From positions 1 to 57,004 of the forward strand of contig JAZSHT010000002.1 in the NCBI GenBank assembly GCA_045533435.1: a stretch of DNA of 57,004 nt. Reading direction: 5' to 3'. Under the pieces are notes generated by a model. The model was not told the DNA's origin. It ran no database searches and saw only the letters and a program-made list of their open reading frames with translations. Position 1 is the stretch's first letter, and every line of letters begins with the position of its first letter. Below, in pieces: positions 1-57,004 of this stretch. Both the position numbers and the translations under genes were made by a program. The stretch is from Eubacteriales bacterium (GTDB taxonomy: Bacteria > Bacillota > Clostridia > Oscillospirales > CAG-272).

Positions 1-275
1 TGCCTGAGGATGTGCGCAAGTTTTACGAGCTTACTAAGGAATATAAAAACATCCGTGTAAGAGGTCTTATGACAATGGCTCCCCGTTGTAATTCACGAGA
101 GGAATATCTAAAATACTTCTCTCTTACCAAGGAGCTTTTTGATGAGCTTTTTAAAAACGATGAAAACGCCATTCTCTCAATGGGAATGAGTGAAAGCTAT
201 AAATACGCCATTGAAGCGGGAGCTACTATGGTGAGGCTTGGCTCTTGCATTTTCGGAGAGCGAAAATACAATTAG
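1..275 (+). CDS. YggS/YlmE-family PLP-binding protein, C-terminal part (5' end outside window)
   Basis: Frame is open from the window edge. C-terminal LSMGMSESYKYAIEAGATMVRLGSCIFG is typical of YggS. Followed by sepF-yggT as in the Firmicute dcw-cluster tail. Confidence 0.8.
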   Translation, partial: PEDVRKFYELTKEYKNIRVRGLMTMAPRCNSREEYLKYFSLTKELFDELFKNDENAILSMGMSESYKYAIEAGATMVRLGSCIFGERKYN

Positions 276-308
276 TGATCAGTGGTCAGTGGTCAGTGAT
301 CAGTAAGT
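274..308. repeat. Heptamer tandem array (AGTGRTC)x5, forward type, starting inside the yggS stop codon TAG
   Basis: Read directly: agtgatc agtggtc agtggtc agtgatc agtaagt. Confidence 0.9.
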
Positions 309-383
309 TACTTTACGAACAGAAATAACAAACAAAATTAATACGCAACCTTAAATACACAAAAGGTTTGTAGCTATGTCAAT

Positions 384-423
384 CAGCTAATCGCTGACCA
401 CTGACCACTAGCCACTAACCACT
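384..423. repeat. Heptamer tandem array, reverse type (CCACTRA/GCTRA), imperfect inverted partner of 274-308
   Basis: Read directly: cagctaa tcgctga ccactga ccactag ccactaa ccact. Ends about 20 nt before the sepF RBS. Confidence 0.9.
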
Positions 424-455
424 ATTTTTCGACTGAGCAAAGCGAAAGGAGCTTT

Positions 456-851
456 ATGGGACTATTCAACATATTCAAAAGAAACAAATACGAGGACTGG
501 GATGATGAAGAGGATGATGAGGAAGAAGACGAGGAAGGCGCAAAAAATAGCGCTAATGTAACCCTTGGCGGTAATCTTGAATTAAAAATCTTTAATCCCA
601 CAACATTTGAGCAGCTGCTAGTTGCAGTTGACTATTTAAGCTACGGCTCAACCGTATTATTAAACCTAGAGGGCGTTGACTCCGACCTTCGCAGAAGAAT
701 GGTTGACTTTATAAGCGGAGCTGCATACGCTCTTGATGCCAGCATTAAAAAGGCGACACAGGATTCATTCTTTGTAGCACCAAAGGATGTTGATGTTAGC
801 GGCGAAATCTTTGATACAGATAACGATAACGAAGTGTTTTCGGATTTATAA
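456..851 (+). CDS. sepF: Cell division protein SepF
   Basis: 131 aa with an acidic N-terminal linker and a conserved core (VLLNLEGVDSDLRRRMVDFISGAAYALDASI). RBS aaaggag. Synteny with yggS/yggT. Confidence 0.85.
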   Translation: MGLFNIFKRNKYEDWDDEEDDEEEDEEGAKNSANVTLGGNLELKIFNPTTFEQLLVAVDYLSYGSTVLLNLEGVDSDLRRRMVDFISGAAYALDASIKKATQDSFFVAPKDVDVSGEIFDTDNDNEVFSDL

Positions 852-860
852 GAGGTAGAA

Positions 861-1157
861 ATGGAAGCATTACTTATAATTTATAGAGTTTTGTCATTGC
901 TCCTTTATGGCTTTGACCTTTTGCTGCTTTTGCACGCAATTTGCTCATGGGTTCCTGAATGGAGAATGTCAAAGGTTTATATCTATTCAAGCAGAATAAT
1001 TGACCCCTTTCTTAATCCTATCAGAAAATTCATGTGGCGATTTGACTTTGCAAGAAGATGTCCTATTGACCTATCGTTTATCGTTTTAGTATTGATAACT
1101 AGAGGACTTGACAGGCTTATTTGGTATTTATTCTTATTTTTTATAAATATAGTTTAG
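861..1157 (+). CDS. YggT-family membrane protein
   Basis: 98-aa hydrophobic protein directly after sepF, the conserved ylmG/yggT position. Confidence 0.7.
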   Translation: MEALLIIYRVLSLLLYGFDLLLLLHAICSWVPEWRMSKVYIYSSRIIDPFLNPIRKFMWRFDFARRCPIDLSFIVLVLITRGLDRLIWYLFLFFINIV

Positions 1158-1168
1158 GAAATTTATAA

Positions 1169-1695
1169 ATGAAATTAACAAAGAAATTAACTAACATTTT
1201 AATTCTAGTGGGTGTAATTTTAGGTGGCATAGGAATTGACCAGCTTACAAAAATTTTAGTAAGCAAGAATATGGCTCTTTATGAGTCAATTTCCATAATT
1301 CCCAAAACCTTAAATATTACCTACATTCAAAACCGCGGAGCAGCATTTGGTATGCTTGCAAATCATAGATGGGTATTTATGATTATTTCAACAGTTGCAA
1401 TTATCGGTATATGTGTTTATCTTTTCCGCTTCTGTAATGAAAGCATGTTTTTTAAGATTGGACTTGCTCTTATAATAAGCGGTGGCATTGGCAACATGAT
1501 TGACCGTGTTTTTCTTGGATATGTGGAGATATGATTGAGGCTACATTTATTGAAACGATTTTTGACTGGTCATTTGCCATATTCAATGTGGCAGACAGCT
1601 TTGTTTGTGTTGGCGCAGGTATTGTGATTTTCTGTCTTTTAAGAGATATAATTAAGGAAAGCAAAAAAGAGGGACAAAAAAATGAAAATAAGTGA
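1169..1695 (+). pseudogene. lspA: Signal peptidase II (LspA) interrupted by a frameshift near 1525-1534
   Basis: Frame 2 gives the LspA N-terminal 121 aa (NRGAAFG, GGIGNMIDR) and stops at 1532-1534. Frame 1 continues DMIEATFIETIFDWSFAIFNVADSFVCVGAGIVIF... (FNVADS motif) to the stop at 1693-1695, overlapping the rluD start. Confidence 0.75.
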
Positions 1696-2596
1696 GGAAT
1701 TTGTAAAAACACGCCTTGATGTGTTTGTTTCCTCACATTTAGGTATCACTCGTTCAAGCGCCCAAAACCTTATTGATGAGGGAAATGTTACTGTAAACAA
1801 CAGAGTTGAAAGCAAAAATTACAAGCTTCGCTTAAATGATGAAATTGAAATTGAGGAAAGCGAGCCTAAAATTCTTGATGTTGTGGCTGAAAATATTCCT
1901 CTTAATATTATATATGAGGATAACGATATTATCGTTATAAATAAGCCCTCGGGAATGGTTGTTCATCCTGCACCCGGAAATGAAAGCGGTACGCTTGTTA
2001 ATGCGCTTTTATATCATTGTAAGGATACATTATCAGGCATAAACGGAGTTATCCGCCCTGGTATTGTCCATAGAATTGACAAGGATACAAGCGGACTTCT
2101 AGTTGTGGCAAAAAATGATGATGCCCATGTGTTTTTGTCCTCACTCTTAAAGGACCACGGTATAAAAAGAACATATCACGCTATTATCATCGGTCATATG
2201 AAGGAGCAAAGCGGCACAGTTAATGCGCCTATTGCAAGACATGTCGTTGACCGTAAAAAAATGGCGGTTGTGGTAGGCGGCAGAGATGCCATTACTCACT
2301 ATGAGGTTATAGAGGAATTTACAGGCTATTCCTATTTAAAGCTCAACCTTGAAACAGGCAGAACACACCAAATAAGAGTGCATATGAGCTATAAGGGACA
2401 CCCAATTATCGGGGACACCGTTTACGGTGGCGGCAAAACAACATTTGAAAAAGCCAATGCGCCATTACTTGATGGTCAAATCCTTCACGCCAAGGAATTA
2501 TCCTTCCCACACCCAAAAACCAAGGAAATTATGCACTTTGAATGCAACCTGCCAAGTAATTTTGAAACATTACTTGAAAAACTAAGAAAATTATAA
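1682..2596 (+). CDS. rluD: RluA/RluD-family 23S rRNA pseudouridine synthase
   Basis: N-terminal S4 domain, the HRIDKDTSGLLVVAK catalytic motif and GRTHQIRVH. Conserved lspA-rluD pairing. Confidence 0.88.
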   Translation: MKISEEFVKTRLDVFVSSHLGITRSSAQNLIDEGNVTVNNRVESKNYKLRLNDEIEIEESEPKILDVVAENIPLNIIYEDNDIIVINKPSGMVVHPAPGNESGTLVNALLYHCKDTLSGINGVIRPGIVHRIDKDTSGLLVVAKNDDAHVFLSSLLKDHGIKRTYHAIIIGHMKEQSGTVNAPIARHVVDRKKMAVVVGGRDAITHYEVIEEFTGYSYLKLNLETGRTHQIRVHMSYKGHPIIGDTVYGGGKTTFEKANAPLLDGQILHAKELSFPHPKTKEIMHFECNLPSNFETLLEKLRKL

Positions 2597-2616
2597 AAAT
2601 AAAGGAGGACACAACG

Positions 2617-4782
2617 ATGCAAAATCACGAAGATAAGCTTGTTTGGTGTCCTCTTTTTTCTATTACAGAGGATGAAAAAACCGCTTTTTTAGATAAAATC
2701 AAGGACGGAAAAATCGGCAACGGAAATCTTTCATCCTTCATTTTTGACACTATGTATAAGCAAGGCTACGATTACGCTGACAAGGATACATTAGAAGCCA
2801 CAAGGCGCGCTATTTTAAATTGGTTGATTTTTAAAACCGACTTTGCTCTTGATACCCTTAGTACGAAAAATTACGAAAATGCAAGGGAATGCTATAATAA
2901 TTGTCAGTATGATAGCGACATACTTGACACCTTAATTAAATATTTCACTCTTGCATGGGGTAGCCTTATGGACAAAAATGGAAAGCCATTATTTTTTGAT
3001 GGAAAGCGCATTTTTGAAATTATAAAAGGCGATGTTGATAATGAGCTTAAAAAAATCAAAAATCAATATGCACAGGATAAATATGCACATTTAAAAGCGG
3101 TTATTGACACAGTATGCACCGTTAATTATGAGTGCTACCTAAACAGTGAAAACGACAAAACAGAGCTTGAAAATGACTTAAATAGATATATTATCGACAC
3201 ATATAGCTACGATTTTATAAAAGCCACTATTCAAACCGAATATACATGCTCCGAATATTTTAAAAATAAGGTAAACGAAAAATTACAGCTATCATTATTA
3301 AATGATTTAGAATTTTGGCAGGATAAGGAATTCTCTGTTACCTCGTTTTTAAATCATATTTGCAAAAATAGCATAGAAAATGCAAAAAGCATAATTGACT
3401 ATATCTTTCAAAATTTACAAAAGGACAGCGATACTGCGCTTCTTATTAAAAACGGTCTTTCAATAGGCTTTTCACTTGAAATTTTAAAGAAAAAAGCAAA
3501 GGAATATGCTATTTTTAATAGCTTAAATGAAAAAATATGCTATCCGCTTTTTGACTGTGAAAATGAAATTATAAATAAGGGCAAGGAAATTTTTGAGGGA
3601 TTTTTCTTTGATTTTCTATATCCTCATTGCAAGGAAAAGATAAAGGACCATCTTTCACAAATAACAAATAACGCGGAGCTTGATGATGTTTTAGGCGCAA
3701 TAAATGATGCTACCATTGGAAATTACTTGGTTGGATTAGAAAGAAAAGCGCTATATATTTTAAAAAATGAGTATTTTTCACATGATTTTATCTTAAAAAG
3801 AGCATATATAAAGTCCTACTATCTTAAAAAATTATCCACACAGGGTAAGGAAAATAGCTCTTTATTAGAATGCTTTTATAATGTTACAAGAATTCTTAAC
3901 CGTGAGCTTAATATTTATACATCTATTCAGCTTGATAGTAAATTAAGAGAGGAAAAATTTAATTTACTTAAAGATATTCTATCTAAAATTGATGTAAGCA
4001 TTGATTATAGCGCCGACTATATTGCATCAATAATTGATATAAAATCCGCTACTGATGATGAAGCCAGCCGCTTTCCTATCTTACAGGATTTAGGCTCTAA
4101 AATATACGATTTTGCACTTGCAGAGCTATTTTTCTATAACCCTTACTACTCTATGGTTGAATATGAGTTTGACAAATATTCAGACTATAAATCTAAAATT
4201 GAAATTGCTAAATTTTTCAACCTAAACGAAGACTACATTTGCCATGCATTAAAGCCAATTAAGTTCTATTATGACACATTAAACGGCGTAATAGACATAA
4301 CAAAGCTTAACGATTTAGGCAGAAAAGAAAAGTATTTAGCTGACACACTTGATATGATTTTAGGTGCATACTGTCTTGACAAGGGACATAATGAAGCTAT
4401 AATCCTTGCAAAAACGCTAATTATCCACACATTTTCCGATGAATTTACAAATAACGATAATTTGTTATGCTTAGGCGAAAGCAGAAAGGAATACATAAAA
4501 TCGCACCTTGAGATTTTAAATTTAATGGACAATAAATATGACTATTTTAATATTATGCATAGGTCCTTATATAATCTCCTTGGTAGCTTAGTTTTTAATA
4601 TTAGCGTGGATAATGAAAAATCACTTGCACTCTACTCCCCCGACCGTATTGCTCCCCTCTTTGGCGACACTCGTTTTTTTACCGAAATCACTCCCCCATT
4701 TAAATGCTACCTTGAAAACGGTATCGATGGAGTAATAAGTGAGTATGGCAAAATCGCATTAAAAAAATACAATAGCAAATAA
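2617..4782 (+). CDS. Orphan 721-aa protein with a degenerate RNase III-like segment near the C-terminus
   Basis: Strong RBS aaaggagg and a long uninterrupted ORF. PILQDLGSKIYDFALAELFF and, about 78 aa later, LADTLDMILGAYCLDKG resemble the two RNase III signature blocks, but acidic residues are substituted. Confidence 0.55.
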   Translation: MQNHEDKLVWCPLFSITEDEKTAFLDKIKDGKIGNGNLSSFIFDTMYKQGYDYADKDTLEATRRAILNWLIFKTDFALDTLSTKNYENARECYNNCQYDSDILDTLIKYFTLAWGSLMDKNGKPLFFDGKRIFEIIKGDVDNELKKIKNQYAQDKYAHLKAVIDTVCTVNYECYLNSENDKTELENDLNRYIIDTYSYDFIKATIQTEYTCSEYFKNKVNEKLQLSLLNDLEFWQDKEFSVTSFLNHICKNSIENAKSIIDYIFQNLQKDSDTALLIKNGLSIGFSLEILKKKAKEYAIFNSLNEKICYPLFDCENEIINKGKEIFEGFFFDFLYPHCKEKIKDHLSQITNNAELDDVLGAINDATIGNYLVGLERKALYILKNEYFSHDFILKRAYIKSYYLKKLSTQGKENSSLLECFYNVTRILNRELNIYTSIQLDSKLREEKFNLLKDILSKIDVSIDYSADYIASIIDIKSATDDEASRFPILQDLGSKIYDFALAELFFYNPYYSMVEYEFDKYSDYKSKIEIAKFFNLNEDYICHALKPIKFYYDTLNGVIDITKLNDLGRKEKYLADTLDMILGAYCLDKGHNEAIILAKTLIIHTFSDEFTNNDNLLCLGESRKEYIKSHLEILNLMDNKYDYFNIMHRSLYNLLGSLVFNISVDNEKSLALYSPDRIAPLFGDTRFFTEITPPFKCYLENGIDGVISEYGKIALKKYNSK

Positions 4783-4812
4783 AAAGAAGCGACACATGGT
4801 CGCTTCTTTTTA
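4783..4812. terminator. Bidirectional hairpin terminator (agaagcgac-acatg-gtcgcttct, T-run)
   Basis: 9-bp GC-containing stem flanked by A-run and T-run, between convergent genes. Confidence 0.8.
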
Positions 4813-4815
4813 TGT

Positions 4816-5985
4816 CTATTTGTTATTTTTTGTTTTAATTAGTACAAGCTCATGCATAATGAAAATGAGTAACAAGAAAATAAATAGGTAAACAGGTAAA
4901 AGTGAGATTGAAATTTTTTCTGCTATAACTCCAAAAAGCGGTGGCATTGCTAAAATACCAATATATGCAAATGCTATTTGCACGCCTATCATTGCTTGAG
5001 ATTTATCTGCACCAAAAACATTAGGTGTCATATGAATAATACATGGATAAATAGGCGAACAGCCAAGACCTATAATAATAAATCCAATTAAAGCAAATAT
5101 AAAATTATATGGTATGAAAAGTAAGATAATACCGATAGATATACCTAATGAGCCTATACGGATAAGCGTTTTATCGCTTAGCTTCATAGCAAGGAAGCCG
5201 TTTACTAGTCTGCCAAGAGTTACGCCTATATAGAACATGCTTGCATACCCTGCCGCCACCTCAGGCGCAAAGCTCCATTTTTCCACAAGATATGTGCTTG
5301 CCCAAAGAGATGCGCTTACCTCTAATGCACAATAGCAAAAGAACATTAAAAAGCATGGGAGCGCGCCTTTTATTGCAAATATTTCCTTAAAGGATAAGGC
5401 TTTTGATTTTTCTTGCTTATCTATGTCATTTTCCTTGCTTCCCTTTTTCCAAATTGGTACACTAATAAATATGATAAAGGAAAGCACAATTTGAATAATG
5501 GAAACAATAAGATAGCCACCACTCCAATTTTCAAGATTTACAAGTGCGAAGCTCATTATATAAGGACTAATAGATGCACCAACGCCCCACATACAATGAA
5601 GCCAGCTCATATGCTGCGCCTTAAAATTTAAAGCCACATAGTTATTTAAAATAGCATCAACGCCACCTGCACCAAGTCCAAAGGGTATTGCCCACAAAAT
5701 TAGCATCCAAAAATGTGTACTAATGGAAAAACCGAATAAACAAATAGCAGTTGTAGTAACGCTTACGGCAGTTACTAAGCCTGCACCGAATTTATGTAAA
5801 AGCTTATCACTAAATAAGCTTGAAAGTATTGTGCCAGCTGTGATAGTCATTGATATAATACCTGCATAGGATACAGGCACGCCAATTTCATTATGCATAA
5901 CAGGCCAAGCAGAGCCTAAAAGTGAGTCAGGCAAACCAAGACTAATAAAGCATATGTATATAAGCACTAAAAGCAAAATTCCCAT
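4816..5985 (-). CDS. MFS transporter
   Basis: 389 aa with about 12 hydrophobic segments, typical of the MFS family. Confidence 0.75.
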   Translation of the reverse strand: MGILLLVLIYICFISLGLPDSLLGSAWPVMHNEIGVPVSYAGIISMTITAGTILSSLFSDKLLHKFGAGLVTAVSVTTTAICLFGFSISTHFWMLILWAIPFGLGAGGVDAILNNYVALNFKAQHMSWLHCMWGVGASISPYIMSFALVNLENWSGGYLIVSIIQIVLSFIIFISVPIWKKGSKENDIDKQEKSKALSFKEIFAIKGALPCFLMFFCYCALEVSASLWASTYLVEKWSFAPEVAAGYASMFYIGVTLGRLVNGFLAMKLSDKTLIRIGSLGISIGIILLFIPYNFIFALIGFIIIGLGCSPIYPCIIHMTPNVFGADKSQAMIGVQIAFAYIGILAMPPLFGVIAEKISISLLPVYLFIFLLLIFIMHELVLIKTKNNK

Positions 5986-6052
5986 TATATTTTTACCTCG
6001 TGATTTTCTTTTTCTGTACTATTATATCAAATAAAATACCATATTGCAAGAC

Positions 6053-6082
6053 AAAAAGAAGCGACATGTGTCGCTTCTTTTA
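6053..6082. terminator. Hairpin nearly identical to 4783-4812 (agaagcgac-atgt-gtcgcttct)
   Basis: Same stem sequence as the hairpin on the other side of the MFS gene. Acts as the terminator for pgsA. Confidence 0.75.
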
Positions 6083-6087
6083 ATATT

Positions 6088-6675
6088 TTAGTCGTTTGTT
6101 TTTAAGTATGGAAGATATCCCTTTAAGTAGTTAATGCCTGAGCCTACTGTCATAAATGACATTAAAATTATAAGCACAAATGATGCTACATAGTTAAATT
6201 TACCAAGGTCCATTGTACCTGATACAATTAAAGCATTTTCAATTAAAACTACTAAGATACACGCCATTTGAGTTACTGTTTTTGATTTGCCAAAGAAGTT
6301 AGCAGCTAAATTAACCTCGCTTTTAGCACATGCTAAACGAATTGAGGTTACCCCAAGCTCACGAATAAATACAATAACGCATGCCCAAATCATAATACCA
6401 TCAAGTGCTTCAACATTAGCTGCAAGCACTAAAAATGCTGAGAAAACAAGCGCCTTATCTGCAAGTGGGTCCATAACCTTACCAAAGTTAGTTACAAGGT
6501 TATATTTTCTTGCAATTTTTCCGTCAAGCATATCAGTAAGTGAAGCAACTGCAAAAGCTACTGCCGCTACAATACCGGCAATTAACGGATTTTCAATATA
6601 CATATAGCAACCAACGAAAACAGGAATTAAAATCATTCTTAAAATCGTTAATTGATTTGGAATATTCATTTTCAT
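6088..6675 (-). CDS. pgsA: CDP-diacylglycerol--glycerol-3-phosphate 3-phosphatidyltransferase
   Basis: IPNQLTILRMILIPVF and the CDP-alcohol phosphatidyltransferase motif DMLDGKIARKYNLVTNFGKVMDPLADK. Confidence 0.9.
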   Translation of the reverse strand: MKMNIPNQLTILRMILIPVFVGCYMYIENPLIAGIVAAVAFAVASLTDMLDGKIARKYNLVTNFGKVMDPLADKALVFSAFLVLAANVEALDGIMIWACVIVFIRELGVTSIRLACAKSEVNLAANFFGKSKTVTQMACILVVLIENALIVSGTMDLGKFNYVASFVLIILMSFMTVGSGINYLKGYLPYLKTND

Positions 6676-6676
6676 A

Positions 6677-8005
6677 TTATATCTCCTTGCCGATTAAATC
6701 ATAGCATTCCTCATCATATTCTGTAATCTTAACGCTTACAAAATCGCCAATTTCATGCTTTTTCTTAATATCAAAGAAAATCATACCATCAATATCGGGA
6801 GCATTTTTGTAGTTTCTGCCACGGTGCTTACCTAAAATTGGGTCATAGCCCTCATAAATTACAGAGTACACCTTGCCTATTTCATTTTCTGCTTGCTTTT
6901 CAGAAATATAATATTGCTCACGCATTAAAATATCGTATCTGTCCTGCTTAACTTGGTCATCAATTTGACCATCAAAATTATATGCAGGAGTGTCCTCTTC
7001 TCTTGAATAGGTAAACGCGCCAAAGCGGTCAAATTCTACTTCCTTGATAAATTCACAAAGCTCGTTAAATTCCTCATCTGTTTCAGTTGGGAAGCCAACT
7101 ATTGCAGTTGAGCGAATTGTCATTCCTTCAATTTCACGAAGCTCCTTCATAACCTTGCGAATTAACGCTCCATCTCCACGGCGATTCATTTTCTTTAATA
7201 TTCTATCGCTTATGTGCTGAATTGGAATATCAATATATTTTATGAGCTTTTCGTTTGTTTTAAACTCATTTATAAGCTCAGGTGTGATTTTATCAGGATA
7301 GCAGTATAAAATTCTAAGCCATTTTACTTCTGTTTCATTACTTAATCTGCTAAGTAGTGTCGCAAGCTCGTACCTTCCATATAAATCAATACCATATGCG
7401 GTGGTGTCCTGACCGATAACTATAAGCTCGGAAATTCCCATTTCACAAAGCTCCTTAGCCTCGGTAATTATATCATCCATTGGGCGTGAGCGGAACTTAC
7501 CTCTAATATTTGGAATTGAACAGTAGGTACAACGGTTATTACAGCCCTCGCTGATTTTTAAGTATGCAAATGCATCCCCTGTGGTTATAATTCTATCTCC
7601 ACCAAGAGCTACCGCGTTTTTATCGCCGTATTCTTGATACTTATTTCCCTTTTCAATTTCCTCAATCGCTTTTACAATACTGTGAACGCTACCTGTACCA
7701 AGAACGCAGTCAACCTCAGAAAATTCCTTCATTATCTCCTCACGGTATCTTTCCGCTAAGCATCCTGTAACGATAATTCCCTTTAAATTGCCATTTTCCT
7801 TAAGCCAAGCAATATCTAAAATATTGTCGATTGATTCCTTTTTAGCATCCTCAATAAATGCGCAGGTGTTAATAACGATAATATCGGCTTCCTCTTGCTC
7901 AGGTGTGATTTCATAGCCTGCCTTATTGATATGTCCAAGCATAACCTCAGTATCAAGAAGGTTTTTAGGACAACCAAGAGAAACAAATCCTATTCTACTC
8001 ATCAT
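6677..8005 (-). CDS. rimO: Ribosomal protein S12 methylthiotransferase RimO (radical SAM)
   Basis: N-terminal IGFVSLGCPKNLLDTE, radical-SAM CNNRCTYCSIP and a C-terminal TRAM-like region. rimO-pgsA synteny downstream of recA. Confidence 0.85.
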   Translation of the reverse strand: MMSRIGFVSLGCPKNLLDTEVMLGHINKAGYEITPEQEEADIIVINTCAFIEDAKKESIDNILDIAWLKENGNLKGIIVTGCLAERYREEIMKEFSEVDCVLGTGSVHSIVKAIEEIEKGNKYQEYGDKNAVALGGDRIITTGDAFAYLKISEGCNNRCTYCSIPNIRGKFRSRPMDDIITEAKELCEMGISELIVIGQDTTAYGIDLYGRYELATLLSRLSNETEVKWLRILYCYPDKITPELINEFKTNEKLIKYIDIPIQHISDRILKKMNRRGDGALIRKVMKELREIEGMTIRSTAIVGFPTETDEEFNELCEFIKEVEFDRFGAFTYSREEDTPAYNFDGQIDDQVKQDRYDILMREQYYISEKQAENEIGKVYSVIYEGYDPILGKHRGRNYKNAPDIDGMIFFDIKKKHEIGDFVSVKITEYDEECYDLIGKEI

Positions 8006-8645
8006 TACCTCTTTTTGAAACTAACGCTACCGCTTCCTTAATATCGCCAATGGTATAACCATATCTCATAAGCGCGCCCATCATTTTTGCAATTTCCTGT
8101 GGGTCCTTTGAAAGTGGCATATATTTGTTTTCAATAATGTATGCGCAGTTTTCTGCAAAGCTGATATTATTTAAGTTTTTAGAAACATACTCATCAACAT
8201 CCTCGCGCATATAGCCCTTTGCGATAAGCTCATTTTTAATTTTAAGCTTACCAAACTTTTTATGCAAATAGTTTTCGCATAAAAGTCCTATTTGCTTTTT
8301 CTCATCAATATAGCCTCTATGCTCCATATAAAGCGCGATATTCTCACACACCTCATAGTTAAAGCCCTTTTGGCGAAGCTTTTGAACAAGAGTTTTTTTA
8401 TTATTTTCACCATATGAAAGAATAGTAAACGCTTGACGGCGCGCGTTATCAAAAATCATTTCCTCTCTAATTTTAAGGAAGTGAGCGTCATCAATCTTGT
8501 CGCCCTCTTTAATATCAAAGCGCGCGTATTGCTCCTCTGAAACTAGCATTTCAAAGGTAGTGTCCATGGATGATCTTATGCAATATGTTCTGCCCGCCGG
8601 GGACTTTTTAATTCTCTCTACCGTGTAATAAATTTTATCTTCCAT
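7995..8645 (-). CDS. recX: RecX-like regulatory protein
   Basis: 216-aa helical-repeat protein immediately downstream of recA. Called from position and composition only. Confidence 0.6.
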   Translation of the reverse strand: MEDKIYYTVERIKKSPAGRTYCIRSSMDTTFEMLVSEEQYARFDIKEGDKIDDAHFLKIREEMIFDNARRQAFTILSYGENNKKTLVQKLRQKGFNYEVCENIALYMEHRGYIDEKKQIGLLCENYLHKKFGKLKIKNELIAKGYMREDVDEYVSKNLNNISFAENCAYIIENKYMPLSKDPQEIAKMMGALMRYGYTIGDIKEAVALVSKRGNDE

Positions 8646-8657
8646 TTTTTAAGTACC

Positions 8658-9758
8658 TTAATCTAAGTTTAAATCATCAATGTTGAAATCGGTGGTATCA
8701 ATGTCGTCGTCCTCGCCGCCAACTGATGAACCGCTTGCTATTTTGTCCTTAATTTTATTTTCCAATTCCTTCATTAAATCAGGATTTGATTCAAAATACT
8801 TTCTTGTATTATCCTTACCCTGAGCAATTCTTGTTCCGTTATATGAGAACCATGAGCCACTCTTTTCAATTATTTCAAGCTCTACTGCAAGCTCCATAAT
8901 TTCTGAGGATTTAGAAATACCTGTGCCGTATAAAATATCAAATTCTGCTGTTCTAAACGGTGGCGCAACCTTATTTTTAACAACCTTGCATTTTACATGG
9001 TTACCATAGGATTCTGTGCCATTTTTTAATACCTCGCTCTTACGAATATCAATTCTTACAGAAGCATAGTATTTAAGGGCGTTACCGCCTGTTGTTGTTT
9101 CTGGATTACCGTACATTACGCCAATCTTTGAACGAAGCTGGTTAATGAAAATTACTATACAGTTTGATGCTGAAATACAGCCTGAGAGCTTTCTTAAAGC
9201 CTGAGACATAAGTCTTGCTTGAACGCCCATGTGGCTATCGCCCATGCTGCCCTCAATTTCCTGCTTAGGTACAAGAGCTGCAACTGAGTCAATTACTACA
9301 ATATCAACTGCCCCTGAGTTTACTAATTTTTCTGTAATTTCAAGAGCTTGCTCTCCGTTATCAGGCTGAGAAATTACTAAATCATCTGTATTAACGCCGA
9401 TCGCCTTTGCATATACAGGGTCAAGAGCATGCTCTGCATCAATAAATGCTGCAATTCCGCCTTCCTTTTGTACCTCTGCAATAGCGTGTAATGCTACCGT
9501 TGTTTTACCTGATGATTCAGGACCATAAATTTCTATAATTCTGCCCTTTGGAAGTCCGCCAACACCAAGAGCTAAATCAAGCGTTAATGAGCCTGTTGAA
9601 ACAGCGCTGATTTGTAAATCTGGGCTATCTCCTAAACGGCGAATAGACTCCTGACCGAAATCCTTTCTAATCTGACCTAATGCAGTTTCAAGGGCTTTCT
9701 TTTTATCATCAGAGCTGGCTATAACAACCTTTTCCTTTTTTTCTGCTTTTTTTGCCAT
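8658..9758 (-). CDS. recA: Recombinase RecA
   Basis: Walker [10 protein letters not shown] and canonical RecA core motifs throughout, with an acidic C-terminal tail. Confidence 0.97.
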
Positions 9759-9786
9759 GTTTTATTTTCTCCCTTCGGTAGAAAAA

Positions 9787-9817
9787 AGCCGTCAGCTGTT
9801 AGCCGTTAGCCGTCAGC
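9787..9817. repeat. Heptamer array (AGCCGTC AGCTGTT AGCCGTT AGCCGTC AGC) lying in the recA 5' leader
   Basis: Read directly. On the recA sense strand it reads GCTGACG GCTAACG GCTAACA GCTGACG just upstream of the RBS. Confidence 0.9.
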
Positions 9818-9912
9818 AAATTACACTGACACCGAATAATACCGACTTTTTTACCTCATTTGTTAAAATTAAGTTATATGCTTATTTTGAAATTCAATCA
9901 ATAATCAAATTT

Positions 9913-10003
9913 CGCTGACTGCTATCTACTGACAGCTTATCGCTGTGAACAAAGCGAACCTCAAATTTCGCTAACCGCTAACTGCTAGCGGCTGACTGCT
10001 TAA
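9913..10003. repeat. Two heptamer arrays (9913-9947 and 9969-10003), each preceded by TCAAATTTCGCT
   Basis: Read directly: cgctgac tgctatc tactgac agcttat cgctgtg, and cgctaac cgctaac tgctagc ggctgac tgcttaa. Confidence 0.9.
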
Positions 10004-10024
10004 CATATTAAATCGCCCTGCGAT

Positions 10025-10585
10025 TTAATATGTGGCACTATCAATTCTCCAACCGTTTTCCTCGTTTATAAGTGTTATCTCAACGAAGTCATTTTTTTCA
10101 AGGTTGGTTGTTTTAATTCTTGCAATTATAAAGCGCTTTGAATTTTTAATAATTTCTGTCGTGGAAAAATCGTACTTTGATACCTCTATGCCCTCAATAT
10201 CCTTTCTTACAGATAAATGTCCTTCATACTCAATATATCTTGCATATACAGCAGTTGAGCCAACTGCTCCAGACTCGCCCTCAAATGCAGTTTTGATTAT
10301 ATCAGATGCATAATCAGAGCTGAAAATTTCTCTTGTTCTTTCCACAAGCGGTAGCTTTGCAGTATAGCTTTCACTACCCTTTACAGGCACATAAAGTCCC
10401 TCATCATCCACAAGCTGTCTCTCTAAGCCCTCTCCAAAATAAATAACATTTAATTGGTAGGACTCCTTAACTAAAGTATTAAAAATTGCTTTTGCTTCAG
10501 TATCGCTTACGCTTTTACATCCCATTATACTAACTGCAAAAATTACAATTAGTATAAGGGACATGATTTTTACAAATAATTTCAT
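10025..10585 (-). CDS. Putative lipoprotein
   Basis: Signal peptide with lipobox-like IMGC. I prefer the ATG at 10585 (4 nt after the gyrA stop) over the GTG at 10600. Confidence 0.55.
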   Translation of the reverse strand: MKLFVKIMSLILIVIFAVSIMGCKSVSDTEAKAIFNTLVKESYQLNVIYFGEGLERQLVDDEGLYVPVKGSESYTAKLPLVERTREIFSSDYASDIIKTAFEGESGAVGSTAVYARYIEYEGHLSVRKDIEGIEVSKYDFSTTEIIKNSKRFIIARIKTTNLEKNDFVEITLINEENGWRIDSATY

Positions 10586-10586
10586 A

Positions 10587-13187
10587 TTATGCGTTTTCAC
10601 CGTTATTTTCGGTTGCTTCTTCGTTAACCTCTTTGCCTACTTCCTCGGATACCTCGCTAACTACCTCGCTATTTTCATCAGCATTTGCCTCAGCTACCGC
10701 TTCGCTTACAGCCTCAGCATTTTCCTCAGCATCCTCATCATCCTTTTTAACAAGAGTCATATTTGCAACGCTTTGACCATCATTAAGCTTCATAACGCGA
10801 ACACCTGTTGTGCTTCTCTTATATGTTGGAATTTCAATGGAATCTGTTCTAATAATTACACCCTCATTTGTGATAATCATTACATCATCATCATCGCTTA
10901 CGCAAGCAACTCCGGCAAGGAGACCTGTCTTATCGTTGATATTATGAATAATAACTCCCATAATACCACGGTTTCTTGGCTCAAATTCATCAAATGATGA
11001 CTTCTTACCGTAGCCGTTTTCTGTAATTGTAAGTAGCTTCTTATCGTTATCTACAATAACCGCACCGCATACAATATCGCCCTCACGAAGGTCAATACCG
11101 CGTACACCTCTTGCAGTTCTACCAACAACTGTTACCTTATTTTCATGGAAGCGTGCTGCATAACCATTCTTTGTACCGATAAGGATATGGTCCTCGCCCG
11201 TTGTATGTCCAACGAAGATAAGCTTATCGCCCTCATCAAGGTTAATTGCAATCTTACCACCCTTACGCTGATATTCATATTCCTTAATATCAGTACGCTT
11301 AATTACACCGTTTTGTGTAACCATTGTAAGGTAAGTGCCTTCCTCAAACTCCTTAATTGAAATCATAGCGGTTACTCTTTCGCCCTTTTCAATCTCAATT
11401 AAGTTAATGATATTAGAGCCCTTTGCAGTTCTTGAAGCCTCAGGGATTCTATATGCCTTTCTTACGAAAATCTTACCGCTATCAGTAAACATTAAAAGGT
11501 AATCGTGGCTATTTGCAACAAGCACCTTTTCAATAAAGTCCTCATCCTTTGTTGACATACCGATAAGTCCCTTACCGCCTCTATGCTGACTTTCATATGT
11601 ATCAGCAGGAAGTCTCTTAATATAGCCTGAATTTGTAAGTGTAATTACACATTCATGTCTTTCAATAAGGTCCTCAATATCAATTTCCTCTTCGCTATCA
11701 ATTATATCTGTACGGCGGTTATCCGCATACTTTCTCTTAATTTCAAGCATTTCGTTCTTGATAATTTCCTTAACCTTATTTTCATCTGCTAAGATTTCGT
11801 TAAGCTCGTTTATAAGCTCGTTTAATTTAACAATTCTGTCCTCAATCTTTTGTCTTTCAAGACCTGATAAACGACCGAGTGTCATTTCAACGATTGCCTG
11901 AGCCTGAGCCTCAGAAAGTAAAAATCTTGCAATTAAGTTTTCCTTAGCAACAGGCGTGCTTTCAGATGAACGGATAATCCCTATTACTTCGTCAATATTG
12001 TCAATAGCAATCTTATATCCCTCGTAAATATGCTTTTCTGCTTCTGCCTTTGCTTTTTCAAACTTAGTTCTTCTTACAATTACATCCTCTTGGAATGTAA
12101 TGTAGTGATTTAAAAGTGCTTTTAATCCAAGTGTCTTTGGCTCGCCATTTACAAGTGCAAGCATATTTACTGCGCAAGTATCTTGGAGCTGTGTATTCTT
12201 ATATAATTGATTAAGTATAATTTGTCCGTTTGCGTCCTTCTTATACTCAATTACAATTCTCATTCCGGCTCTACCGGATTCATCGCGAATATCGGTAATA
12301 CCCTCAATTCTCTTGTCCTTAACTAAGTCTGCCATTGCTTTTACAAGCATTGACTTATTTACCATATAAGGAATTTCAGTTATGATAATTCTGCGCTTGT
12401 CCTCTTCAATATTAGCCTTTGCGCGTACATTTACTCTGCCCTTACCTGTTGTATAAGCATCAATAATGCCTCTCTTACCGTAAATTGTACCATAGGTTGG
12501 GAAGTCAGGACCTTGAATGAATTGCATTAAGTCCTCAACTGTGCAGTCAGGATTATCAATTAAATGTACTGTACCATCAATTACCTCTCCAAGATTATGT
12601 GGTGGTACATTTGTAGCCATACCAACCGCAATACCTACGCTACCGTTTACAAGTAGGTTAGGGAAACGAGATGGAAGTACAGTTGGCTCCTTTCTTGTAT
12701 TATCAAAGTTAGGAACGAAGTCAACTACATCCTTATCAATATCACTCATAAGCTCGTTTGCAAGCTTTGACATTCTAGCCTCAGTATAACGGTATGCAGC
12801 AGCACCATCGCCGTCAACGTTACCAAAGTTACCATGACCGTCAACAAGTGGATATCTAAGTGAGAATGGTTGTGCCATTCTAACCATTGTACCGTAAACA
12901 GATTGGTCGCCGTGTGGATGGTATCTACCAAGCACATTACCTACTGTAGTAGCTGATTTTCTAAATGGCTTGTCTGATGTTAAGTGGTCCTCAAACATAG
13001 CGTACATTACTCTTCTTTGACCAGGCTTCATACCATCTCTTACATCAGGTAATGCACGACTTACGATAACGCTCATTGAGTATTCAAGGAATGCTTCTGG
13101 CACTCTTGATTCGATAGTTCTGCCAACTATCATTTGCTCAATATTTTCATAATCAATATGTTGTTCCTTTTCGCTCATTTGTGCCAC
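10587..13187 (-). CDS. gyrA: DNA gyrase subunit A
   Basis: 866 aa with the AAAYRYTEARM active-site Tyr motif, a QRDR-like region (HPHGDQSVY), a beta-pinwheel CTD and an acidic tail. Confidence 0.97.
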   Translation of the reverse strand: MAQMSEKEQHIDYENIEQMIVGRTIESRVPEAFLEYSMSVIVSRALPDVRDGMKPGQRRVMYAMFEDHLTSDKPFRKSATTVGNVLGRYHPHGDQSVYGTMVRMAQPFSLRYPLVDGHGNFGNVDGDGAAAYRYTEARMSKLANELMSDIDKDVVDFVPNFDNTRKEPTVLPSRFPNLLVNGSVGIAVGMATNVPPHNLGEVIDGTVHLIDNPDCTVEDLMQFIQGPDFPTYGTIYGKRGIIDAYTTGKGRVNVRAKANIEEDKRRIIITEIPYMVNKSMLVKAMADLVKDKRIEGITDIRDESGRAGMRIVIEYKKDANGQIILNQLYKNTQLQDTCAVNMLALVNGEPKTLGLKALLNHYITFQEDVIVRRTKFEKAKAEAEKHIYEGYKIAIDNIDEVIGIIRSSESTPVAKENLIARFLLSEAQAQAIVEMTLGRLSGLERQKIEDRIVKLNELINELNEILADENKVKEIIKNEMLEIKRKYADNRRTDIIDSEEEIDIEDLIERHECVITLTNSGYIKRLPADTYESQHRGGKGLIGMSTKDEDFIEKVLVANSHDYLLMFTDSGKIFVRKAYRIPEASRTAKGSNIINLIEIEKGERVTAMISIKEFEEGTYLTMVTQNGVIKRTDIKEYEYQRKGGKIAINLDEGDKLIFVGHTTGEDHILIGTKNGYAARFHENKVTVVGRTARGVRGIDLREGDIVCGAVIVDNDKKLLTITENGYGKKSSFDEFEPRNRGIMGVIIHNINDKTGLLAGVACVSDDDDVMIITNEGVIIRTDSIEIPTYKRSTTGVRVMKLNDGQSVANMTLVKKDDEDAEENAEAVSEAVAEANADENSEVVSEVSEEVGKEVNEEATENNGENA

Positions 13188-13191
13188 CTCC

Positions 13192-15445
<2,254 letters not shown>

Positions 15446-15513
15446 TCAAATTCTTTTTATCTATAATTTTTTGCTAATCATTTTCTTGATAGCTAACTGC
15501 TACGGCTGATTTT

Positions 15514-15930
15514 TCAGCCATTAACTCCAAAATAAACAACCACACCAACTATTATGGCGGTAATTATACCAACAATAATTTTATATATTTTCTTATTTCT
15601 ATTGATTTTATTTTCTATTTTTTCTCTGTTTTCTAATATATCCTGCTCATATAGCTCTTTTTTATCAAGCTTTTTTTGTATTTTACTTATAACACATTGC
15701 TCATCATATTCAATTATGTTACCGCAAGATGGACATTTAAAGTCATATTCGGTTACTTCAATATCGCCAATCAAATGCATATTACCAATACTGTTATGTT
15801 CTCTGTAATCTGCGTCCTTAGGTGTTACAATTCTTTTCTTTGGCTCTTTTACTAATCTTTCGCCACATTTATGGCAATAAAATTTTTTAAAAACCATACC
15901 CGCAGGAATCGATATAGATTTATTTTTCAT
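15514..15930 (-). CDS. Zinc-ribbon protein with C-terminal TM anchor (hypothetical)
   Basis: Two CxxC pairs (CHKCGE, CPSCGN) and a C-terminal hydrophobic helix. Confidence 0.5.
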   Translation of the reverse strand: MKNKSISIPAGMVFKKFYCHKCGERLVKEPKKRIVTPKDADYREHNSIGNMHLIGDIEVTEYDFKCPSCGNIIEYDEQCVISKIQKKLDKKELYEQDILENREKIENKINRNKKIYKIIVGIITAIIVGVVVYFGVNG

Positions 15931-15941
15931 TTTTATAAATA

Positions 15942-16175
15942 TTAAAACCCTTCAACAATTCTTGAATATTTGTACGCACTTAAATAAACTGTCTTATCCT
16001 TCATTATGATAAAAGTTCTCGGTAAATCAAAGCCAAGTGTTTTTACTCTGCCTTCCTTTTGTGCATTTGACAGATACTTTTTTGTAACTGAGGACACAGT
16101 TGAGCTATCCATATCAAAAATAGCCAATATATCCTTTTTTCTCACTACCTTGTTTTCGCCTATATGTAGGTACAT
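15942..16175 (-). CDS. DUF370/RemB(YaaB)-like protein
   Basis: MYLHIGENKVVRKKDILAIFDMD matches the YaaB/RemB N-terminus. Conserved position between recF and gyrB. Confidence 0.75.
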   Translation of the reverse strand: MYLHIGENKVVRKKDILAIFDMDSSTVSSVTKKYLSNAQKEGRVKTLGFDLPRTFIIMKDKTVYLSAYKYSRIVEGF

Positions 16176-16178
16176 TTT

Positions 16179-16209
16179 AGTGGTTAGTGGTTAGTGATTA
16201 GTGGTTAGT
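16179..16209. repeat. Heptamer array (AGTGGTT AGTGGTT AGTGATT AGTGGTT AGT), 3 nt from the remB-like start codon
   Basis: Read directly. It occupies the place where a Shine-Dalgarno sequence would be expected. Confidence 0.9.
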
Positions 16210-16234
16210 ATATACCTTCCACCACACCAAACAC

Positions 16235-17428
16235 CTACTCCTCTATATTTTCATTTATTTTGGTTTCTTTTTGGTTATCGATTTCTTTTTGCGATACTTT
16301 TTCTTTCTCTAAAGAAAAAGTATCATTATCAACATGTCCGTCCTTGATGTAGATAAAGTTCACATCATCAACCTCGTTAAAGGCTGTGCTTTCGCAGGTG
16401 GTTATAATAACCTGTCTTTTTTTAATGTTTGACATTATATATTTACGCCTATTTTCATCAAGCTCGCTTAATACATCATCAAGTAGAAATACGGGATACT
16501 CTCCTGTAAAATCCTTGCTTATTTCGCCCTCACTTAATTTCATTGCAAGAGCAAGGCTTCTTTGCTGACCTTGTGAGGAATAAAAGCGGGCATCCTTACC
16601 GTTTAATTCAATTTTTAAGTCATCCTTATGAATACCATAAAGAGTTGCGCCGTATTTTATTTCTCTTTCAATATTATTTTTAAGTAAATCCGTATATTTT
16701 TTCTTTAAGGACTCACGGGAATCAAAGTCGTTTTCATCCGCATTTGTCTCATATGATATGCTTGGTATTTCTCTACCCTCAGTCATTTCATTAAAATATC
16801 GTTTAACGTAGAAATCAAGCTTTTTTACATACTCAATACGCATATTTGCAATATCTGTACTAAGAGTGGCTAACTCCTCAGAATAAACCTCTAAAATGCC
16901 ATCATACGCTTTTCTTTCCTCATCGCTCATTTTTAAAATTGCATTTCTGTTTTCTAAAACCGCATTATACTTTGCAAGCATTCTTATATAAAGTGGCTTT
17001 AGCTGTGAAATTGCAATATCTAAAAACTTACGCCTAACCGACGGGGACTCCTTAATAATCCCAAGATGCGACGGACAAAATAGCACGGAACGAAACTCGC
17101 CAATTATTTCAGATGTCTTACCTACCTTGTTTTTGTTGCGGTAAAACTTCTTATTTGCGTTTTTAGGAATTTCAACACCTAATTCACATTCTCCCCTTTG
17201 GGACTCAAATATCATTCTTGCATAGCCCACATTTGAATTAAAATTAATTAATTCTCTGTCCTTAAACGCCCTAAAGCTCTTTCCTCTTGCAAAAAGGTAA
17301 ATTCCCTCTAAAATATTTGTCTTTCCCTGAGCATTCTCGCCGTATATTACATTTATTCCGTCTTTAAATTCTATCTTTTCACTCTCAATATTTCTAAAGA
17401 AAGTAAATTCTATCTCTTTACATTTCAT
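16235..17428 (-). CDS. recF: DNA replication/repair protein RecF
   Basis: Walker A GENAQGKTN and the SMC-like signature SQGQQRSLALAMKL. The ATG at 17428 (MKCKEIEF) is preferred over the upstream TTG that lies in a repeat. Confidence 0.9.
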   Translation of the reverse strand: MKCKEIEFTFFRNIESEKIEFKDGINVIYGENAQGKTNILEGIYLFARGKSFRAFKDRELINFNSNVGYARMIFESQRGECELGVEIPKNANKKFYRNKNKVGKTSEIIGEFRSVLFCPSHLGIIKESPSVRRKFLDIAISQLKPLYIRMLAKYNAVLENRNAILKMSDEERKAYDGILEVYSEELATLSTDIANMRIEYVKKLDFYVKRYFNEMTEGREIPSISYETNADENDFDSRESLKKKYTDLLKNNIEREIKYGATLYGIHKDDLKIELNGKDARFYSSQGQQRSLALAMKLSEGEISKDFTGEYPVFLLDDVLSELDENRRKYIMSNIKKRQVIITTCESTAFNEVDDVNFIYIKDGHVDNDTFSLEKEKVSQKEIDNQKETKINENIEE

Positions 17429-17429
17429 A

Positions 17430-17620
17430 CTTTTTCTTTGCAAAAAGAAAAAGTACGCAAAAAGAAATGATAAAAAATATATTTATACAATACTTTTTCT
17501 TTTCTTATCTAATTATTCTAAAATATCCATCTAACCAAATAAAACCAATAGCTTTGTTTTTATACCTTTTGGTTTCTTTTTTGCTTATCTTTTTTCTTTT
17601 TCAAAAGAAAAAAGTAAGAA
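17430..17620. repeat. Two hairpin-tail repeat copies (17430-17475 and 17571-17620). The second shows both inverted tails.
   Basis: ctttttctttgcaaaaagaaaaagtacgcaaaaagaaatga, and ggtttcttttttgcttat-cttttttctttttcaaaagaaaaaag-taagaa. Confidence 0.85.
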
Positions 17621-17621
17621 T

Positions 17622-17653
17622 AGCTGACCACTGACCACTAGCCACTGACCACT
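17622..17653. repeat. Heptamer array (GACCACT GACCACT AGCCACT GACCACT) just 3' of the dnaN stop
   Basis: Read directly. It is the inverted counterpart of the 16179-16209 array, so the pair brackets recF. Confidence 0.9.
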
Positions 17654-17672
17654 AAATGAATAACTAACCGTG

Positions 17673-18821
17673 TTAGTTATTCATTTTGATAGGCATTACA
17701 AAATACATATACTTTTCGCCATCAATAATTTCAGGCTCAATAAGTACGCCGGTAAGCTGATTTTTAAATGACATCTTTGTTTTAACATCATCACAAACTC
17801 TAAATACATCAAGTAAGAACTTACAGTTAAATCCAATTATAAGGTCATCGCCATATTCCTTATTTATTGAAATTTCATCATATACATTTCCGTTTGCTGA
17901 TGTTGTTGAAACTGATAGACATTCATCAATAGTGAACTTAACATATGAACGAATACTACCTGCTAAGCGGTCCTCAACGATAAGTGAGGATCTTTCAAGA
18001 GCTGAGCGAAGCTCCCCTGCATTTAATTCAATGCTCATGCTATGTGATGTAGGTAAAATTCTGTTGTAGTCAATATAATCTGAGTCAATAGTTTTTGTAA
18101 AGAATACAAATACGCCTATCTTAAAGATAATATATCTTCTTGAAAGCATTCTAATTTCAATCTCATCCTCTGTATCCTTAACCATCTTTAAAAGCTCTAA
18201 AAGTGTCTTGCCTGGGATAATAAACTTAAGATTAACCTCAGAGCCATCTCTATTCTTATTTACAATATCAGCTTCCTTTTCACAGTATGCAAGTCTGTTA
18301 CCATCGCAGGATACGATTGTAATCTTATTACCCTTAATTTGGAAGTACGCGCCGTTAAATACAGGTCTTGCATCGTTTTGACCGATAGCAAATAAAATTC
18401 TGTTTACAAACTTTCTAAATAAGTGCTGTGGAATTGAAAATCCTCTTTCGCCTGTAAGCTCAGGTAATGTTGGAAAGTCATTACCAGGAAGTGCCTTAAT
18501 ATCAAAATGAGACATTCCGCTTTCAATTATTGTCTTATAAGAGCTGTCAACTGAAATTTTGATTGCTCCATCAGGCATAGCCTTGATAATTTGAAGTAGC
18601 TTTTGAGCGTTGATAATGCATACGCCCTCTTCCTCTACCTCACAGTTAATGTATGTTCTCATTCCCTTTTCAAGGTCATAGGATTGAATCATGCATCTGT
18701 TATCACTTGTGCATGTTAAATGTACGCCCTCTATTGATGGCATTGTGTTCTTTCCTGATACCGTGTACATAGCAGGAATAAGTGCTGATAATAATACGCT
18801 CTTTTCAAAAATAGCAATCAT
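17673..18821 (-). CDS. dnaN: DNA polymerase III beta sliding clamp
   Basis: 382 aa, three-domain clamp-like sequence, RBS aggag, dnaA-dnaN synteny. Confidence 0.92.
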   Translation of the reverse strand: MIAIFEKSVLLSALIPAMYTVSGKNTMPSIEGVHLTCTSDNRCMIQSYDLEKGMRTYINCEVEEEGVCIINAQKLLQIIKAMPDGAIKISVDSSYKTIIESGMSHFDIKALPGNDFPTLPELTGERGFSIPQHLFRKFVNRILFAIGQNDARPVFNGAYFQIKGNKITIVSCDGNRLAYCEKEADIVNKNRDGSEVNLKFIIPGKTLLELLKMVKDTEDEIEIRMLSRRYIIFKIGVFVFFTKTIDSDYIDYNRILPTSHSMSIELNAGELRSALERSSLIVEDRLAGSIRSYVKFTIDECLSVSTTSANGNVYDEISINKEYGDDLIIGFNCKFLLDVFRVCDDVKTKMSFKNQLTGVLIEPEIIDGEKYMYFVMPIKMNN

Positions 18822-18839
18822 TTTGTTTTCTCCTAATTT

Positions 18840-19325
18840 TTATGTATGTTAAATTTTTAAAAAACTAAATTGTTTTTCCACTCTATATTTGATAAACAAA
18901 ATTAAAAATTCAAAAATATAAATTAAATATCATTCAAAAAGCACCGCTTTTTCTTATTAATTCTTTTTAATTAAATTTATTTAATTATAGTAGTAGAAGT
19001 AGTAGTGGGTGTTGATACCGTTGATAACTTTTTAAAGCCTTATAAATCAAAGCTCCGTGGCGATTTTTTATCAACCTAATAGTGTTGACTTCTGTTGATA
19101 AGCTTATTCAGTTATCAAAAAATTTCCACGAAAATCTCCACATCCATTTTTTATCTCTTTTCCACAAACAACCAACTGTTGACTCACTTTTTTCTTAACG
19201 CGAAGAAAAAAGTAAGCAAAAAAGAATCGAAACTGAATAAGAAATCCTTGTCCTATCTGTATCCTTTATTTAACTAAAGTGTACTAATTTTTTCCACATC
19301 TTCCATGTTGAAATATGTTGATAAC
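18840..19325. promoter_or_regulatory. oriC segment in the dnaA-dnaN spacer: AT-rich tract, six DnaA-trios, GC cluster, tandem and scattered DnaA boxes
   Basis: TAG TAG TAG AAG TAG TAG at 18988-19005, tgggtg, then TGTTGATAC and CGTTGATAA at 19010-19027. Further boxes TTATCAACC, TGTTGATAA, TTATCAAAA, TTTTCCACA (x2) and TGTTGATAA extend up to 19323. Confidence 0.8.
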
Positions 19326-19521
19326 TCCGCTTTTCTTAGCGCGAAGAAAAGCTTGGCAAAAGAATCGAAAAGAATTAAAAATATAATAAAACTTTTATTT
19401 TAAATTTTTCTTAACGCGAAGAAAAAAGTAAGAACCTCGACCCACAAAACGAAGTAAACCTCGTGTGGGTGCCCGAGAACCTTGATACTCGTTTACTCGT
19501 ATTAAGCAAAAAAGAATCGAC
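19187..19521. repeat. Three hairpin-tail repeat copies inside the oriC spacer (19187-19232, 19329-19371, 19406-19521, the last with a nested insert)
   Basis: cttttttcttaacgcgaagaaaaaagtaagcaaaaaagaatcgaaa and variants. The insert is cgaCCCACAaaacgaagtaaacctcgTGTGGGtgcccgag. Confidence 0.85.
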
Positions 19522-19557
19522 AAATAACAAAACTTTTATTGAATAAATCATTTATGT

Positions 19558-19585
19558 AGCCGCTGACCACTGACCACTAGCCACT
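19558..19585. repeat. Heptamer array (AGCCGCT GACCACT GACCACT AGCCACT) just 3' of the dnaA stop
   Basis: Read directly. Followed by the palindrome cggataacttgttatccg, which overlaps the dnaA stop. Confidence 0.9.
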
Positions 19586-19597
19586 ACGGATAACTTG

Positions 19598-20986
19598 TTA
19601 TCCGTTAATTTCCCTTATAATCTCCTTAACCATCAAGTTAAAGTCATTATCCTTGTCCATTTTTTCCTTAATGAACTTTTCGCTGGAAACTAGCGTTGTT
19701 CTATCGCGGTTAATTGCATTACCGATTTGGACCTTACTTAGCTTTGTAGTTTTTAATGCTATGTAAACTATTAAATGTCTTGGCTCAACAATTTCCTTAG
19801 TTCTCTTTGTTGATAAAATATCCTCTCTTGATACTCCATACTTCTTTGAAATAGTAAGAATGATTTCATCCATCTTTTTCGTATCTGATGGCTCAGCTTG
19901 AATATATTCTCCAAGTGATGAGGCAACCTTATCAAGTGTAATATCAACGCCCTCTAAAAGCTGAATTGCGCTAAGCTTTTTAATAGCGCCATCAAGCTGT
20001 CTAATTGAGGACTTAATATTTTCTGCAATAAATCTTAAAATTGATGATGGAATATCAAGATTATACTGCTGTACCTTTTGCTTTAAGATAGCAAAGCGAA
20101 GGTCAAATTCTGGTAACTGAATATCAGCAATAAGACCTGACATAAATCTTGTTCTTAATCTATCCTCAAGCGTTTGAATTTCCTGTGGTGGGCGGTCAGA
20201 TGTTAAAATAATCTGCTTTTTAGCCTCATAGATAGCATTAAATGTATTAAATAGCTCCTCTTGCACAGAAATTCTTCCTGCCGCAAATTGAATGTCATCA
20301 ATAAGAAGCACATCAACGCTTCTATACTTATCTCTAAACTGCGCTGTTGTTTTCTTTCCAATAGCATCAACTAATTGATTAGTAAATTCCTCACTGCTTA
20401 TAAGCACAATTTTCTTATCAGGGTATCTATCTAAAATTCTATTTGTAATAGCGTAAAGCAAGTGAGTTTTACCAATTCCGCTTGGACCATAAATAAATAG
20501 CGGATTATACAAATTAGTTGTATCTAGCTTTGAAAAGTCCTTTTCAGCAACTGCCTTAGCTGCTGCGCATGCTAAATCGTTTGATTTACCAACAACGAAG
20601 TTTTCAAATGTATATTGTCTGTTTTCACTTTTATTTTCATTTCTTTGTGGAGCTACGCTTGTGTTATTATCACTTGAATCCTTTATTTCAGGCTCTCTAT
20701 GCTTAATTGATAAATCAATTTCGCCATGCTCCTTAGAGTGAATAATAACCTTTGGAGAATAACCGACAATTTCTGCAAGACATTCGCTTAAATCATCGGA
20801 AAATTTATCCTCAATAATATCCTTTTTCATATCAGTTGAAGCAACAAAAATCGCCTCATCCTTAGTAAGCGCAGTTAATTTTAGCTCAACAAACCAAAGC
20901 TTAACAACAACGCTTGAATGTCTTTTTGAAAGCGCCTCTATTAAGAAAGAATGTATCTCTTGAAGCTCCTGCTCTTTAAAATTCAT
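19598..20986 (-). CDS. dnaA: Chromosomal replication initiator DnaA
   Basis: AAA+ Walker A GPSGIGKTHL, box VII and a domain IV HTH (KRTKEIVEPRHLIVYI). RBS aggag. Confidence 0.97.
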   Translation of the reverse strand: MNFKEQELQEIHSFLIEALSKRHSSVVVKLWFVELKLTALTKDEAIFVASTDMKKDIIEDKFSDDLSECLAEIVGYSPKVIIHSKEHGEIDLSIKHREPEIKDSSDNNTSVAPQRNENKSENRQYTFENFVVGKSNDLACAAAKAVAEKDFSKLDTTNLYNPLFIYGPSGIGKTHLLYAITNRILDRYPDKKIVLISSEEFTNQLVDAIGKKTTAQFRDKYRSVDVLLIDDIQFAAGRISVQEELFNTFNAIYEAKKQIILTSDRPPQEIQTLEDRLRTRFMSGLIADIQLPEFDLRFAILKQKVQQYNLDIPSSILRFIAENIKSSIRQLDGAIKKLSAIQLLEGVDITLDKVASSLGEYIQAEPSDTKKMDEIILTISKKYGVSREDILSTKRTKEIVEPRHLIVYIALKTTKLSKVQIGNAINRDRTTLVSSEKFIKEKMDKDNDFNLMVKEIIREING

Positions 20987-21110
20987 GATTTTCTCCTAAT
21001 TAAAGTATAAATAGTACCTAAGTATAATTATACTATTATATTGTATTTACTATAATTATAATATATATAGCTAGAAAAGTCAAGAAAAATCGCGTTTTTT
21101 TCTACTATTA

Positions 21111-21397
21111 TTATATACTTTTCCACCGACAGTGTGGAAAAGTATATAATTCACTTATTTAAAAGTGAATTATTTTCCACAAGATGAGTGGAAAAGTATA
21201 TAATTCTAAGCGTAGCGAAAGAATTAATTTCCACCGACAGTGTGGAAAAGTATATAATTGACTCCCTAAAAGAGTCAATTATTTCCACATTTTTTGTGGA
21301 AAAGTATATAATTACGAACGCAGAGAAGTAATTTTTTTCAACGATTTTTGTTGAAAAGTATATAATTAACTTATTAAAAATTTAAATAATTTCCACT
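21111..21397. promoter_or_regulatory. oriC upstream DnaA-box cluster: five 54-bp tandem units, each with an inverted box pair TTCCAC-N7/8-GTGGAA + AAGTATATAATT + a variable palindrome
   Basis: GTGGAAAAG/GTTGAAAAG starts at 21134, 21188, 21242, 21296 and 21350, an exact 54-bp spacing. TGTGGAAAA equals the DnaA box TTATCCACA with one mismatch. Confidence 0.85.
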
Positions 21398-21550
21398 TTT
21401 TAATTAAAAAATAGAGTATTTTAAAGTATTTTAAGCGGTTAGAGAAAATAAAAATTTACAAAAATGTAATAAATAAATACTTAAAATAATTAAAATTTAA
21501 TTTTCAGGTTATAAAATAAAATAAAAAAGCAAAAATAATATAAAAAGTAG

Positions 21551-21579
21551 TTGACAATTTCAAAAAAGTGTGATATTAT
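21551..21579 (+). promoter_or_regulatory. Sigma-A promoter: TTGACA, 17-bp spacer, TGa-TATTAT
   Basis: Perfect -35, 17-nt spacer and an extended -10, read directly. Confidence 0.75.
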
Positions 21580-21586
21580 ATCTGTG

Positions 21587-21776
21587 CTTGAAAAGTAAAT
21601 AGCATGTTGTTGTGTAATAGATAGGGGTATCTTTACTTCGCAAAGTGCCTAATCAAAATTCCTTGTGAGCGAGCTCCCAGATGATTTTGATTGGCATACG
21701 CAGCGGATTCGCAAATAAATTTGCGAGCCGTTTCGATACAAGCCCTGCATATTAACGCAACGGAGTGCATTAATAT
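21587..21776 (+). ncRNA. Structured leader or unknown ncRNA of about 190 nt upstream of tRNA-Ser
   Basis: Three hairpins at 21647-21695, 21704-21730 and 21732-21790. The last pairs a leader copy of the tRNA 3' acceptor strand (CCCTGC) with the tRNA 5' acceptor/D region. No family recognised. Confidence 0.35.
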
Positions 21777-21864
21777 GCAGGGGTATCGAAGCGGTCATAA
21801 CGAGGCGGTCTTGAAAACCGTTTGGCCAAAAGCCACGAGGGTTCGAATCCCTCCCCCTGCGCCA
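21777..21864 (+). tRNA. tRNA-Ser (anticodon UGA), CCA encoded
   Basis: Acceptor GCAGGGG/CCCCTGC, anticodon loop cTTGAaa, long variable arm tggccaaaagcca, T-arm gagggTTCGAATccctc, discriminator G and CCA. Confidence 0.9.
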
Positions 21865-21868
21865 AGAG

Positions 21869-21910
21869 AGACTCAGTTGAACCCCTAAGGTTACGCTGAG
21901 TCTTTTTTAT
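21869..21910 (+). terminator. Rho-independent terminator after the tRNA
   Basis: agactcag...ctgagtct stem followed by ttttttatttt. Confidence 0.8.
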
Positions 21911-21983
21911 TTTCATAAGCATTTGAAAACTCGGTTATTTGTGGTTTTATTCACACATATCCGAGTTTTTTGCTTTATTAAAC

Positions 21984-22208
21984 TTACAGTAAGTCCTCCA
22001 CAACATCTTCAAAATGAATTTCTTCTAAGCCGAGCTTGTTACAATTATCAATTAGATTTTGAACAGTGGCTTTATTATGTGTCAAATCATTAAAAGCCTT
22101 TATTAATTCATATGAATTGCTATCATTCTGTTCAATAAGAGCAATACCATAAAAATCAAGTTCCTTTTCTGTATGATATGTGGTAGTTGTAAGTATGTAC
22201 TTTTTCAT
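21984..22208 (-). CDS. Hypothetical 74-aa protein downstream of XRE copy 1
   Basis: ORF with an RBS, separated by 9 nt from the XRE gene stop. No family recognised. Confidence 0.5.
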   Translation of the reverse strand: MKKYILTTTTYHTEKELDFYGIALIEQNDSNSYELIKAFNDLTHNKATVQNLIDNCNKLGLEEIHFEDVVEDLL

Positions 22209-22217
22209 TTTTCTCTC

Positions 22218-22451
22218 CTATACTAATGATAAATCTTTTCCATAAACGCATATGCTTAATTCACCGACATTAATATCTAATGCCATAAATATCCGTTTTA
22301 GCGTTGACCACTTTGGATCTGCATCACCGAGTTCAATGTTTTCTAGTCCTGTTATACTCGTATCACTTAACTCGGCAAGCTCCGCAACTGTCAAATGCTT
22401 ATACTCTCTTTTATCTCGTATAAATCTACCAATGTCACGATAAACTGTCAT
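22218..22451 (-). CDS. XRE-family HTH regulator (copy 1 of 3)
   Basis: HTH LTVAELAELSDTSITGLENIELGDADPKWSTLKRIF. Paralogues lie at 41892-42131 and, truncated, at 40153-40335. Confidence 0.8.
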   Translation of the reverse strand: MTVYRDIGRFIRDKREYKHLTVAELAELSDTSITGLENIELGDADPKWSTLKRIFMALDINVGELSICVYGKDLSLV

Positions 22452-23022
22452 TTTACCACCTCCAATCTAAATGATTTTAAGAGGTGTTAAAACTATTTAA
22501 AATCTACTGCGCTTGATAATTATGACCTAATTATTAAATCTTAACTTCCTTTACAAAGATAATTAAAATTCAACAAAAATAGGTCGTATTTTTATAATTT
22601 TATACTTAATTTTGTCCTTTCTTTTTTCGGTACTTCACTATGCTCGGCGCTTCACTATGGCAAATTAGAATGGGTTCAAAAGACTTTGTCCTACTCGCTG
22701 TTTGCCGCCCTCCTTTTCTTAACGATATATTTGTTAAGAATCACCATTACCTTTTTTCTAATTTTCCCCCTACTTTTAGCCTCTTGCGTTACCGTTTTAC
22801 CACAGACCTCGTGTTTGTAAACACGCTAATTTCCAAAAAATTTTTCTTTTTTAAGTCAAGTATTTATTACTTGGCTTTTTTCTTTTTAGAAAATTTTTTG
22901 GTATCCTCCACAAAAAGTTTTTGCATGTTGACAAACACCTGAGAACAAAAAGATATAAGCATATAACCGGTCAGTGGTGTCAGCACTTCGTGCCAAAAGG
23001 CTAAAAATAGGAGGAAAGAAAA

Positions 23023-23349
23023 ATGAAAAAGGTAATTTATTCTATCACAAATCTATCTAAAAAGGAGAGCGACAAGCTCACAGGAGTCGGCTTTATCACA
23101 GAGAGTGATTTGCTCATAGCTCGTTTGAGCAGAAAGGGCTCAGCATATATTAAGAATTTCGTTGATTGCATTAAGCATTGTTTCCCTGTTATGAACAAAA
23201 CTGATGAATTCAAAGGAGCTTATTCAGAGTTCGTTAAATTTGATGCTCCTGTAAAGGATGATAAACAAAGAAATCCAGAAGTTATCAGCTATGAAACAAT
23301 CGAAACACAAGTTCACTACACCATTTGGTTCAAGATAATAGAAGATTAA
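23023..23349 (+). CDS. Hypothetical protein (108 aa)
   Basis: RBS aggagg. First gene of a same-strand array of small genes. Confidence 0.5.
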   Translation: MKKVIYSITNLSKKESDKLTGVGFITESDLLIARLSRKGSAYIKNFVDCIKHCFPVMNKTDEFKGAYSEFVKFDAPVKDDKQRNPEVISYETIETQVHYTIWFKIIED

Positions 23350-23361
23350 GGAGGTGAAAAT

Positions 23362-23589
23362 ATGAATACTACTAATCAAAAATTTTATGATTTTCATAAT
23401 GGATATAACTTCGTAACATTCGGCTTAATTGAGCTGGATGTTGCGAATGAAAAAGCAATAGTTGCAATAAGTGATTTAGGCAAAATTATTGTAACTGACT
23501 ATTACCTACTTGAAGATAAAAATGGAGATTTGTATTTTGAGTATGGTGTAGATTATGAAAAAATATATATTAAAGATTTTGAAAATTAA
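23362..23589 (+). CDS. Hypothetical protein (75 aa)
   Basis: RBS aaggagg, tightly packed in the array. Confidence 0.45.
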   Translation: MNTTNQKFYDFHNGYNFVTFGLIELDVANEKAIVAISDLGKIIVTDYYLLEDKNGDLYFEYGVDYEKIYIKDFEN

Positions 23590-23602
23590 AGGAGATTTAA
23601 AA

Positions 23603-24241
23603 ATGAAAGTATTTGTATCAGGTTCTAAAAATGTATCGTCATTCGATAATGAAATATTAAAGGTTCTCAACAGAATCGTGGAAAACAATCACGAAATATT
23701 GGTTGGCGACTGTGATGGCGTTGATGCTTCAATTCAAAAGTATATGCAAGAAAAATCACATACTAATATTACTGTGTATTTTGTAGGCTCTGAACCAAAA
23801 AATGCACAAGAGCCATTTAAGCAAAGAAAGGTTGATACCCTCGGTAAATTGAGTCCTTATGAATATTATCAGCAAAAGGATATTCAAATGACACGAGATG
23901 CTGATGTTGGCTTCGTTATTTGGGATGAAGCAAGTAAAGGCTCAAGAGATAACATTCAAAGGCTTATTCAAATGGATAAACCAGTGGTAATTTATTCGAC
24001 TAAAAGAAATAAGCTGCTAAGAATGAAATCTAAATATTCTCCAAGCGAGGTATTTATGAATGTTCGTGAAACAGCAGGTGCAACAAAAAACATATACAAA
24101 GGCAGATTAAAGCCTGAATTTATCGGCTTTTTGACAGATAAGCAAATAGCTGATATTTGCGATAATTACGATAAAAATTTCGGTTACAATGTGAAAATAG
24201 ACCAAAATGGCTATTTTACTTGTGAAATATACGTAGATTGA
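23603..24241 (+). CDS. SLOG/DUF2493-like Rossmannoid protein (212 aa)
   Basis: MKVFVSGSK...ILVGDCDGVDASIQKY resembles the GxxGxD nucleotide-binding pattern of SLOG/DprA-like folds. Start set at the ATG after RBS aaaggag. Confidence 0.4.
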   Translation: MKVFVSGSKNVSSFDNEILKVLNRIVENNHEILVGDCDGVDASIQKYMQEKSHTNITVYFVGSEPKNAQEPFKQRKVDTLGKLSPYEYYQQKDIQMTRDADVGFVIWDEASKGSRDNIQRLIQMDKPVVIYSTKRNKLLRMKSKYSPSEVFMNVRETAGATKNIYKGRLKPEFIGFLTDKQIADICDNYDKNFGYNVKIDQNGYFTCEIYVD

Positions 24242-24255
24242 GAAAGGAGGGTAAT

Positions 24256-24486
24256 ATGCGAATATACAAAGGAACTAAAGAAGATAAAAGGGCTTTCGTA
24301 AAGGAAGTCCTTTTTGATTTATTAGTAATGACTAATTTCGGTTGGTATGGTGCTGAATATGAGGACATACCGAACAAGGGCGAATACATTTATCTTTTAG
24401 ATAAAGACGGTGTAAGATGCCAAAAAATTGATGTTACGGCAGATAGTATAACTGCTATTATTCAAGATGTATTTAAGAAAATTTAA
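24256..24486 (+). CDS. Hypothetical protein (76 aa)
   Basis: RBS gaaaggaggg, ATG at 24256. Confidence 0.45.
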   Translation: MRIYKGTKEDKRAFVKEVLFDLLVMTNFGWYGAEYEDIPNKGEYIYLLDKDGVRCQKIDVTADSITAIIQDVFKKI

Positions 24487-24498
24487 GGAGATTAAAAA

Positions 24499-25055
24499 AT
24501 GATTAGTACAGGAAATGTATCAATAGTTATAGGCTCTTGGGGTTCATATAACGAATGTAACGAAAGAGCTTTAGGTTCTGGCTTAACCTTGAAGATTACT
24601 CAGATTGGGATGAAATCTTAGAAGAACTTGAAAAACAAGGCTTTGAGCTTGACGGTATTGACGAAGAATTATTCATTCAAGACATAGAAGGAATACCGTC
24701 AAACAGCACAAATTGGGACTGCGTAAACCCACAAACACTTTTTGAAACCTTAAAGGAGTCAGAAATACTTGATAATTCATATAAATATGAGATATTTGAA
24801 GCTTATGTTGAAGTAAGAAGTTTTAGATGCTGGGAAGAACTTGTAGAAAAATACGGTTCTTCTTGGGCTGATGATATAAATCTTTACAAAAATATGGACT
24901 TTAAGGATTTAGCTTATCATATGATACACGAGGTTTGTTGTTACGAAATACCTGAATGGCTTGAAAATTATGTTGACTATGAAGCATATGGTCGTGATTT
25001 AAGCTTTGACGGTTACGAAGAATATTCAGGCGGAATTATAGAAATAGGGAGATAA
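24499..25055 (+). pseudogene. ardA: ArdA-like antirestriction protein, frameshifted near 24585-24595
   Basis: N-terminal frame gives IVIGSWGSYNECNERALGSG. A second frame continues LNLEDYSDWDEILEELEKQGFELDGIDEELFIQDIEG...WLENYVDYEAYGRDLSFDGY. Both are ArdA-typical. Confidence 0.65.
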
Positions 25056-25058
25056 AAA

Positions 25059-25349
25059 ATTACAATTAAAGAGCTATATAAAAACAATTTTGAAGATGCA
25101 GTTACTACACTCTGCTACGAGTCTGATTATTACATAACAAGCATTGAGATAATAAAAGACTTTATTAAGAAGCTGCTTGATGAAGATAATTTTACCTTTG
25201 CTGAACACTTAATAGTGGCTTTAAATAATACGGATGCTTACTACTATGATTATGACTTTTCATTAGGAACGTTTGAAACGCCAAAGCCACTTACAGAGCT
25301 TGAGAACTTAGAAGAATATTGCGATGATTACAAGGAGATACGACAATGA
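25059..25349 (+). CDS. Hypothetical 96-codon ORF with no ATG/GTG/TTG start (possible ATT start), in frame with and 3 nt after the ardA stop
   Basis: Open frame ITIKELYKNNFEDAV...EYCDDYKEIRQ. Its stop overlaps the next gene's ATG (caATGa), which suggests it is translated. Confidence 0.35.
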   Translation: MTIKELYKNNFEDAVTTLCYESDYYITSIEIIKDFIKKLLDEDNFTFAEHLIVALNNTDAYYYDYDFSLGTFETPKPLTELENLEEYCDDYKEIRQ

Positions 25350-25597
25350 AAAACACAAAACAGCTTTATGCTATTTTAACTGCCATTCAATGTATCAATC
25401 AAACAAACGGACACAGGGATGAAGATATTGCTAATTTGCTTAAATATGTATCTATTTATATCACAAATAGCAATTACAATATGCTTACTCTTACCTGTAT
25501 TAACAGAACCAAAGAAGAGATAATGCCGGAGCTTAATAAGTTGCTTGGCGCAGAAACAAAATATCTTGAATTCTTAGAAAGGATGAAAAAACGATGA
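25346..25597 (+). CDS. Hypothetical protein (83 aa)
   Basis: Overlapping start/stop coupling within the array. Confidence 0.45.
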   Translation: MKNTKQLYAILTAIQCINQTNGHRDEDIANLLKYVSIYITNSNYNMLTLTCINRTKEEIMPELNKLLGAETKYLEFLERMKKR

Positions 25598-25794
25598 CGC
25601 CGTACAAAGCAGATGCACACATTCATTCTCTTAATGGCGAGATAAAAGAAGTTAATGTTCTTGCCATTGACACAGAAAGCGAGTCTTGCCCGGTTTACAT
25701 AGTTGAATACAACGGAGTTAAATGTAAGGCTCGTTTCAACCCATTCGTTTGTATGCTCTATGCAGACGATAAATACGAAATTATAAAGGAGTAA
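25594..25794 (+). CDS. Hypothetical protein (66 aa)
   Basis: ATGA overlap with the previous gene. Confidence 0.45.
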   Translation: MTPYKADAHIHSLNGEIKEVNVLAIDTESESCPVYIVEYNGVKCKARFNPFVCMLYADDKYEIIKE

Positions 25795-25799
25795 ATGCT

Positions 25800-25958
25800 A
25801 TGGAAAACTTAACAATCGAGGATATGAACACGGCAATAAATGATTTCATTGACACATATTGGGGTACAGCCATTGGTGAAAGTATATATCACAAACGAGC
25901 AAACACCTCAGATGATGATTATGACGGACTTAAAGACATATATGAGGAAATACAATAA
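25800..25958 (+). CDS. Hypothetical small protein (52 aa)
   Basis: ATG at 25800. Its stop overlaps the next ATG (taATG). Not in the supplied track because it is under 60 aa. Confidence 0.35.
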   Translation: MENLTIEDMNTAINDFIDTYWGTAIGESIYHKRANTSDDDYDGLKDIYEEIQ

Positions 25959-26191
25959 TGAAGGATAACAAATACGGATACAAGCTATACAAGCAAAAGC
26001 AAAACGAAAAATACAAGCTTTTTAATTACTGCTATTCTTATGATTTTGTATTAAAAATAATTGAAATGTATAAAAGGAGAAAAATAATCGTTATTGGTGA
26101 AAACAAAGAAATAGCAAAAAACTCTAATTTCAAAATTATTCCCATAACTAAATATGAGGCTATGATGGCTGAAAAAGATGTTCCCTTCTGA
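25958..26191 (+). CDS. Hypothetical protein (77 aa)
   Basis: Translationally coupled within the array. Confidence 0.45.
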   Translation: MKDNKYGYKLYKQKQNEKYKLFNYCYSYDFVLKIIEMYKRRKIIVIGENKEIAKNSNFKIIPITKYEAMMAEKDVPF

Positions 26192-26245
26192 CACAATGTT
26201 GTGCAGATGGGCTTTTTTATTTATACAGATTGTGAGGTAAAATAA

Positions 26246-26416
26246 ATGAAATATATAACTCTTGAAGAACTAAAAGAAAAGGAAAAGCAGCTTATCGAGG
26301 AATATAACGAAAATATGGCGAAAAAATGGAATGTGTTCGCTGAGCATTCTCTTAAATGCCTTGAAGCTGTCAGATATGTAATAAAACTTATTGAAAATAA
26401 AGGAGAAAGACAATGA
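26246..26416 (+). CDS. Hypothetical small protein (56 aa)
   Basis: ATG at 26246. Its stop overlaps the next start (caATGa). Confidence 0.35.
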   Translation: MKYITLEELKEKEKQLIEEYNENMAKKWNVFAEHSLKCLEAVRYVIKLIENKGERQ

Positions 26417-27408
26417 GCAATATAGCTTTAAAAACAAAGACTAAGGAACACGAAATATTAAAAGCGTACCTTGAAGAAAATGCAAGTGATATTCTTGCCG
26501 AAAAAATAAATAACGGTGTTAAAATCCAAAAGGATGGTAAGACACTCATAAATAAAAAGACTCTTGAAACATTTATGTACTTTGCAACCGAAGAAGCTAA
26601 AAAATTGGCTGAAAAGGGTGCAAGAAGTGCTATGATTGAAGATAAGGTAGTGTTTGGTTGGTTAATACACTACTTTGAAGAGGATTCCATTGAAGGACTT
26701 TTATACAACGAGGACGGCAGCGAATATAAAAAGCCCGTTTCCGTTAGAAAGCCTACTCCTAAGCCGGAGGTTAAAATTGAAGCTAAACCACCTAAAAAGA
26801 AGATTGGTGAGGTTATTTCAATTTTTGAGGGCTTAGAGGATATATTCTCTACACCGAAGGACAATGATGGCTCTGATGATAACAATGACGATATAATTGA
26901 GGAAGAAGATCCTGAAATCGAAGAAGAGGTGGTTGAAGAGCCTGCCGAGAAAATTGAATTTAAACCACCTATTGAAGAAAAGCCAAAGCTCACCTTGTAC
27001 GATACATATATGGAAGTGCAAGGCAGATACCCCGACCACATTGTAATGAAGCGTATGGGCGATTTTTACGAGGTTTTTGGCGACAACGCTACTTTACTCG
27101 GTAACGAGTTAAATATGACAATAACCGCCCGAGAATTAGGTAATAATCATAGATTTGCTATGATTGACTTTCCTTTTCATTCCTTTGAGGCTTATGCCGG
27201 TAGAATACTAAAAAAATACTCTATCGTAATAATTGAAAACGGTAAAGAAACTGTAAGAAATAAAATAGAGCCTGTCAAACTTGAAAATGAAGGAATTGTA
27301 GTTGATAAAAAGACGGGTGAGGTAGTTGACGAGGAATTGCCATATAGCATTGAACACGTTGCTATCTTAGCAGAAATATTTGGTATTGAAAATTTGGAGG
27401 GCTGTTAA
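26413..27408 (+). CDS. PcfK/AcrIIA9-like N-terminal domain, acidic linker, MutS domain-I-like C-terminal domain
   Basis: N-terminal KEHEILKAYLEENASDILAEKI...WLIHYFEEDSIEG (PcfK-like pattern). C-terminal YMEVQGRYPDHIVMKRMGDFYEVFGDNATLLGNELNMTIT...FPFHSFEAYAGRILKKYSIVIIE matches the MutS mismatch-binding domain, including Phe-X-Glu. Confidence 0.6.
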   Translation: MSNIALKTKTKEHEILKAYLEENASDILAEKINNGVKIQKDGKTLINKKTLETFMYFATEEAKKLAEKGARSAMIEDKVVFGWLIHYFEEDSIEGLLYNEDGSEYKKPVSVRKPTPKPEVKIEAKPPKKKIGEVISIFEGLEDIFSTPKDNDGSDDNNDDIIEEEDPEIEEEVVEEPAEKIEFKPPIEEKPKLTLYDTYMEVQGRYPDHIVMKRMGDFYEVFGDNATLLGNELNMTITARELGNNHRFAMIDFPFHSFEAYAGRILKKYSIVIIENGKETVRNKIEPVKLENEGIVVDKKTGEVVDEELPYSIEHVAILAEIFGIENLEGC

Positions 27409-27409
27409 A

Positions 27410-28735
27410 ATGAAAATTGAAAAGATTAAGCCTATCCCTAAATATATATTAAAGCTCATTAAAAAGACGGATTTGGAAAGCTATAAGGCTCAAAACGGCT
27501 TTACAAGATACTATTCCTATCTTACTAAAAATGACGGTGAGCTTGTGCAGGTCATAGTTGCAGTAAAAAACAGATATACAAAATGGCTTTGTAAACAGGT
27601 TGTTGTTCACTCTATGAACTCAAAGGATTGCTTTGTAAAGGACATAGCGTTATTTTGGATAGGCGGATATACAACAAATTGGCATCCTGAAGGATATGGA
27701 CGTGAGGTTTGGTATGCTGACGGTGAATGGGGAAAAGCTGATGATAGATATTTCCACATTTGGTGTCCTTGCGTAAACAAAGAATACGTTGAAAAATTCC
27801 CTAAATACAAATACTGTGCATATAAAGAATATCCATATAACGACTTCTTTAAATACCTAACGGTATATGATAAATTTCCACAAGCAGAATATTTAGTGAA
27901 AATGGGCTTGCCCGGAAGAGCCATGAGCATTATGCTTTTAAGACAATGCAAAAAGGACAAGTCCTTCTGCAAGTGGTTATTTAAAAATCGTACTAAAATA
28001 AAATACGGTGGTTACTATGTAACTGCTATTCTCTTGGCTTACAAAAATGGTTGGGAATTAAGTAGAGCTCAATCCTATGAGGCTGCAAGAAAAAGACTCA
28101 TTCACGAGGAAGACTATCAGCCTGTAAGAGATATGCTTAAAAAGCGAGGTGATTATGAGAAATTTATCAAATATATAGAAAGCAACAAAATATCTTACAG
28201 AAGCTATTTTGACTATATTGAAGCCTGCAATCATCTTAACATTGATATGAATATCGACAAAAACAGATATCCTCACGATTTTAAGGTATGGCACGATATA
28301 CGCATAAACGAATATGCAAGTGCTAAGGCAAAAGCTGATGCTATTTTAAGAAAAGAATTTAATGCCAAATTCAAAACAATATCTAAAAAATATGAGTCTT
28401 TACAGGAAAACTGCAAAGGCTCATTTCTTTGTATTATAGCCAAAAGTCCTAACGAGCTTGTTAAAGAAGGAAACGCCTTGAACCATTGTGTAGGAAAAAG
28501 AGGATATGACAAAAAATTCGTTGATGAAGAAACACTTATCTTCTTTGTTCGTAATAAGGAAAATCCTAAAGTACCGCTTGTTACCATTGAATATTCTTTA
28601 TCAAGAAAGCAAGTGCTACAATGCTATGCTTATCACAATTCTGCTCCATCAAAGGAAATAACCGATTATGTTTACAACGAATGGCTGCCACACGCCAACA
28701 AGCAATTAAAGAAAATATTAAAATCTGCTGCGTAA
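27410..28735 (+). CDS. PcfJ-like protein
   Basis: C-terminal EGNALNHCVGKRGYDKKFVDEETLIFFVRNKENPKVPLVTIEY is the PcfJ-family hallmark. Adjacent to a PcfK-like gene as in conjugative elements. Confidence 0.65.
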   Translation: MKIEKIKPIPKYILKLIKKTDLESYKAQNGFTRYYSYLTKNDGELVQVIVAVKNRYTKWLCKQVVVHSMNSKDCFVKDIALFWIGGYTTNWHPEGYGREVWYADGEWGKADDRYFHIWCPCVNKEYVEKFPKYKYCAYKEYPYNDFFKYLTVYDKFPQAEYLVKMGLPGRAMSIMLLRQCKKDKSFCKWLFKNRTKIKYGGYYVTAILLAYKNGWELSRAQSYEAARKRLIHEEDYQPVRDMLKKRGDYEKFIKYIESNKISYRSYFDYIEACNHLNIDMNIDKNRYPHDFKVWHDIRINEYASAKAKADAILRKEFNAKFKTISKKYESLQENCKGSFLCIIAKSPNELVKEGNALNHCVGKRGYDKKFVDEETLIFFVRNKENPKVPLVTIEYSLSRKQVLQCYAYHNSAPSKEITDYVYNEWLPHANKQLKKILKSAA

Positions 28736-28748
28736 AGGGGGTGAATAT

Positions 28749-28931
28749 ATGATAATTGAAGTTACTTTCTATACCAAAAAGCAATTAAAAGCATATTTGA
28801 AAGAAAAGCAATATGACTTTGATAGCACAGAGAAATTTCACAAATGGTTATTTGAGTTTTTTGAAAACGGAAATACGATAACCGTTTTAGGCGAAGAAAT
28901 TGATTATCAATACTGTACTGAACTTATTTAA
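28749..28931 (+). CDS. Hypothetical protein (60 aa)
   Basis: ORF following a ggggg RBS-like tract. Confidence 0.35.
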   Translation: MIIEVTFYTKKQLKAYLKEKQYDFDSTEKFHKWLFEFFENGNTITVLGEEIDYQYCTELI

Positions 28932-28944
28932 AAGGAGAAACAAA

Positions 28945-29256
28945 ATGAAAACTTATTACAGAATTACAGCTTATCACAAGGAAAAGGATTTTACTGTTAT
29001 ACTTGACACTTACCAAATGTTTGATCAACTATGGGAATTTAGCGCCCTGCTCGTTGAAAAGGGATTTAAAATATTAGAGGTCGGAAGGCCTGCTAAATTC
29101 GGTGAGGGTAATACGCCTATAACTGATAAATATCCTAAAAAGTTTGTAGTCAGAGCTACGCAAGACGGAAAGCCTGATTACAAATATGTAAATGATAATG
29201 GCGATGCCAAAAAAGCGGTTTGCGTTAATTTCAGATACTACATTCCTCAAAAGTAA
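28945..29256 (+). CDS. Hypothetical protein (103 aa)
   Basis: RBS aaaggag, then ATG at 28945 (MKTYYRITAY). Confidence 0.45.
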   Translation: MKTYYRITAYHKEKDFTVILDTYQMFDQLWEFSALLVEKGFKILEVGRPAKFGEGNTPITDKYPKKFVVRATQDGKPDYKYVNDNGDAKKAVCVNFRYYIPQK

Positions 29257-29262
29257 ATAACA

Positions 29263-38234: not shown

Positions 38235-40043
38235 TCAATAGCAATGGTTTTCAACAAGACATTTCAACTCATCTTTTATCGATATTCTCTGTGTAAACAA
38301 ATACGTATATGCCTTACCTATTGCACCATAAAACAAATGACATTTGGGACATTTAGACTTATCTTTACCAAATGATAAAATATGTGAATTGGCTATATCT
38401 GTATATGGATCAATATAGTATATATGTTTAATACCTAATTGGTAAGCTTTTTTGGAACACAAAACACACGAGCTTGCCGAAGTAAATAAGTTTCCTCCTA
38501 ATATGCCTTCTCCACCATATTTTACTATTTGTAAAAATGCATTTTCTTCAGCGTGCAGAGAACGAGTGTGAACTTGATTTTTTTGTTTTGTCAGTTCACC
38601 GTACTCATCTTTAAAACAGTATGCACACAAACGACCATCTAAGCTTTTTTCCACATCTTCCTTTGCATCTGATATTTTTTTATATTTTTTCTTCATATGT
38701 TTACAAAAATCCAAGTCTTCTATTTCAAAAGTACTAAAGGTATCTTCATCTTTGTTTAAAAGATAATTGTTAACAGATCGCAAATTGCACGGAACTTGTC
38801 CCTCCGCAACACTATTCCAACCAATTGCTTTCACGCTATAATATTTATCTGTAATAACTGCACCCACCTGTCTTGACAAACACCCTGAATTTAATTTTGC
38901 ATTATATGCTATCTGCATACATCTTTCCACATTCGTGGGAGTTACTAATCCTGGATGCTTTATTAGCGTTACATATTTGACAACTTGTTCAGTTATAAAA
39001 TACTTTTCTGTATTTGCTTTTGGATTGTATAAATATATATCTGCCAATTGTGCACAAGCCTCAATATTTTGATTTGTGAACATTTCATGCTGCTCTTTGA
39101 CTTTTCCTGGATATTCTGTATCATCAATCGCTCTTATCTGTTGATTATCATAATTTTCTGCCAATCTTCTTTTTCTTTCTTCATTATCAGTGCTTACTGC
39201 GACAAGAAAAAATGAAGCGTATCTATCTTGAAAATATGTTGCTTCATAAGGATTCCTAATAGCATCCACACATATAAATGTGGGTTGGTTTTTTGTCTTT
39301 TGCACATATCTAATTGCTTTAATAAATCCGTTAGCCCTCTTGGCTATTTCAAACATATGTTTTCCTGTAAAATCTTTGCTTTCTGAAATATCTCCGTGAT
39401 GTCTTATTCTATTTCCTATAGTTTGCAAACAATATGTATACGCATTCACTTTACCACTTTTTTGTGCTAAATTAATAGAGATATTTTGCATCACCTCTCT
39501 AAATTTCATTTGAACACTTGACAATTTAAATAATAATTCGTACTCCATGTTCAATTTATTAAAATCGTATCTATCTAAATTGCCTTTTTCATCAATGCAA
39601 TCTATAATCTTTTGATTTAAGTAATCAAATTCTTCTTTAACAGATGTATTTTTTTCTAAAAGTTTCCGTTGTATTTTTTCAACCACCTCTTTATCAAAGA
39701 TTTTTTCCAACTCAGACATAAATTCATCATAAGTTTTTTGTGCTATAAATGAGAAAATAACATCCGTCATACTGATTCTAAAAAATGAATTCCAGTGTTT
39801 TTTAGCATAGTTATATATAATTTGATACTTTCTCTCTTCTGCATTTTGAAACCCTGTCGACTTAGGCTCATGCAAATTTAAATCTGCAAATTTTTCTTTT
39901 GATAATATGTTAGAAATCGTAGAACACCCTGAACCGGTTCTTCCGGTTAAACCTATGATTACAAATTGTTCTCTTTCTCCATAAATAGTCTTTATTGCTT
40001 GCTCGCATCCTAAAATTTCTTCAACTTGATTTGTCTCACTCAT
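38235..40043 (-). CDS. AvcD/DcdV-like defence protein: N-terminal P-loop kinase-like domain plus C-terminal dCMP/dCTP deaminase domain
   Basis: Walker-A-like GLTGRTGSGCST. Zinc deaminase motifs SLHAEENAF and SSCVLCSKKAY...IYYIDPY. Size and architecture match known dCTP-deaminase antiphage proteins. Confidence 0.7.
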   Translation of the reverse strand: MSETNQVEEILGCEQAIKTIYGEREQFVIIGLTGRTGSGCSTISNILSKEKFADLNLHEPKSTGFQNAEERKYQIIYNYAKKHWNSFFRISMTDVIFSFIAQKTYDEFMSELEKIFDKEVVEKIQRKLLEKNTSVKEEFDYLNQKIIDCIDEKGNLDRYDFNKLNMEYELLFKLSSVQMKFREVMQNISINLAQKSGKVNAYTYCLQTIGNRIRHHGDISESKDFTGKHMFEIAKRANGFIKAIRYVQKTKNQPTFICVDAIRNPYEATYFQDRYASFFLVAVSTDNEERKRRLAENYDNQQIRAIDDTEYPGKVKEQHEMFTNQNIEACAQLADIYLYNPKANTEKYFITEQVVKYVTLIKHPGLVTPTNVERCMQIAYNAKLNSGCLSRQVGAVITDKYYSVKAIGWNSVAEGQVPCNLRSVNNYLLNKDEDTFSTFEIEDLDFCKHMKKKYKKISDAKEDVEKSLDGRLCAYCFKDEYGELTKQKNQVHTRSLHAEENAFLQIVKYGGEGILGGNLFTSASSCVLCSKKAYQLGIKHIYYIDPYTDIANSHILSFGKDKSKCPKCHLFYGAIGKAYTYLFTQRISIKDELKCLVENHCY

Positions 40044-40152
40044 TTATAAGCTTCCTTTCATACAAATTAAAATATAAACTTTTTGAATAACATTTAGTTA
40101 ATAACATCGACGTTCTCCGTTTTAATTTTCACTCCTAAAAATATAATCTACT

Positions 40153-40335
40153 TTATCTTATTGATTGTAACGTTTTTCCGTAAACACATTTACTTAACTC
40201 ACCGACGTCAATATTTAATGCTTTAAATATTCGTTGCAGGGTTGACCACTTGGGGTTTGCGTCGCCAAACTCTATGTTTTCAAGCCCTGTAACACTTATA
40301 TCACATAGTTCTGTTAATTTAGCAAAGTAAAGCAT
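40153..40335 (-). pseudogene. 5'-truncated XRE HTH gene (copy 2 of 3)
   Basis: High nucleotide identity to 41892-42131 but lacks the first 20 or so codons. Confidence 0.6.
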
Positions 40336-40357
40336 TTTTTAAATTTATCTAAGTGAT

Positions 40358-41476
40358 CTATTTTGTTGTTATAAATTCTTTTGGATAGTGGCATAGATTC
40401 TCATTATTCCATAATTTTTCAAAATAGCGGGTAAACAAATTAAATCCTTTACCTCCTTTGGTGAATTTAATGGTTATTGTTTGTTGGCTCACAATATCGT
40501 ACATATATGGACCGATATATAGGTCATCATCCATTCTCCAATAAAAATCCAATGTCATAGCATTATAATATTTAATCTCTATTTTGCCTTTTTCAGATTG
40601 ACTATTTAATTTATTAACCCATGCTACAAGTTTTATAATGGAATCACTTATACTATCAGGATGAACATTTTCTTCAATAGCTCGTTGCTTAGCAAATTCA
40701 CTATTTGGATTCATAACAAGTAGCCTCATTTTCATTCCGTTTTGTAAACATTGTAAAACATCATTTTCACGAGAACTTCTAAAAGAACTAAGTCCAAAGG
40801 CGATCCCGTCGATTTTTTTTACATTATGTTCTTCTAATCTTGGATCTGATTCAGCATTTTTTTCCGCTCTGGTTTTAAATATTTTTTCTATTCCCCAAGA
40901 ATTAAATCCGTCGATTTTCCTTATAAAATTAGAATCTATACCAGAACAATTTAATTCAGTTCCTTTAATCCATCCAGCATAAGGCGTATTATTTATTAAT
41001 TCTTGAATAGAGGTTTTAATTTTTGATATCAACCCTCCAATATCTGTCCAAAAAGCAACTTGCATATTGCTATCTAAAATTCTTCGTTTGAATTGTTCAA
41101 GCCTTTTTCGACCTTTCTGTGTTTTTTCTACCTTTTCAACAGGTAAAAGATTATAATCTTTATACATAAAAACAACTATTGGTTTTTTTATACTCAATGC
41201 AAAATTATATTCCTTTTCAGTAAATGAAATTTTCTTATCATTGGTACTACTCTCATTAGTTAAAGAGCCGTACCTTCCAGCTATGACAAGCAAATAGAAA
41301 TCACTTTCTATAATATCTTGTTGAATTATCTCCCATGATTTTTTGTTTGCAGCAGGAAACAACTCCATTCCAGCAGGAATGCACTTACTTTCAAGTAAAG
41401 CTTGCATTATAGCTTGTCTCTCGGTCTCAAGATCCTTTTGAGTTGAACTTACAAAAACTTGATACTTTTTATTCAT
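40358..41476 (-). CDS. DUF4062 (TIR/SLOG-like) N-terminal domain fused to a PLD-fold-like C-terminal domain without an HKD motif
   Basis: N-terminal YQVFVSSTQKDLETERQAIMQALLESKCIPAGMELFPA...DFYLLVIAGRYGS fits the DUF4062 pattern. C-terminal MRLLVMNPNS...IEIKYYNAMTLDFYWRMDDDLYIGPY...LFTRYFEKLW is DUF5919/PLD-like. No HxKxxxxD. Confidence 0.5.
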   Translation of the reverse strand: MNKKYQVFVSSTQKDLETERQAIMQALLESKCIPAGMELFPAANKKSWEIIQQDIIESDFYLLVIAGRYGSLTNESSTNDKKISFTEKEYNFALSIKKPIVVFMYKDYNLLPVEKVEKTQKGRKRLEQFKRRILDSNMQVAFWTDIGGLISKIKTSIQELINNTPYAGWIKGTELNCSGIDSNFIRKIDGFNSWGIEKIFKTRAEKNAESDPRLEEHNVKKIDGIAFGLSSFRSSRENDVLQCLQNGMKMRLLVMNPNSEFAKQRAIEENVHPDSISDSIIKLVAWVNKLNSQSEKGKIEIKYYNAMTLDFYWRMDDDLYIGPYMYDIVSQQTITIKFTKGGKGFNLFTRYFEKLWNNENLCHYPKEFITTK

Positions 41477-41692
41477 ATATTATTCTCCTTTCAAATTAGG
41501 AACTAAATTACTTGTGGTTTTTCTAAGATATTTGTTTTTCCAACATACAATTACCAACAAATTTCGACATTATATTTGAAAATTTGTTGGAGCATAATAG
41601 AATAAAACTACAATATATGCTTTATTAATGGTAAATTTAAATTAAATTTGTGTCATAGTTTCAAAGAACACAAAACTTTATTTACCGTTTTG

Positions 41693-41851
41693 TTATCCTG
41701 TGATAACTTTAATTATTTTATATTCGTTATTAGTATCAATTTGATTAAACTTTTCTATCGCTTCAAAATAGTTATCTGCTTCTATCACAACTTCATACAA
41801 ACAAGAATATCTTGCTTTTTTAGATTGATATACTACAGTATATGTATTCAT
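41693..41851 (-). CDS. Hypothetical small protein (52 aa) downstream of XRE copy 3
   Basis: ATG at 41851 with RBS aaggagag. MNTYTVVYQSKKARYSCLYEVVIEADNYFEAIEKFNQIDTNNEYKIIKVITG. Not in the supplied track. Confidence 0.4.
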   Translation of the reverse strand: MNTYTVVYQSKKARYSCLYEVVIEADNYFEAIEKFNQIDTNNEYKIIKVITG

Positions 41852-41891
41852 TCCATTCTCTCCTTAAGTTTTATAATCTTAATATTTTTCA

Positions 41892-42131
41892 CTACGTTTT
41901 AACTGATGTAAATGTTTTTCCGTAAACACATTTGCTTAGCTCGCCGACATCAACATTTAATGCTTTAAATATTCGTTGCAGGGTTGTCCACTTAGGGTTT
42001 GCGTCGCCGAGCTCTATGTTTTCAAGTCCTGTAACGCTTATGTCGCTTAATTCTGCTAATTTAGCGACAGTAAGGTGTTTTCTTTCTCTTTTATCTCGTA
42101 TAAATCTGCCAACATCATAATAAATTGTCAT
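41892..42131 (-). CDS. XRE-family HTH regulator (copy 3 of 3)
   Basis: 79 aa. Near-identical HTH to copies 1 and 2, and the 5' leader is also similar to that of copy 1. Confidence 0.8.
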   Translation of the reverse strand: MTIYYDVGRFIRDKRERKHLTVAKLAELSDISVTGLENIELGDANPKWTTLQRIFKALNVDVGELSKCVYGKTFTSVKT

Positions 42132-42398
42132 TTCAGCACCTCTAATATAAATGATTTTAGAGGTATTGAATTTGATTAAATTGCTCGCCTATGTTAACAT
42201 ACTTGTGATTGGTTTATTAGTATTTATACAATGATATTAATAGTTTAGTTTTATGTGGTTTGAAGAGAGATAGCGGAAATCCGCTATCCCTCTCCTTGAA
42301 TGAGTTGCAAAAAATTCAAGTTACTTTAAAATCATTTATTTTTTAATTAATAATTTTTGATTTATCTACTATATGCAAGGAAAATCATATAACTTGTT

Positions 42399-42821
42399 TT
42401 AATATTTCTTTTCAAATTCACTGACAAGAACATCTGCTTCGCCACCTGTCCCGTAAACGGTATAAGTAACAGTTGCTCTGTATGTGCCACTTTTGGTTAG
42501 TTGAATAGAGTGTTCACCATCACAAAAATCTAAAGTTGATTCATCAGTCCAGAATGCACCATCTACATCATTCCACCACCATAAAAATTTCTTTTCTATC
42601 TTTGTTTCTACAACAATTTTTGTTGTAATTTCTGGATATCCATAGCATGTATATGATACAGTAGCCATGCCGCTTTCTTCAATTACAAATATGGCTTCTG
42701 TTGTGTCAGTGTTATTTAATAGTGGCATTATTTCATTTTCTATAGCAAATGAAGGCACTACCATAGCAAACAACATTACAACAAGCATAGCAAAAGAAAT
42801 TAATTTCTTAGAATTTTTCAT
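42399..42821 (-). CDS. Secreted hypothetical protein (140 aa)
   Basis: N-terminal signal peptide MKNSKKLISFAMLVVMLFAMVVPSFA. Confidence 0.5.
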   Translation of the reverse strand: MKNSKKLISFAMLVVMLFAMVVPSFAIENEIMPLLNNTDTTEAIFVIEESGMATVSYTCYGYPEITTKIVVETKIEKKFLWWWNDVDGAFWTDESTLDFCDGEHSIQLTKSGTYRATVTYTVYGTGGEADVLVSEFEKKY

Positions 42822-42931
42822 ATTTTCACCTCCTTTCTTAATTAGCCTCTATATATAAAGACTAACTAAAACGACTTTTCCCTGCAAATTTATTGAAATT
42901 TTTTTGTTTTTATGAAAATTTATGTAAAATA

Positions 42932-42960
42932 TTGACGATTTTACAGATTTATGCTATAAT
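42932..42960 (+). promoter_or_regulatory. Sigma-A promoter: TTGACG, 17-bp spacer, TGc-TATAAT
   Basis: Read directly upstream of the sigma factor gene. Confidence 0.65.
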
Positions 42961-42990
42961 TTGCGAAATAAAATCTTTATAAGGTGAATT

Positions 42991-43530
42991 ATGTTACTTT
43001 TTTATTTATCAATGATAGATAATGAAGATGATAGGAATTGGTTAAGCAAGGTTTATAAGGACTATAAACCTTGGATGTTAAAAACGGCCTATAACTACAT
43101 CAAACACACCGAGGATTCAAAGGATGTTGTACACGAAATATTTTTAAGAATGTCACGTAATATCAAAAGTGTTCCTCGTAATCCTATTACACTAAAAGTC
43201 TATCTTGAAACTGCCATTAGAAATATTTGTTACACAATAACAACCAGAAGAAATAAACATCCAATTTTCTCTATTGAAGAACAATTTTATATGATGTCAG
43301 ATGAAGATTTAGAGGAAAATACTATAAATAAGATTTTAAGCGAACAGGTTTTAGATTACATTGAGCAAATGCCGGTAATTTATTGCTCTGTTTTAACTCT
43401 ATACCTTGTTTGTAAAAATAAAGTATCGGACATATCAAACATATTAGACATTCCATATAAAACAGTTGAGTCAAGACTATACAGAGGTAAACAACTACTT
43501 AATGAAAGATTTGAGGATTTGAATTTATGA
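42991..43530 (+). CDS. ECF-type sigma-70 family sigma factor
   Basis: Region 2-like (DSKDVVHEIFLRM) and region 4 HTH (ISNILDIPYKTVESRLYRGKQLL). Confidence 0.7.
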   Translation: MLLFYLSMIDNEDDRNWLSKVYKDYKPWMLKTAYNYIKHTEDSKDVVHEIFLRMSRNIKSVPRNPITLKVYLETAIRNICYTITTRRNKHPIFSIEEQFYMMSDEDLEENTINKILSEQVLDYIEQMPVIYCSVLTLYLVCKNKVSDISNILDIPYKTVESRLYRGKQLLNERFEDLNL

Positions 43531-44210
43531 TAAACAATAGCACGGGTATTGTAGAAAATGCTTTACTTGAAGCATCTCTTAGAAGAATTCGACTAATTGA
43601 AGCTATGGACTATCCCGACATAACTACGGACGAAAGCTATGATAATAAAATATTTGATTTAATCTATGGGAAAACAAAAGAAAAAAAGCGTTTACCAAAA
43701 AGAATCACTCTTATTCTTGTGGCTACGCTTACTATTTGTTTTTTAATTATGTTTACAGTTTCCGCTCAGGTAAGATCAGCTGTTGTTGACTTTTTTGTTG
43801 AGGTATACGAAACATTTGCTTCTTTCTTTATTGAAAAAAGTGATATCAATGAAAATCCAACTACTATAGAAATAAAATATGAAACTTCATATTTTAAGGA
43901 AAACAGTTATGAGAAAACAAATCAAATAGAATCTAAATTTAAAATAGTTGAAAACTGGTCTAAAAACAACTCCACTATATACTTTTCTCAATACATTATT
44001 GAAACAAATGGTATTTTCTTAGATACAGAGGACGCTTCATATGAGGTTAGATATATAGGAGAACAAAAGATTTATTACAAAATAAAAAATAACATTTATA
44101 CAATAAAATGGGTAGCATATGGATATTCTTTCAATCTCCGTTGTGATGAGGCGCTTGGTTGGGAAGAGATAGAAAAGATTATAACAAGTTTAGAGCCTGT
44201 TACTGAATAA
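43527..44210 (+). CDS. Putative anti-sigma factor (single TM, DUF4367-like extracytoplasmic domain)
   Basis: ATGA overlap with the sigma gene. TM segment ITLILVATLTICFLIMFTV. Confidence 0.5.
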   Translation: MINNSTGIVENALLEASLRRIRLIEAMDYPDITTDESYDNKIFDLIYGKTKEKKRLPKRITLILVATLTICFLIMFTVSAQVRSAVVDFFVEVYETFASFFIEKSDINENPTTIEIKYETSYFKENSYEKTNQIESKFKIVENWSKNNSTIYFSQYIIETNGIFLDTEDASYEVRYIGEQKIYYKIKNNIYTIKWVAYGYSFNLRCDEALGWEEIEKIITSLEPVTE

Positions 44211-44501
44211 TTACATGTTTTTTAGGAACTCACTGATAATTTTATCGGTGAGTTCCATTGTTTTTTCGTTAGATGTTTCCAAGTCGGATAAAACAGCCAT
44301 ACATTTTTCTATTTCTTCATTTGAAGCGTTAGAATGTTTAAAGGTATAGTCTTTATAAAATTGAATGAGTATTTGTTTTGCTTTTAAATATACTTTCTCA
44401 TGCAGTTTAGACTGCTTATAACGATCATCTTTTATTAGTGATTTATAAATTTCCCAAGCTTCTCTTTTCTTTTTTACTCGTTTATCATAATTTTCAAGCA
44501 T
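44211..44501 (-). CDS. Hypothetical helical protein (96 aa)
   Basis: ORF with RBS aaggag. No family recognised. Confidence 0.4.
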   Translation of the reverse strand: MLENYDKRVKKKREAWEIYKSLIKDDRYKQSKLHEKVYLKAKQILIQFYKDYTFKHSNASNEEIEKCMAVLSDLETSNEKTMELTDKIISEFLKNM

Positions 44502-44714
44502 AATTTACTCCTTATGGTTTACCATCGCCATCATAACGAAATAAATGATGGAAATGCTCGTTTTCTTTGTATTGATGATATGAGCTTTGATGAAAACGGA
44601 GATATAGAAAAAATCAAAATGACAAAGCAATGGAAAATTGATTTTTAATATAAAAGGGACTGTTAAGCAGCCCCTTTTAATATTGTAAAATCAAATAATT
44701 ATAACAAAAATAAA

Positions 44715-44743
44715 TTGAAATATATAAAAAAGTGTGCTACAAT
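44715..44743 (+). promoter_or_regulatory. Sigma-A promoter: TTGAAA, 17-bp spacer, TGc-TACAAT
   Basis: Read directly. Shares the spacer string aaaaaagtgtg with the tRNA-Ser promoter. Confidence 0.6.
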
Positions 44744-44782
44744 GTAATAGATAGACAATTTTATAATTTTTAGGAGTATAAT

Positions 44783-45523
44783 TTGGGAAAAATTAAGATT
44801 TTATCATCAAATCAGCTTAAAATTTTAGCTTGTATTACAATGCTAATTGATCATATTGGATATTTTATATTTCCTCAAATTACCATATTACGATTGATAG
44901 GCAGACTCACCTTTCCTATATTTGCATTTTTAATATCTGAGGGTGCAAAATATACCAAAAACAAGGTAAGGTATCTTTTAACTGTGGGTGCTTTAGGTAT
45001 TGTGTGGCAAGCTTATTTAATAATATTTAGGTCAGATTATCATTTTAATGTACTAATTACATTTTCAATTTCAATAATTATAATCTATACAATGGATTAT
45101 TTTAAAAAATGCTTTTTTGACAAGCAATGCAAAATTTATATAAAGATACTGACATTTATACTGTTTGTTTTTGTGGCAATATCACCATATTTAATAGCTA
45201 AGGTATTTAGCTGGTTTCATTACGAATACGGCTTTTATGGTGCTATGTGTGCAGTTTTTGCAAGTGCTCCTGTGCTAAATAAAACAGATGCACCAGACTA
45301 TTTAAAATGGTTTGATAAAATTCCTATAAGAGTATTATGTATGGCTATTCCTCTGTTTATGTATAGCAGAAACAATAAAATAAGCATGATATTCTATTTT
45401 GTAGGCTTATTACTTATGCTTTTATACTCTGAAAAAAGAGGAAAAGCAAATTTAAAATACTTTTTCTACATTTTCTATCCTGCACATCTTTTAATTTTAC
45501 ATTTAATAGATTATTTAATTTAA
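44783..45523 (+). CDS. TraX-family membrane protein
   Basis: LKILACITMLIDHIGYFIF...GRLTFPIFAFLISEGAKYTKN is typical of the TraX family. TTG start. Confidence 0.7.
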   Translation: MGKIKILSSNQLKILACITMLIDHIGYFIFPQITILRLIGRLTFPIFAFLISEGAKYTKNKVRYLLTVGALGIVWQAYLIIFRSDYHFNVLITFSISIIIIYTMDYFKKCFFDKQCKIYIKILTFILFVFVAISPYLIAKVFSWFHYEYGFYGAMCAVFASAPVLNKTDAPDYLKWFDKIPIRVLCMAIPLFMYSRNNKISMIFYFVGLLLMLLYSEKRGKANLKYFFYIFYPAHLLILHLIDYLI

Positions 45524-45533
45524 GGAGATACAT

Positions 45534-47072
45534 ATGAAGAAAATACTTGGCGTAGAGTTTGGCTCTACAAGAATCAAGGCGGTTTTAATTGATGAAAATG
45601 CAACTGTTTTAGCGCAAGGCTCACATGAGTGGGAAAATCAGTTAAAGGATGGTCTTTGGACCTATGCACTTAGCGATGTATGGGCAGGACTTCAAGATGC
45701 TTATGCTTCTCTACTTACAAATTATGGCGAAAAAATTGAAAAGCTTGATGGCATCGGTATTTCCGCTATGATGCATGGCTATTTAGCATTTGATAAGGAT
45801 GATAATTTACTTGTTCCATTTAGAACATGGAGAAATACAAACACAGCTAAGGCTGCTGATGAATTAACAGAGGCTCTTGAATTTAATATGCCACAAAGAT
45901 GGAGTGGCTCACACTTCTACCAAGCAGTTTTAAATGGCGAGGAGCATGTATCTAAGGTAACATTTTTAACAACTCTTGCCGGTTATGTTCATTGGAAGCT
46001 AACAGGCAAAAAGGTAATCGGTATTGGCGATGGTGCAGGCATGCTTCCTATTAAGGATAATGATTACGATAAGGAAAAGCTTGCAAAATATAACGAATTA
46101 TTGACACACCACGGCTTAAATATTGATGTTTACGACCTTCTTCCAAAAATTTTACTTGCAGGCGAGGACGCAGGCACACTTACAGATGAGGGCGCAAAGC
46201 TCCTTGATGTAAGCGGTAATTTAAAGGCTGGTGCGCTATTTTGCCCACCTGAGGGAGATGCTGGCACAGGTATGGTTGCCACAAATGCTGTAAGAGAAAG
46301 AACAGGTAATGTTTCAGCAGGTACATCTGCATTTGCAATGGTTGTTCTTGAAAAGAATTTATCAAAGGTAAATCAATCAATAGATATAGTTGCAACACCA
46401 TCAGGACATCCTGTTGCAATGGTGCATGCAAATAACTTTACATCTGAAATAAATGCTTGGACAAATCTTTTCTACGAGGCTATTAAGCTTGTTGGAGCTG
46501 ATGTGAATAAGGGCAAGCTATTTGATATGCTCTATAATGCTTCACTTGAAAGTGATAGCGATGTTGGCGGTCTTATGGGCTATAACTTCCTATCTGGCGA
46601 GCCAATCGTTGATATGGAAACCGGTATTCCTATGGTAATAAGAAGGCCTGATGGAAAAATGACACTTGCAAACTTTATGCAAATGCAAATTTATTCCGCA
46701 CTTGGTGCAATGGCTGTGGGTATGGAAATACTTCAGGATGAAAATGTTCAAATTGATGATATTTGCGGACATGGTGGCTTCTTTAAGACTGAATTTGTTG
46801 GTGCAAATGCAATGAGCGCAGCTCTTAATGCTCCTATTACTGTTATGAAAAATGCAGGCGAGGGCGGAGCTTGGGGTGTTGCCGTTTTAGCTCTTTATAC
46901 AGTTAAAAAAATTGACACTCTTGAGGACTTTTTAGATAAATTGTTTGCAAAAGCAGAAAAAACAACAGTTATTGCAAGTAAGGAAGAAAAAGCAAAATTT
47001 GCTTCATTCTTAAAGGATTATAAAGCAGGCTTAAAGGTAGAAAAGCTATCTACTGATATTTTCAATAACTAG
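45534..47072 (+). CDS. FGGY-family carbohydrate kinase
   Basis: 512 aa with an N-terminal actin-like ATPase motif ILGVEFGSTRIKAVL. The sugar substrate was not determined. Confidence 0.7.
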   Translation: MKKILGVEFGSTRIKAVLIDENATVLAQGSHEWENQLKDGLWTYALSDVWAGLQDAYASLLTNYGEKIEKLDGIGISAMMHGYLAFDKDDNLLVPFRTWRNTNTAKAADELTEALEFNMPQRWSGSHFYQAVLNGEEHVSKVTFLTTLAGYVHWKLTGKKVIGIGDGAGMLPIKDNDYDKEKLAKYNELLTHHGLNIDVYDLLPKILLAGEDAGTLTDEGAKLLDVSGNLKAGALFCPPEGDAGTGMVATNAVRERTGNVSAGTSAFAMVVLEKNLSKVNQSIDIVATPSGHPVAMVHANNFTSEINAWTNLFYEAIKLVGADVNKGKLFDMLYNASLESDSDVGGLMGYNFLSGEPIVDMETGIPMVIRRPDGKMTLANFMQMQIYSALGAMAVGMEILQDENVQIDDICGHGGFFKTEFVGANAMSAALNAPITVMKNAGEGGAWGVAVLALYTVKKIDTLEDFLDKLFAKAEKTTVIASKEEKAKFASFLKDYKAGLKVEKLSTDIFNN

Positions 47073-47083
47073 GAGCAAGAAAA

Positions 47084-47641
47084 ATGGAAATAAAATCTAA
47101 AAAAGATTTATACGATGGAATTAAAAAAATTTTGATTAACGAAAATCAAATTGCAGAAGAAATTAAAAAAGCGGGAAAATACATTGATGATATTTACGAT
47201 GGCAGACCGATTTTGCTTGTTAGCATTTTAAAGGGCTCATTTGTATTTATGGCAGATTTAGCAAGAGCTGTTAGTGTGCCTTGTGAAATTGGCTTTATGT
47301 GTGCAAAAAGCTATTATAACGGCACACAGTCAAGCGGAATTGTTAATATCACAATGGATTTAGATAAGGATATAAAGGACTATCATTTAGTTATAGTTGA
47401 GGATATTATCGACACAGGTCGCACCTTAAATGATGTTGTAAAGCTTTTAAAAGCAAGAAATCCAATTTCCTTAACAGTTGTTACACTACTTGATAAGCCT
47501 GAGCGCCGTGTGGTAGATTTTAAGCCTGACTATGCTTTATTTACTATTCCTGATGAATTTGTAATTGGCTACGGTCTTGATTTCGGTGAATTTTACAGAA
47601 ATTTACCGTACATAGCAATTTTTGATGAAAGTAAGCTATAA
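47084..47641 (+). CDS. hpt: Hypoxanthine phosphoribosyltransferase
   Basis: PRPP-binding motif LVIVEDIIDTGRTL and the upstream LLVSILKGSFVFMADL. Confidence 0.9.
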   Translation: MEIKSKKDLYDGIKKILINENQIAEEIKKAGKYIDDIYDGRPILLVSILKGSFVFMADLARAVSVPCEIGFMCAKSYYNGTQSSGIVNITMDLDKDIKDYHLVIVEDIIDTGRTLNDVVKLLKARNPISLTVVTLLDKPERRVVDFKPDYALFTIPDEFVIGYGLDFGEFYRNLPYIAIFDESKL

Positions 47642-47695
47642 TTGCATTAAATAATTTATATAGCTTATAATAAAATAAGAAAAGGAGAAATAATT

Positions 47696-47854
47696 ATGAA
47701 AAAATATGTATGCGATGTATGCGGGTGGGAATACGATGAGGAGCTTGGCGCACCAGAATATGGTATTGCCCCAGGCACAAAATTTGAGGACCTTCCTGAT
47801 GATTTTGAATGCCCACTTTGTGGTGTTGGTAAGGACAGCTTTAGCGAACAGTAA
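47696..47854 (+). CDS. Rubredoxin (52 aa)
   Basis: [16 protein letters not shown]...[13 protein letters not shown] carries two CxxCG knuckles. RBS aaaggag. Not in the supplied track. Confidence 0.85.
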
Positions 47855-47856
47855 TT

Positions 47857-47895
47857 AGTGGTTAGTGGCTAGTGGTCAGTGGTCAGCAGTTAGCT
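47857..47895. repeat. Heptamer array (AGTGGTT AGTGGCT AGTGGTC AGTGGTC AGCAGTT AGCT), 3 nt after the rubredoxin stop
   Basis: Read directly. Mixes the GTGG and GCNG unit subtypes in one array. Confidence 0.9.
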
Positions 47896-47935
47896 AAATG
47901 CTTCACTCTCTTAAGTCTTAGATTTTGATTTATTT

Positions 47936-47968
47936 AAAAAACCTCTTGACTAAAATCAAGAGGTTTTT
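47936..47968. terminator. Hairpin aaaaacctcttgaCtaaaatcaagaggttttt
   Basis: Stem of about 10 bp with flanking A-run and T-run. A near-identical copy lies at 48231-48263. Confidence 0.75.
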
Positions 47969-47969
47969 A

Positions 47970-48215
47970 TTATTTAATTAGCTCATCACAGCTAACGCCA
48001 AAAATTTCTGCTAGTCTAAGGAGTTCAATATCGGTTACAAATCTTTCGCCTTTTTCAATTCTTTGTATTGCATTTTTATCTACATCTATACCTGCAAGCT
48101 GAAGCTTTTCTGCTAAAATTCTTTGGGACATTTTTGGATTTTGCGCTTTTCTTAATTGATAAATTTTTGCGCCACAAAGATTATTTTTTCCGTTTGCCGA
48201 TTTATTTTTAAACAT
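47970..48215 (-). CDS. XRE-family HTH protein (81 aa)
   Basis: HTH MSQRILAEKLQLAGIDVDKNAIQRIEKGERFVTDIEL. Confidence 0.75.
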   Translation of the reverse strand: MFKNKSANGKNNLCGAKIYQLRKAQNPKMSQRILAEKLQLAGIDVDKNAIQRIEKGERFVTDIELLRLAEIFGVSCDELIK

Positions 48216-48230
48216 TTGTATCTCCTTGTT

Positions 48231-48263
48231 AAAAACCTCTTGAATAAAATCAAGAGGTTTTTT
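48231..48263. terminator. Hairpin aaaaacctcttgaAtaaaatcaagaggtttttt (twin of 47936-47968)
   Basis: Differs from its twin by one loop base. Lies directly 5' of the HTH gene RBS. Confidence 0.7.
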
Positions 48264-48289
48264 GTTATAAATATTTGTAAATCAATTCT

Positions 48290-48317
48290 CGCTGACCGCT
48301 AACTGCTAACAGCTGCG
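48290..48317. repeat. Heptamer array, reverse type (CGCTGAC CGCTAAC TGCTAAC AGCTGCG)
   Basis: Read directly. Inverted partner of 47857-47895. Confidence 0.9.
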
Positions 48318-48361
48318 AGTTAAATCAATAAGTATTACAATAGCAAAATTGATTTAAATCA

Positions 48362-48451
48362 CGATTTCTTTTTTGCTTAGCTTTTTTCTTTGACATGAGG
48401 GGTCCTCAAACCGAAAAATGAGGTTTGGGGTTCACGAGAGAAAAAAGTTAG
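48362..48451. repeat. Hairpin-tail repeat copy with a nested insert, abutting the cyclophilin stop codon
   Basis: cgatttcttttttgcttag-cttttttcttt-[gacatgaggggtcctCAAACCgaaaaatgaGGTTTGgggttcacgag]-agaaaaaag. Confidence 0.85.
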
Positions 48452-49221
48452 TGCTCTGCGTGAATGCTGATAGACTTAATTATAGGTTGGTTAGCTTTAT
48501 CAACTGCACCGTTTGCGCCTTCCTCAACATCGTAGCAAATCTTATCAACGATTTGCATACCGCCTGTTACCATACCGAATGCGGCATAGTTACCGTCAAG
48601 TGAAAGTGAGTTGTTTGATGATGTTTGGTGTACGATAAAGAATTGGCTTGATGCACTATCCTTATTAGTGCCCTCACGAGCCATTGAAATTGTACCGCGA
48701 ACATGCTTAATGTCGTTGTTTACGCCGTTAGCAGAGAATTCGCCCTTAATGTTTACTTCCTTGCCGTTTTCCTCATATCCGCCTGTGCCGTTACCCTTAG
48801 GGTCGCCACCTTGAATCATAAAGTTATCCATAATTCTGTGAAATGTAAGACCGTTGTAGAAGCCCTTTTGAGCCAATTTAACAAAGTTATTAACTGTTTC
48901 AGGAGCTTCTTCGCCGTAAAGCTCTAAATGGATTGTGCCGTAGCCCTCAACCTCAATAGCGGCATGGTGAGTTACCTTAAATGAGTTGTTTACTGTTGTT
49001 TCTGATTTAGGATTATCACTACCTAAAATGCTTCTTGGATAGCCACAGGATTGGTTAATTAAAATGATACCAAAAATTAAGCAAGCAATAGCTAATAAAA
49101 TAGCAATTGTTGAAATAGTAATCTTTTTAGTCTTGTAAGCCTTCTTTGCTTTTATAGCTTCTTCTCTTGCTTTTGTTCTTTTTTCAGTAACATAGTTACT
49201 GTTTTTCTTTTTCTTTGCCAT
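48448..49221 (-). CDS. Membrane-anchored cyclophilin-type peptidyl-prolyl isomerase
   Basis: N-terminal basic region plus TM, then the cyclophilin core FHRIMDNFMIQGGDP...SMAREG...SQFFIV. Confidence 0.88.
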   Translation of the reverse strand: MAKKKKNSNYVTEKRTKAREEAIKAKKAYKTKKITISTIAILLAIACLIFGIILINQSCGYPRSILGSDNPKSETTVNNSFKVTHHAAIEVEGYGTIHLELYGEEAPETVNNFVKLAQKGFYNGLTFHRIMDNFMIQGGDPKGNGTGGYEENGKEVNIKGEFSANGVNNDIKHVRGTISMAREGTNKDSASSQFFIVHQTSSNNSLSLDGNYAAFGMVTGGMQIVDKICYDVEEGANGAVDKANQPIIKSISIHAEH

Positions 49222-49356
49222 AAAAATTTCCTTTCAAATAAGTTTTACTTAAGTATTTTACCATAAAAATTCAAAATAATCAACATATATATTATATAAA
49301 TGATAAAAAAGGCCCGCAGACATATATCTGCGGACTAAAAATAAATTTTTTCTGCT

Positions 49357-50448
49357 TTATTTATTGCCGATTATCTTTGAAAGCTGAGCAACAATTCCAT
49401 CCCCACCGTTTAAGGAAATGTTACCAACATTTTCGCAAATTCTCTCAATGTACTCAAGCTCCTTAAGCTTATAGAGTGTTTGGTTTTCGTCCATAAGCTT
49501 TGCAGTGTTAAGAAGTGAACGAGTTGAGGCAACCTCTTCTCTACGGGTAATCACATTTGCTTGTGCTTGCTTTTCAGCCACAAGAACGGTGTTCATTATA
49601 TTTCTAATCTCACCTGGAAGGATAATATCCTTAACACCTGCATTAGATACGGAAATATAGAGCTCCTTTTCCTTAGCTTTTATTTTCTCACAAACAAACT
49701 CGGAAATTTCATCCTTATTATCAAGGATTTCATCAAGCTTGTGCTTACCTACATAATCACGAAGAGACATTTGACAGGTAAGTCTTATTTGCTCCTCGTA
49801 GTCATCAATTTCAGTTATCGCCTTAACAATGTCAGTTAGCTTATAGTTACAAACAAAGTTAATTCTTAAGGACACCTTATCCTGTGTCAAAATTTCCTGT
49901 CCTTGAACATTTAACTGCACAAGTCTTGTGTCAACCGTGTCAACCTTAATTGAAGTGCCGTTTCTCCAAAAATAGTACACACCGCCATCAAGAACCTTTA
50001 CAAGCTTGTTATCTATGTAAAGAATTCCCTTTTCGTATGATTGCACCTCGTATTTGGTGTAAAGTGATATAGGCAAGCCAATATATGTAGGATTGATACC
50101 ATCAATTATGCAGGCAGATGTGTCGATAATTTTCATTTGAGTATTAACATTTGACTTGAAAAATGCATACTTACCTACCTTAAATGCTTCAGTAAAAATG
50201 TTATTTACAAATCTTAAGCCAATCTCATTTTCCTTAATTTCATACACATCAACCGCGTTTTTGAAGTCCTCATTTTCAAGCAAGATATCAAGAGGACATT
50301 TATCTGTGTATATTTTGAGCATTATATTCACAACCTCAACATCCTTATTTTTGAAAAATCTATGCTTGCCTGCATTTAAAATGCCTGTGAACTTACCGTT
50401 TTCAAATACTAAGCCTTTTTGCTTTTCGTTAATTATAACTTTTCTCAT
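49357..50448 (-). CDS. SPFH/band-7 (slipin-like) domain protein
   Basis: 363 aa. SPFH-like core (QEILTQDKVSLRINFVCNYKLTD, VLVAEKQAQANVITRREEVA). Confidence 0.65.
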   Translation of the reverse strand: MRKVIINEKQKGLVFENGKFTGILNAGKHRFFKNKDVEVVNIMLKIYTDKCPLDILLENEDFKNAVDVYEIKENEIGLRFVNNIFTEAFKVGKYAFFKSNVNTQMKIIDTSACIIDGINPTYIGLPISLYTKYEVQSYEKGILYIDNKLVKVLDGGVYYFWRNGTSIKVDTVDTRLVQLNVQGQEILTQDKVSLRINFVCNYKLTDIVKAITEIDDYEEQIRLTCQMSLRDYVGKHKLDEILDNKDEISEFVCEKIKAKEKELYISVSNAGVKDIILPGEIRNIMNTVLVAEKQAQANVITRREEVASTRSLLNTAKLMDENQTLYKLKELEYIERICENVGNISLNGGDGIVAQLSKIIGNK

Positions 50449-50549
50449 TACTAATTCTCCATTTCTTATTTTTTATTTTTATATTAAAGCCTTTCGGCTG
50501 TGGTGGGCGAAAATCATCTATGATTATTTACGGCAAAAATTTTAAGCAT

Positions 50550-51093
50550 GCTTCTAAATAGCGGAGCAACGGAGCTTGGCTATTTTCGTACACATACGGT
50601 ATCCAATATTGACAAGGCAAATAATCATTTGCGTTCCTTCTGCTCGCTTTCCTCACACTCTCCTTTTTTAAAGGTGTGTGTCAGCTTGAAAGTAAGCAAA
50701 AGAGCCAAGATGATTTGATTGAGTAGTTTTTTCTAAAACATCTCTTTTTGGTCAGAACTTACCTGACAAAAATTTCTAACGCTTAACAGGCGTTTGCAAA
50801 TTCGTTACCAAATTTGCGACTTTTTTCTTTGACTCCATGCCGTTGGACATTCACGAAAGGAATGTGAGGGAGTCGAACCCCCGATAATCAAAACGATAAG
50901 ATTTGTGTTTTCTTATCAATGCGCTAAAAGTAAGTTGGCATACATTTTGGTATCACCTCATGCACCGTCGTGAAGCTTAATCAAACACAGACAAAACTCA
51001 CCTTGCAAGAAAATATTACCATATAATTCTCAATTTATCTTGGAAAAAAACTTGCGAAAACAAGCAAAAAACAATTTTTTAATTGTTTTTTGC
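50550..51093. other. ORF-free, hairpin-dense segment: candidate large ncRNA(s), strand unknown
   Basis: No ORF of 60 aa or more in any frame between 50545 and 51404. A long-range pairing cttggctatttt/aaaagagccaag encloses several hairpins. A run of five stem-loops with 7-nt loops includes a T-arm-like GGGGGTTCGACTCCCTC on the minus strand. Ends with a perfect 13-bp hairpin at 51064-51093. Confidence 0.4.
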
Positions 51094-51128
51094 AGCTGTT
51101 AGACGCTAGCCGTCAGCGGTTAGCAAGT
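51094..51128. repeat. Heptamer array (AGCTGTT AGACGCT AGCCGTC AGCGGTT AGCAAGT)
   Basis: Read directly, immediately after the 51064-51093 hairpin. Confidence 0.85.
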
Positions 51129-51347
51129 TAGATTATACGATTAATTATAAAATTTTATAGACAATAACTATATTTATATGTTATACTTGATACATAGTTA
51201 AAAATAACGTTATATGTCGCATCAAGATTTTTAAATTTAATGCTTACCAAGGTTTTTCTGTGAGCAAAGCAACCCTTATACCTCATTACAGTCACTATAA
51301 GTGATGATTGTATACACACATTTGGTGTGATTGCAACAGAGTTGCAA

Positions 51348-51378
51348 CCCTATCCCCTATATCCTATCCCCTATCCCC
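51348..51378. repeat. Second heptamer family (CCCTATC CCCTATA TCCTATC CCCTATC CCC) upstream of WYL gene 1
   Basis: Read directly. Preceded by the palindrome TTGCAACagaGTTGCAA (51331-51347). Confidence 0.9.
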
Positions 51379-51403
51379 TTAAAGCGACTGAAAGGAGCGA
51401 AAC

Positions 51404-52618
51404 ATGTTTAACGAGCTAATCAAAAACTACGAAAAAATCCGTGAATATATGCGAGATTTTTATGTTTATGGCTTTAAGAGTCGTGATGAATACAACGAAA
51501 AAAGCCTTCGCTCCTACGATGATGAAAAGCGCAGAATTGAAAGCTATCTCGGTGAGCATATGCGATTTGTTCGCACTCTTGAGGGTAAAAATATGTATAT
51601 TGATATTGATACAAGGCATATTTCTACAAACCCTCTTTATAAATCTCTAAAGTCAAAAAGCTTTACTGACAAGGATATTACTCTACATTTTATTATATTT
51701 GATATTCTCTATTCGCCTGATGTTGCTTTTTCCGTAACTGAAATTGCTGACATAATTGCAGATGAATATTTATCTCATTTTGATGAGCCTCTTTCCTTTG
51801 ATGAGTCAACTATAAGAAAAAAGCTAAAGGAATATGAAAAGGAAGGCATAATTGAGGTATTTAAGAAAGGCAAAACAAACTACTATAAAAGAACAAGTGA
51901 TATTGAGTATGCAAAATACGAAAATGCGCTAAGATATTTTAGCGAAATAGCCCCTGTTGGCGCTATTGGCTCGTTTATTTTAGATAAATTAGACACACAG
52001 AGTGGTATTTTTGCATTTAAGCATCACTACATAACAAGCGCACTTGACAGTGATGTGCTTTCTACTATTTTTGAAGCAATCAATCAAAGAAAAATTCTTT
52101 ATACCTGCAATCATACCTTAAAAAAGGAAAATCCCTTTATAAATAAGGTTGTGCCACTTCAGGTTTTTGCAAGTGTACAGGGTGGCAGGGAGCATTTATT
52201 GTGCTACGATTTAAGAAATAAAAATCTTACTTCCTTTAGAATTGACTACATAAAGGACATTAAAATTGGCGAGGAGTGTCCAAATTTTGATGAATTTAGA
52301 GCAAATTTAGAGGAAGCAAAAAAGCATATGTGGGGCGTTGTAGTAAGAAAAAGGACTGAGCATATTTCCTTTACAGTTGAGATAAACAACGATGAATATT
52401 ACATTGTAAATCGCCTTAACCGAGAAAAACGAATTGGCACAGTTGAGAAAATTGATGACCACCACTACCGTTTTTCAGCCGAGGTGTGCGATAGCTGGGA
52501 GCTTGTGCCTTGGATTCGCACATTTATTTGCAGAATTTGCGAAATTAACTTTTCAAATCCAATACACCAAAGGCGCTTTATGGCAGATTTTAAAAAAATG
52601 TATGAATTGTATAAGTAG
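51404..52618 (+). CDS. WYL-domain transcriptional regulator-like protein 1 (404 aa)
   Basis: Central wHTH-like region, then VVPLQVFASVQGGREHLLCYDLRNKNLTSFRIDYIKDI (WYL-domain pattern) and a C-terminal extension. Confidence 0.55.
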   Translation: MFNELIKNYEKIREYMRDFYVYGFKSRDEYNEKSLRSYDDEKRRIESYLGEHMRFVRTLEGKNMYIDIDTRHISTNPLYKSLKSKSFTDKDITLHFIIFDILYSPDVAFSVTEIADIIADEYLSHFDEPLSFDESTIRKKLKEYEKEGIIEVFKKGKTNYYKRTSDIEYAKYENALRYFSEIAPVGAIGSFILDKLDTQSGIFAFKHHYITSALDSDVLSTIFEAINQRKILYTCNHTLKKENPFINKVVPLQVFASVQGGREHLLCYDLRNKNLTSFRIDYIKDIKIGEECPNFDEFRANLEEAKKHMWGVVVRKRTEHISFTVEINNDEYYIVNRLNREKRIGTVEKIDDHHYRFSAEVCDSWELVPWIRTFICRICEINFSNPIHQRRFMADFKKMYELYK

Positions 52619-52726
52619 CCATCAGCAGATAGCAGTTAGCGGTCAGCGAGGATACAAAATTAAATACTTCAAAATAAATTATCATAAACTAACTTGCTAA
52701 CAGCTGACGGCTAACCGCTAACAGCT
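52617..52726. repeat. Inverted pair of heptamer arrays (52617-52651 forward, 52696-52726 reverse) filling the spacer between the two WYL genes
   Basis: agccatc agcagat agcagtt agcggtc agcgagg ... gctaaca gctgacg gctaacc gctaaca gct. The first array begins inside the stop codon TAG. Confidence 0.9.
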
Positions 52727-52750
52727 ATTTCTACTGAAAGGAGAAAAACC

Positions 52751-53662
52751 ATGATTTTCAATGAAATATACGGCTGCTACTACAATGCCGTAGCTAAAAT
52801 ATTAGAAAACGCCATAAAAGAGCCAATTAGCAAAGAAAAAATGCGCGAAATCGTTGAAAAGCATGCATTTAGTGAGAGCTTTTTTGAAATTTCAAGCAAA
52901 ATAAATAGTCAGGAGTATCAATTATTAAGTAAAAACGGTACTACTCCAATTAAAAATAAAATTTCAATGCCTCTTACAACTATTCAAAAAAGATGGCTAA
53001 AAGCAATTTTCCTTGACAAAAGAATAAGACTTTTTACTGATGATAATATTTTGCCTGATGTTGAGGAGTTATTTAATCCTAATGATTATTATATTTACGA
53101 TAAATATAATGATGGCGACAATTATGATGATGAAAATTATATAAAGATTTTTCGCACCATTTTAAGTGCCACTAAAAATAAGCAACACATAAAAATTACA
53201 ATGACCTCGAATAAAGGCAGAAGCATATGCACGGTGGCTTTTCCTGAATATATTGAATATTCCCCTAAGGATGATAAATTTCGCCTTTATACAAGTGGCT
53301 CAAGGCAAATACACATTGTTAATATAAGCACCATAAAAAAGTGTGAGATTTATAACGGGCCAATTTATCAAAAGAAGCCTCAAAAAAATACATATACAAG
53401 ATATGTTGAAATTGAGCTTTACGACATAAGAAACACCCTTGAACGATTTATGCTTCACTTTGCCCACTATAAAAAGGTAGCAACTAAGGAAGAGGATAAC
53501 AAATATCGCGTAATTATCTATTATGAGTCCATTGATGAATCGGAGCTTATTATTAGAATTTTGTCCTTTGGACAGTTTGTAAAGGTTGTTTCCCCGGAAG
53601 GATTTTTAAATCAAATTCGCTATCGCATAAATAAGCAAAAATTATTATTCAATAAAAAATGA
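52751..53662 (+). CDS. WYL-domain protein 2 (303 aa)
   Basis: HIKITMTSNKGRSICTVAFPEYIEYSPKDDKFRLYTSGSRQIHIVNISTIKKCEI fits the WYL-domain beta pattern. RBS aaaggag. Confidence 0.5.
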   Translation: MIFNEIYGCYYNAVAKILENAIKEPISKEKMREIVEKHAFSESFFEISSKINSQEYQLLSKNGTTPIKNKISMPLTTIQKRWLKAIFLDKRIRLFTDDNILPDVEELFNPNDYYIYDKYNDGDNYDDENYIKIFRTILSATKNKQHIKITMTSNKGRSICTVAFPEYIEYSPKDDKFRLYTSGSRQIHIVNISTIKKCEIYNGPIYQKKPQKNTYTRYVEIELYDIRNTLERFMLHFAHYKKVATKEEDNKYRVIIYYESIDESELIIRILSFGQFVKVVSPEGFLNQIRYRINKQKLLFNKK

Positions 53663-53688
53663 GACCGAAAATTTTCGGTCTCGTTTTT
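53661..53688. terminator. Bidirectional terminator gagaccgaaaattttcggtctc plus T-run
   Basis: Perfect 9-bp stem between convergent genes. Confidence 0.8.
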
Positions 53689-53689
53689 G

Positions 53690-55282
53690 TTATTCCTCTG
53701 TTGGATTTAAATCGTTAAATGAAACGCTATCAGCTGTATCGTAAACTGCGCTCACAATATTATTATCTAAGTTGTAGCCGTAAATATAGCTAATTACATT
53801 TGCACCATCAGCATCCTTTGTAATTGTATAAAGGTTCATTGTGATTTCTGCACTTGCACTACTTGCATTTGTAAAGTCGCCATTTAAAATAAAGTCAAAT
53901 GCAACATACTTTTCCTTTGATAAGTCGATACTTATTGTCTTTTCAGCAAATGCGCCATTTTCATCAATAGGAGCATTGTTGTTAGCAGCTGCCACAAAGC
54001 CATAATTTAATGGAGCAGAAGCGTTTACTTCATTGTACTTGTTAATTGAAGCAAGCGAAATCATGTAGCCTGCGCACATATTTTCGCCGTTTGATGAATA
54101 GCCAAGGAATTTAAAGATTGGGTCAAATGAGTCGCCAATTTTCTTATCGCCACATCTTGAGCATACGCCCTCTGTGTAGCACTCTTCAACAAATGATGTG
54201 AATACATATTTCATTTCTGTGTTGTGAGCATTATCATAGTAATATTCACAGTGGTTTGCGTATTCAATCATTGATAAATGACCCTTTGATTTTTCAGTTA
54301 CGCTTTTAACAAAATCGGAATTTTCTGTACCTGTGAATATGATTTTTGAAATACCTGTATTTTGTAATGAGTATTGAGAGTAAATTGAGGTACAGCCCTT
54401 TGGTACAACAACCGTAATGTTTTTACCTGCTGTTCCTTTTAGTGAGTCATGAGGAATTTGTGTAAGACTTTCGGGAAAACGAACATATGTAAGATTTGTG
54501 CAATTTTGGAAAACGCCGCTACCTAAAGATGTTACTGTGTTTGGAATATCAATGCTTGTGAATTTAGCGCCGGAAAATGCAAATGCACCAATACTTGTTA
54601 ATTTATCTGGAAAATTAAACTCATTTTCAATAGGGCAACCAGACAAAAAATTACCATCAATTGAAGTTACATTTTCAGCGTAGTTTATTACTGTCTTTAA
54701 GCTTGAACAACCGTTAAATGCATAGCCCTTCATTTCCTTTACTGATGCGGGGATCGTAATAGATGTAAGCTTTGAATTATCCTTGCAAAAGTCGTTAGAA
54801 ATGTTAGTTAATTTATTTGATAAAATAAGTGTTTCAAGGTTTTTACACTCTTGAAATACTTTTGCTGCAACGCTTGTTACAGTATCGGACATTTTTACAT
54901 AAACAAGCTTTGATTTATAGTTAAGGGTAGTGTCTATATAAGTAATGCCGTTTGGAATTTCAATTCTTACAACATAGTCTTTTAATGAAGCGGTATTTTC
55001 ATCGTAACCAAGAGCAACATTTAACGCTTTGTTTTGTACGATAGAAAATGATGTTTGGTCCTTTACAATGTAGTAAGCTGGATATGTATAATAATTTCCG
55101 TCAGCACCTAAAAGTACAACTCTTTCAGTTGTGCCTATTGTTGTAGGAACGGCAACACCGTCTATTGTGTCAGGTGTTTCTAAAAATTCGTTACTTGTGC
55201 TTCCTGCCGCACTAACGCTTAATGCAAATAAGCAAGCAAGCATAGCAACCATTAAAGTAACTAAAAATAATTTCTTTTTCAT
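53690..55282 (-). CDS. Secreted BspA-type leucine-rich-repeat protein
   Basis: Signal peptide MKKKLFLVTLMVAMLACLFALSVSA. Repeated units of the form FxxCxxLxxIxIPxxVxxIxxxAF. Start set at the ATG after RBS aaggagaag. Confidence 0.7.
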   Translation of the reverse strand: MKKKLFLVTLMVAMLACLFALSVSAAGSTSNEFLETPDTIDGVAVPTTIGTTERVVLLGADGNYYTYPAYYIVKDQTSFSIVQNKALNVALGYDENTASLKDYVVRIEIPNGITYIDTTLNYKSKLVYVKMSDTVTSVAAKVFQECKNLETLILSNKLTNISNDFCKDNSKLTSITIPASVKEMKGYAFNGCSSLKTVINYAENVTSIDGNFLSGCPIENEFNFPDKLTSIGAFAFSGAKFTSIDIPNTVTSLGSGVFQNCTNLTYVRFPESLTQIPHDSLKGTAGKNITVVVPKGCTSIYSQYSLQNTGISKIIFTGTENSDFVKSVTEKSKGHLSMIEYANHCEYYYDNAHNTEMKYVFTSFVEECYTEGVCSRCGDKKIGDSFDPIFKFLGYSSNGENMCAGYMISLASINKYNEVNASAPLNYGFVAAANNNAPIDENGAFAEKTISIDLSKEKYVAFDFILNGDFTNASSASAEITMNLYTITKDADGANVISYIYGYNLDNNIVSAVYDTADSVSFNDLNPTEE

Positions 55283-55434
55283 GTTCTTCTCCTTATAAAA
55301 TTTAAATGGAGTTTTCAATTAAATTGACACTTCTCCAATATCATTGTACAATATATATAATCGCATTTTCAATGGACTATTTTATTTTTTAAAATGGATT
55401 TTTTTACTGTTTAGATGTGAAAAAGTCAAGAAAA

Positions 55435-57004: not shown

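Follow-up and report, generated by a model that had tools for sequence, protein, structure and literature searches.

Heptanucleotide repeat arrays of fixed polarity at gene junctions in an uncultured gut Clostridia lineage

Knowledge of heptanucleotide repeats in cyanobacteria dates back to 1990, and the STRR1, STRR2 and STRR3 units of heterocystous cyanobacteria read CCCCAGT, TTGGTCA and CAACAGT, respectively. STRRs consist of 7-nt tandem units that occur in few copies at many dispersed intergenic loci, with several families per genome (PMC2670836, PMC4692102). Heptanucleotide hairpins of this kind occur between cyanobacterial genes, and inverted STRR sets between the co-transcribed genes hupS and hupL form hairpins for which a role in transcript stability was proposed (PMC2670836). 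TAACTGA repeats were described in marine Beggiatoaceae, some Cyanobacteria and Bacteroidetes (MacGregor 2015, PMC4679880). Most sets point at a start codon a few nucleotides downstream, often without a canonical ribosome-binding site, and carry stops in all three frames in that orientation (PMC4679880). One reversed set in Flexibacter directly follows a stop, the repeats in BOGUAY are nearly all direct with a single inverted set, and indels between strains come in 7-nt steps (PMC4679880). GGGAATC heptamers form 70–75 convergent pairs per Xanthomonas genome (Rehm et al. 2015, PMC4692102), and the GGGAATC and GGGGA(C/T)T heptamers of Xanthomonas and Nostoc, G-tract units studied for quadruplex formation, are ~90% intergenic (PMC4692102). 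The Xanthomonas heptamers lie ~28 nt past the upstream ORF, far nearer to it than to the downstream ORF, are absent from plasmids, and differ in length and sequence between close species (PMC4692102).

We analyzed a 57,004-nt stretch of DNA (the window) from an uncultured gut bacterium of a Clostridia/Eubacteriales MAG clade (33.5% GC). A first-pass annotation had noticed arrays of tandem 7-mers in the core DNA and knew of no described repeat family with this organization; heptanucleotide tandem repeats had in fact already been published (PMC2670836, PMC4679880, PMC4692102). Period-7 arrays, each of 3.5–6 units, were detected using TRF and a self-match scan. In the latter, period 7 yielded 13 arrays versus 0–1 in shuffles, and the other periods among 4–12 stayed at background level. 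A regular-expression scan yielded one extra array (51096–51123), and a second forward array (9913–9937) was added by reading the sequence of the recA spacer. The window has 14 intergenic period-7 arrays, compared to ~0.6 in shuffles, and all 14 were located in core DNA. The arrays noticed at first reading are real.

The unit read AG-NN-GTY, or RAC-NN-CT on the complementary strand, with positions A1, G2, G5 and T6 conserved and positions 3–4 varying freely. Three sub-families were present in the window: AGTGGTC, AGCNGTY and AGGGGTY/AGGGGAT. As had been noted at first reading, unit sequences varied by locus while the 7-nt period and the polarity stayed constant. Among spacers of at least 50 nt, an array was found in nine of 17 core spacers and in none of 14 spacers of the mobile island (Fisher p = 0.0013), an absence comparable to that of the Xanthomonas heptamers from plasmids. 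None of the 37 arrays in the window and close relatives lay within an ORF of ≥70 aa on either strand. The heptad arrays were limited to non-coding DNA of the resident chromosome.

The yggS–sepF spacer contained a forward (G-rich) array, (AGTGRTC)×4.4, at 269–304 of the plus strand, the first unit of which provides the yggS stop TAG (273–275). It was followed on the same strand by a reverse (C-rich) array at 386–424 (CTAATCG CTGACCA CTGACCA CTAGCCA CTAACCA CTA), with TTTTT and the sepF SD and ATG (456) downstream. Counted from 386 or 394, the latter array corresponds to (CTRRCCA)×4–5; it ends 32 nt upstream of the sepF ATG and includes a 31-mer found again at other loci. On the minus strand, the spacer between the lipoprotein gene and recA carried a forward array of the AGCNGTY type at 9969–9998, 26 nt past the lipoprotein gene stop (10025–10027), and the shorter forward array at 9913–9937 (AGCTGTC AGTAGAT AGCAGTC AGCG), which sits in an 80-nt insertion that relatives L002 and L032 lack. 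The reverse array of this spacer, at 9787–9817 (GCTGACG GCTAACG GCTAACA GCTGACG GCT), precedes TTTTTT and an SD, and ends ~29 nt upstream of the recA ATG (9758). Three further minus-strand arrays were located next to remB, dnaN and dnaA. A reverse array of the CTAACCA type (16177–16209) adjoins the remB ATG (16173–16175), with no SD, and pairs with a G/U-rich stretch directly 3' of the recF stop. Forward arrays at 17624–17654 (AGTGGTC type, ~20 nt past the dnaN stop, 17673–17675) and 19560–19586 (12–14 nt past the dnaA stop, 19598–19600, with a small hairpin just before the array) had no reverse partner within their spacers.

The remaining arrays lie at 47852–52727. A plus-strand forward array at 47852–47894 begins at the rubredoxin stop TAA (47852–47854), and its reverse complement contains the same 31-mer as 394–424. 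Its convergent partner is a minus-strand forward array of the AGCNGTY type at 48290–48314, 135 nt past the PPIase stop (48448–48450), with an inserted HTH cassette between the two. Another plus-strand forward array (51096–51123) lies directly 3' of a terminator-like hairpin (51064–51093) and is followed by the shared tail AGTTAGATTATACGATTAATTATAAAAT. The third unit family was represented by a plus-strand C-rich array, (CCCTATC)×4.6, of the reverse type RTCCCCT at 51348–51379, which reads (GGGGATA)n on the opposite strand and ends 25 nt before the WYL1 ATG (51404). Two plus-strand arrays follow WYL1: a forward one at 52624–52648 (AGCAGAT AGCAGTT AGCGGTC AGCG), 5 nt past the WYL1 stop TAG (52616–52618), and a reverse one at 52696–52727 (GCTAACA GCTGACG GCTAACC GCTAACA GCTA), ending 23 nt upstream of the ATG (52751) of the gene named WYL2 in the first-pass annotation.

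Placement relative to genes followed the rule proposed from the first reading, that forward arrays sit at stops and reverse arrays at starts. Forward arrays began −7 to 26 nt downstream of the yggS, lipoprotein-gene, dnaN, dnaA, rubredoxin and WYL1 stop codons; the arrays 135 nt past the PPIase stop and directly after hairpin 51064–51093 were two looser placements. Reverse arrays ended 0–34 nt before the ATG of sepF, recA, remB and WYL2, and the same held for queA and the DHDPS gene. The orientation rule also held beyond the window: when close relatives were included, 13 of 13 independent sites conformed (binomial p = 2.4 × 10⁻⁴), all reading 5'-G-rich arm … C-rich arm-3' regardless of how the genes are oriented. 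One of these sites was a divergent spacer in which reverse-type arrays precede both starts. The G-rich arm came 5' of the C-rich arm in every spacer, on either strand, and a single polarity rule spans stop-side and start-side arrays as well as co-directional, convergent and divergent spacers. Like the Xanthomonas heptamers, the window pairs have their G-rich strands facing inward and a forward arm close to the stop.

The two arms differed in coding properties. The C-rich arm contained a stop codon (TGA, TAA or TAG) in 94% of units, closed all three frames within three units, and had no ATG, GTG or TTG starts and no SD-like G runs. The G-rich arm was open in all frames and had GTG and GG motifs. 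Selection for three-frame stops as the driver of the reverse arrays was not supported, as the non-stop variant CTGG was not depleted (eight observed versus 11 expected). The RBS motif GACTGAAAGGAG was discarded as a part of the element because only two WYL-region genes carry it, a count at chance level. A likeness of the units to the 3' end of 16S rRNA (GAUCAC, GCGGCUG) was dismissed, since ~20 unit variants in two orientations against a 50-nt target are expected to give several 6-mer matches by chance.

At start codons, the window arrays resemble the TAACTGA repeats. Written as CTGATAA, that unit matches the reverse-type pattern CT[AG][AG][CT]NN, and the window reverse arrays likewise point, in the stop-containing orientation, at an ATG 0–34 nt downstream. 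The remB array does so without a canonical ribosome-binding site: in the window as well as in relatives L004, L005 and L030, the remB ATG directly follows a reverse array and lacks an SD, and array-less strains have AGGA at the remB start instead. However, most window reverse arrays are followed by a normal SD (sepF, recA and WYL2 retain GGAG), inverted pairs are common, and several sub-families take the place of one dominant unit. The window contains no TAACTGA arrays; when the array regular expression is compared with the published unit, only the CTGAY core is common to both.

The window arrays share with cyanobacterial STRRs the 7-nt tandems, the dispersed intergenic loci, the several unit families and the hairpin-forming inverted sets. 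They differ in their long loops (70–150 nt), in their Clostridia host and in their units (AGTGGTC, AGCNGTY and AGGGGAT). One permutation of a window unit, TGGTCAG, is one base off STRR2. STRR1–3 proper were nevertheless set aside, as the window units differ from all three and the host belongs to the Clostridia. The features that define the STRR or long simple-sequence repeat class were all found: tandem 7-nt units in at least three imperfect copies, intergenic dispersal, and rapid change of copy number and unit between close strains with conserved flanks. The main window families, unlike the Rehm heptamers, lack G3–4 tracts; judged by sequence only, quadruplex-type G tracts occur on the minus strand of 51348–51379, (GGGGATA)n, and at 6538–6575 of relative L052 (AGGGGTC). 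The window arrays are a family within a repeat class known from other phyla (cyanobacteria, Xanthomonas, sulfur bacteria), and the first case in Clostridia that we could find.

The same AGTGGTC/GACCACT junction hairpins were present in a phage contig (L103) with a GC content of 61%. In its streamlined tail operon, the same unit and architecture recurred at no fewer than five consecutive junctions, with arrays between nearly every gene of the tail module. In L103 as in the window, the 5' base of the stem holds the stop codon and the 3' base the next start codon. Unrelated viral contigs showed the same polarity: among the matches listed, tight pairs followed it in 27 cases versus three, and the G-rich arm was on the 5' side in 56 of 70 viral pairs. 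We make no claim that the CTRRC core is favored in viral contigs, as two control heptad patterns likewise gave at least the number of matches listed for this core. BLAST of pure and natural arrays against plasmid and phage collections gave no match, probably due to low-complexity masking, and a search for the host of L103 with its 286-aa protein found no relatives in the database.

Paired arms form imperfect inverted repeats, as first described, and the spacers were predicted to fold as long imperfect stems. The predicted fold of the yggS–sepF spacer reached −57.9 kcal/mol (z = −6.75), with z-scores of −4.65 for the recA spacer and −3.35 for the WYL spacer. By inspection, a T-run (≥3) followed the reverse arm in ~9 of 15 alleles. 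These structures could be RNA stems under selection, acting as RNase III-type sites, 3'-end stabilizers or long-range terminator or insulator hairpins, an account that we regard as unlikely. A terminator or insulator hairpin of this kind would halt read-through ahead of the following ribosome-binding site, and transcripts starting inside the loop, being without the 5' arm, would escape it. The stem would also place a stop next to the following start, which could support coupled translation. The stability of the predicted folds, the T-runs, the position of stop and start at the stem base, the role proposed for the hupS–hupL hairpins (PMC2670836) and the arrays between the L103 tail genes all fit this account. 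Against it, about half of the arrays are partnerless in their own spacer (those after dnaA, dnaN, remB, queA and the DHDPS gene, and that at 51096).

Details of the pairing speak against selected stems as well. Many mismatches between arms had been read as GU-compatible in RNA; in the sense RNA mismatches were mostly A·C, and it is the antisense that keeps wobble pairs in most alleles. Among 12 Clostridial alleles, sense RNA was the weaker folder in seven whole-spacer folds, and the antisense strand was more stable in nine arm-only duplexes, three of these nine by a margin of only 1.0–1.1 kcal/mol. Sense RNA was also weaker in 12 of 14 assignable viral pairs. In AGC-type pairs, the N position was mismatched in every heptad. 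No partner-specific covariation emerged: in the 12 Clostridial arm-only duplexes, own partners paired no better than arms from different loci. Compensatory changes maintaining the stem in the transcribed strand were rejected, the antisense being at least as stable as the sense in most alleles. The loops of the Clostridial spacers measured 70–150 nt, and a consensus terminator scan left the arrays unflagged. In Rfam, which the annotation had suggested consulting, only a tRNA passed the gathering score across the whole window, and the arrays matched no family at threshold; in E-value mode, the yggS–sepF spacer hit only plant miRNA hairpin models, far below threshold, and the recA spacer gave no matches. 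Phage T7 RNase III sites are imperfect, mismatched intercistronic hairpins of a polycistronic transcript, unique in sequence and conserved in structure. The L103 tail module is laid out in this way too, whereas the window stems are interchangeable repeats without covariation.

Comparison of strains revealed extensive turnover. The yggS–sepF spacer existed in at least five allelic forms, one without heptads, and the lipoprotein–recA spacer in at least four forms among strains with identical RecA. The site after the dnaA stop held three unit types, or none, across relatives, and different heptads occupied the same sites in L004 (AGGATGT), L009 (ATTTTGC) and L052 (AGGGGTC/CCCCTAT). A few percent of divergence in sequence is enough for the arrays to turn over. 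Strains with a SepF 96% or 85% identical to that of the window had yggS–sepF spacers without any heptad arrays, so the arrays are dispensable for sepF and, as such comparisons show, for the flanking genes. Heptad-free spacers serving the same genes leave a required processing or insulator role, functions suggested at first reading, without support and weigh against selection of the stems; the arrays may still have an RNase III-related or stabilizing function in some spacers, or serve a protein that keeps a 7-nt register. The arrays were not clearly hypermutable: between L032 and L033, 3.6% of array positions differed (4/112), compared to 2.65% in other intergenic and 1.8% in coding DNA, and hypermutability was rejected. 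In metagenome assemblies, contigs of this clade tended to break where arrays and strain-level spacer polymorphism occur. A metagenome scan with SepF returned one distant locus, and no record matched the YggT or the RluD of the window exactly.

Identical sequences were shared between unrelated loci. The 31-mer was present at 394–424 and 47856–47886 of the window and in L037, with a one-mismatch copy at 17624–17654, and array-plus-tail modules of 13–30 nt were common to unrelated loci. This implies that arrays were copied between spacers. The arrays might alternatively be the ends or remnants of a MITE-like or REPIN-like element, with heptads as terminal inverted repeats and lone arrays as solo ends, which we consider very unlikely. 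Terminal inverted repeats would give a fixed 5'-forward … reverse-3' order on both strands, and the shared 31-mer and modules, the arms of one spacer being mostly of the same sub-family, and the same unit in a phage contig that differs strongly in G+C content would also fit. However, apart from short array-adjacent tails, the sequences between the arms differed wholly by locus, and strain comparisons revealed neither a target-site duplication nor sites that were cleanly empty or filled. A MITE was rejected on the grounds that the loops were unrelated and spacers were replaced whole rather than by clean insertion. In proteobacteria, REP, BIME and REPIN sequences are extragenic, transcribed and present in hundreds of dispersed copies, often as inverted pairs with hairpins after gene ends, and are missing from DNA acquired recently. 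Each REP unit is one imperfect palindrome that lacks a 7-nt periodicity, and the units are tied to RAYT transposases. In contrast, the window arms are direct repeats and not self-palindromic, and there was no RAYT gene among the core genes of the window and no transposase or RAYT gene near its arrays. The absence of the arrays from the mobile island also counts against an origin from a mobile element.

Another alternative is that a protein, or the ribosome, binds to the arrays and reads their 7-nt register on single-stranded RNA. Candidate binders would be a HutP-like hexamer contacting the AG found every 7 nt on forward arrays, and an S1- or Csp-type protein acting on reverse arrays in SD-less initiation. 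On single-stranded RNA, HutP contacts XAG motifs at an exact spacing of 7 nt, three per face (PMC2425495). The forward arrays resemble its sites, (XAG-N4)3, by analogy only; HutP recognizes two three-motif sets in one leader of one operon. The four conserved unit positions, the abutment of the remB ATG by reverse arrays without an SD in four lineages and the link between polarity and gene boundaries are in line with a binder. Yet the arrays are dispensable for sepF, and one sequence-specific protein is hard to fit because relatives have units as different as AGTGGTC, AGGGGTC, AGGATGT and ATTTTGC at the same sites. We judge a binding platform to be highly improbable.

With moderate confidence, we favor the interpretation that the arrays are lineage-specific, STRR-like heptanucleotide simple-sequence repeats with a polarity set by what is tolerated at mRNA boundaries. 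Selection on the transcript at gene boundaries would be the cause of the polarity. As the C-rich arm has no start codon and no SD-like G runs and its frames are closed, it would be harmless before a start and even usable as a leader; the G-rich arm, given its open frames and its GTG and GG motifs, would be tolerated only behind a stop. The arrays could have originated through slippage favoring 7-nt units combined with ectopic gene conversion, the slippage component being taken from the literature because the arrays compared between L032 and L033 are not measurably hypermutable. In spacers with two arms, the mRNA could form a long imperfect hairpin in which the stop and the following start come to lie close to each other. 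In our view, this junction hairpin is not a selected stem but a tolerated by-product, with a possible influence on processing or stability. Several observations run counter to this interpretation. The six unpaired post-stop arrays are all of the forward type, which a constraint at start codons alone leaves unexplained; the predicted stems are very stable; and the T-runs after ~9 of 15 reverse arms would fit a terminator or insulator role. The arrays at five or more consecutive junctions of the L103 tail operon also argue for some function rather than mere tolerance.

After cyanobacteria, heptanucleotide repeats were found in Xanthomonas, Beggiatoaceae and Bacteroidetes. The window places such repeats in an uncultured gut Clostridia clade and provides a natural allelic series, in which the same genes are served by type A, type B or no-heptad spacers. 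Given the polarity rule, the dispensability, this allelic series and the phage-operon hairpins, reporter and transcript-mapping tests are straightforward. It is conceivable, though distinctly unlikely, that (AG-NN-GTC)n … (GAC-NN-CT)n hairpins constitute a cross-phylum class of gene-junction "punctuation" elements. Such a class could be defined by the polarity with the G-rich arm 5', by a hairpin better kept on the template or antisense strand, and by self-copying between spacers. If so, its sharing by gut Clostridia and a 61% G+C phage contig would point to an unrecognized mechanism, mobile or based on gene conversion, that works on hairpins of single-stranded DNA or, alternatively, to a conserved host factor reading a 7-nt register, and would offer a first handle on the function of STRR-type repeats.

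A self-match scan of the window recovered 13 arrays with a period of seven nucleotides versus 0-1 in shuffled sequences, and no other period between 4 and 12 stood out. TRF recovered the same arrays, and a pattern scan combined with direct reading added two more (51096-51123 and 9913-9937). The arrays reported in the first-pass annotation are thus real, statistically robust and aptly described there. Forward arrays are rich in G and were defined by the unit AGYNGTY; reverse arrays are rich in C and were defined by RACNRCT, with CT[AG][AG][CT]NN as the scan pattern. In the yggS-sepF spacer, the forward array (269/274-304; AGTGATC AGTGGTC AGTGGTC AGTGATC AGT) provides the yggS stop codon TAG with its first unit, and the reverse array (386-424; CTAATCG CTGACCA CTGACCA CTAGCCA CTAACCA CTA) is followed by TTTTT, a Shine-Dalgarno sequence and the sepF ATG at 456.

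The window (33.5% G+C) covers a Firmicute replication-origin region, with dnaA, dnaN, recF, remB, gyrB, gyrA, and recA on the minus strand and yggS-sepF-yggT-lspA-rluD on the plus strand. DnaA-box repeats are located at 21120-21396, and the cumulative GC-skew minimum lies near 21 kb. The origin region around dnaA has two parts (18822-19597 and 20987-21776) and includes 54/108-nt repeats with TTTTCCACA-type DnaA boxes; the dnaA-dnaN spacer measures 776 nt. Among public genomes, the nearest are MAGs of uncultured gut Clostridia/Eubacteriales, and the DnaN of the window matches that of JBGVPY010000087 at 99% identity. A variable island (~21900-44600) adjoins tRNA-Ser (21777-21864); in relative L003 this position holds just ~5.5 kb. 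The island encodes an RHS-repeat protein of 2013 aa (30446-36487) and a protein with a deaminase domain (38235-40043), along with PcfK/MutS_I, PcfJ, DUF4062, and an ECF sigma factor. All arrays were intergenic, and they were present in nine of the 17 core spacers (≥50 nt) versus none of the 14 variable-island spacers (Fisher p-value = 0.0013).

Forward arrays started between -7 and 26 nt past the stops of yggS, the lipoprotein gene, dnaN, dnaA, rubredoxin, and WYL1 (the gene starting at 51404). Two looser forward arrays were found 135 nt past the PPIase stop and directly 3' of a terminator-like hairpin (51064-51093). Reverse arrays ended 0-34 nt ahead of the ATG of sepF, recA, remB, and the gene at 52751. 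Relatives added sites past the stops of remB, queA, and the DHDPS gene, and the divergent DHDPS/queA spacer of relative L053 carried reverse arrays ahead of both starts. A third unit family was represented by AGGGGTC ... CCCCTAT in relative L052 and by CCCTATC ahead of WYL1 in the window. All spacers, those of the third family included, run 5'-G-rich arm ... C-rich arm-3' on either strand and irrespective of gene direction. The orientation rule proposed earlier, with forward arrays past stops and reverse arrays ahead of starts, therefore stands: all 13 independent sites in the window and relatives conform to the polarity (p-value = 2.4e-4).

The yggS-sepF spacer was predicted to fold at -57.9 kcal/mol (z-score -6.75), and the recA and WYL spacers gave z-scores of -4.65 and -3.35. 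We nevertheless regard a stem selected for processing, stability or termination as unlikely. Roughly half of the arrays lack a partner in their own spacer, and AGC-type pairs are mismatched at the variable position of each heptad. Covariation between partner arrays, raised in the first-pass annotation, did not emerge: forward arms paired with reverse arms of other loci as well as, or better than, with their own (the recA forward arm reached -58.1 kcal/mol with a sepF allele versus -42.8 kcal/mol with its own partner). The mismatches had also been read as GU-compatible in the RNA, and the opposite was found. The antisense strand folded better in seven of 12 whole spacers (margin >1.5 kcal/mol) and in nine of 12 arm-only duplexes (three of these nine by just 1.0-1.1 kcal/mol), and so the mismatches are mostly A·C pairs in the mRNA and G·U pairs on the opposite strand. 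The short recF-remB spacer was an exception (sense -24 versus antisense -17.6 kcal/mol). The unpaired arrays, AGC mismatches, cross-locus pairing and antisense preference argue against a selected sense-RNA stem. No Rfam family matched the arrays.

The organisation had been considered undescribed; heptad repeats of the same kind are, in fact, published. TAACTGA heptamer repeats are known in Beggiatoaceae, Cyanobacteria, and Bacteroidetes, mostly in the stop-containing orientation a few nucleotides from a start codon and often without a canonical ribosome-binding site; one Flexibacter set is reversed immediately past a stop, and strains differ in 7-nt steps (MacGregor 2015, PMC4679880). Read as CTGATAA, this unit matches our reverse-type pattern. 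GGGAATC repeats of Xanthomonas are ~90% intergenic, are separated from the upstream ORF by 28 nt on average, form 70-75 convergent inverted pairs per genome, are absent from plasmids, and vary between close species; heptamers are the over-represented class of long simple-sequence repeats in many bacteria, for which polymerase slippage was proposed (Rehm 2015, PMC4692102). Hairpins of short tandemly repeated repetitive (STRR) heptanucleotides between cyanobacterial hupS and hupL were called common and possibly stabilising (PMC2670836). HutP exemplifies a protein reading AG at 7-nt spacing (PMC2425495); a protein or ribosome reading a 7-nt register in our arrays nonetheless seems improbable. Full-text searches turned up no report of heptad repeats in Clostridia, nor any paper with tandem AGTGGTC/GACCACT strings. 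On these searches, the arrays of the window are the first of the heptad class seen in Clostridia, with a unit family of their own.

The AGYNGTY family turned up only in five relatives with full-length DnaN at least 93% identical and in partial locus L030, which was placed by 94% DnaN identity across a 52-residue fragment. One more distant relative (L009) has four ATTTTGC arrays; the remaining distant relatives had no heptad arrays within ±10 kb of dnaN. In L009, an 85-nt GC-rich structured repeat (2370-2456, 4470-4556, 9490-9576) directly precedes three of these arrays, and a window motif at ~48400-48450 (GGGGTCCTC...GGGGTTC) resembles it. Directly past the dnaA stop, arrays were of AGTGGTC type in the window and L003, AGCNGTY type in L002, and AGGATGT in L004, with nothing in L005. 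The lipoprotein-recA spacer occurred in four or more versions among strains with 100% identical RecA, including a switch of both arms to AGTGGTC type (L037-L039) and loss of the forward arm (L034). The yggS-sepF spacer had at least five forms among strains with SepF 96% or 85% identical to that of the window; one of them (L047, L048, L052, L055, L056, L058) lacks heptad arrays altogether, a different 20-21-nt repeat taking their place. In its type C form (L047, L052, L056), TAGCGAAAT motifs and a 20-21-nt tandem unit (AATTTAGCTYGC..TTTACGC; one, two or three copies depending on strain) replace the heptads. Since close strains carry allelic spacer forms, one without heptads, the arrays are, on this comparison of sequences, not needed for the flanking genes to be expressed. 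Between L032 and L033, genes diverged by 1.8%, other intergenic DNA by 2.65% and arrays by 3.6% (4/112 positions); thus, the arrays are not clearly hypermutable. Contigs L038, L039, L040, and L059 begin or end within a heptad array, and contigs with close SepF homologues are mostly <5 kb, which suggests that spacer polymorphism and repeats break metagenome assemblies of this clade.

A 31-mer (CTGACCACTGACCACTAGCCACTAACCACTA) was identical ahead of sepF, past rubredoxin (reverse complement) and, in another strain, ahead of recA, with a one-mismatch copy past dnaN. Arrays with adjoining 13-30-nt tail modules likewise recurred at unrelated loci, and hence arrays have been copied between spacers. 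We give little credence to a mobile element as the vehicle: inter-arm sequences are otherwise unrelated from locus to locus and strain comparisons of spacers revealed no clean insertion sites, which disfavours a classical MITE.

Scanning IMG/VR with (CTRRCNN)x4 yielded at least 120 stretches versus roughly 2-3 expected by chance, the expectation being a computed per-position probability multiplied by our rough estimate of the database size. Two control heptad patterns were likewise abundant among the matches listed, so the CTRRC core is not claimed to be favoured. The 61% G+C phage contig L103 (IMGVR_UViG_3300047586_000106), encoding a siphovirus-like tail terminator and a tape-measure protein, shows the junction architecture of the window with an AGTGGYC/GRCCACT unit at no fewer than five consecutive junctions of its tail module (345-411, 841-941, 2913-3003, 5817-5899, 6330-6445). 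There, a stop TAG made by the first forward unit is followed by (AGTGGYC)n, a gap, (GRCCACT)n and ATG; the gap between scanned arrays was 13-46 nt (unpaired loop at the first junction, 6 nt), and the next ATG lay 5-33 nt past the last reverse unit. Among the matches listed, tight inverted pairs in viral contigs ran forward-reverse 27 versus 3 times, and the G-rich arm was the 5' arm in 26 of 30 pairs of the CTRRC set and 30 of 40 of the control sets (overall 56/70, p-value = 4e-7). The antisense hairpin was more stable in 12 versus 2 of the listed viral pairs with an assignable coding strand (p-value = 0.013) and at all five L103 junctions, by 10-27 kcal/mol (coding strand script-assigned at three; plus strand taken as sense at two from the ORF map). 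A stronger antisense hairpin would fit weakening of the mRNA stem by selection or, equally, a template-strand role for the hairpin.

Other repeats were also present in the window. Palindrome TACTTTTTCTTTTT-N-CAAAGAAAAAGTA occurs at 17428-17455(-), 56715-56742(-), 56909-56936(-), and 16295-16322(+); it encloses the called TTG (17443) at the recF start and also lies ~35 nt upstream of the GH28 gene ATG (56679). A related hairpin, TTACTTTTTTCTTCGCGTTAAGAAAAAAGT, has two copies in the dnaA-dnaN spacer (19186-19215(-), 19402-19431(-)); the chance expectation for both elements is none. In the convergent rubredoxin/PPIase spacer, a small HTH gene (47970-48215(-)) lies between the two forward arrays and is bracketed by near-identical terminator-like hairpins AAACCTCTTGA[C/A]TAAAATCAAGAGGTTT (47939-47966, 48233-48260), as if a cassette had been inserted into what was once an array pair. 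The 955 nt at 50449-51403 contain no convincing gene and hold a fragment resembling a tRNA T-arm (minus strand, 50866-50882), the hairpin at 51064-51093, which is bidirectional, a forward array and the CCCTATC array; the stretch could be decayed sequence, or else an RNA gene that has escaped recognition. Between the LRR protein and GH28 genes, a 22-nt unit (AATGGACTATTTTACTGTTTAA) occurs twice at 55371-55413.

The best-supported reading, which we hold to be somewhat more likely than not, is that the arrays are STRR-like heptad simple-sequence repeats. The sequence data establish their membership of the heptad class, their polarity, turnover, copying between loci and dispensability; the mechanism outlined next is our inference. 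Heptads would arise by slippage, ectopic copying between spacers would homogenise and spread them, and selection would restrict them to non-coding DNA. Polarity may then reflect which sequences a transcript can tolerate at the edges of its genes. The C-rich arm has no ATG, GTG, TTG or G runs and a stop codon in 94% of its units, which closes all frames within three units; it would be safe immediately upstream of a start, sometimes as the entire leader (remB). The G-rich arm is open in all frames, contains GTG and GG motifs, and would be tolerated only behind a stop. With both arms present, the transcript would fold and bring together the stop and the next start, so that an insertion of this shape might perturb coupling least. 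Three features make these repeats worth following up at genome scale: a polarity independent of gene direction, array exchange between loci, and an antisense hairpin more stable than the sense one.

What the first reader, a model, noticed from the sequence alone, without database searches (positions are those of the whole stretch)
26413..27408. PcfK/AcrIIA9-like domain fused to a stand-alone MutS mismatch-binding domain
Residues 1-100 or so follow the PcfK-like pattern. A 90-aa linker rich in Glu, Asp and Pro follows. Residues 196-285 or so read LYDTYMEVQGRYPDHIVMKRMGDFYEVFGDNATLLGNELNMTITAR...FPFHSFEAYAGRILKKYSIVIIE. That is MutS domain I, including the Phe-X-Glu (F-Y-E) mismatch-contact motif, but with no connector, clamp or ATPase domains. 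A mobile-element protein carrying only the mismatch reader could mask heteroduplex or mismatches from host MutS, lowering the MMR barrier to integration. It could also act as a decoy. I am not aware of a characterised example.
Basis: partly seen in the sequence, partly recalled or inferred. Interest (0 to 1): 0.62.

Follow-up and report, generated by a model that had tools for sequence, protein, structure and literature searches.

The report
PcfK-like protein carrying MutS mismatch-reader domain
A mobile-element gene in a gut Clostridia genome encodes a small non-enzymatic protein that carries only the mismatch-sensing domain of the repair protein MutS inside a PcfK-like scaffold; the design is common and untested, and may let the element read or hide irregular DNA from host repair.

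Summary
ORF 26413-27408 (+) encodes 331 aa. It has a PcfK-like N-domain (1-106), an 87-aa disordered linker, and MutS domain I (194-282; Pfam E=1.1e-17; all of the top 50 Foldseek PDB hits are MutS/MSH). The Phe218-x-Glu220 motif is intact, and no other MutS domain is present.

New here:
- ~200-aa relatives share the N-domain, linker motif and C-terminal helix but lack MutS-I, so MutS-I is an insert in an existing scaffold.
- The linker holds a conserved peptide. In most relatives it is Q-Φ-S-Φ-F, the sliding-clamp-binding consensus. In this copy it is degenerate (VISIF) and followed by a second motif, LEDIF.
- F-x-E is kept in at least 98% of 210 family domains. dN/dS is 0.17-0.28.
- The gene is translationally coupled to PcfJ, in a ~6-kb cassette of small genes beside defence and toxin cargo.
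- 17 of 46 well-flanked related loci also carry a convergent rolling-circle Rep plus Zot-like ATPase arm. No T4SS or relaxase was seen.
- The full architecture is absent from 72,556 plasmids.

Masking or decoy function against mismatch repair is plausible but untested. MutS-I in mobile-element "polyvalent proteins" is already described (Iyer 2017), so this is a new variant of a known kind.

The parts
26413..27408 (+). Whole gene, 331 aa (P0001): PcfK-like scaffold with inserted MutS domain I
   Evidence: dN/dS is 0.17-0.28 against 83-86% identical homologues.
26413..26730 (+). N-domain, residues 1-106, borderline PcfK Pfam match. It is the most conserved part of the family (invariant W83, H86-Y87-F88).
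   Evidence: AlphaFold2 gives pLDDT 87.8 and pTM 0.78. No structural neighbour in PDB or BFVD (best E 0.7-2.6).
26731..26808 (+). Basic Lys/Pro-rich first part of the linker, residues 107-132 (pI 10.5), predicted disordered
26809..26844 (+). Conserved linear motif, residues 133-144, VISIFEGLEDIF. It aligns with Q-Φ-[ST]-Φ-F-[DE] of most relatives, which is the clamp-binding-type pentapeptide. This copy lacks the Gln and has a second [DE]D[IL]F motif.
   Evidence: S136 and F138 are invariant or nearly invariant. 337 of 367 members have the motif, with Q at position 1 in about 64%. The second motif occurs in 84 of 105 members without Q and 0 of 231 with Q. Clamp-motif consensus from bioRxiv 10.64898/2026.05.27.728225.
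26845..26991 (+). Acidic, disordered linker, residues 145-193
26992..27258 (+). MutS domain I, residues 194-282
27064..27072 (+). Phe218-Tyr219-Glu220, the mismatch-contact motif, equivalent to E. coli MutS F36/E38
   Evidence: F is present in 204 of 208 and E in 208 of 208 family domains with a residue at those columns.
27166..27168 (+). Asp252, where 198 of 210 family domains and E. coli MutS (G70) have Gly. Private substitution of this copy.
27259..27405 (+). C-terminal region, residues 283-331, with 'VDKKTGEVV' and the helix 'SIEHVAILAEIFG'. Also present in short forms lacking MutS-I. It is the most constrained segment (dN/dS 0.03-0.07).
27410..28735 (+). PcfJ-like gene. Its ATG lies 1 nt after the stop of the PcfK-like gene, with a GGAGG ribosome-binding site inside that gene's 3' end.
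   Evidence: Pfam PcfJ E=3.9e-28. It is the immediate downstream neighbour in 69 of 84 loci. Sequence.
23023..29256 (+). Same-strand cassette of small genes to which the gene belongs. It includes a frameshifted ArdA, a SLOG-like protein, the PcfK-MutS-I gene, PcfJ and a conserved ~104-118-aa protein.
22218..22451 (-). XRE-family HTH gene, divergent from the cassette, probably its repressor. The same arrangement occurs in L008.

Best explanation
Shown: this is an intact gene under purifying selection for a non-catalytic modular protein. A PcfK-like scaffold consists of a folded N-domain, a disordered linker with a clamp-binding-type peptide, an acidic stretch and a conserved C-terminal helix. 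A single MutS mismatch-binding domain, with its Phe-x-Glu wedge preserved, was inserted into that scaffold once. The gene is co-translated with PcfJ. It sits in a repressor-controlled cassette of small genes, including ArdA, at one arm of an integrated mobile element of gut Clostridia.

Inferred: after the element enters or is induced, the MutS-I module docks on distorted DNA of the element itself, such as mismatches, bulged hairpins or ss/ds junctions in ssDNA or rolling-circle intermediates. The linker peptide holds the protein at sliding clamps left on that DNA. Host MutS in Firmicutes uses the same two contacts (domain I and a QLSFF-type clamp motif). A protein with both contacts but no ATPase or MutL-activating parts would occupy those sites without triggering repair. 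That would locally shield the element from MutS/MutL processing. PcfJ and the C-terminal helix are probably the partner and partner-docking site.
For: - Domain identity.
- F-x-E is kept in at least 98% of 210 family domains, together with R240, M250, P254 and H256, which align with E. coli R58, M68, P72 and H74.
- Purifying selection: omega is 0.17-0.28 overall and 0.14-0.35 for MutS-I.
- Insert architecture.
- One origin of the insert is compatible with the tree. All 84 family domains lie on one side of a branch, with SH-aLRT 75-85.
- Linker motif: 337 of 367 members have it. The majority form Q-[IML]-S-[ML]-F equals the clamp-binding consensus Qφx LF / QL[SD]LF. B. subtilis MutS uses QLSFF and E. 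coli MutS uses QMSLL.
- An unrelated polyvalent protein on a Chroococcidiopsis plasmid has its only QLSLF 43 residues after its MutS-I domain.
- The host has canonical MutS (861 aa) and MutL (685 aa).
- Context: coupling to PcfJ in 69 of 84 loci, ArdA in 34 loci, and an HUH Rep arm in 17 of 46 well-flanked loci, which implies ssDNA intermediates.
- Patchy distribution: 3 of 25 same-genus species and 0 of 16 other genera of the order.
Against: - There is no experiment on any member, and no test here of DNA binding, clamp binding or an effect on mismatch repair.
- This copy's motif, VISIF, lacks Gln1 and has Ile at position 4. Positions 1, 4 and 5 are the ones reported as most important for clamp binding, so clamp docking is doubtful for this protein itself.
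- This copy has Asp at a nearly invariant Gly (G252D). Its neighbouring ArdA is frameshifted and the island lacks the Rep arm, so this particular locus may be partly decayed.
- Why an element that integrates by site-specific recombination would need to evade mismatch repair is unclear.
- Whether an isolated domain I binds mismatches well without the MutS dimer and clamp domains is not established (my recollection, not checked here).
- The tree rests on 89 columns and has moderate support only.
Confidence: 0.4

Rival explanations
1. The protein is a protective coat for the element's incoming or replicating strand, as Iyer et al. proposed for MutS-I and ArdC-N in polyvalent proteins. MutS-I recognises short unpaired or irregular stretches. 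The acidic tail and N-domain fend off nucleases or restriction enzymes. Host mismatch repair is not the target.
For: Iyer 2017 makes this proposal for mobile-element MutS-I. The gene shares a cassette with ArdA. The linker is strongly acidic and could mimic DNA. Related loci carry an HUH Rep arm, which implies ssDNA forms.
Against: This reading does not explain why the exact mismatch-wedge residues F-x-E are kept in at least 98% of members. It also does not explain the clamp-type peptide. The short forms lacking MutS-I keep everything else, so the scaffold's main job does not need MutS-I.
Confidence: 0.22
2. The protein is a replication accessory. It recognises imperfect hairpins at the element's single-strand origin and recruits or retains the host sliding clamp and polymerase, promoting complementary-strand synthesis.
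For: The family carries a clamp-type motif. A rolling-circle Rep of the G2P type occurs in 37% of well-flanked loci and in MT835493.1. MutS-I binds bulged or mismatched DNA in MutS, as summarised.
Against: The window's island has no Rep gene, yet the gene is under purifying selection. Sixty-three per cent of well-flanked loci show no Rep within 10 kb. No origin-like structure was identified.
Confidence: 0.13
3. The protein is an AcrIIA9-type anti-CRISPR. The PcfK-like part inhibits Cas9, and MutS-I is an accessory DNA anchor.
For: AcrIIA9 carries the Pfam PcfK domain (PMC6739104). It is reported to block Cas9 DNA binding and cleavage, as summarised in bioRxiv 10.64898/2026.08.04.741601. The gene sits in a cassette that resembles anti-defence cassettes.
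Against: The PcfK match is borderline: 28.5 against 27 bits, covering 45 of 139 profile positions. No Cas9 was found in the host MAG, which is 81% complete. AcrIIA8, reported to come from functional assays of metagenomic libraries (the approach that, as I recall, also yielded AcrIIA9), failed to inhibit SpyCas9 biochemically (PMC13239955, abstract), so that class of assignment is not secure. No direct comparison with the AcrIIA9 sequence was possible.
Confidence: 0.08
4. In this genome the gene is a leftover of a decayed element with no current role.
For: ArdA is frameshifted. The copy has G252D at a near-invariant Gly and a clamp-type motif without Gln. No integrase, Rep or att repeat was found in the ~22-kb island.
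Against: The reading frame is intact and the ribosome-binding site and coupling are preserved. dN/dS is 0.17-0.28 against close homologues. The 'frameshift' could be an assembly error in a MAG. The motif without Gln, with its compensating second motif, is shared by a whole subclade.
Confidence: 0.1

Closest known systems
MutS-I domains of 'polyvalent proteins' of conjugative elements and phages (Iyer, Burroughs, Anand, de Souza, Aravind 2017, PMC5512222)
   Same: MutS domain I is detached from the rest of MutS, encoded by mobile DNA of Firmicutes and Bacteroidetes, and non-catalytic. GDFYE is retained in the two examples checked here. One of them is also followed by QLSLF.
   Different: Polyvalent proteins are giant multi-effector polypeptides; the two checked here are 825 and 2256-2266 aa. 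About 80% pair MutS-I with ArdC-N. This protein has 331 aa, no ArdC-N and no enzymatic domain. Its MutS-I is inserted in a PcfK-like scaffold and the gene is always followed by PcfJ. In the tree the two polyvalent MutS-I domains fall outside the family clade.
PcfK-like proteins / AcrIIA9 (Pfam PF14058)
   Same: The N-domain reaches the Pfam threshold. An acidic tail follows it. The gene neighbours a PcfJ-like gene, and the carriers are mobile elements of gut bacteria.
   Different: The Pfam match is marginal and partial. This protein has the MutS-I insert. AcrIIA9 homologues are described as predominantly in Bacteroidetes, whereas this family is in Clostridia. Cas9 inhibition was not tested and no Cas9 was found in the host.
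Bacterial MutS (N-terminal domain I plus C-terminal clamp-binding motif)
   Same: Same fold and the same Phe-x-Glu, Arg, Met and Pro-x-His positions. It is 41% identical to the host's own MutS domain I. The family also carries a Q-x-S-Φ-F peptide resembling QLSFF of B. subtilis MutS and QMSLL of E. coli MutS.
   Different: There are no connector, core, clamp, ATPase or dimerisation domains. It scores 67 bits against the Pfam MutS_I model, whereas canonical MutS of the phylum scores 143-176 bits. It cannot signal to MutL the way MutS does.
ArdC-N, the ssDNA-binding anti-restriction domain
   Same: It is a non-catalytic DNA-binding module that mobile elements are thought to use on their own transferred strand. 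Iyer et al. propose that it works comparably to MutS-I.
   Different: The fold is unrelated, and ArdC-N is not present in this protein or cassette.

Membership tests
MutS domain I (Pfam PF01624) | Sequence match above Pfam's gathering score | tested here: met
   64.7 bits against 20.6, E=1.1e-17, profile positions 5-90 of 113
MutS domain I (Pfam PF01624) | MutS domain I fold | tested here: met
   AlphaFold2 pLDDT of about 90 for residues 194-282. The top 50 Foldseek PDB hits are all MutS/MSH; the best is 1ewq_B at E=5.2e-7.
MutS domain I (Pfam PF01624) | Phe-x-Glu mismatch-contact motif | tested here: met
   F218/E220 align with E. coli F36/E38. They are conserved in 204 of 208 and 208 of 208 family domains.
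MutS domain I (Pfam PF01624) | Preferential binding to mismatched or looped DNA | not testable with these tools
   Needs EMSA or fluorescence polarisation with purified protein
MutS mismatch-repair protein (full length) | Connector, core/lever, clamp and ABC ATPase domains | tested here: not met
   NCBIfam MutS equivalog scores 62 bits against a cut-off of 480, and only positions 5-98 of 793 are matched. No other Pfam domain was found.
PcfK-like / AcrIIA9 family (PF14058) | Sequence match above Pfam's gathering score | tested here: met
   Marginal: 28.5 bits against 27, with only profile positions 29-73 of 139 matched
PcfK-like / AcrIIA9 family (PF14058) | Adjacent PcfJ-like gene | tested here: met
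   PcfJ at E=3.9e-28, 1 nt downstream. It is the +1 neighbour in 69 of 84 loci.
PcfK-like / AcrIIA9 family (PF14058) | Inhibition of Cas9 | not testable with these tools
   No Cas9 (TIGR01865) was found in the 81%-complete host MAG.
Polyvalent proteins (Iyer et al. 2017) | Multi-domain polypeptide (2 to 15 domains per the paper's abstract) combining distinct conflict domains. MutS-I co-occurs with ArdC-N in about 80% of cases. | tested here: not met
   Only two recognisable domains, with no ArdC-N, peptidase, methylase or helicase
Sliding-clamp (DnaN) clients with a pentapeptide clamp-binding motif | Q-φ-x-L-F (QL[SD]LF) peptide in a disordered segment | tested here: inconclusive
   The family majority is Q-[IML]-S-[ML]-F in the disordered linker. 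This copy reads VISIF followed by LEDIF, lacking Gln1 and Leu4, which are reported as important.
Sliding-clamp (DnaN) clients with a pentapeptide clamp-binding motif | Physical binding to the clamp | not testable with these tools
   Needs peptide fluorescence polarisation or ITC, or a complex prediction.

The most novel reading that the evidence does not exclude
The PcfK-like family as a whole is a class of mobile-element proteins that dock on the host sliding clamp through a linker pentapeptide. The MutS-I-bearing branch would be a dedicated antagonist of the clamp-dependent MutS/MutL repair pathway of Firmicutes. It would copy MutS's two targeting contacts, the mismatch wedge and the clamp motif, without its signalling parts. 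In doing so it would mask irregular DNA of ssDNA or rolling-circle elements. That would make it the first natural mismatch-repair inhibitor encoded by a mobile element.
Probability: 0.2. Interest if true: 0.8.

Novelty: new variant of a known kind. Interest (0 to 1): 0.55.

Why it matters
Mismatch repair is a main barrier to recombination between diverged DNA and a guardian of replication fidelity. A widespread mobile-element protein built from MutS's mismatch reader plus a clamp-docking peptide would be a natural tool for switching that barrier off locally.

The family is large. At least 556 loci were found among GTDB species representatives, and there are more than 7,500 sequence clusters, almost all from uncultured gut Clostridia.

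It would also give PcfK/AcrIIA9-type proteins, now labelled only as anti-CRISPRs or unknowns, a testable general activity: clamp docking.

Practically, a small portable mismatch- or loop-binding module, or a mismatch-repair inhibitor, could be useful for recombineering and mutagenesis in Gram-positive bacteria.

The context analysis also points to an undescribed type of integrated element in gut Clostridia. One arm is an anti-defence-like cassette, the middle holds defence cargo, and the other arm carries an HUH-Rep and a Zot-like ATPase.

Tried and rejected
- **N-domain fold.** A confident model (pLDDT 87.8) found no significant neighbour in the PDB or BFVD, so the fold gives no functional clue.
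- **PcfJ.** No relative with a solved structure and no NCBIfam match.
- **att sites.** No copy of the tRNA-Ser 3' end lies elsewhere in the window. The 160-258-nt 'repeats' at 22.2, 40.2 and 41.9 kb are three paralogous XRE HTH genes, not att sites.
- **Empty-site comparison in relatives.** The dnaA-to-FGGY-kinase distance and orientation vary among same-genus genomes (0.4 to 60 kb), so no clean empty site could be defined.
- **Conjugative-element reading.** No T4SS, coupling-protein or relaxase Pfam hit was found among conserved neighbours of 84 loci. No full-length homologue was found in 72,556 plasmids. The reading is not supported.
- **Cluster-18 ATPase.** The attempt to link this 700-aa TM+P-loop ATPase to the Zot-like cluster 39 by hhalign was inconclusive (probability 2.8%).
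- **Transcription evidence.** Only DNA runs or runs of unknown type hold the sequence, so no reads were laid.
- **Rfam.** Only the tRNA was found.
- **Source lineage of the insert.** The tree is too short (89 columns) to name it. The nearest leaves by path are MutS of the same phylum, including the host's, but the nominal sister (a polyvalent domain plus Taq) is not credible.
Full report
**1. The observation**

The ORF lies exactly at 26413-27408 (+) and encodes 331 aa. An AGGAG ribosome-binding site sits 9 nt upstream. The ATG overlaps the stop codon of the preceding 56-aa ORF (ATGA). The next gene starts 1 nt after the stop, with a GGAGG site inside the 3' end of this gene.

Pfam gives MutS_I at E=1.1e-17, 64.7 bits against a cut-off of 20.6, residues 197-281. 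It gives PcfK at E=1.9e-6, 28.5 against 27 bits, residues 45-94. PHROGs gives two families of unknown function over the same two parts.

phmmer against the PDB aligns residues 194-280 with domain I of Taq, Neisseria and E. coli MutS (E=2.8e-10 to 4e-7). In the residue-by-residue alignment, RMGDFYEVF lies on E. coli RMGDFYELF. This gives the following correspondences:
- F218 = F36
- E220 = E38
- R240 = R58
- M250 = M68
- P254 = P72
- H256 = H74

An AlphaFold2 model built from 82 homologues has pLDDT of about 90 for both folded parts and below 50 for residues 111-185. The first 50 Foldseek hits in the PDB are all MutS/MSH chains, aligned over 80-130 columns.

NCBIfam's full-length MutS models match only their first ~98 positions and score far below cut-off. 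There is therefore no connector, clamp or ATPase domain.

The linker (107-193) has 26 Asp+Glu and 12 Pro in 87 residues, but its first 26 residues are basic.

**2. Anatomy of the family**

The protein belongs to a very large, unnamed family:
- 7,573 clusters at E≤1e-3 among proteins of 182-579 aa, nearly all carrying both Pfam domains.
- In the 50%-identity library, 623 representatives at E≤1e-10 and 206 at E≤1e-30.
- At least 556 loci among one-genome-per-species GTDB contigs, almost all uncultured gut Clostridia such as Christensenellaceae and 'Eubacteriales'.

Alignments show five conserved elements:
- the N-domain (1-106), which is the best-conserved part;
- a short peptide at 133-138, with S136 and F138 invariant or nearly invariant;
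- MutS-I;
- a 'VDxxTGE[IV]' segment;
- a C-terminal amphipathic helix ('ΦDxxxΦAxLxEΦFG').

A search with the first 140 residues found 2,473 shorter proteins (~200 aa) that are 63-80% identical in the N-domain. Aligned with the long forms, they have the same peptide, acidic stretch, TGE[IV] segment and C-terminal helix but no MutS-I. MutS-I is therefore an insert in a pre-existing PcfK-like scaffold, not a terminal fusion. Some members carry a further ~70-aa insert or two tandem MutS-I domains.

In a tree of 84 non-redundant family domains, 31 canonical MutS domains of the phylum, 3 PDB MutS domains and 2 polyvalent-protein domains, all family domains lie on one side of a branch (SH-aLRT 75-85). 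This is compatible with one capture. The tree has only 89 columns, and the donor lineage cannot be named.

The domain is 41% identical to the host's own MutS domain I. It scores 67 bits on the Pfam model, whereas canonical MutS of the phylum scores 143-176 bits. The capture is therefore old.

**3. Is the mismatch reader kept?**

In 210 family MutS-I domains, counting those with a residue at the column, the Phe is present in 204 of 208 and the Glu in 208 of 208. The Gly-Asp before them and the Arg, Met, Pro and His positions listed above are kept in over 90%.

Against homologues that are 83-86% identical, dN/dS is as follows:
- whole gene: 0.17-0.28
- MutS-I: 0.14-0.35
- last 49 residues: 0.03-0.07

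The gene is under purifying selection, and the wedge residues are what selection preserves.

One oddity of this copy is Asp252 where 198 of 210 domains, and E. coli MutS, have Gly.

**4. The linker peptide**

Within the otherwise unconserved disordered linker, 337 of 367 family members have x-x-[ST]-[MLIF]-F-[DE]. Gln occupies position 1 in about 64%, for example QMSMFD, QISMFD, QLSLFD and QFSLFD.

This matches the published sliding-clamp-binding pentapeptide Qφx LF / QL[SD]LF. [quoted passage not shown] MutS itself carries QLSFF in B. subtilis and QMSLL in E. coli (bioRxiv 10.1101/2020.07.13.200147).

The window's protein reads VISIF, with no Gln and with Ile at position 4, and is followed by LEDIF. 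Across the family, the second [DEN][DE][ILMV][FY] motif occurs in 84 of 105 members without Gln and in 0 of 231 with Gln. This is probably one subclade, so it is not independent evidence. It does suggest that a second anchor compensates for the lost Gln.

An unrelated polyvalent protein on a Chroococcidiopsis plasmid (annotated as 'strawberry notch C-terminal domain-containing', ORF 2266 aa) has its only QLSLF 43 residues after its MutS-I domain. The chance of such a motif occurring anywhere in that protein is 2.7% by shuffling.

Clamp docking is therefore a reasonable inference for the family. It is unproven, and doubtful for this particular copy.

**5. Context in the window**

The window is chromosomal and lies at the replication origin region. 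On the minus strand are recA, gyrA, gyrB, recF, dnaN and dnaA (8.6-21 kb). tRNA-Ser follows at 21777-21864. Ordinary metabolic genes resume from about 44.8 kb.

Between these lies a ~22-kb island containing:
- an XRE repressor gene (-) at 22218-22451;
- the same-strand cassette at 23023-29256;
- a RelB-MGMT-like DNA-binding gene (-);
- a 2,013-aa RHS toxin;
- an anti-phage dCTP-deaminase-like gene (NF041025, E=2e-102, but 343.3 bits, below the model's curated cut-off of 400);
- a DUF4062 gene.

No integrase, Rep or att repeat was found in the island. ArdA in the cassette is split by a frameshift. This could be genuine decay or an assembly error, since the genome is a 186-contig MAG that is 81% complete.

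The host has canonical MutS and MutL next to each other on another contig. No Cas9 was found.

The N-domain protein occurs in only 3 of 25 same-genus species and in none of 16 other genera of the order. In an even sample of 80 good genomes of the phylum, no other genome had a second, short MutS-I ORF. The gene is horizontally acquired.

**6. Context in relatives**

I clustered the ORFs of 84 loci (window, 6 metagenome loci and 77 GTDB loci). The gene always sits in a same-strand run of 8-14 small genes:
- PcfJ is the +1 neighbour in 69 of 84 loci. Most of the remainder are contigs that end there.
- A ~104-aa protein is the +2 neighbour in 52 loci.
- ArdA is present in 34 loci.
- Several unknown small proteins recur upstream.

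No T4SS, coupling-protein or relaxase family appears among the conserved neighbours. Downstream lies variable cargo rich in defence and toxin genes: Dnd/Ssp-type phosphorothioation, TIR/ThsB, HNH, RHS and methylases.

In 17 of 46 loci with at least 6 kb downstream, a convergent module follows. It contains an HUH Rep of the REP_ORF2-G2P family (PF23343, E=5.5e-11), a Zot-like or 700-aa TM+P-loop ATPase (phrog_197, E=3.7e-8), and large secreted or membrane proteins. The same three-part layout is seen in MT835493.1, an unverified 57-kb 'Bacteriophage sp.' gut contig. That contig is the only full-architecture hit in the phage collection.

There is no full-length hit in 72,556 plasmids. Thirty-two of 84 contigs end within 3 kb downstream of the gene, as expected at a strain-variable junction.

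The host MAG has a Rep fragment followed by a serine recombinase on a separate 6.9-kb contig, not linked to the window.

The carrier is best described as an integrated element with rolling-circle, possibly inovirus-like, features. It is not a classical conjugative element. In this window only the cassette and cargo are present.

**7. Mechanism**

Shown: the protein is non-catalytic, modular and under selection. It retains MutS's mismatch wedge, is co-expressed with PcfJ, and sits in a repressor-flanked cassette with an anti-restriction gene.

Inferred: it binds irregular DNA of the element and, in most family members, the sliding clamp. Firmicute MutS is targeted through the same two contacts. 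A protein with both contacts but no ATPase would occupy these sites without activating MutL. I rate this masking model at about 0.4.

The rivals are:
- ssDNA or irregular-DNA protection unrelated to mismatch repair, which is the Iyer et al. proposal (0.22);
- a replication accessory at single-strand origins (0.13);
- an AcrIIA9-type anti-CRISPR (0.08);
- a decaying remnant in this genome (0.1).

**8. Comparison with the known, and novelty**

MutS-I outside MutS was described for polyvalent proteins (PMC5512222). That paper called it the only such instance and does not mention PcfK.

AcrIIA9 carries the PcfK Pfam domain (PMC6739104). The match here is marginal.

The PcfK-scaffold/MutS-I insert with the PcfJ partner, the conserved clamp-type peptide and the element architecture are not in the searched literature.

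Earlier notes of this scan reached the same domain reading in other genomes. They supplied the lead to Iyer et al. and to the clamp motif, both of which I checked here.

Verdict: a real feature and a new variant of a known kind. It is moderately interesting, and more so if the clamp and mismatch-repair connection holds.

Noticed in passing
window 24499-25055 (+): ArdA is split by a frameshift. The N-terminal 40 aa are in one frame and the remaining ~156 aa in another; the latter are 67% identical to intact ArdA of relatives. This is either a pseudogene or a MAG assembly error.
   Followed up: partly
window 22218-22451, 40153-40335, 41892-42131 (all -): There are three paralogous XRE-family HTH genes, 72-88% identical at DNA level over 160-258 nt. 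They sit at the left edge, inside, and at the right edge of the island. They first looked like direct repeats or att sites.
   Followed up: partly
window 38235-40043 (-) and 40358-41476 (-): A 602-aa gene resembles the anti-phage dCTP deaminase (AvcD type): NF041025 E=2e-102, but 343.3 bits against the curated cut-off of 400, plus a Pfam dCMP_cyt_deam_1 match. It lies next to a DUF4062 protein. This is defence cargo within the same island.
   Followed up: no
window 30446-36487 (+), with small ORFs to 37623: A 2,013-aa RHS/YD-repeat toxin is followed by several ~95-100-aa ORFs that are candidate immunity genes.
   Followed up: no
window 29315-29878 (-); also L008 12906-13469: A 187-aa fusion of a RelB/DinJ antitoxin domain with an MGMT-type DNA-binding domain lies convergent to the cassette. 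It is conserved next to the cassette in the closest NCBI relative.
   Followed up: no
L015, L016, L019, L021, L025, L033, L035, L038 and others; L090 (MT835493.1) 30727-38367; own genome contig C181 2-2313: A convergent arm is found in 17 of 46 well-flanked loci. It holds an HUH Rep (PF23343 REP_ORF2-G2P), a Zot-like or 700-aa TM+P-loop ATPase, and large secreted or membrane proteins. This suggests an undescribed rolling-circle or inovirus-like integrated element carrying defence cargo between two arms. In the host MAG, a Rep fragment plus a serine recombinase sit on an unlinked 6.9-kb contig.
   Followed up: partly
L093 (NZ_CP097482.1, WP_250017822.1; ORF read here as 2266 aa) residues ~1998-2132; L092 (OY726012.1) 825-aa ORF: Polyvalent-type proteins with MutS-I keep GDFYE. 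The cyanobacterial one has its only QLSLF clamp-type motif 43 residues after MutS-I. The Bacteroidales one has QVSLL at residue 22.
   Followed up: partly
window 26809-26844 and family alignment: Loss of Gln in the clamp-type motif and gain of a second [DE]D[IL]F motif three residues downstream are perfectly complementary across the family: 84 of 105 without Q against 0 of 231 with Q.
   Followed up: yes
window 23555-24241 (+): A 228-aa protein in the cassette matches phrog_289. Relatives carry a YpsA/SLOG-family protein (PF06908) in the equivalent cassette.
   Followed up: no
84 related loci: Thirty-two contigs end within 3 kb downstream of the gene, at the cassette/cargo junction. This suggests strain-level variability or multiple copies that break assemblies there.
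   Followed up: no

Follow-up and report, generated by a model that had tools for sequence, protein, structure and literature searches.

What would a single protein do that carries a DUF4062 domain at its N-terminus and a PLD-like domain at its C-terminus, and which of the two halves is the effector? The question is raised by one gene in the 57,004-nt stretch of gut Clostridia DNA analysed here (the window; contig JAZSHT010000002.1), which a first-pass annotation had described as a candidate defence effector outside any named system. The gene occupies positions 40358..41476, as drawn in that annotation, on the minus strand, and both peptides quoted there were found in its translation of 372 aa plus a stop codon. 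It was delimited by its ORF, its ribosome-binding site and start codon, and its orthologue family, whose members share 39-77% identity; a search across the orthologue contexts found no conserved neighbour gene. The ribosome-binding site is strong (AAAGGAGA, 8 nt 5’ of the ATG), and a 100% identical protein (P0001) is encoded on other ENA contigs of 4.1 kb and 19 kb. Our main reading, to which we give a probability of about 0.68, is that the protein works alone as an abortive-infection system of the DUF4062 class, in which an NADase is joined to a catalytically dead PLD-fold sensor.

The N-terminal assignment to DUF4062 was confirmed by Pfam, with PF13271 matching residues 6-93 (E=1.6e-25; 89.6 bits, where the gathering cutoff is 24.7) across all 82 profile positions. 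The true domain extends over approximately residues 1-164, twice the Pfam span (Osinski et al. 2026, 10.64898/2026.05.01.722283). From the Pfam, KpSwz, Eva01, AF2, and Foldseek comparisons, we place a TIR-like NADase domain, the predicted effector, at residues 1-165 (40982..41476, minus strand). The AF2 model of this region is a beta-alpha fold with five strands alternating with helices, and Foldseek matched it to the TIR domains of RPP1, SARM1, SPARTA, and RPS4, plus BcmB. An alternative description of the domain as SLOG-like found no support; its relatives in fold and sequence are TIR and nucleoside 2-deoxyribosyltransferase-like (Osinski et al. 2026).

Single-gene abortive infection driven by the NADase activity of DUF4062 has recently acquired two names: Swarozyc (Osinski et al., 2026 preprint, bioRxiv 10.64898/2026.05.01.722283), and Evangelion (Ibarra-Chavez et al., 2026 preprint, bioRxiv 10.64898/2026.06.25.731849). 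The earlier view that no named defence system applies is thus superseded for DUF4062 single-gene NADases. The Swarozyc protein KpSwz of Klebsiella pneumoniae (PDB 10wc/11cq/11cv) is likewise encoded by a single gene, and its DUF4062 domain and stalk are homologous to residues 2-178 of the window protein (E=2.2e-32 against PDB 10wc; 5.9e-49 by profile). The Evangelion definition, a single gene with a DUF4062 core and an auxiliary (AUX) region, also fits the window protein. Among the lineages Eva01-Eva04, the comparison covered Eva01 (S. aureus pMW2/pSAS, WP_000072388.1), which is 41% identical over residues 4-190 (E=2e-34).

Both preprints name residues on which function depends. In KpSwz, E97 is needed for NADase activity and defence (10.64898/2026.05.01.722283); in Eva01, defence is lost upon mutation of F11, E87, or W162, or upon truncation of the AUX (10.64898/2026.06.25.731849). 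The window protein keeps the KpSwz catalytic glutamate as E89 and the junction tryptophan W176 as W169. Its F8, W48-E49, E89-Y90, and W169 pair with the highlighted F11, W51-E52, E87-Y88, and W162 of Eva01 and show little or no variation across 55 orthologues, so that all residues proven essential in Swarozyc and Evangelion proteins are retained. The codon of E89, the predicted catalytic residue, was checked at 41210..41212 (minus strand); E89 is invariant in the 55 orthologues and pairs with A84 in the PDB chain of the E97A variant as well as with Eva01 E87-Y88. It lies in the core motif S84-F-T-E-K-E89-Y90, the counterpart of the acidic-SYT-E-Y motif of Evangelion; F8 and W48-E49 likewise answer to its N-terminal aromatic F and its Q/W/E motif.

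The homology continues through a stalk and junction at residues 146-170 (40967..41041, minus strand), defined by the alignments and by a long AF2 helix (146-163) followed by a G168-W169 motif, of which W169 is invariant among orthologues. In KpSwz, the stalk is the region in which the chains of an autoinhibited head-to-head dimer intertwine below the TIR-like domains (10.64898/2026.05.01.722283). A variable, low-confidence linker then separates the two domains at residues 171-190 (40907..40966, minus strand; pLDDT <50 at 171-176; mean pairwise identity 17%), and the full-length AF2 model has a pTM of 0.52, leaving the arrangement of the two domains uncertain.

Beyond the linker, the resemblance to both named systems ends. 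The alignment to the 326-aa KpSwz chain stops at chain residue 172-179, and there is no detectable similarity to Eva01 past residue 190. The AUX of KpSwz, through which the phage portal is bound, has a helix-turn-helix/winged-helix fold, whereas that of the window protein is PLD-fold and DUF5919-like; the helix-turn-helix/winged-helix AUX of the five tested Swz proteins was not found here. The Eva01 AUX is unannotated, with genetic and EMSA evidence tying it to recombination or replication intermediates (10.64898/2026.06.25.731849). The AUX of the window protein is unrelated to that of KpSwz or Eva01. Since its fold differs from that of KpSwz, the trigger is probably different as well. The hosts also differ, a gut Clostridia MAG here and Enterobacteriaceae for KpSwz, as does the genetic setting: Eva01 is plasmid-borne alongside resistance genes, whereas the full architecture of the window protein was present on no PLSDB plasmid. 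Searches of PLSDB plasmids and INPHARED phages found no full architecture, only N-terminal matches that were Eva01-like or Swz-like.

The C-terminal module (residues 191-358; 40403..40906, minus strand) was delimited by AF2, Foldseek, and Pfam. An AF2 model of residues 185-372 had a pLDDT of 91.3 and a pTM of 0.86, and all of its top 50 Foldseek matches in the PDB belonged to the PLD superfamily (prob 1.0; TMq 0.41-0.56). These matches included TrmBL2 (5bqt, E=5.8e-6), FAM83B, vaccinia F13, PssA, NucT, TrmB, Zucchini, NgoAVII, and PPK1; PLD proteins also ranked top in the BFVD viral structure library. By sequence, the only PDB match to the protein was KpSwz, for the N-terminus, and the AUX module had none. 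The first-pass annotation had proposed a PLD-like fold lacking the HxKxxxxD motif, and both parts held: the query contains no HxK anywhere, and among 55 orthologues and 117 module representatives HxKxxxxD occurred once in each set, no more often than expected by chance. Nor did the orthologue alignment contain an invariant His in the AUX, the sole frequent His column being H217 (85%).

Pfam DUF5919 (PF19319) scored 16.3 bits with the query, under its cutoff of 23.5. Of 147 family representatives, 32 matched it at E<=1e-3 (best 2.7e-9), and a DUF5919 annotation is attached to several orthologues; by its sequence, we class the module as a divergent relative of DUF5919 and not a core member. Within the module, conservation is highest in the motif Y312-W-R314-M-D316-x5-G322-P323-Y324 (40505..40543, minus strand), with family-wide conservation of 87% for Y, 82% for R (K in a further 9%), 96% for D, 97% for G, and 93% for P. 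Read by eye, it resembles a putative degenerate HKD-type strand-turn-strand in which H has become Y and K has become R.

The best structural matches of the module are the C-terminal domain of TrmB/TrmBL2 (2f5t, 3qph, 5bqt) and the DUF1669 domain of FAM83 (5lzk, 5qhm), with Foldseek E-values of 6e-6 to 8e-4. Identities of 11-15% and TM-scores of 0.44-0.51 mark these as matches at the level of fold and not as close homology. In the sugar-binding domain of TrmB and in FAM83, the PLD fold lacks a functional HKD site and serves binding instead of catalysis. These proteins differ from the window protein in being transcription or chromatin factors or kinase scaffolds, and they are not fused to killing domains. 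Searches of the literature found no paper mentioning DUF5919 and nothing relevant on a PLD-like sensor joined to TIR; neither PLD nor DUF5919 is mentioned in the texts of the two DUF4062 preprints or in one supplement.

We compared the AUX module across its family. An AUX-like module is present in at least 389 protein clusters (50% identity). In homologues of ~241 aa, the module is 60-67% identical and is joined to a 2-TM hairpin instead of DUF4062. Among 150 representatives of the 389 clusters, N-termini were transmembrane in 93 and a soluble domain in 14; the soluble partners identified were DUF4062, TIR_2 (2e-10), a CAP12/Pycsar TIR (PF10137, 8.8e-27), and an NDT-like domain that scored under the Pfam cutoff. 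A tandem second copy of the module (a PLD pseudo-dimer) was considered for TM variants of 460-490 aa and was rejected at an hhalign probability of 0.2%. Because the module is constant while the N-terminal effector is exchanged, the PLD-like domain is better read as a sensory or regulatory AUX, and we consider the dead-PLD domain to be probably a sensor and not an effector. The defence role proposed by the first-pass annotation stands, through close relationship to the validated KpSwz and Eva01, but its PLD-like domain is less likely to be a second effector. The DUF4062 effector class was already known; the PLD-like AUX attached to it is a different, probable sensor.

Conservation follows the same division. 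Mean pairwise identity is 61% for the AUX and 53% for the TIR core, with the AUX higher in 82% of pairs. This reverses the pattern of Evangelion, in which the AUX is the diversified part; in the lineage of the window protein, it is the more conserved half. With an AUX that is conserved here and diversified in the published systems, the sensing logic may differ.

A constant receiver combined with a TIR-type NADase or a 2-TM effector is a logic shared with PycTIR/PycTM (Pycsar), the TIR-SAVED and TM effectors of CBASS, and ThsA (Thoeris), and the likeness to Pycsar includes the family member that carries the CAP12/Pycsar-type TIR. We weighed the possibility of a signalling system in which the window protein would serve as the effector arm: a separate enzyme, unlinked or variable, would make a small-molecule second messenger, and its binding to the PLD-like domain would switch on the NADase. 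In favour of this, the combinations seen in the family (a constant domain of ligand-binding type with a 2-TM, TIR, Pycsar-type TIR, or NDT-like partner) match those of Pycsar and CBASS effectors. The polar residues of the AUX are strongly conserved throughout the family, as a fixed small ligand would lead one to expect, and the AUX varies less than the effector; the closest fold relative, the C-terminal domain of TrmB, binds a small molecule (sugar). However, the receivers of Pycsar, CBASS, and Thoeris have other folds (cNMP-binding, SAVED, SLOG/Macro) and rely on an adjacent signal-producing enzyme, and no cyclase or CD-NTase partner adjoined the gene in the window or its homologues in the contexts surveyed. 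Across more than 15 contexts of the DUF4062 or 2-TM versions, no neighbouring gene was conserved, whether a cyclase, a TIR-signal generator, or any other; many copies stand alone amid housekeeping genes, and no gene of the signal-producing kind flanks the window gene. We regard signalling from a separate enzyme as unlikely.

The same conserved residues bear on a second possibility, that the AUX is an active, non-canonical PLD-fold phosphodiesterase or nuclease, making the protein a two-enzyme effector or giving DUF4062 a regulatory role. The nucleases NucT, Zucchini, and NgoAVII are among the PLD-superfamily fold matches, one family member matches PLDc_2 by sequence (1.2e-4), and the residues conserved family-wide include R203, D223, R233, R251, E269, Y312, R314, D316, and S330; such strongly conserved charged residues could equally mark a non-canonical active site. 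A nucleophilic His defines PLD catalysis. That residue is missing here, with HxK absent from the query and at chance level in the family, and the best structural matches (TrmBL2/TrmB, FAM83) are non-catalytic members. Moreover, the exchanged partners are all typical killing domains, which makes the module the constant receiver, and the catalytic residues of DUF4062 are strictly conserved. An active AUX is, on this evidence, distinctly improbable.

Genomic contexts speak to whether the gene serves defence at all. One orthologue lies on a conjugative element, adjoining a TIR_2 gene, another in an integrase/KAP-NTPase/RHS island, and a third adjoins a P4 cII/Beta/RES (gop-beta-cII-type) system; an RHS toxin gene is also found near the window gene. 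Among seven 2-TM-module loci in species-representative genomes, three were within or adjoining type I R-M genes, and neighbours spread over five of these loci further include HEC-04, PDC-S11, PDC-S22, PDC-S04, and PDC-S72/SoFic. Of the remaining loci, one had a weak mad3-like ATPase two genes off and one had no candidate defence neighbour. Another 2-TM-module locus was in a serine-recombinase island, adjoining HTH-Fic and R-M genes. About half of the DUF4062 orthologue contexts (4 of ~8) had no adjacent defence gene and were ordinary metabolic neighbourhoods, as would suit a housekeeping or regulatory enzyme of NAD+ or nucleotide metabolism in gut Clostridia. Such a non-defensive role is nonetheless very unlikely: the full architecture is patchily distributed, being present in no more than a few of 185,579 species genomes; several orthologues are solitary insertions among housekeeping genes, with a different position in every context; and the gene occurs on mobile elements and adjoins defence genes, its product being a close homologue of two defence proteins that have been validated.

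The immediate neighbourhood in the window was largely as the first-pass annotation had it. A 52-aa ORF with a good ribosome-binding site (41693-41851) and an XRE gene (41892-42131) share the orientation of the DUF4062 gene, and an AvcD-type dCTP deaminase gene is present at 38235-40043 (PADLOC dCTPase, 1.8e-117; NCBIfam anti-phage dCTP deaminase, 2e-102, under the NCBIfam cutoff). The one correction concerns adjacency: because a truncated XRE copy of 60 aa (40153-40335) intervenes, the DUF4062 and AvcD-like genes are not directly adjacent. XRE-headed modules occur repeatedly in this island. Inspection of the 216-bp intergenic region upstream of the DUF4062 gene (41477..41692, minus strand) identified the ribosome-binding site and sigma-70-like hexamers, with promoter-like consensus sites at 41656-41628 and 41641-41612, at a frequency not above that in shuffled sequence; judged by its sequence, the region is probably the gene’s own promoter. 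The least probable alternative, a cassette in which the DUF4062 protein is a toxin and the XRE and/or 52-aa protein its needed antitoxin or regulator, draws on the co-orientation and short gaps of the three genes, the good ribosome-binding site of the 52-aa ORF, and the recurrence of XRE-headed modules, but neither small protein was encoded in any of 102 related loci (0/102, tblastn), the ORF lists upstream of close orthologues contained no counterpart of either, the 52-aa gene recurs on 24 other contigs, none with a DUF4062 gene, and the 216-bp gap with its promoter-like elements separates the two genes, so that the proposed cassette is not a unit.

We return to the reading of an NADase governed by a dead-PLD sensor. 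What we observed directly is how the protein is built and conserved, from its homology and motifs to its fold and modular design, and in which genomic settings it occurs; that it behaves like KpSwz and Eva01 in NADase chemistry, abortive infection, and AUX requirement, we infer by analogy. In the mechanism that we propose, residues 1-165 would act as a TIR-like NAD+ glycohydrolase with E89 as the catalytic residue, the helix at 146-163 and the G168-W169 junction would be the counterpart of the Swarozyc stalk region, and residues 191-358 would form the catalytically dead PLD-fold sensor domain. [quoted passage not shown] At what remains of the PLD phosphate-binding motif, the AUX has retained a set of invariant residues rich in Arg, Asp, Glu, Tyr, and Ser. 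Because of this set, and because the AUX has diverged less than the effector, our guess is that the cue is a ligand that bears phosphate and is itself conserved (a nucleotide or some feature of nucleic acid) and not a fast-evolving phage protein surface.

DUF4062 NADases were recognised as immune effectors only in 2026, and their known triggers depend wholly on the auxiliary domain. The window gene places the same effector on a different, well-folded, and highly conserved receiver, one that is also joined to membrane and TIR effectors and found in classic defence hotspots, type I R-M operons among them. As a tentative extension, to which we give somewhat less than even odds, the HKD-less DUF5919-like module may be an unrecognised, widespread immune sensor that defines an unnamed single-gene abortive-infection family (at least 389 clusters) with swappable killing domains, mostly 2-TM hairpins. 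The first-pass annotation had proposed a PADLOC search; in our run, PADLOC 2.0 did not recognise the window protein, and neither PADLOC 2.0 nor NCBIfam matched it or the 2-TM variant. Since both resources miss the DUF4062 and 2-TM versions, these are absent from such annotations of gut Clostridia, spirochaetes, and Bacteroidota. The natural effector swaps on a sensor that is 60-67% identical provide a clean test of whether the sensor sets specificity, and the ligand of the AUX, once found, would add a dead-PLD pseudo-enzyme class of sensor to bacterial immunity. A receiver more conserved than its effectors, with the charged remnant of a phosphodiester site, may detect a conserved phosphate-bearing cue; if true, this would be a logic different from that of the portal-sensing Swarozyc.

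The DUF4062 gene is a 372-aa ORF on the reverse strand (40358..41476) and contains both peptides quoted in the first-pass annotation. A strong ribosome-binding site, AAAGGAGA, lies ahead of its ATG, and a 216-bp intergenic gap with promoter-like hexamers separates it from the upstream 52-aa ORF. Pfam assigned residues 6-93 to DUF4062 with full profile coverage (E=1.6e-25); its sole signal in the C-terminal half was a sub-threshold match to DUF5919 (16.3 bits, cutoff 23.5). Neither PADLOC 2.0 nor NCBIfam recognized the protein.

DUF4062 is described as a TIR-like NADase that yields ADP-ribose and nicotinamide; the true domain covers residues ~1-164, half of which is spanned by the Pfam model (Osinski et al., 10.64898/2026.05.01.722283). 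In that study a single Swarozyc gene confers abortive-infection defence, which needs both E97 and the auxiliary domain (AUX). At rest the protein forms a head-to-head dimer that is autoinhibited and held together by its intertwined stalks, and it is activated when its HTH/winged-helix AUX binds the phage portal (10.64898/2026.05.01.722283). Evangelion systems likewise consist of one gene, whose DUF4062 core is conserved and whose AUX is diversified; Eva01 of S. aureus requires F11, E87, W162 and its AUX, lowers NAD+, and has been linked to phage recombination functions (Ibarra-Chavez et al., 10.64898/2026.06.25.731849).

A PDB sequence search aligned residues 2-178 of our protein with residues 3-172 of the Klebsiella pneumoniae Swarozyc chain, KpSwz (E=2.2e-32; 10wc, 11cq, 11cv). 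In the deposited chain, which carries the E97A mutation, A84 aligns with our E89. Eva01, taken from plasmid pSAS (WP_000072388.1), was 41% identical to residues 4-190 (E=2e-34), with its F11, W51-E52, E87-Y88 and W162 aligned to F8, W48-E49, E89-Y90 and W169. Across 55 orthologues (39-75% identity), E89 and W169 were invariant and F8, W48 and E87 nearly so. The AlphaFold2 model (pLDDT 85) had a TIR-like beta-alpha domain and, after it, a long helix (146-163), and Foldseek matched it to TIR domains of plants and animals, SPARTA TIR and BcmB. Homology to KpSwz and Eva01, conservation of the aligned residues and the TIR-like fold together make the assignment of the N-terminal half to a known immune effector domain, the DUF4062 TIR-like NADase, well supported by sequence comparison.

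Modelled separately, residues 185-372 (pLDDT 91.3, pTM 0.86) bore out the PLD-like fold that had been proposed for the C-terminal half: all of the top 50 PDB matches belonged to the PLD superfamily (probability 0.77-1.0, TMq 0.37-0.56). TrmBL2 and TrmB (both non-catalytic) and FAM83 (pseudo-PLD) led, followed by F13, PssA, NucT, Zucchini, NgoAVII and PPK1; a viral structure library gave the same picture. The absence of an HKD motif, also claimed in the first-pass annotation, is real: HxK occurs nowhere in the protein, and no His of the C-terminal domain is invariant. The most conserved motif there, Y312-x-R314-x-D316-x5-G322-P323-Y324, looks by eye like a degenerate HKD strand-turn-strand. Lacking the HKD motif, the protein is, judged by its sequence, not a catalytic PLD.

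The C-terminal module (residues ~191-358), an AUX in the Swarozyc and Evangelion terms, is found with other partners. Our first homology search returned ~241-aa proteins that matched only the C-terminal half (60-67% identity) and carried a two-transmembrane (2-TM) hairpin in place of DUF4062. Searched alone against 1.84 billion representatives, the module matched 389 clusters at E<=1e-3. Among the best 150 representatives, 93 had transmembrane N-termini (72 compact 2-TM proteins, 18 with an extra C-terminal extension of ~200 aa, and 3 with long multi-TM N-termini) and 14 had soluble N-terminal domains. The latter matched DUF4062, TIR_2 (2e-10), CAP12/Pycsar-type TIR (8.8e-27), an NDT-like domain (5e-5, below the Pfam cutoff) and, in one case, possibly DUF2971; two ~850-aa proteins had N-termini of no assigned family, and the rest were module-only proteins or fragments. 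DUF5919 was matched in 32/147 representatives (best 2.7e-9) and PLDc_2 in 1/147; the module is a divergent relative of DUF5919, no more than that. Such a pattern, in which one domain stays constant while the membrane or NADase killing domains attached to it are exchanged, marks a receiver or sensor domain in immune proteins.

Several variants have further features. In the extended transmembrane proteins (460-490 aa), the ~200-aa extension matched no assigned family, and comparison ruled out that it is a second copy of the module. Two large proteins, P0178 (859 aa) and P0183 (838 aa), hold the module centrally between a ~440-aa N-terminal region of no known family and a ~230-aa C-terminal extension. 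Of two smaller ones, P0121 (476 aa) and P0123 (380 aa), one has the possible DUF2971 N-terminus and the other an N-terminus that matches the PADLOC candidate PDC-S60 (1e-10).

We surveyed one genome per species (185,579 species) and kept the 80 best related loci. The full two-domain architecture occurred in 5 of these, all in gut Clostridia (Ruminococcus, Acutalibacteraceae, Clostridium), and no plasmid or phage record in the collections searched contained it; each half by itself, the N-terminal part or the module, was spread across many phyla. Orthologue surroundings differed at every locus examined: a conjugative element, beside a TIR_2 gene; an integrase/KAP-NTPase/RHS island; a site adjoining a P4 cII/Beta/RES (gop-beta-cII-type) system and a PBECR nuclease; and four copies solitary or at contig ends, amid housekeeping genes. 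The conjugative element (locus L001, 345-6844 and 9324-10230) encodes a relaxase, MobC and a giant MutS_I/SNF2 protein; its orthologue is 70% identical to ours. The TIR_2 gene and a gene for a 1249-aa protein that matched no family flank this orthologue, as do two short ORFs downstream (180 aa, with a predicted TM N-terminus, and 123 aa).

Seven loci of the 2-TM version were checked in species-representative genomes. Type I restriction-modification genes enclosed or adjoined three of the seven, with the 2-TM gene between HsdM/HsdS and HsdR (L014) or after HsdS (L016, L031). Neighbours included HEC-04 (L031), PDC-S11 (L016), PDC-S22 (L017) and PDC-S04 with PDC-S72/SoFic (L010); L013 had just a weak mad3-like ATPase two genes off, and no neighbour in L082 matched a defence model. 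Another 2-TM version lay in an island that also carries a serine recombinase, HTH-Fic and R-M genes, and yet another was solitary. The hosts of L014 (5219-16500), L031 (2009-8854) and L016 (1589-11480) are labelled Treponemataceae, Treponema and a Myxococcaceae MAG, and unannotated ~250-aa ORFs accompany the HEC-04-like and PDC-S11 candidates there. These contexts lend independent support to a defence role, and we give little credence to a non-defence enzyme. No neighbour was common to the orthologue and 2-TM loci examined.

We favour, with a probability of about two in three, a single-protein abortive-infection system in which a dead-PLD AUX would sense infection, the signal would run via the W169 junction and the stalk to lift the autoinhibition of the TIR-like domains, and the cell would be arrested by NAD+ hydrolysis that depends on E89. 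Homology, motifs, folds, modularity and contexts were computed for this protein; the chemistry, abortive phenotype and AUX dependence come from the two preprints, and their transfer here is by analogy. The AUX was more conserved than the TIR-like half in the DUF4062 orthologues (mean pairwise identity 61% versus 53%; higher in 82% of pairs), and R203, D223, R233, R251, P257, E269, Y312, R314, D316, G322, P323, S330, F352 and W356 were 82-100% conserved family-wide. Such conservation points to a ligand or interface that does not vary and, with the ancestry of the fold, leads us to guess at a conserved phosphate-bearing ligand. The same pattern is the chief support for two other readings. Reception of a second messenger made elsewhere is unlikely, as no partner gene is conserved; an active, non-canonical PLD enzyme is less likely again, given the missing His and the swapping of effectors. 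Least probable is a toxin-antitoxin-like role for the cassette with XRE and 52-aa genes that the first-pass annotation put forward: both were absent from 102/102 related loci, and the 52-aa gene, a real gene, is found again on 24 contigs, within a different island that has no DUF4062 gene, so the DUF4062 gene is a stand-alone unit. That other island (L104, 1-10147; also L105 and L106) carries a 48-aa close homologue, a 1172-aa Trypsin_2 protein, two XRE-DUF6514 pairs, DUF4326, an integrase, a TIR protein and a SIR2-STALD protein.

The window is a 57-kb contig of a metagenome-assembled genome, assigned to a Clostridia bacterium by the names in its DnaN cluster. The gene lies within a low-GC stretch (~0.28-0.33) holding PcfK/PcfJ-like genes, a RelB-MGMT fusion, an RHS toxin, a holin, an AvcD-type deaminase, and sigma-70-domain and TraX genes. 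This stretch starts near tRNA-Ser(tga) (21777-21864), beside dnaN and dnaA (within 17673-21864, reverse strand). GC drops past the tRNA and mobile-element genes appear (26413-28735, 44783-45523: PcfK-like with a MutS_I domain, PcfJ-like, later TraX), so the island adjoins the dnaA-dnaN region; the tRNA is possibly its insertion site, and no integrase was found among the window ORFs scanned. The fusion (29315-29878, reverse, 187 aa) is an unusual pairing of RelB antitoxin (1.7e-13) and MGMT-type DNA-binding (2e-7) domains. The 2013-aa RHS-repeat protein (30446-36487, forward; 3.5e-16), with its variable C-terminal end, and a 101-aa ORF without a family match (36497-36802, forward) have the layout of a polymorphic toxin and its immunity gene. 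A Hol44-family phage holin (37336-37623, forward; 4.7e-25) follows a 95-aa ORF that has a hydrophobic segment at its C-terminal end (region 37037-37623, forward); no other phage genes were seen nearby, and the holin may be a prophage remnant or an RHS toxin-release module. The 602-aa AvcD-type anti-phage dCTP deaminase (38235-40043, reverse) joins a P-loop N-terminus to a dCMP/cytidine deaminase C-terminus (PADLOC dCTPase 1.8e-117; NCBIfam 343 bits, under the 400-bit cutoff), and its exact sequence was absent from a collection of 15 billion proteins. Island modules tend each to have a small regulator of their own, since one HTH_11/DeoR-type gene (30045-30413, forward) just precedes the RHS gene and another (37687-38043, reverse; PADLOC WYL 1.9e-11) just follows the deaminase gene. 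Between the DUF4062 and deaminase genes, a 60-aa ORF (40153-40335, reverse) repeats the 79-aa XRE gene (41892-42131, reverse) at ~90% DNA identity but is truncated at its 5' end, where roughly 19 codons (HTH_3 positions 1-16) are missing. The 52-aa and DUF4062 genes are thus flanked by a ~170-bp direct repeat, possibly left by recombination between modules headed by XRE genes. Between a 140-aa ORF (42399-42821) and the XRE gene lies a perfect, GC-rich hairpin, ggagagggatagcgg...ccgctatctctcttc (42262-42295, reverse), which probably terminates the upstream gene and marks where the XRE transcription unit begins.

By sequence and model, the protein agrees with Swarozyc and Evangelion in every testable feature of the DUF4062 core, and we infer a like mode of action. 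Its AUX differs: that of Swarozyc is an HTH/winged helix, and that of Eva01, with which the Evangelion comparison was made, shows no similarity to it. A PLD or DUF5919 AUX is mentioned neither in the text of 10.64898/2026.05.01.722283 and 10.64898/2026.06.25.731849 nor in one supplement of Osinski et al., and we found no mention of DUF5919 in the searchable literature. The module itself is the more interesting lead, as a candidate new sensor family.
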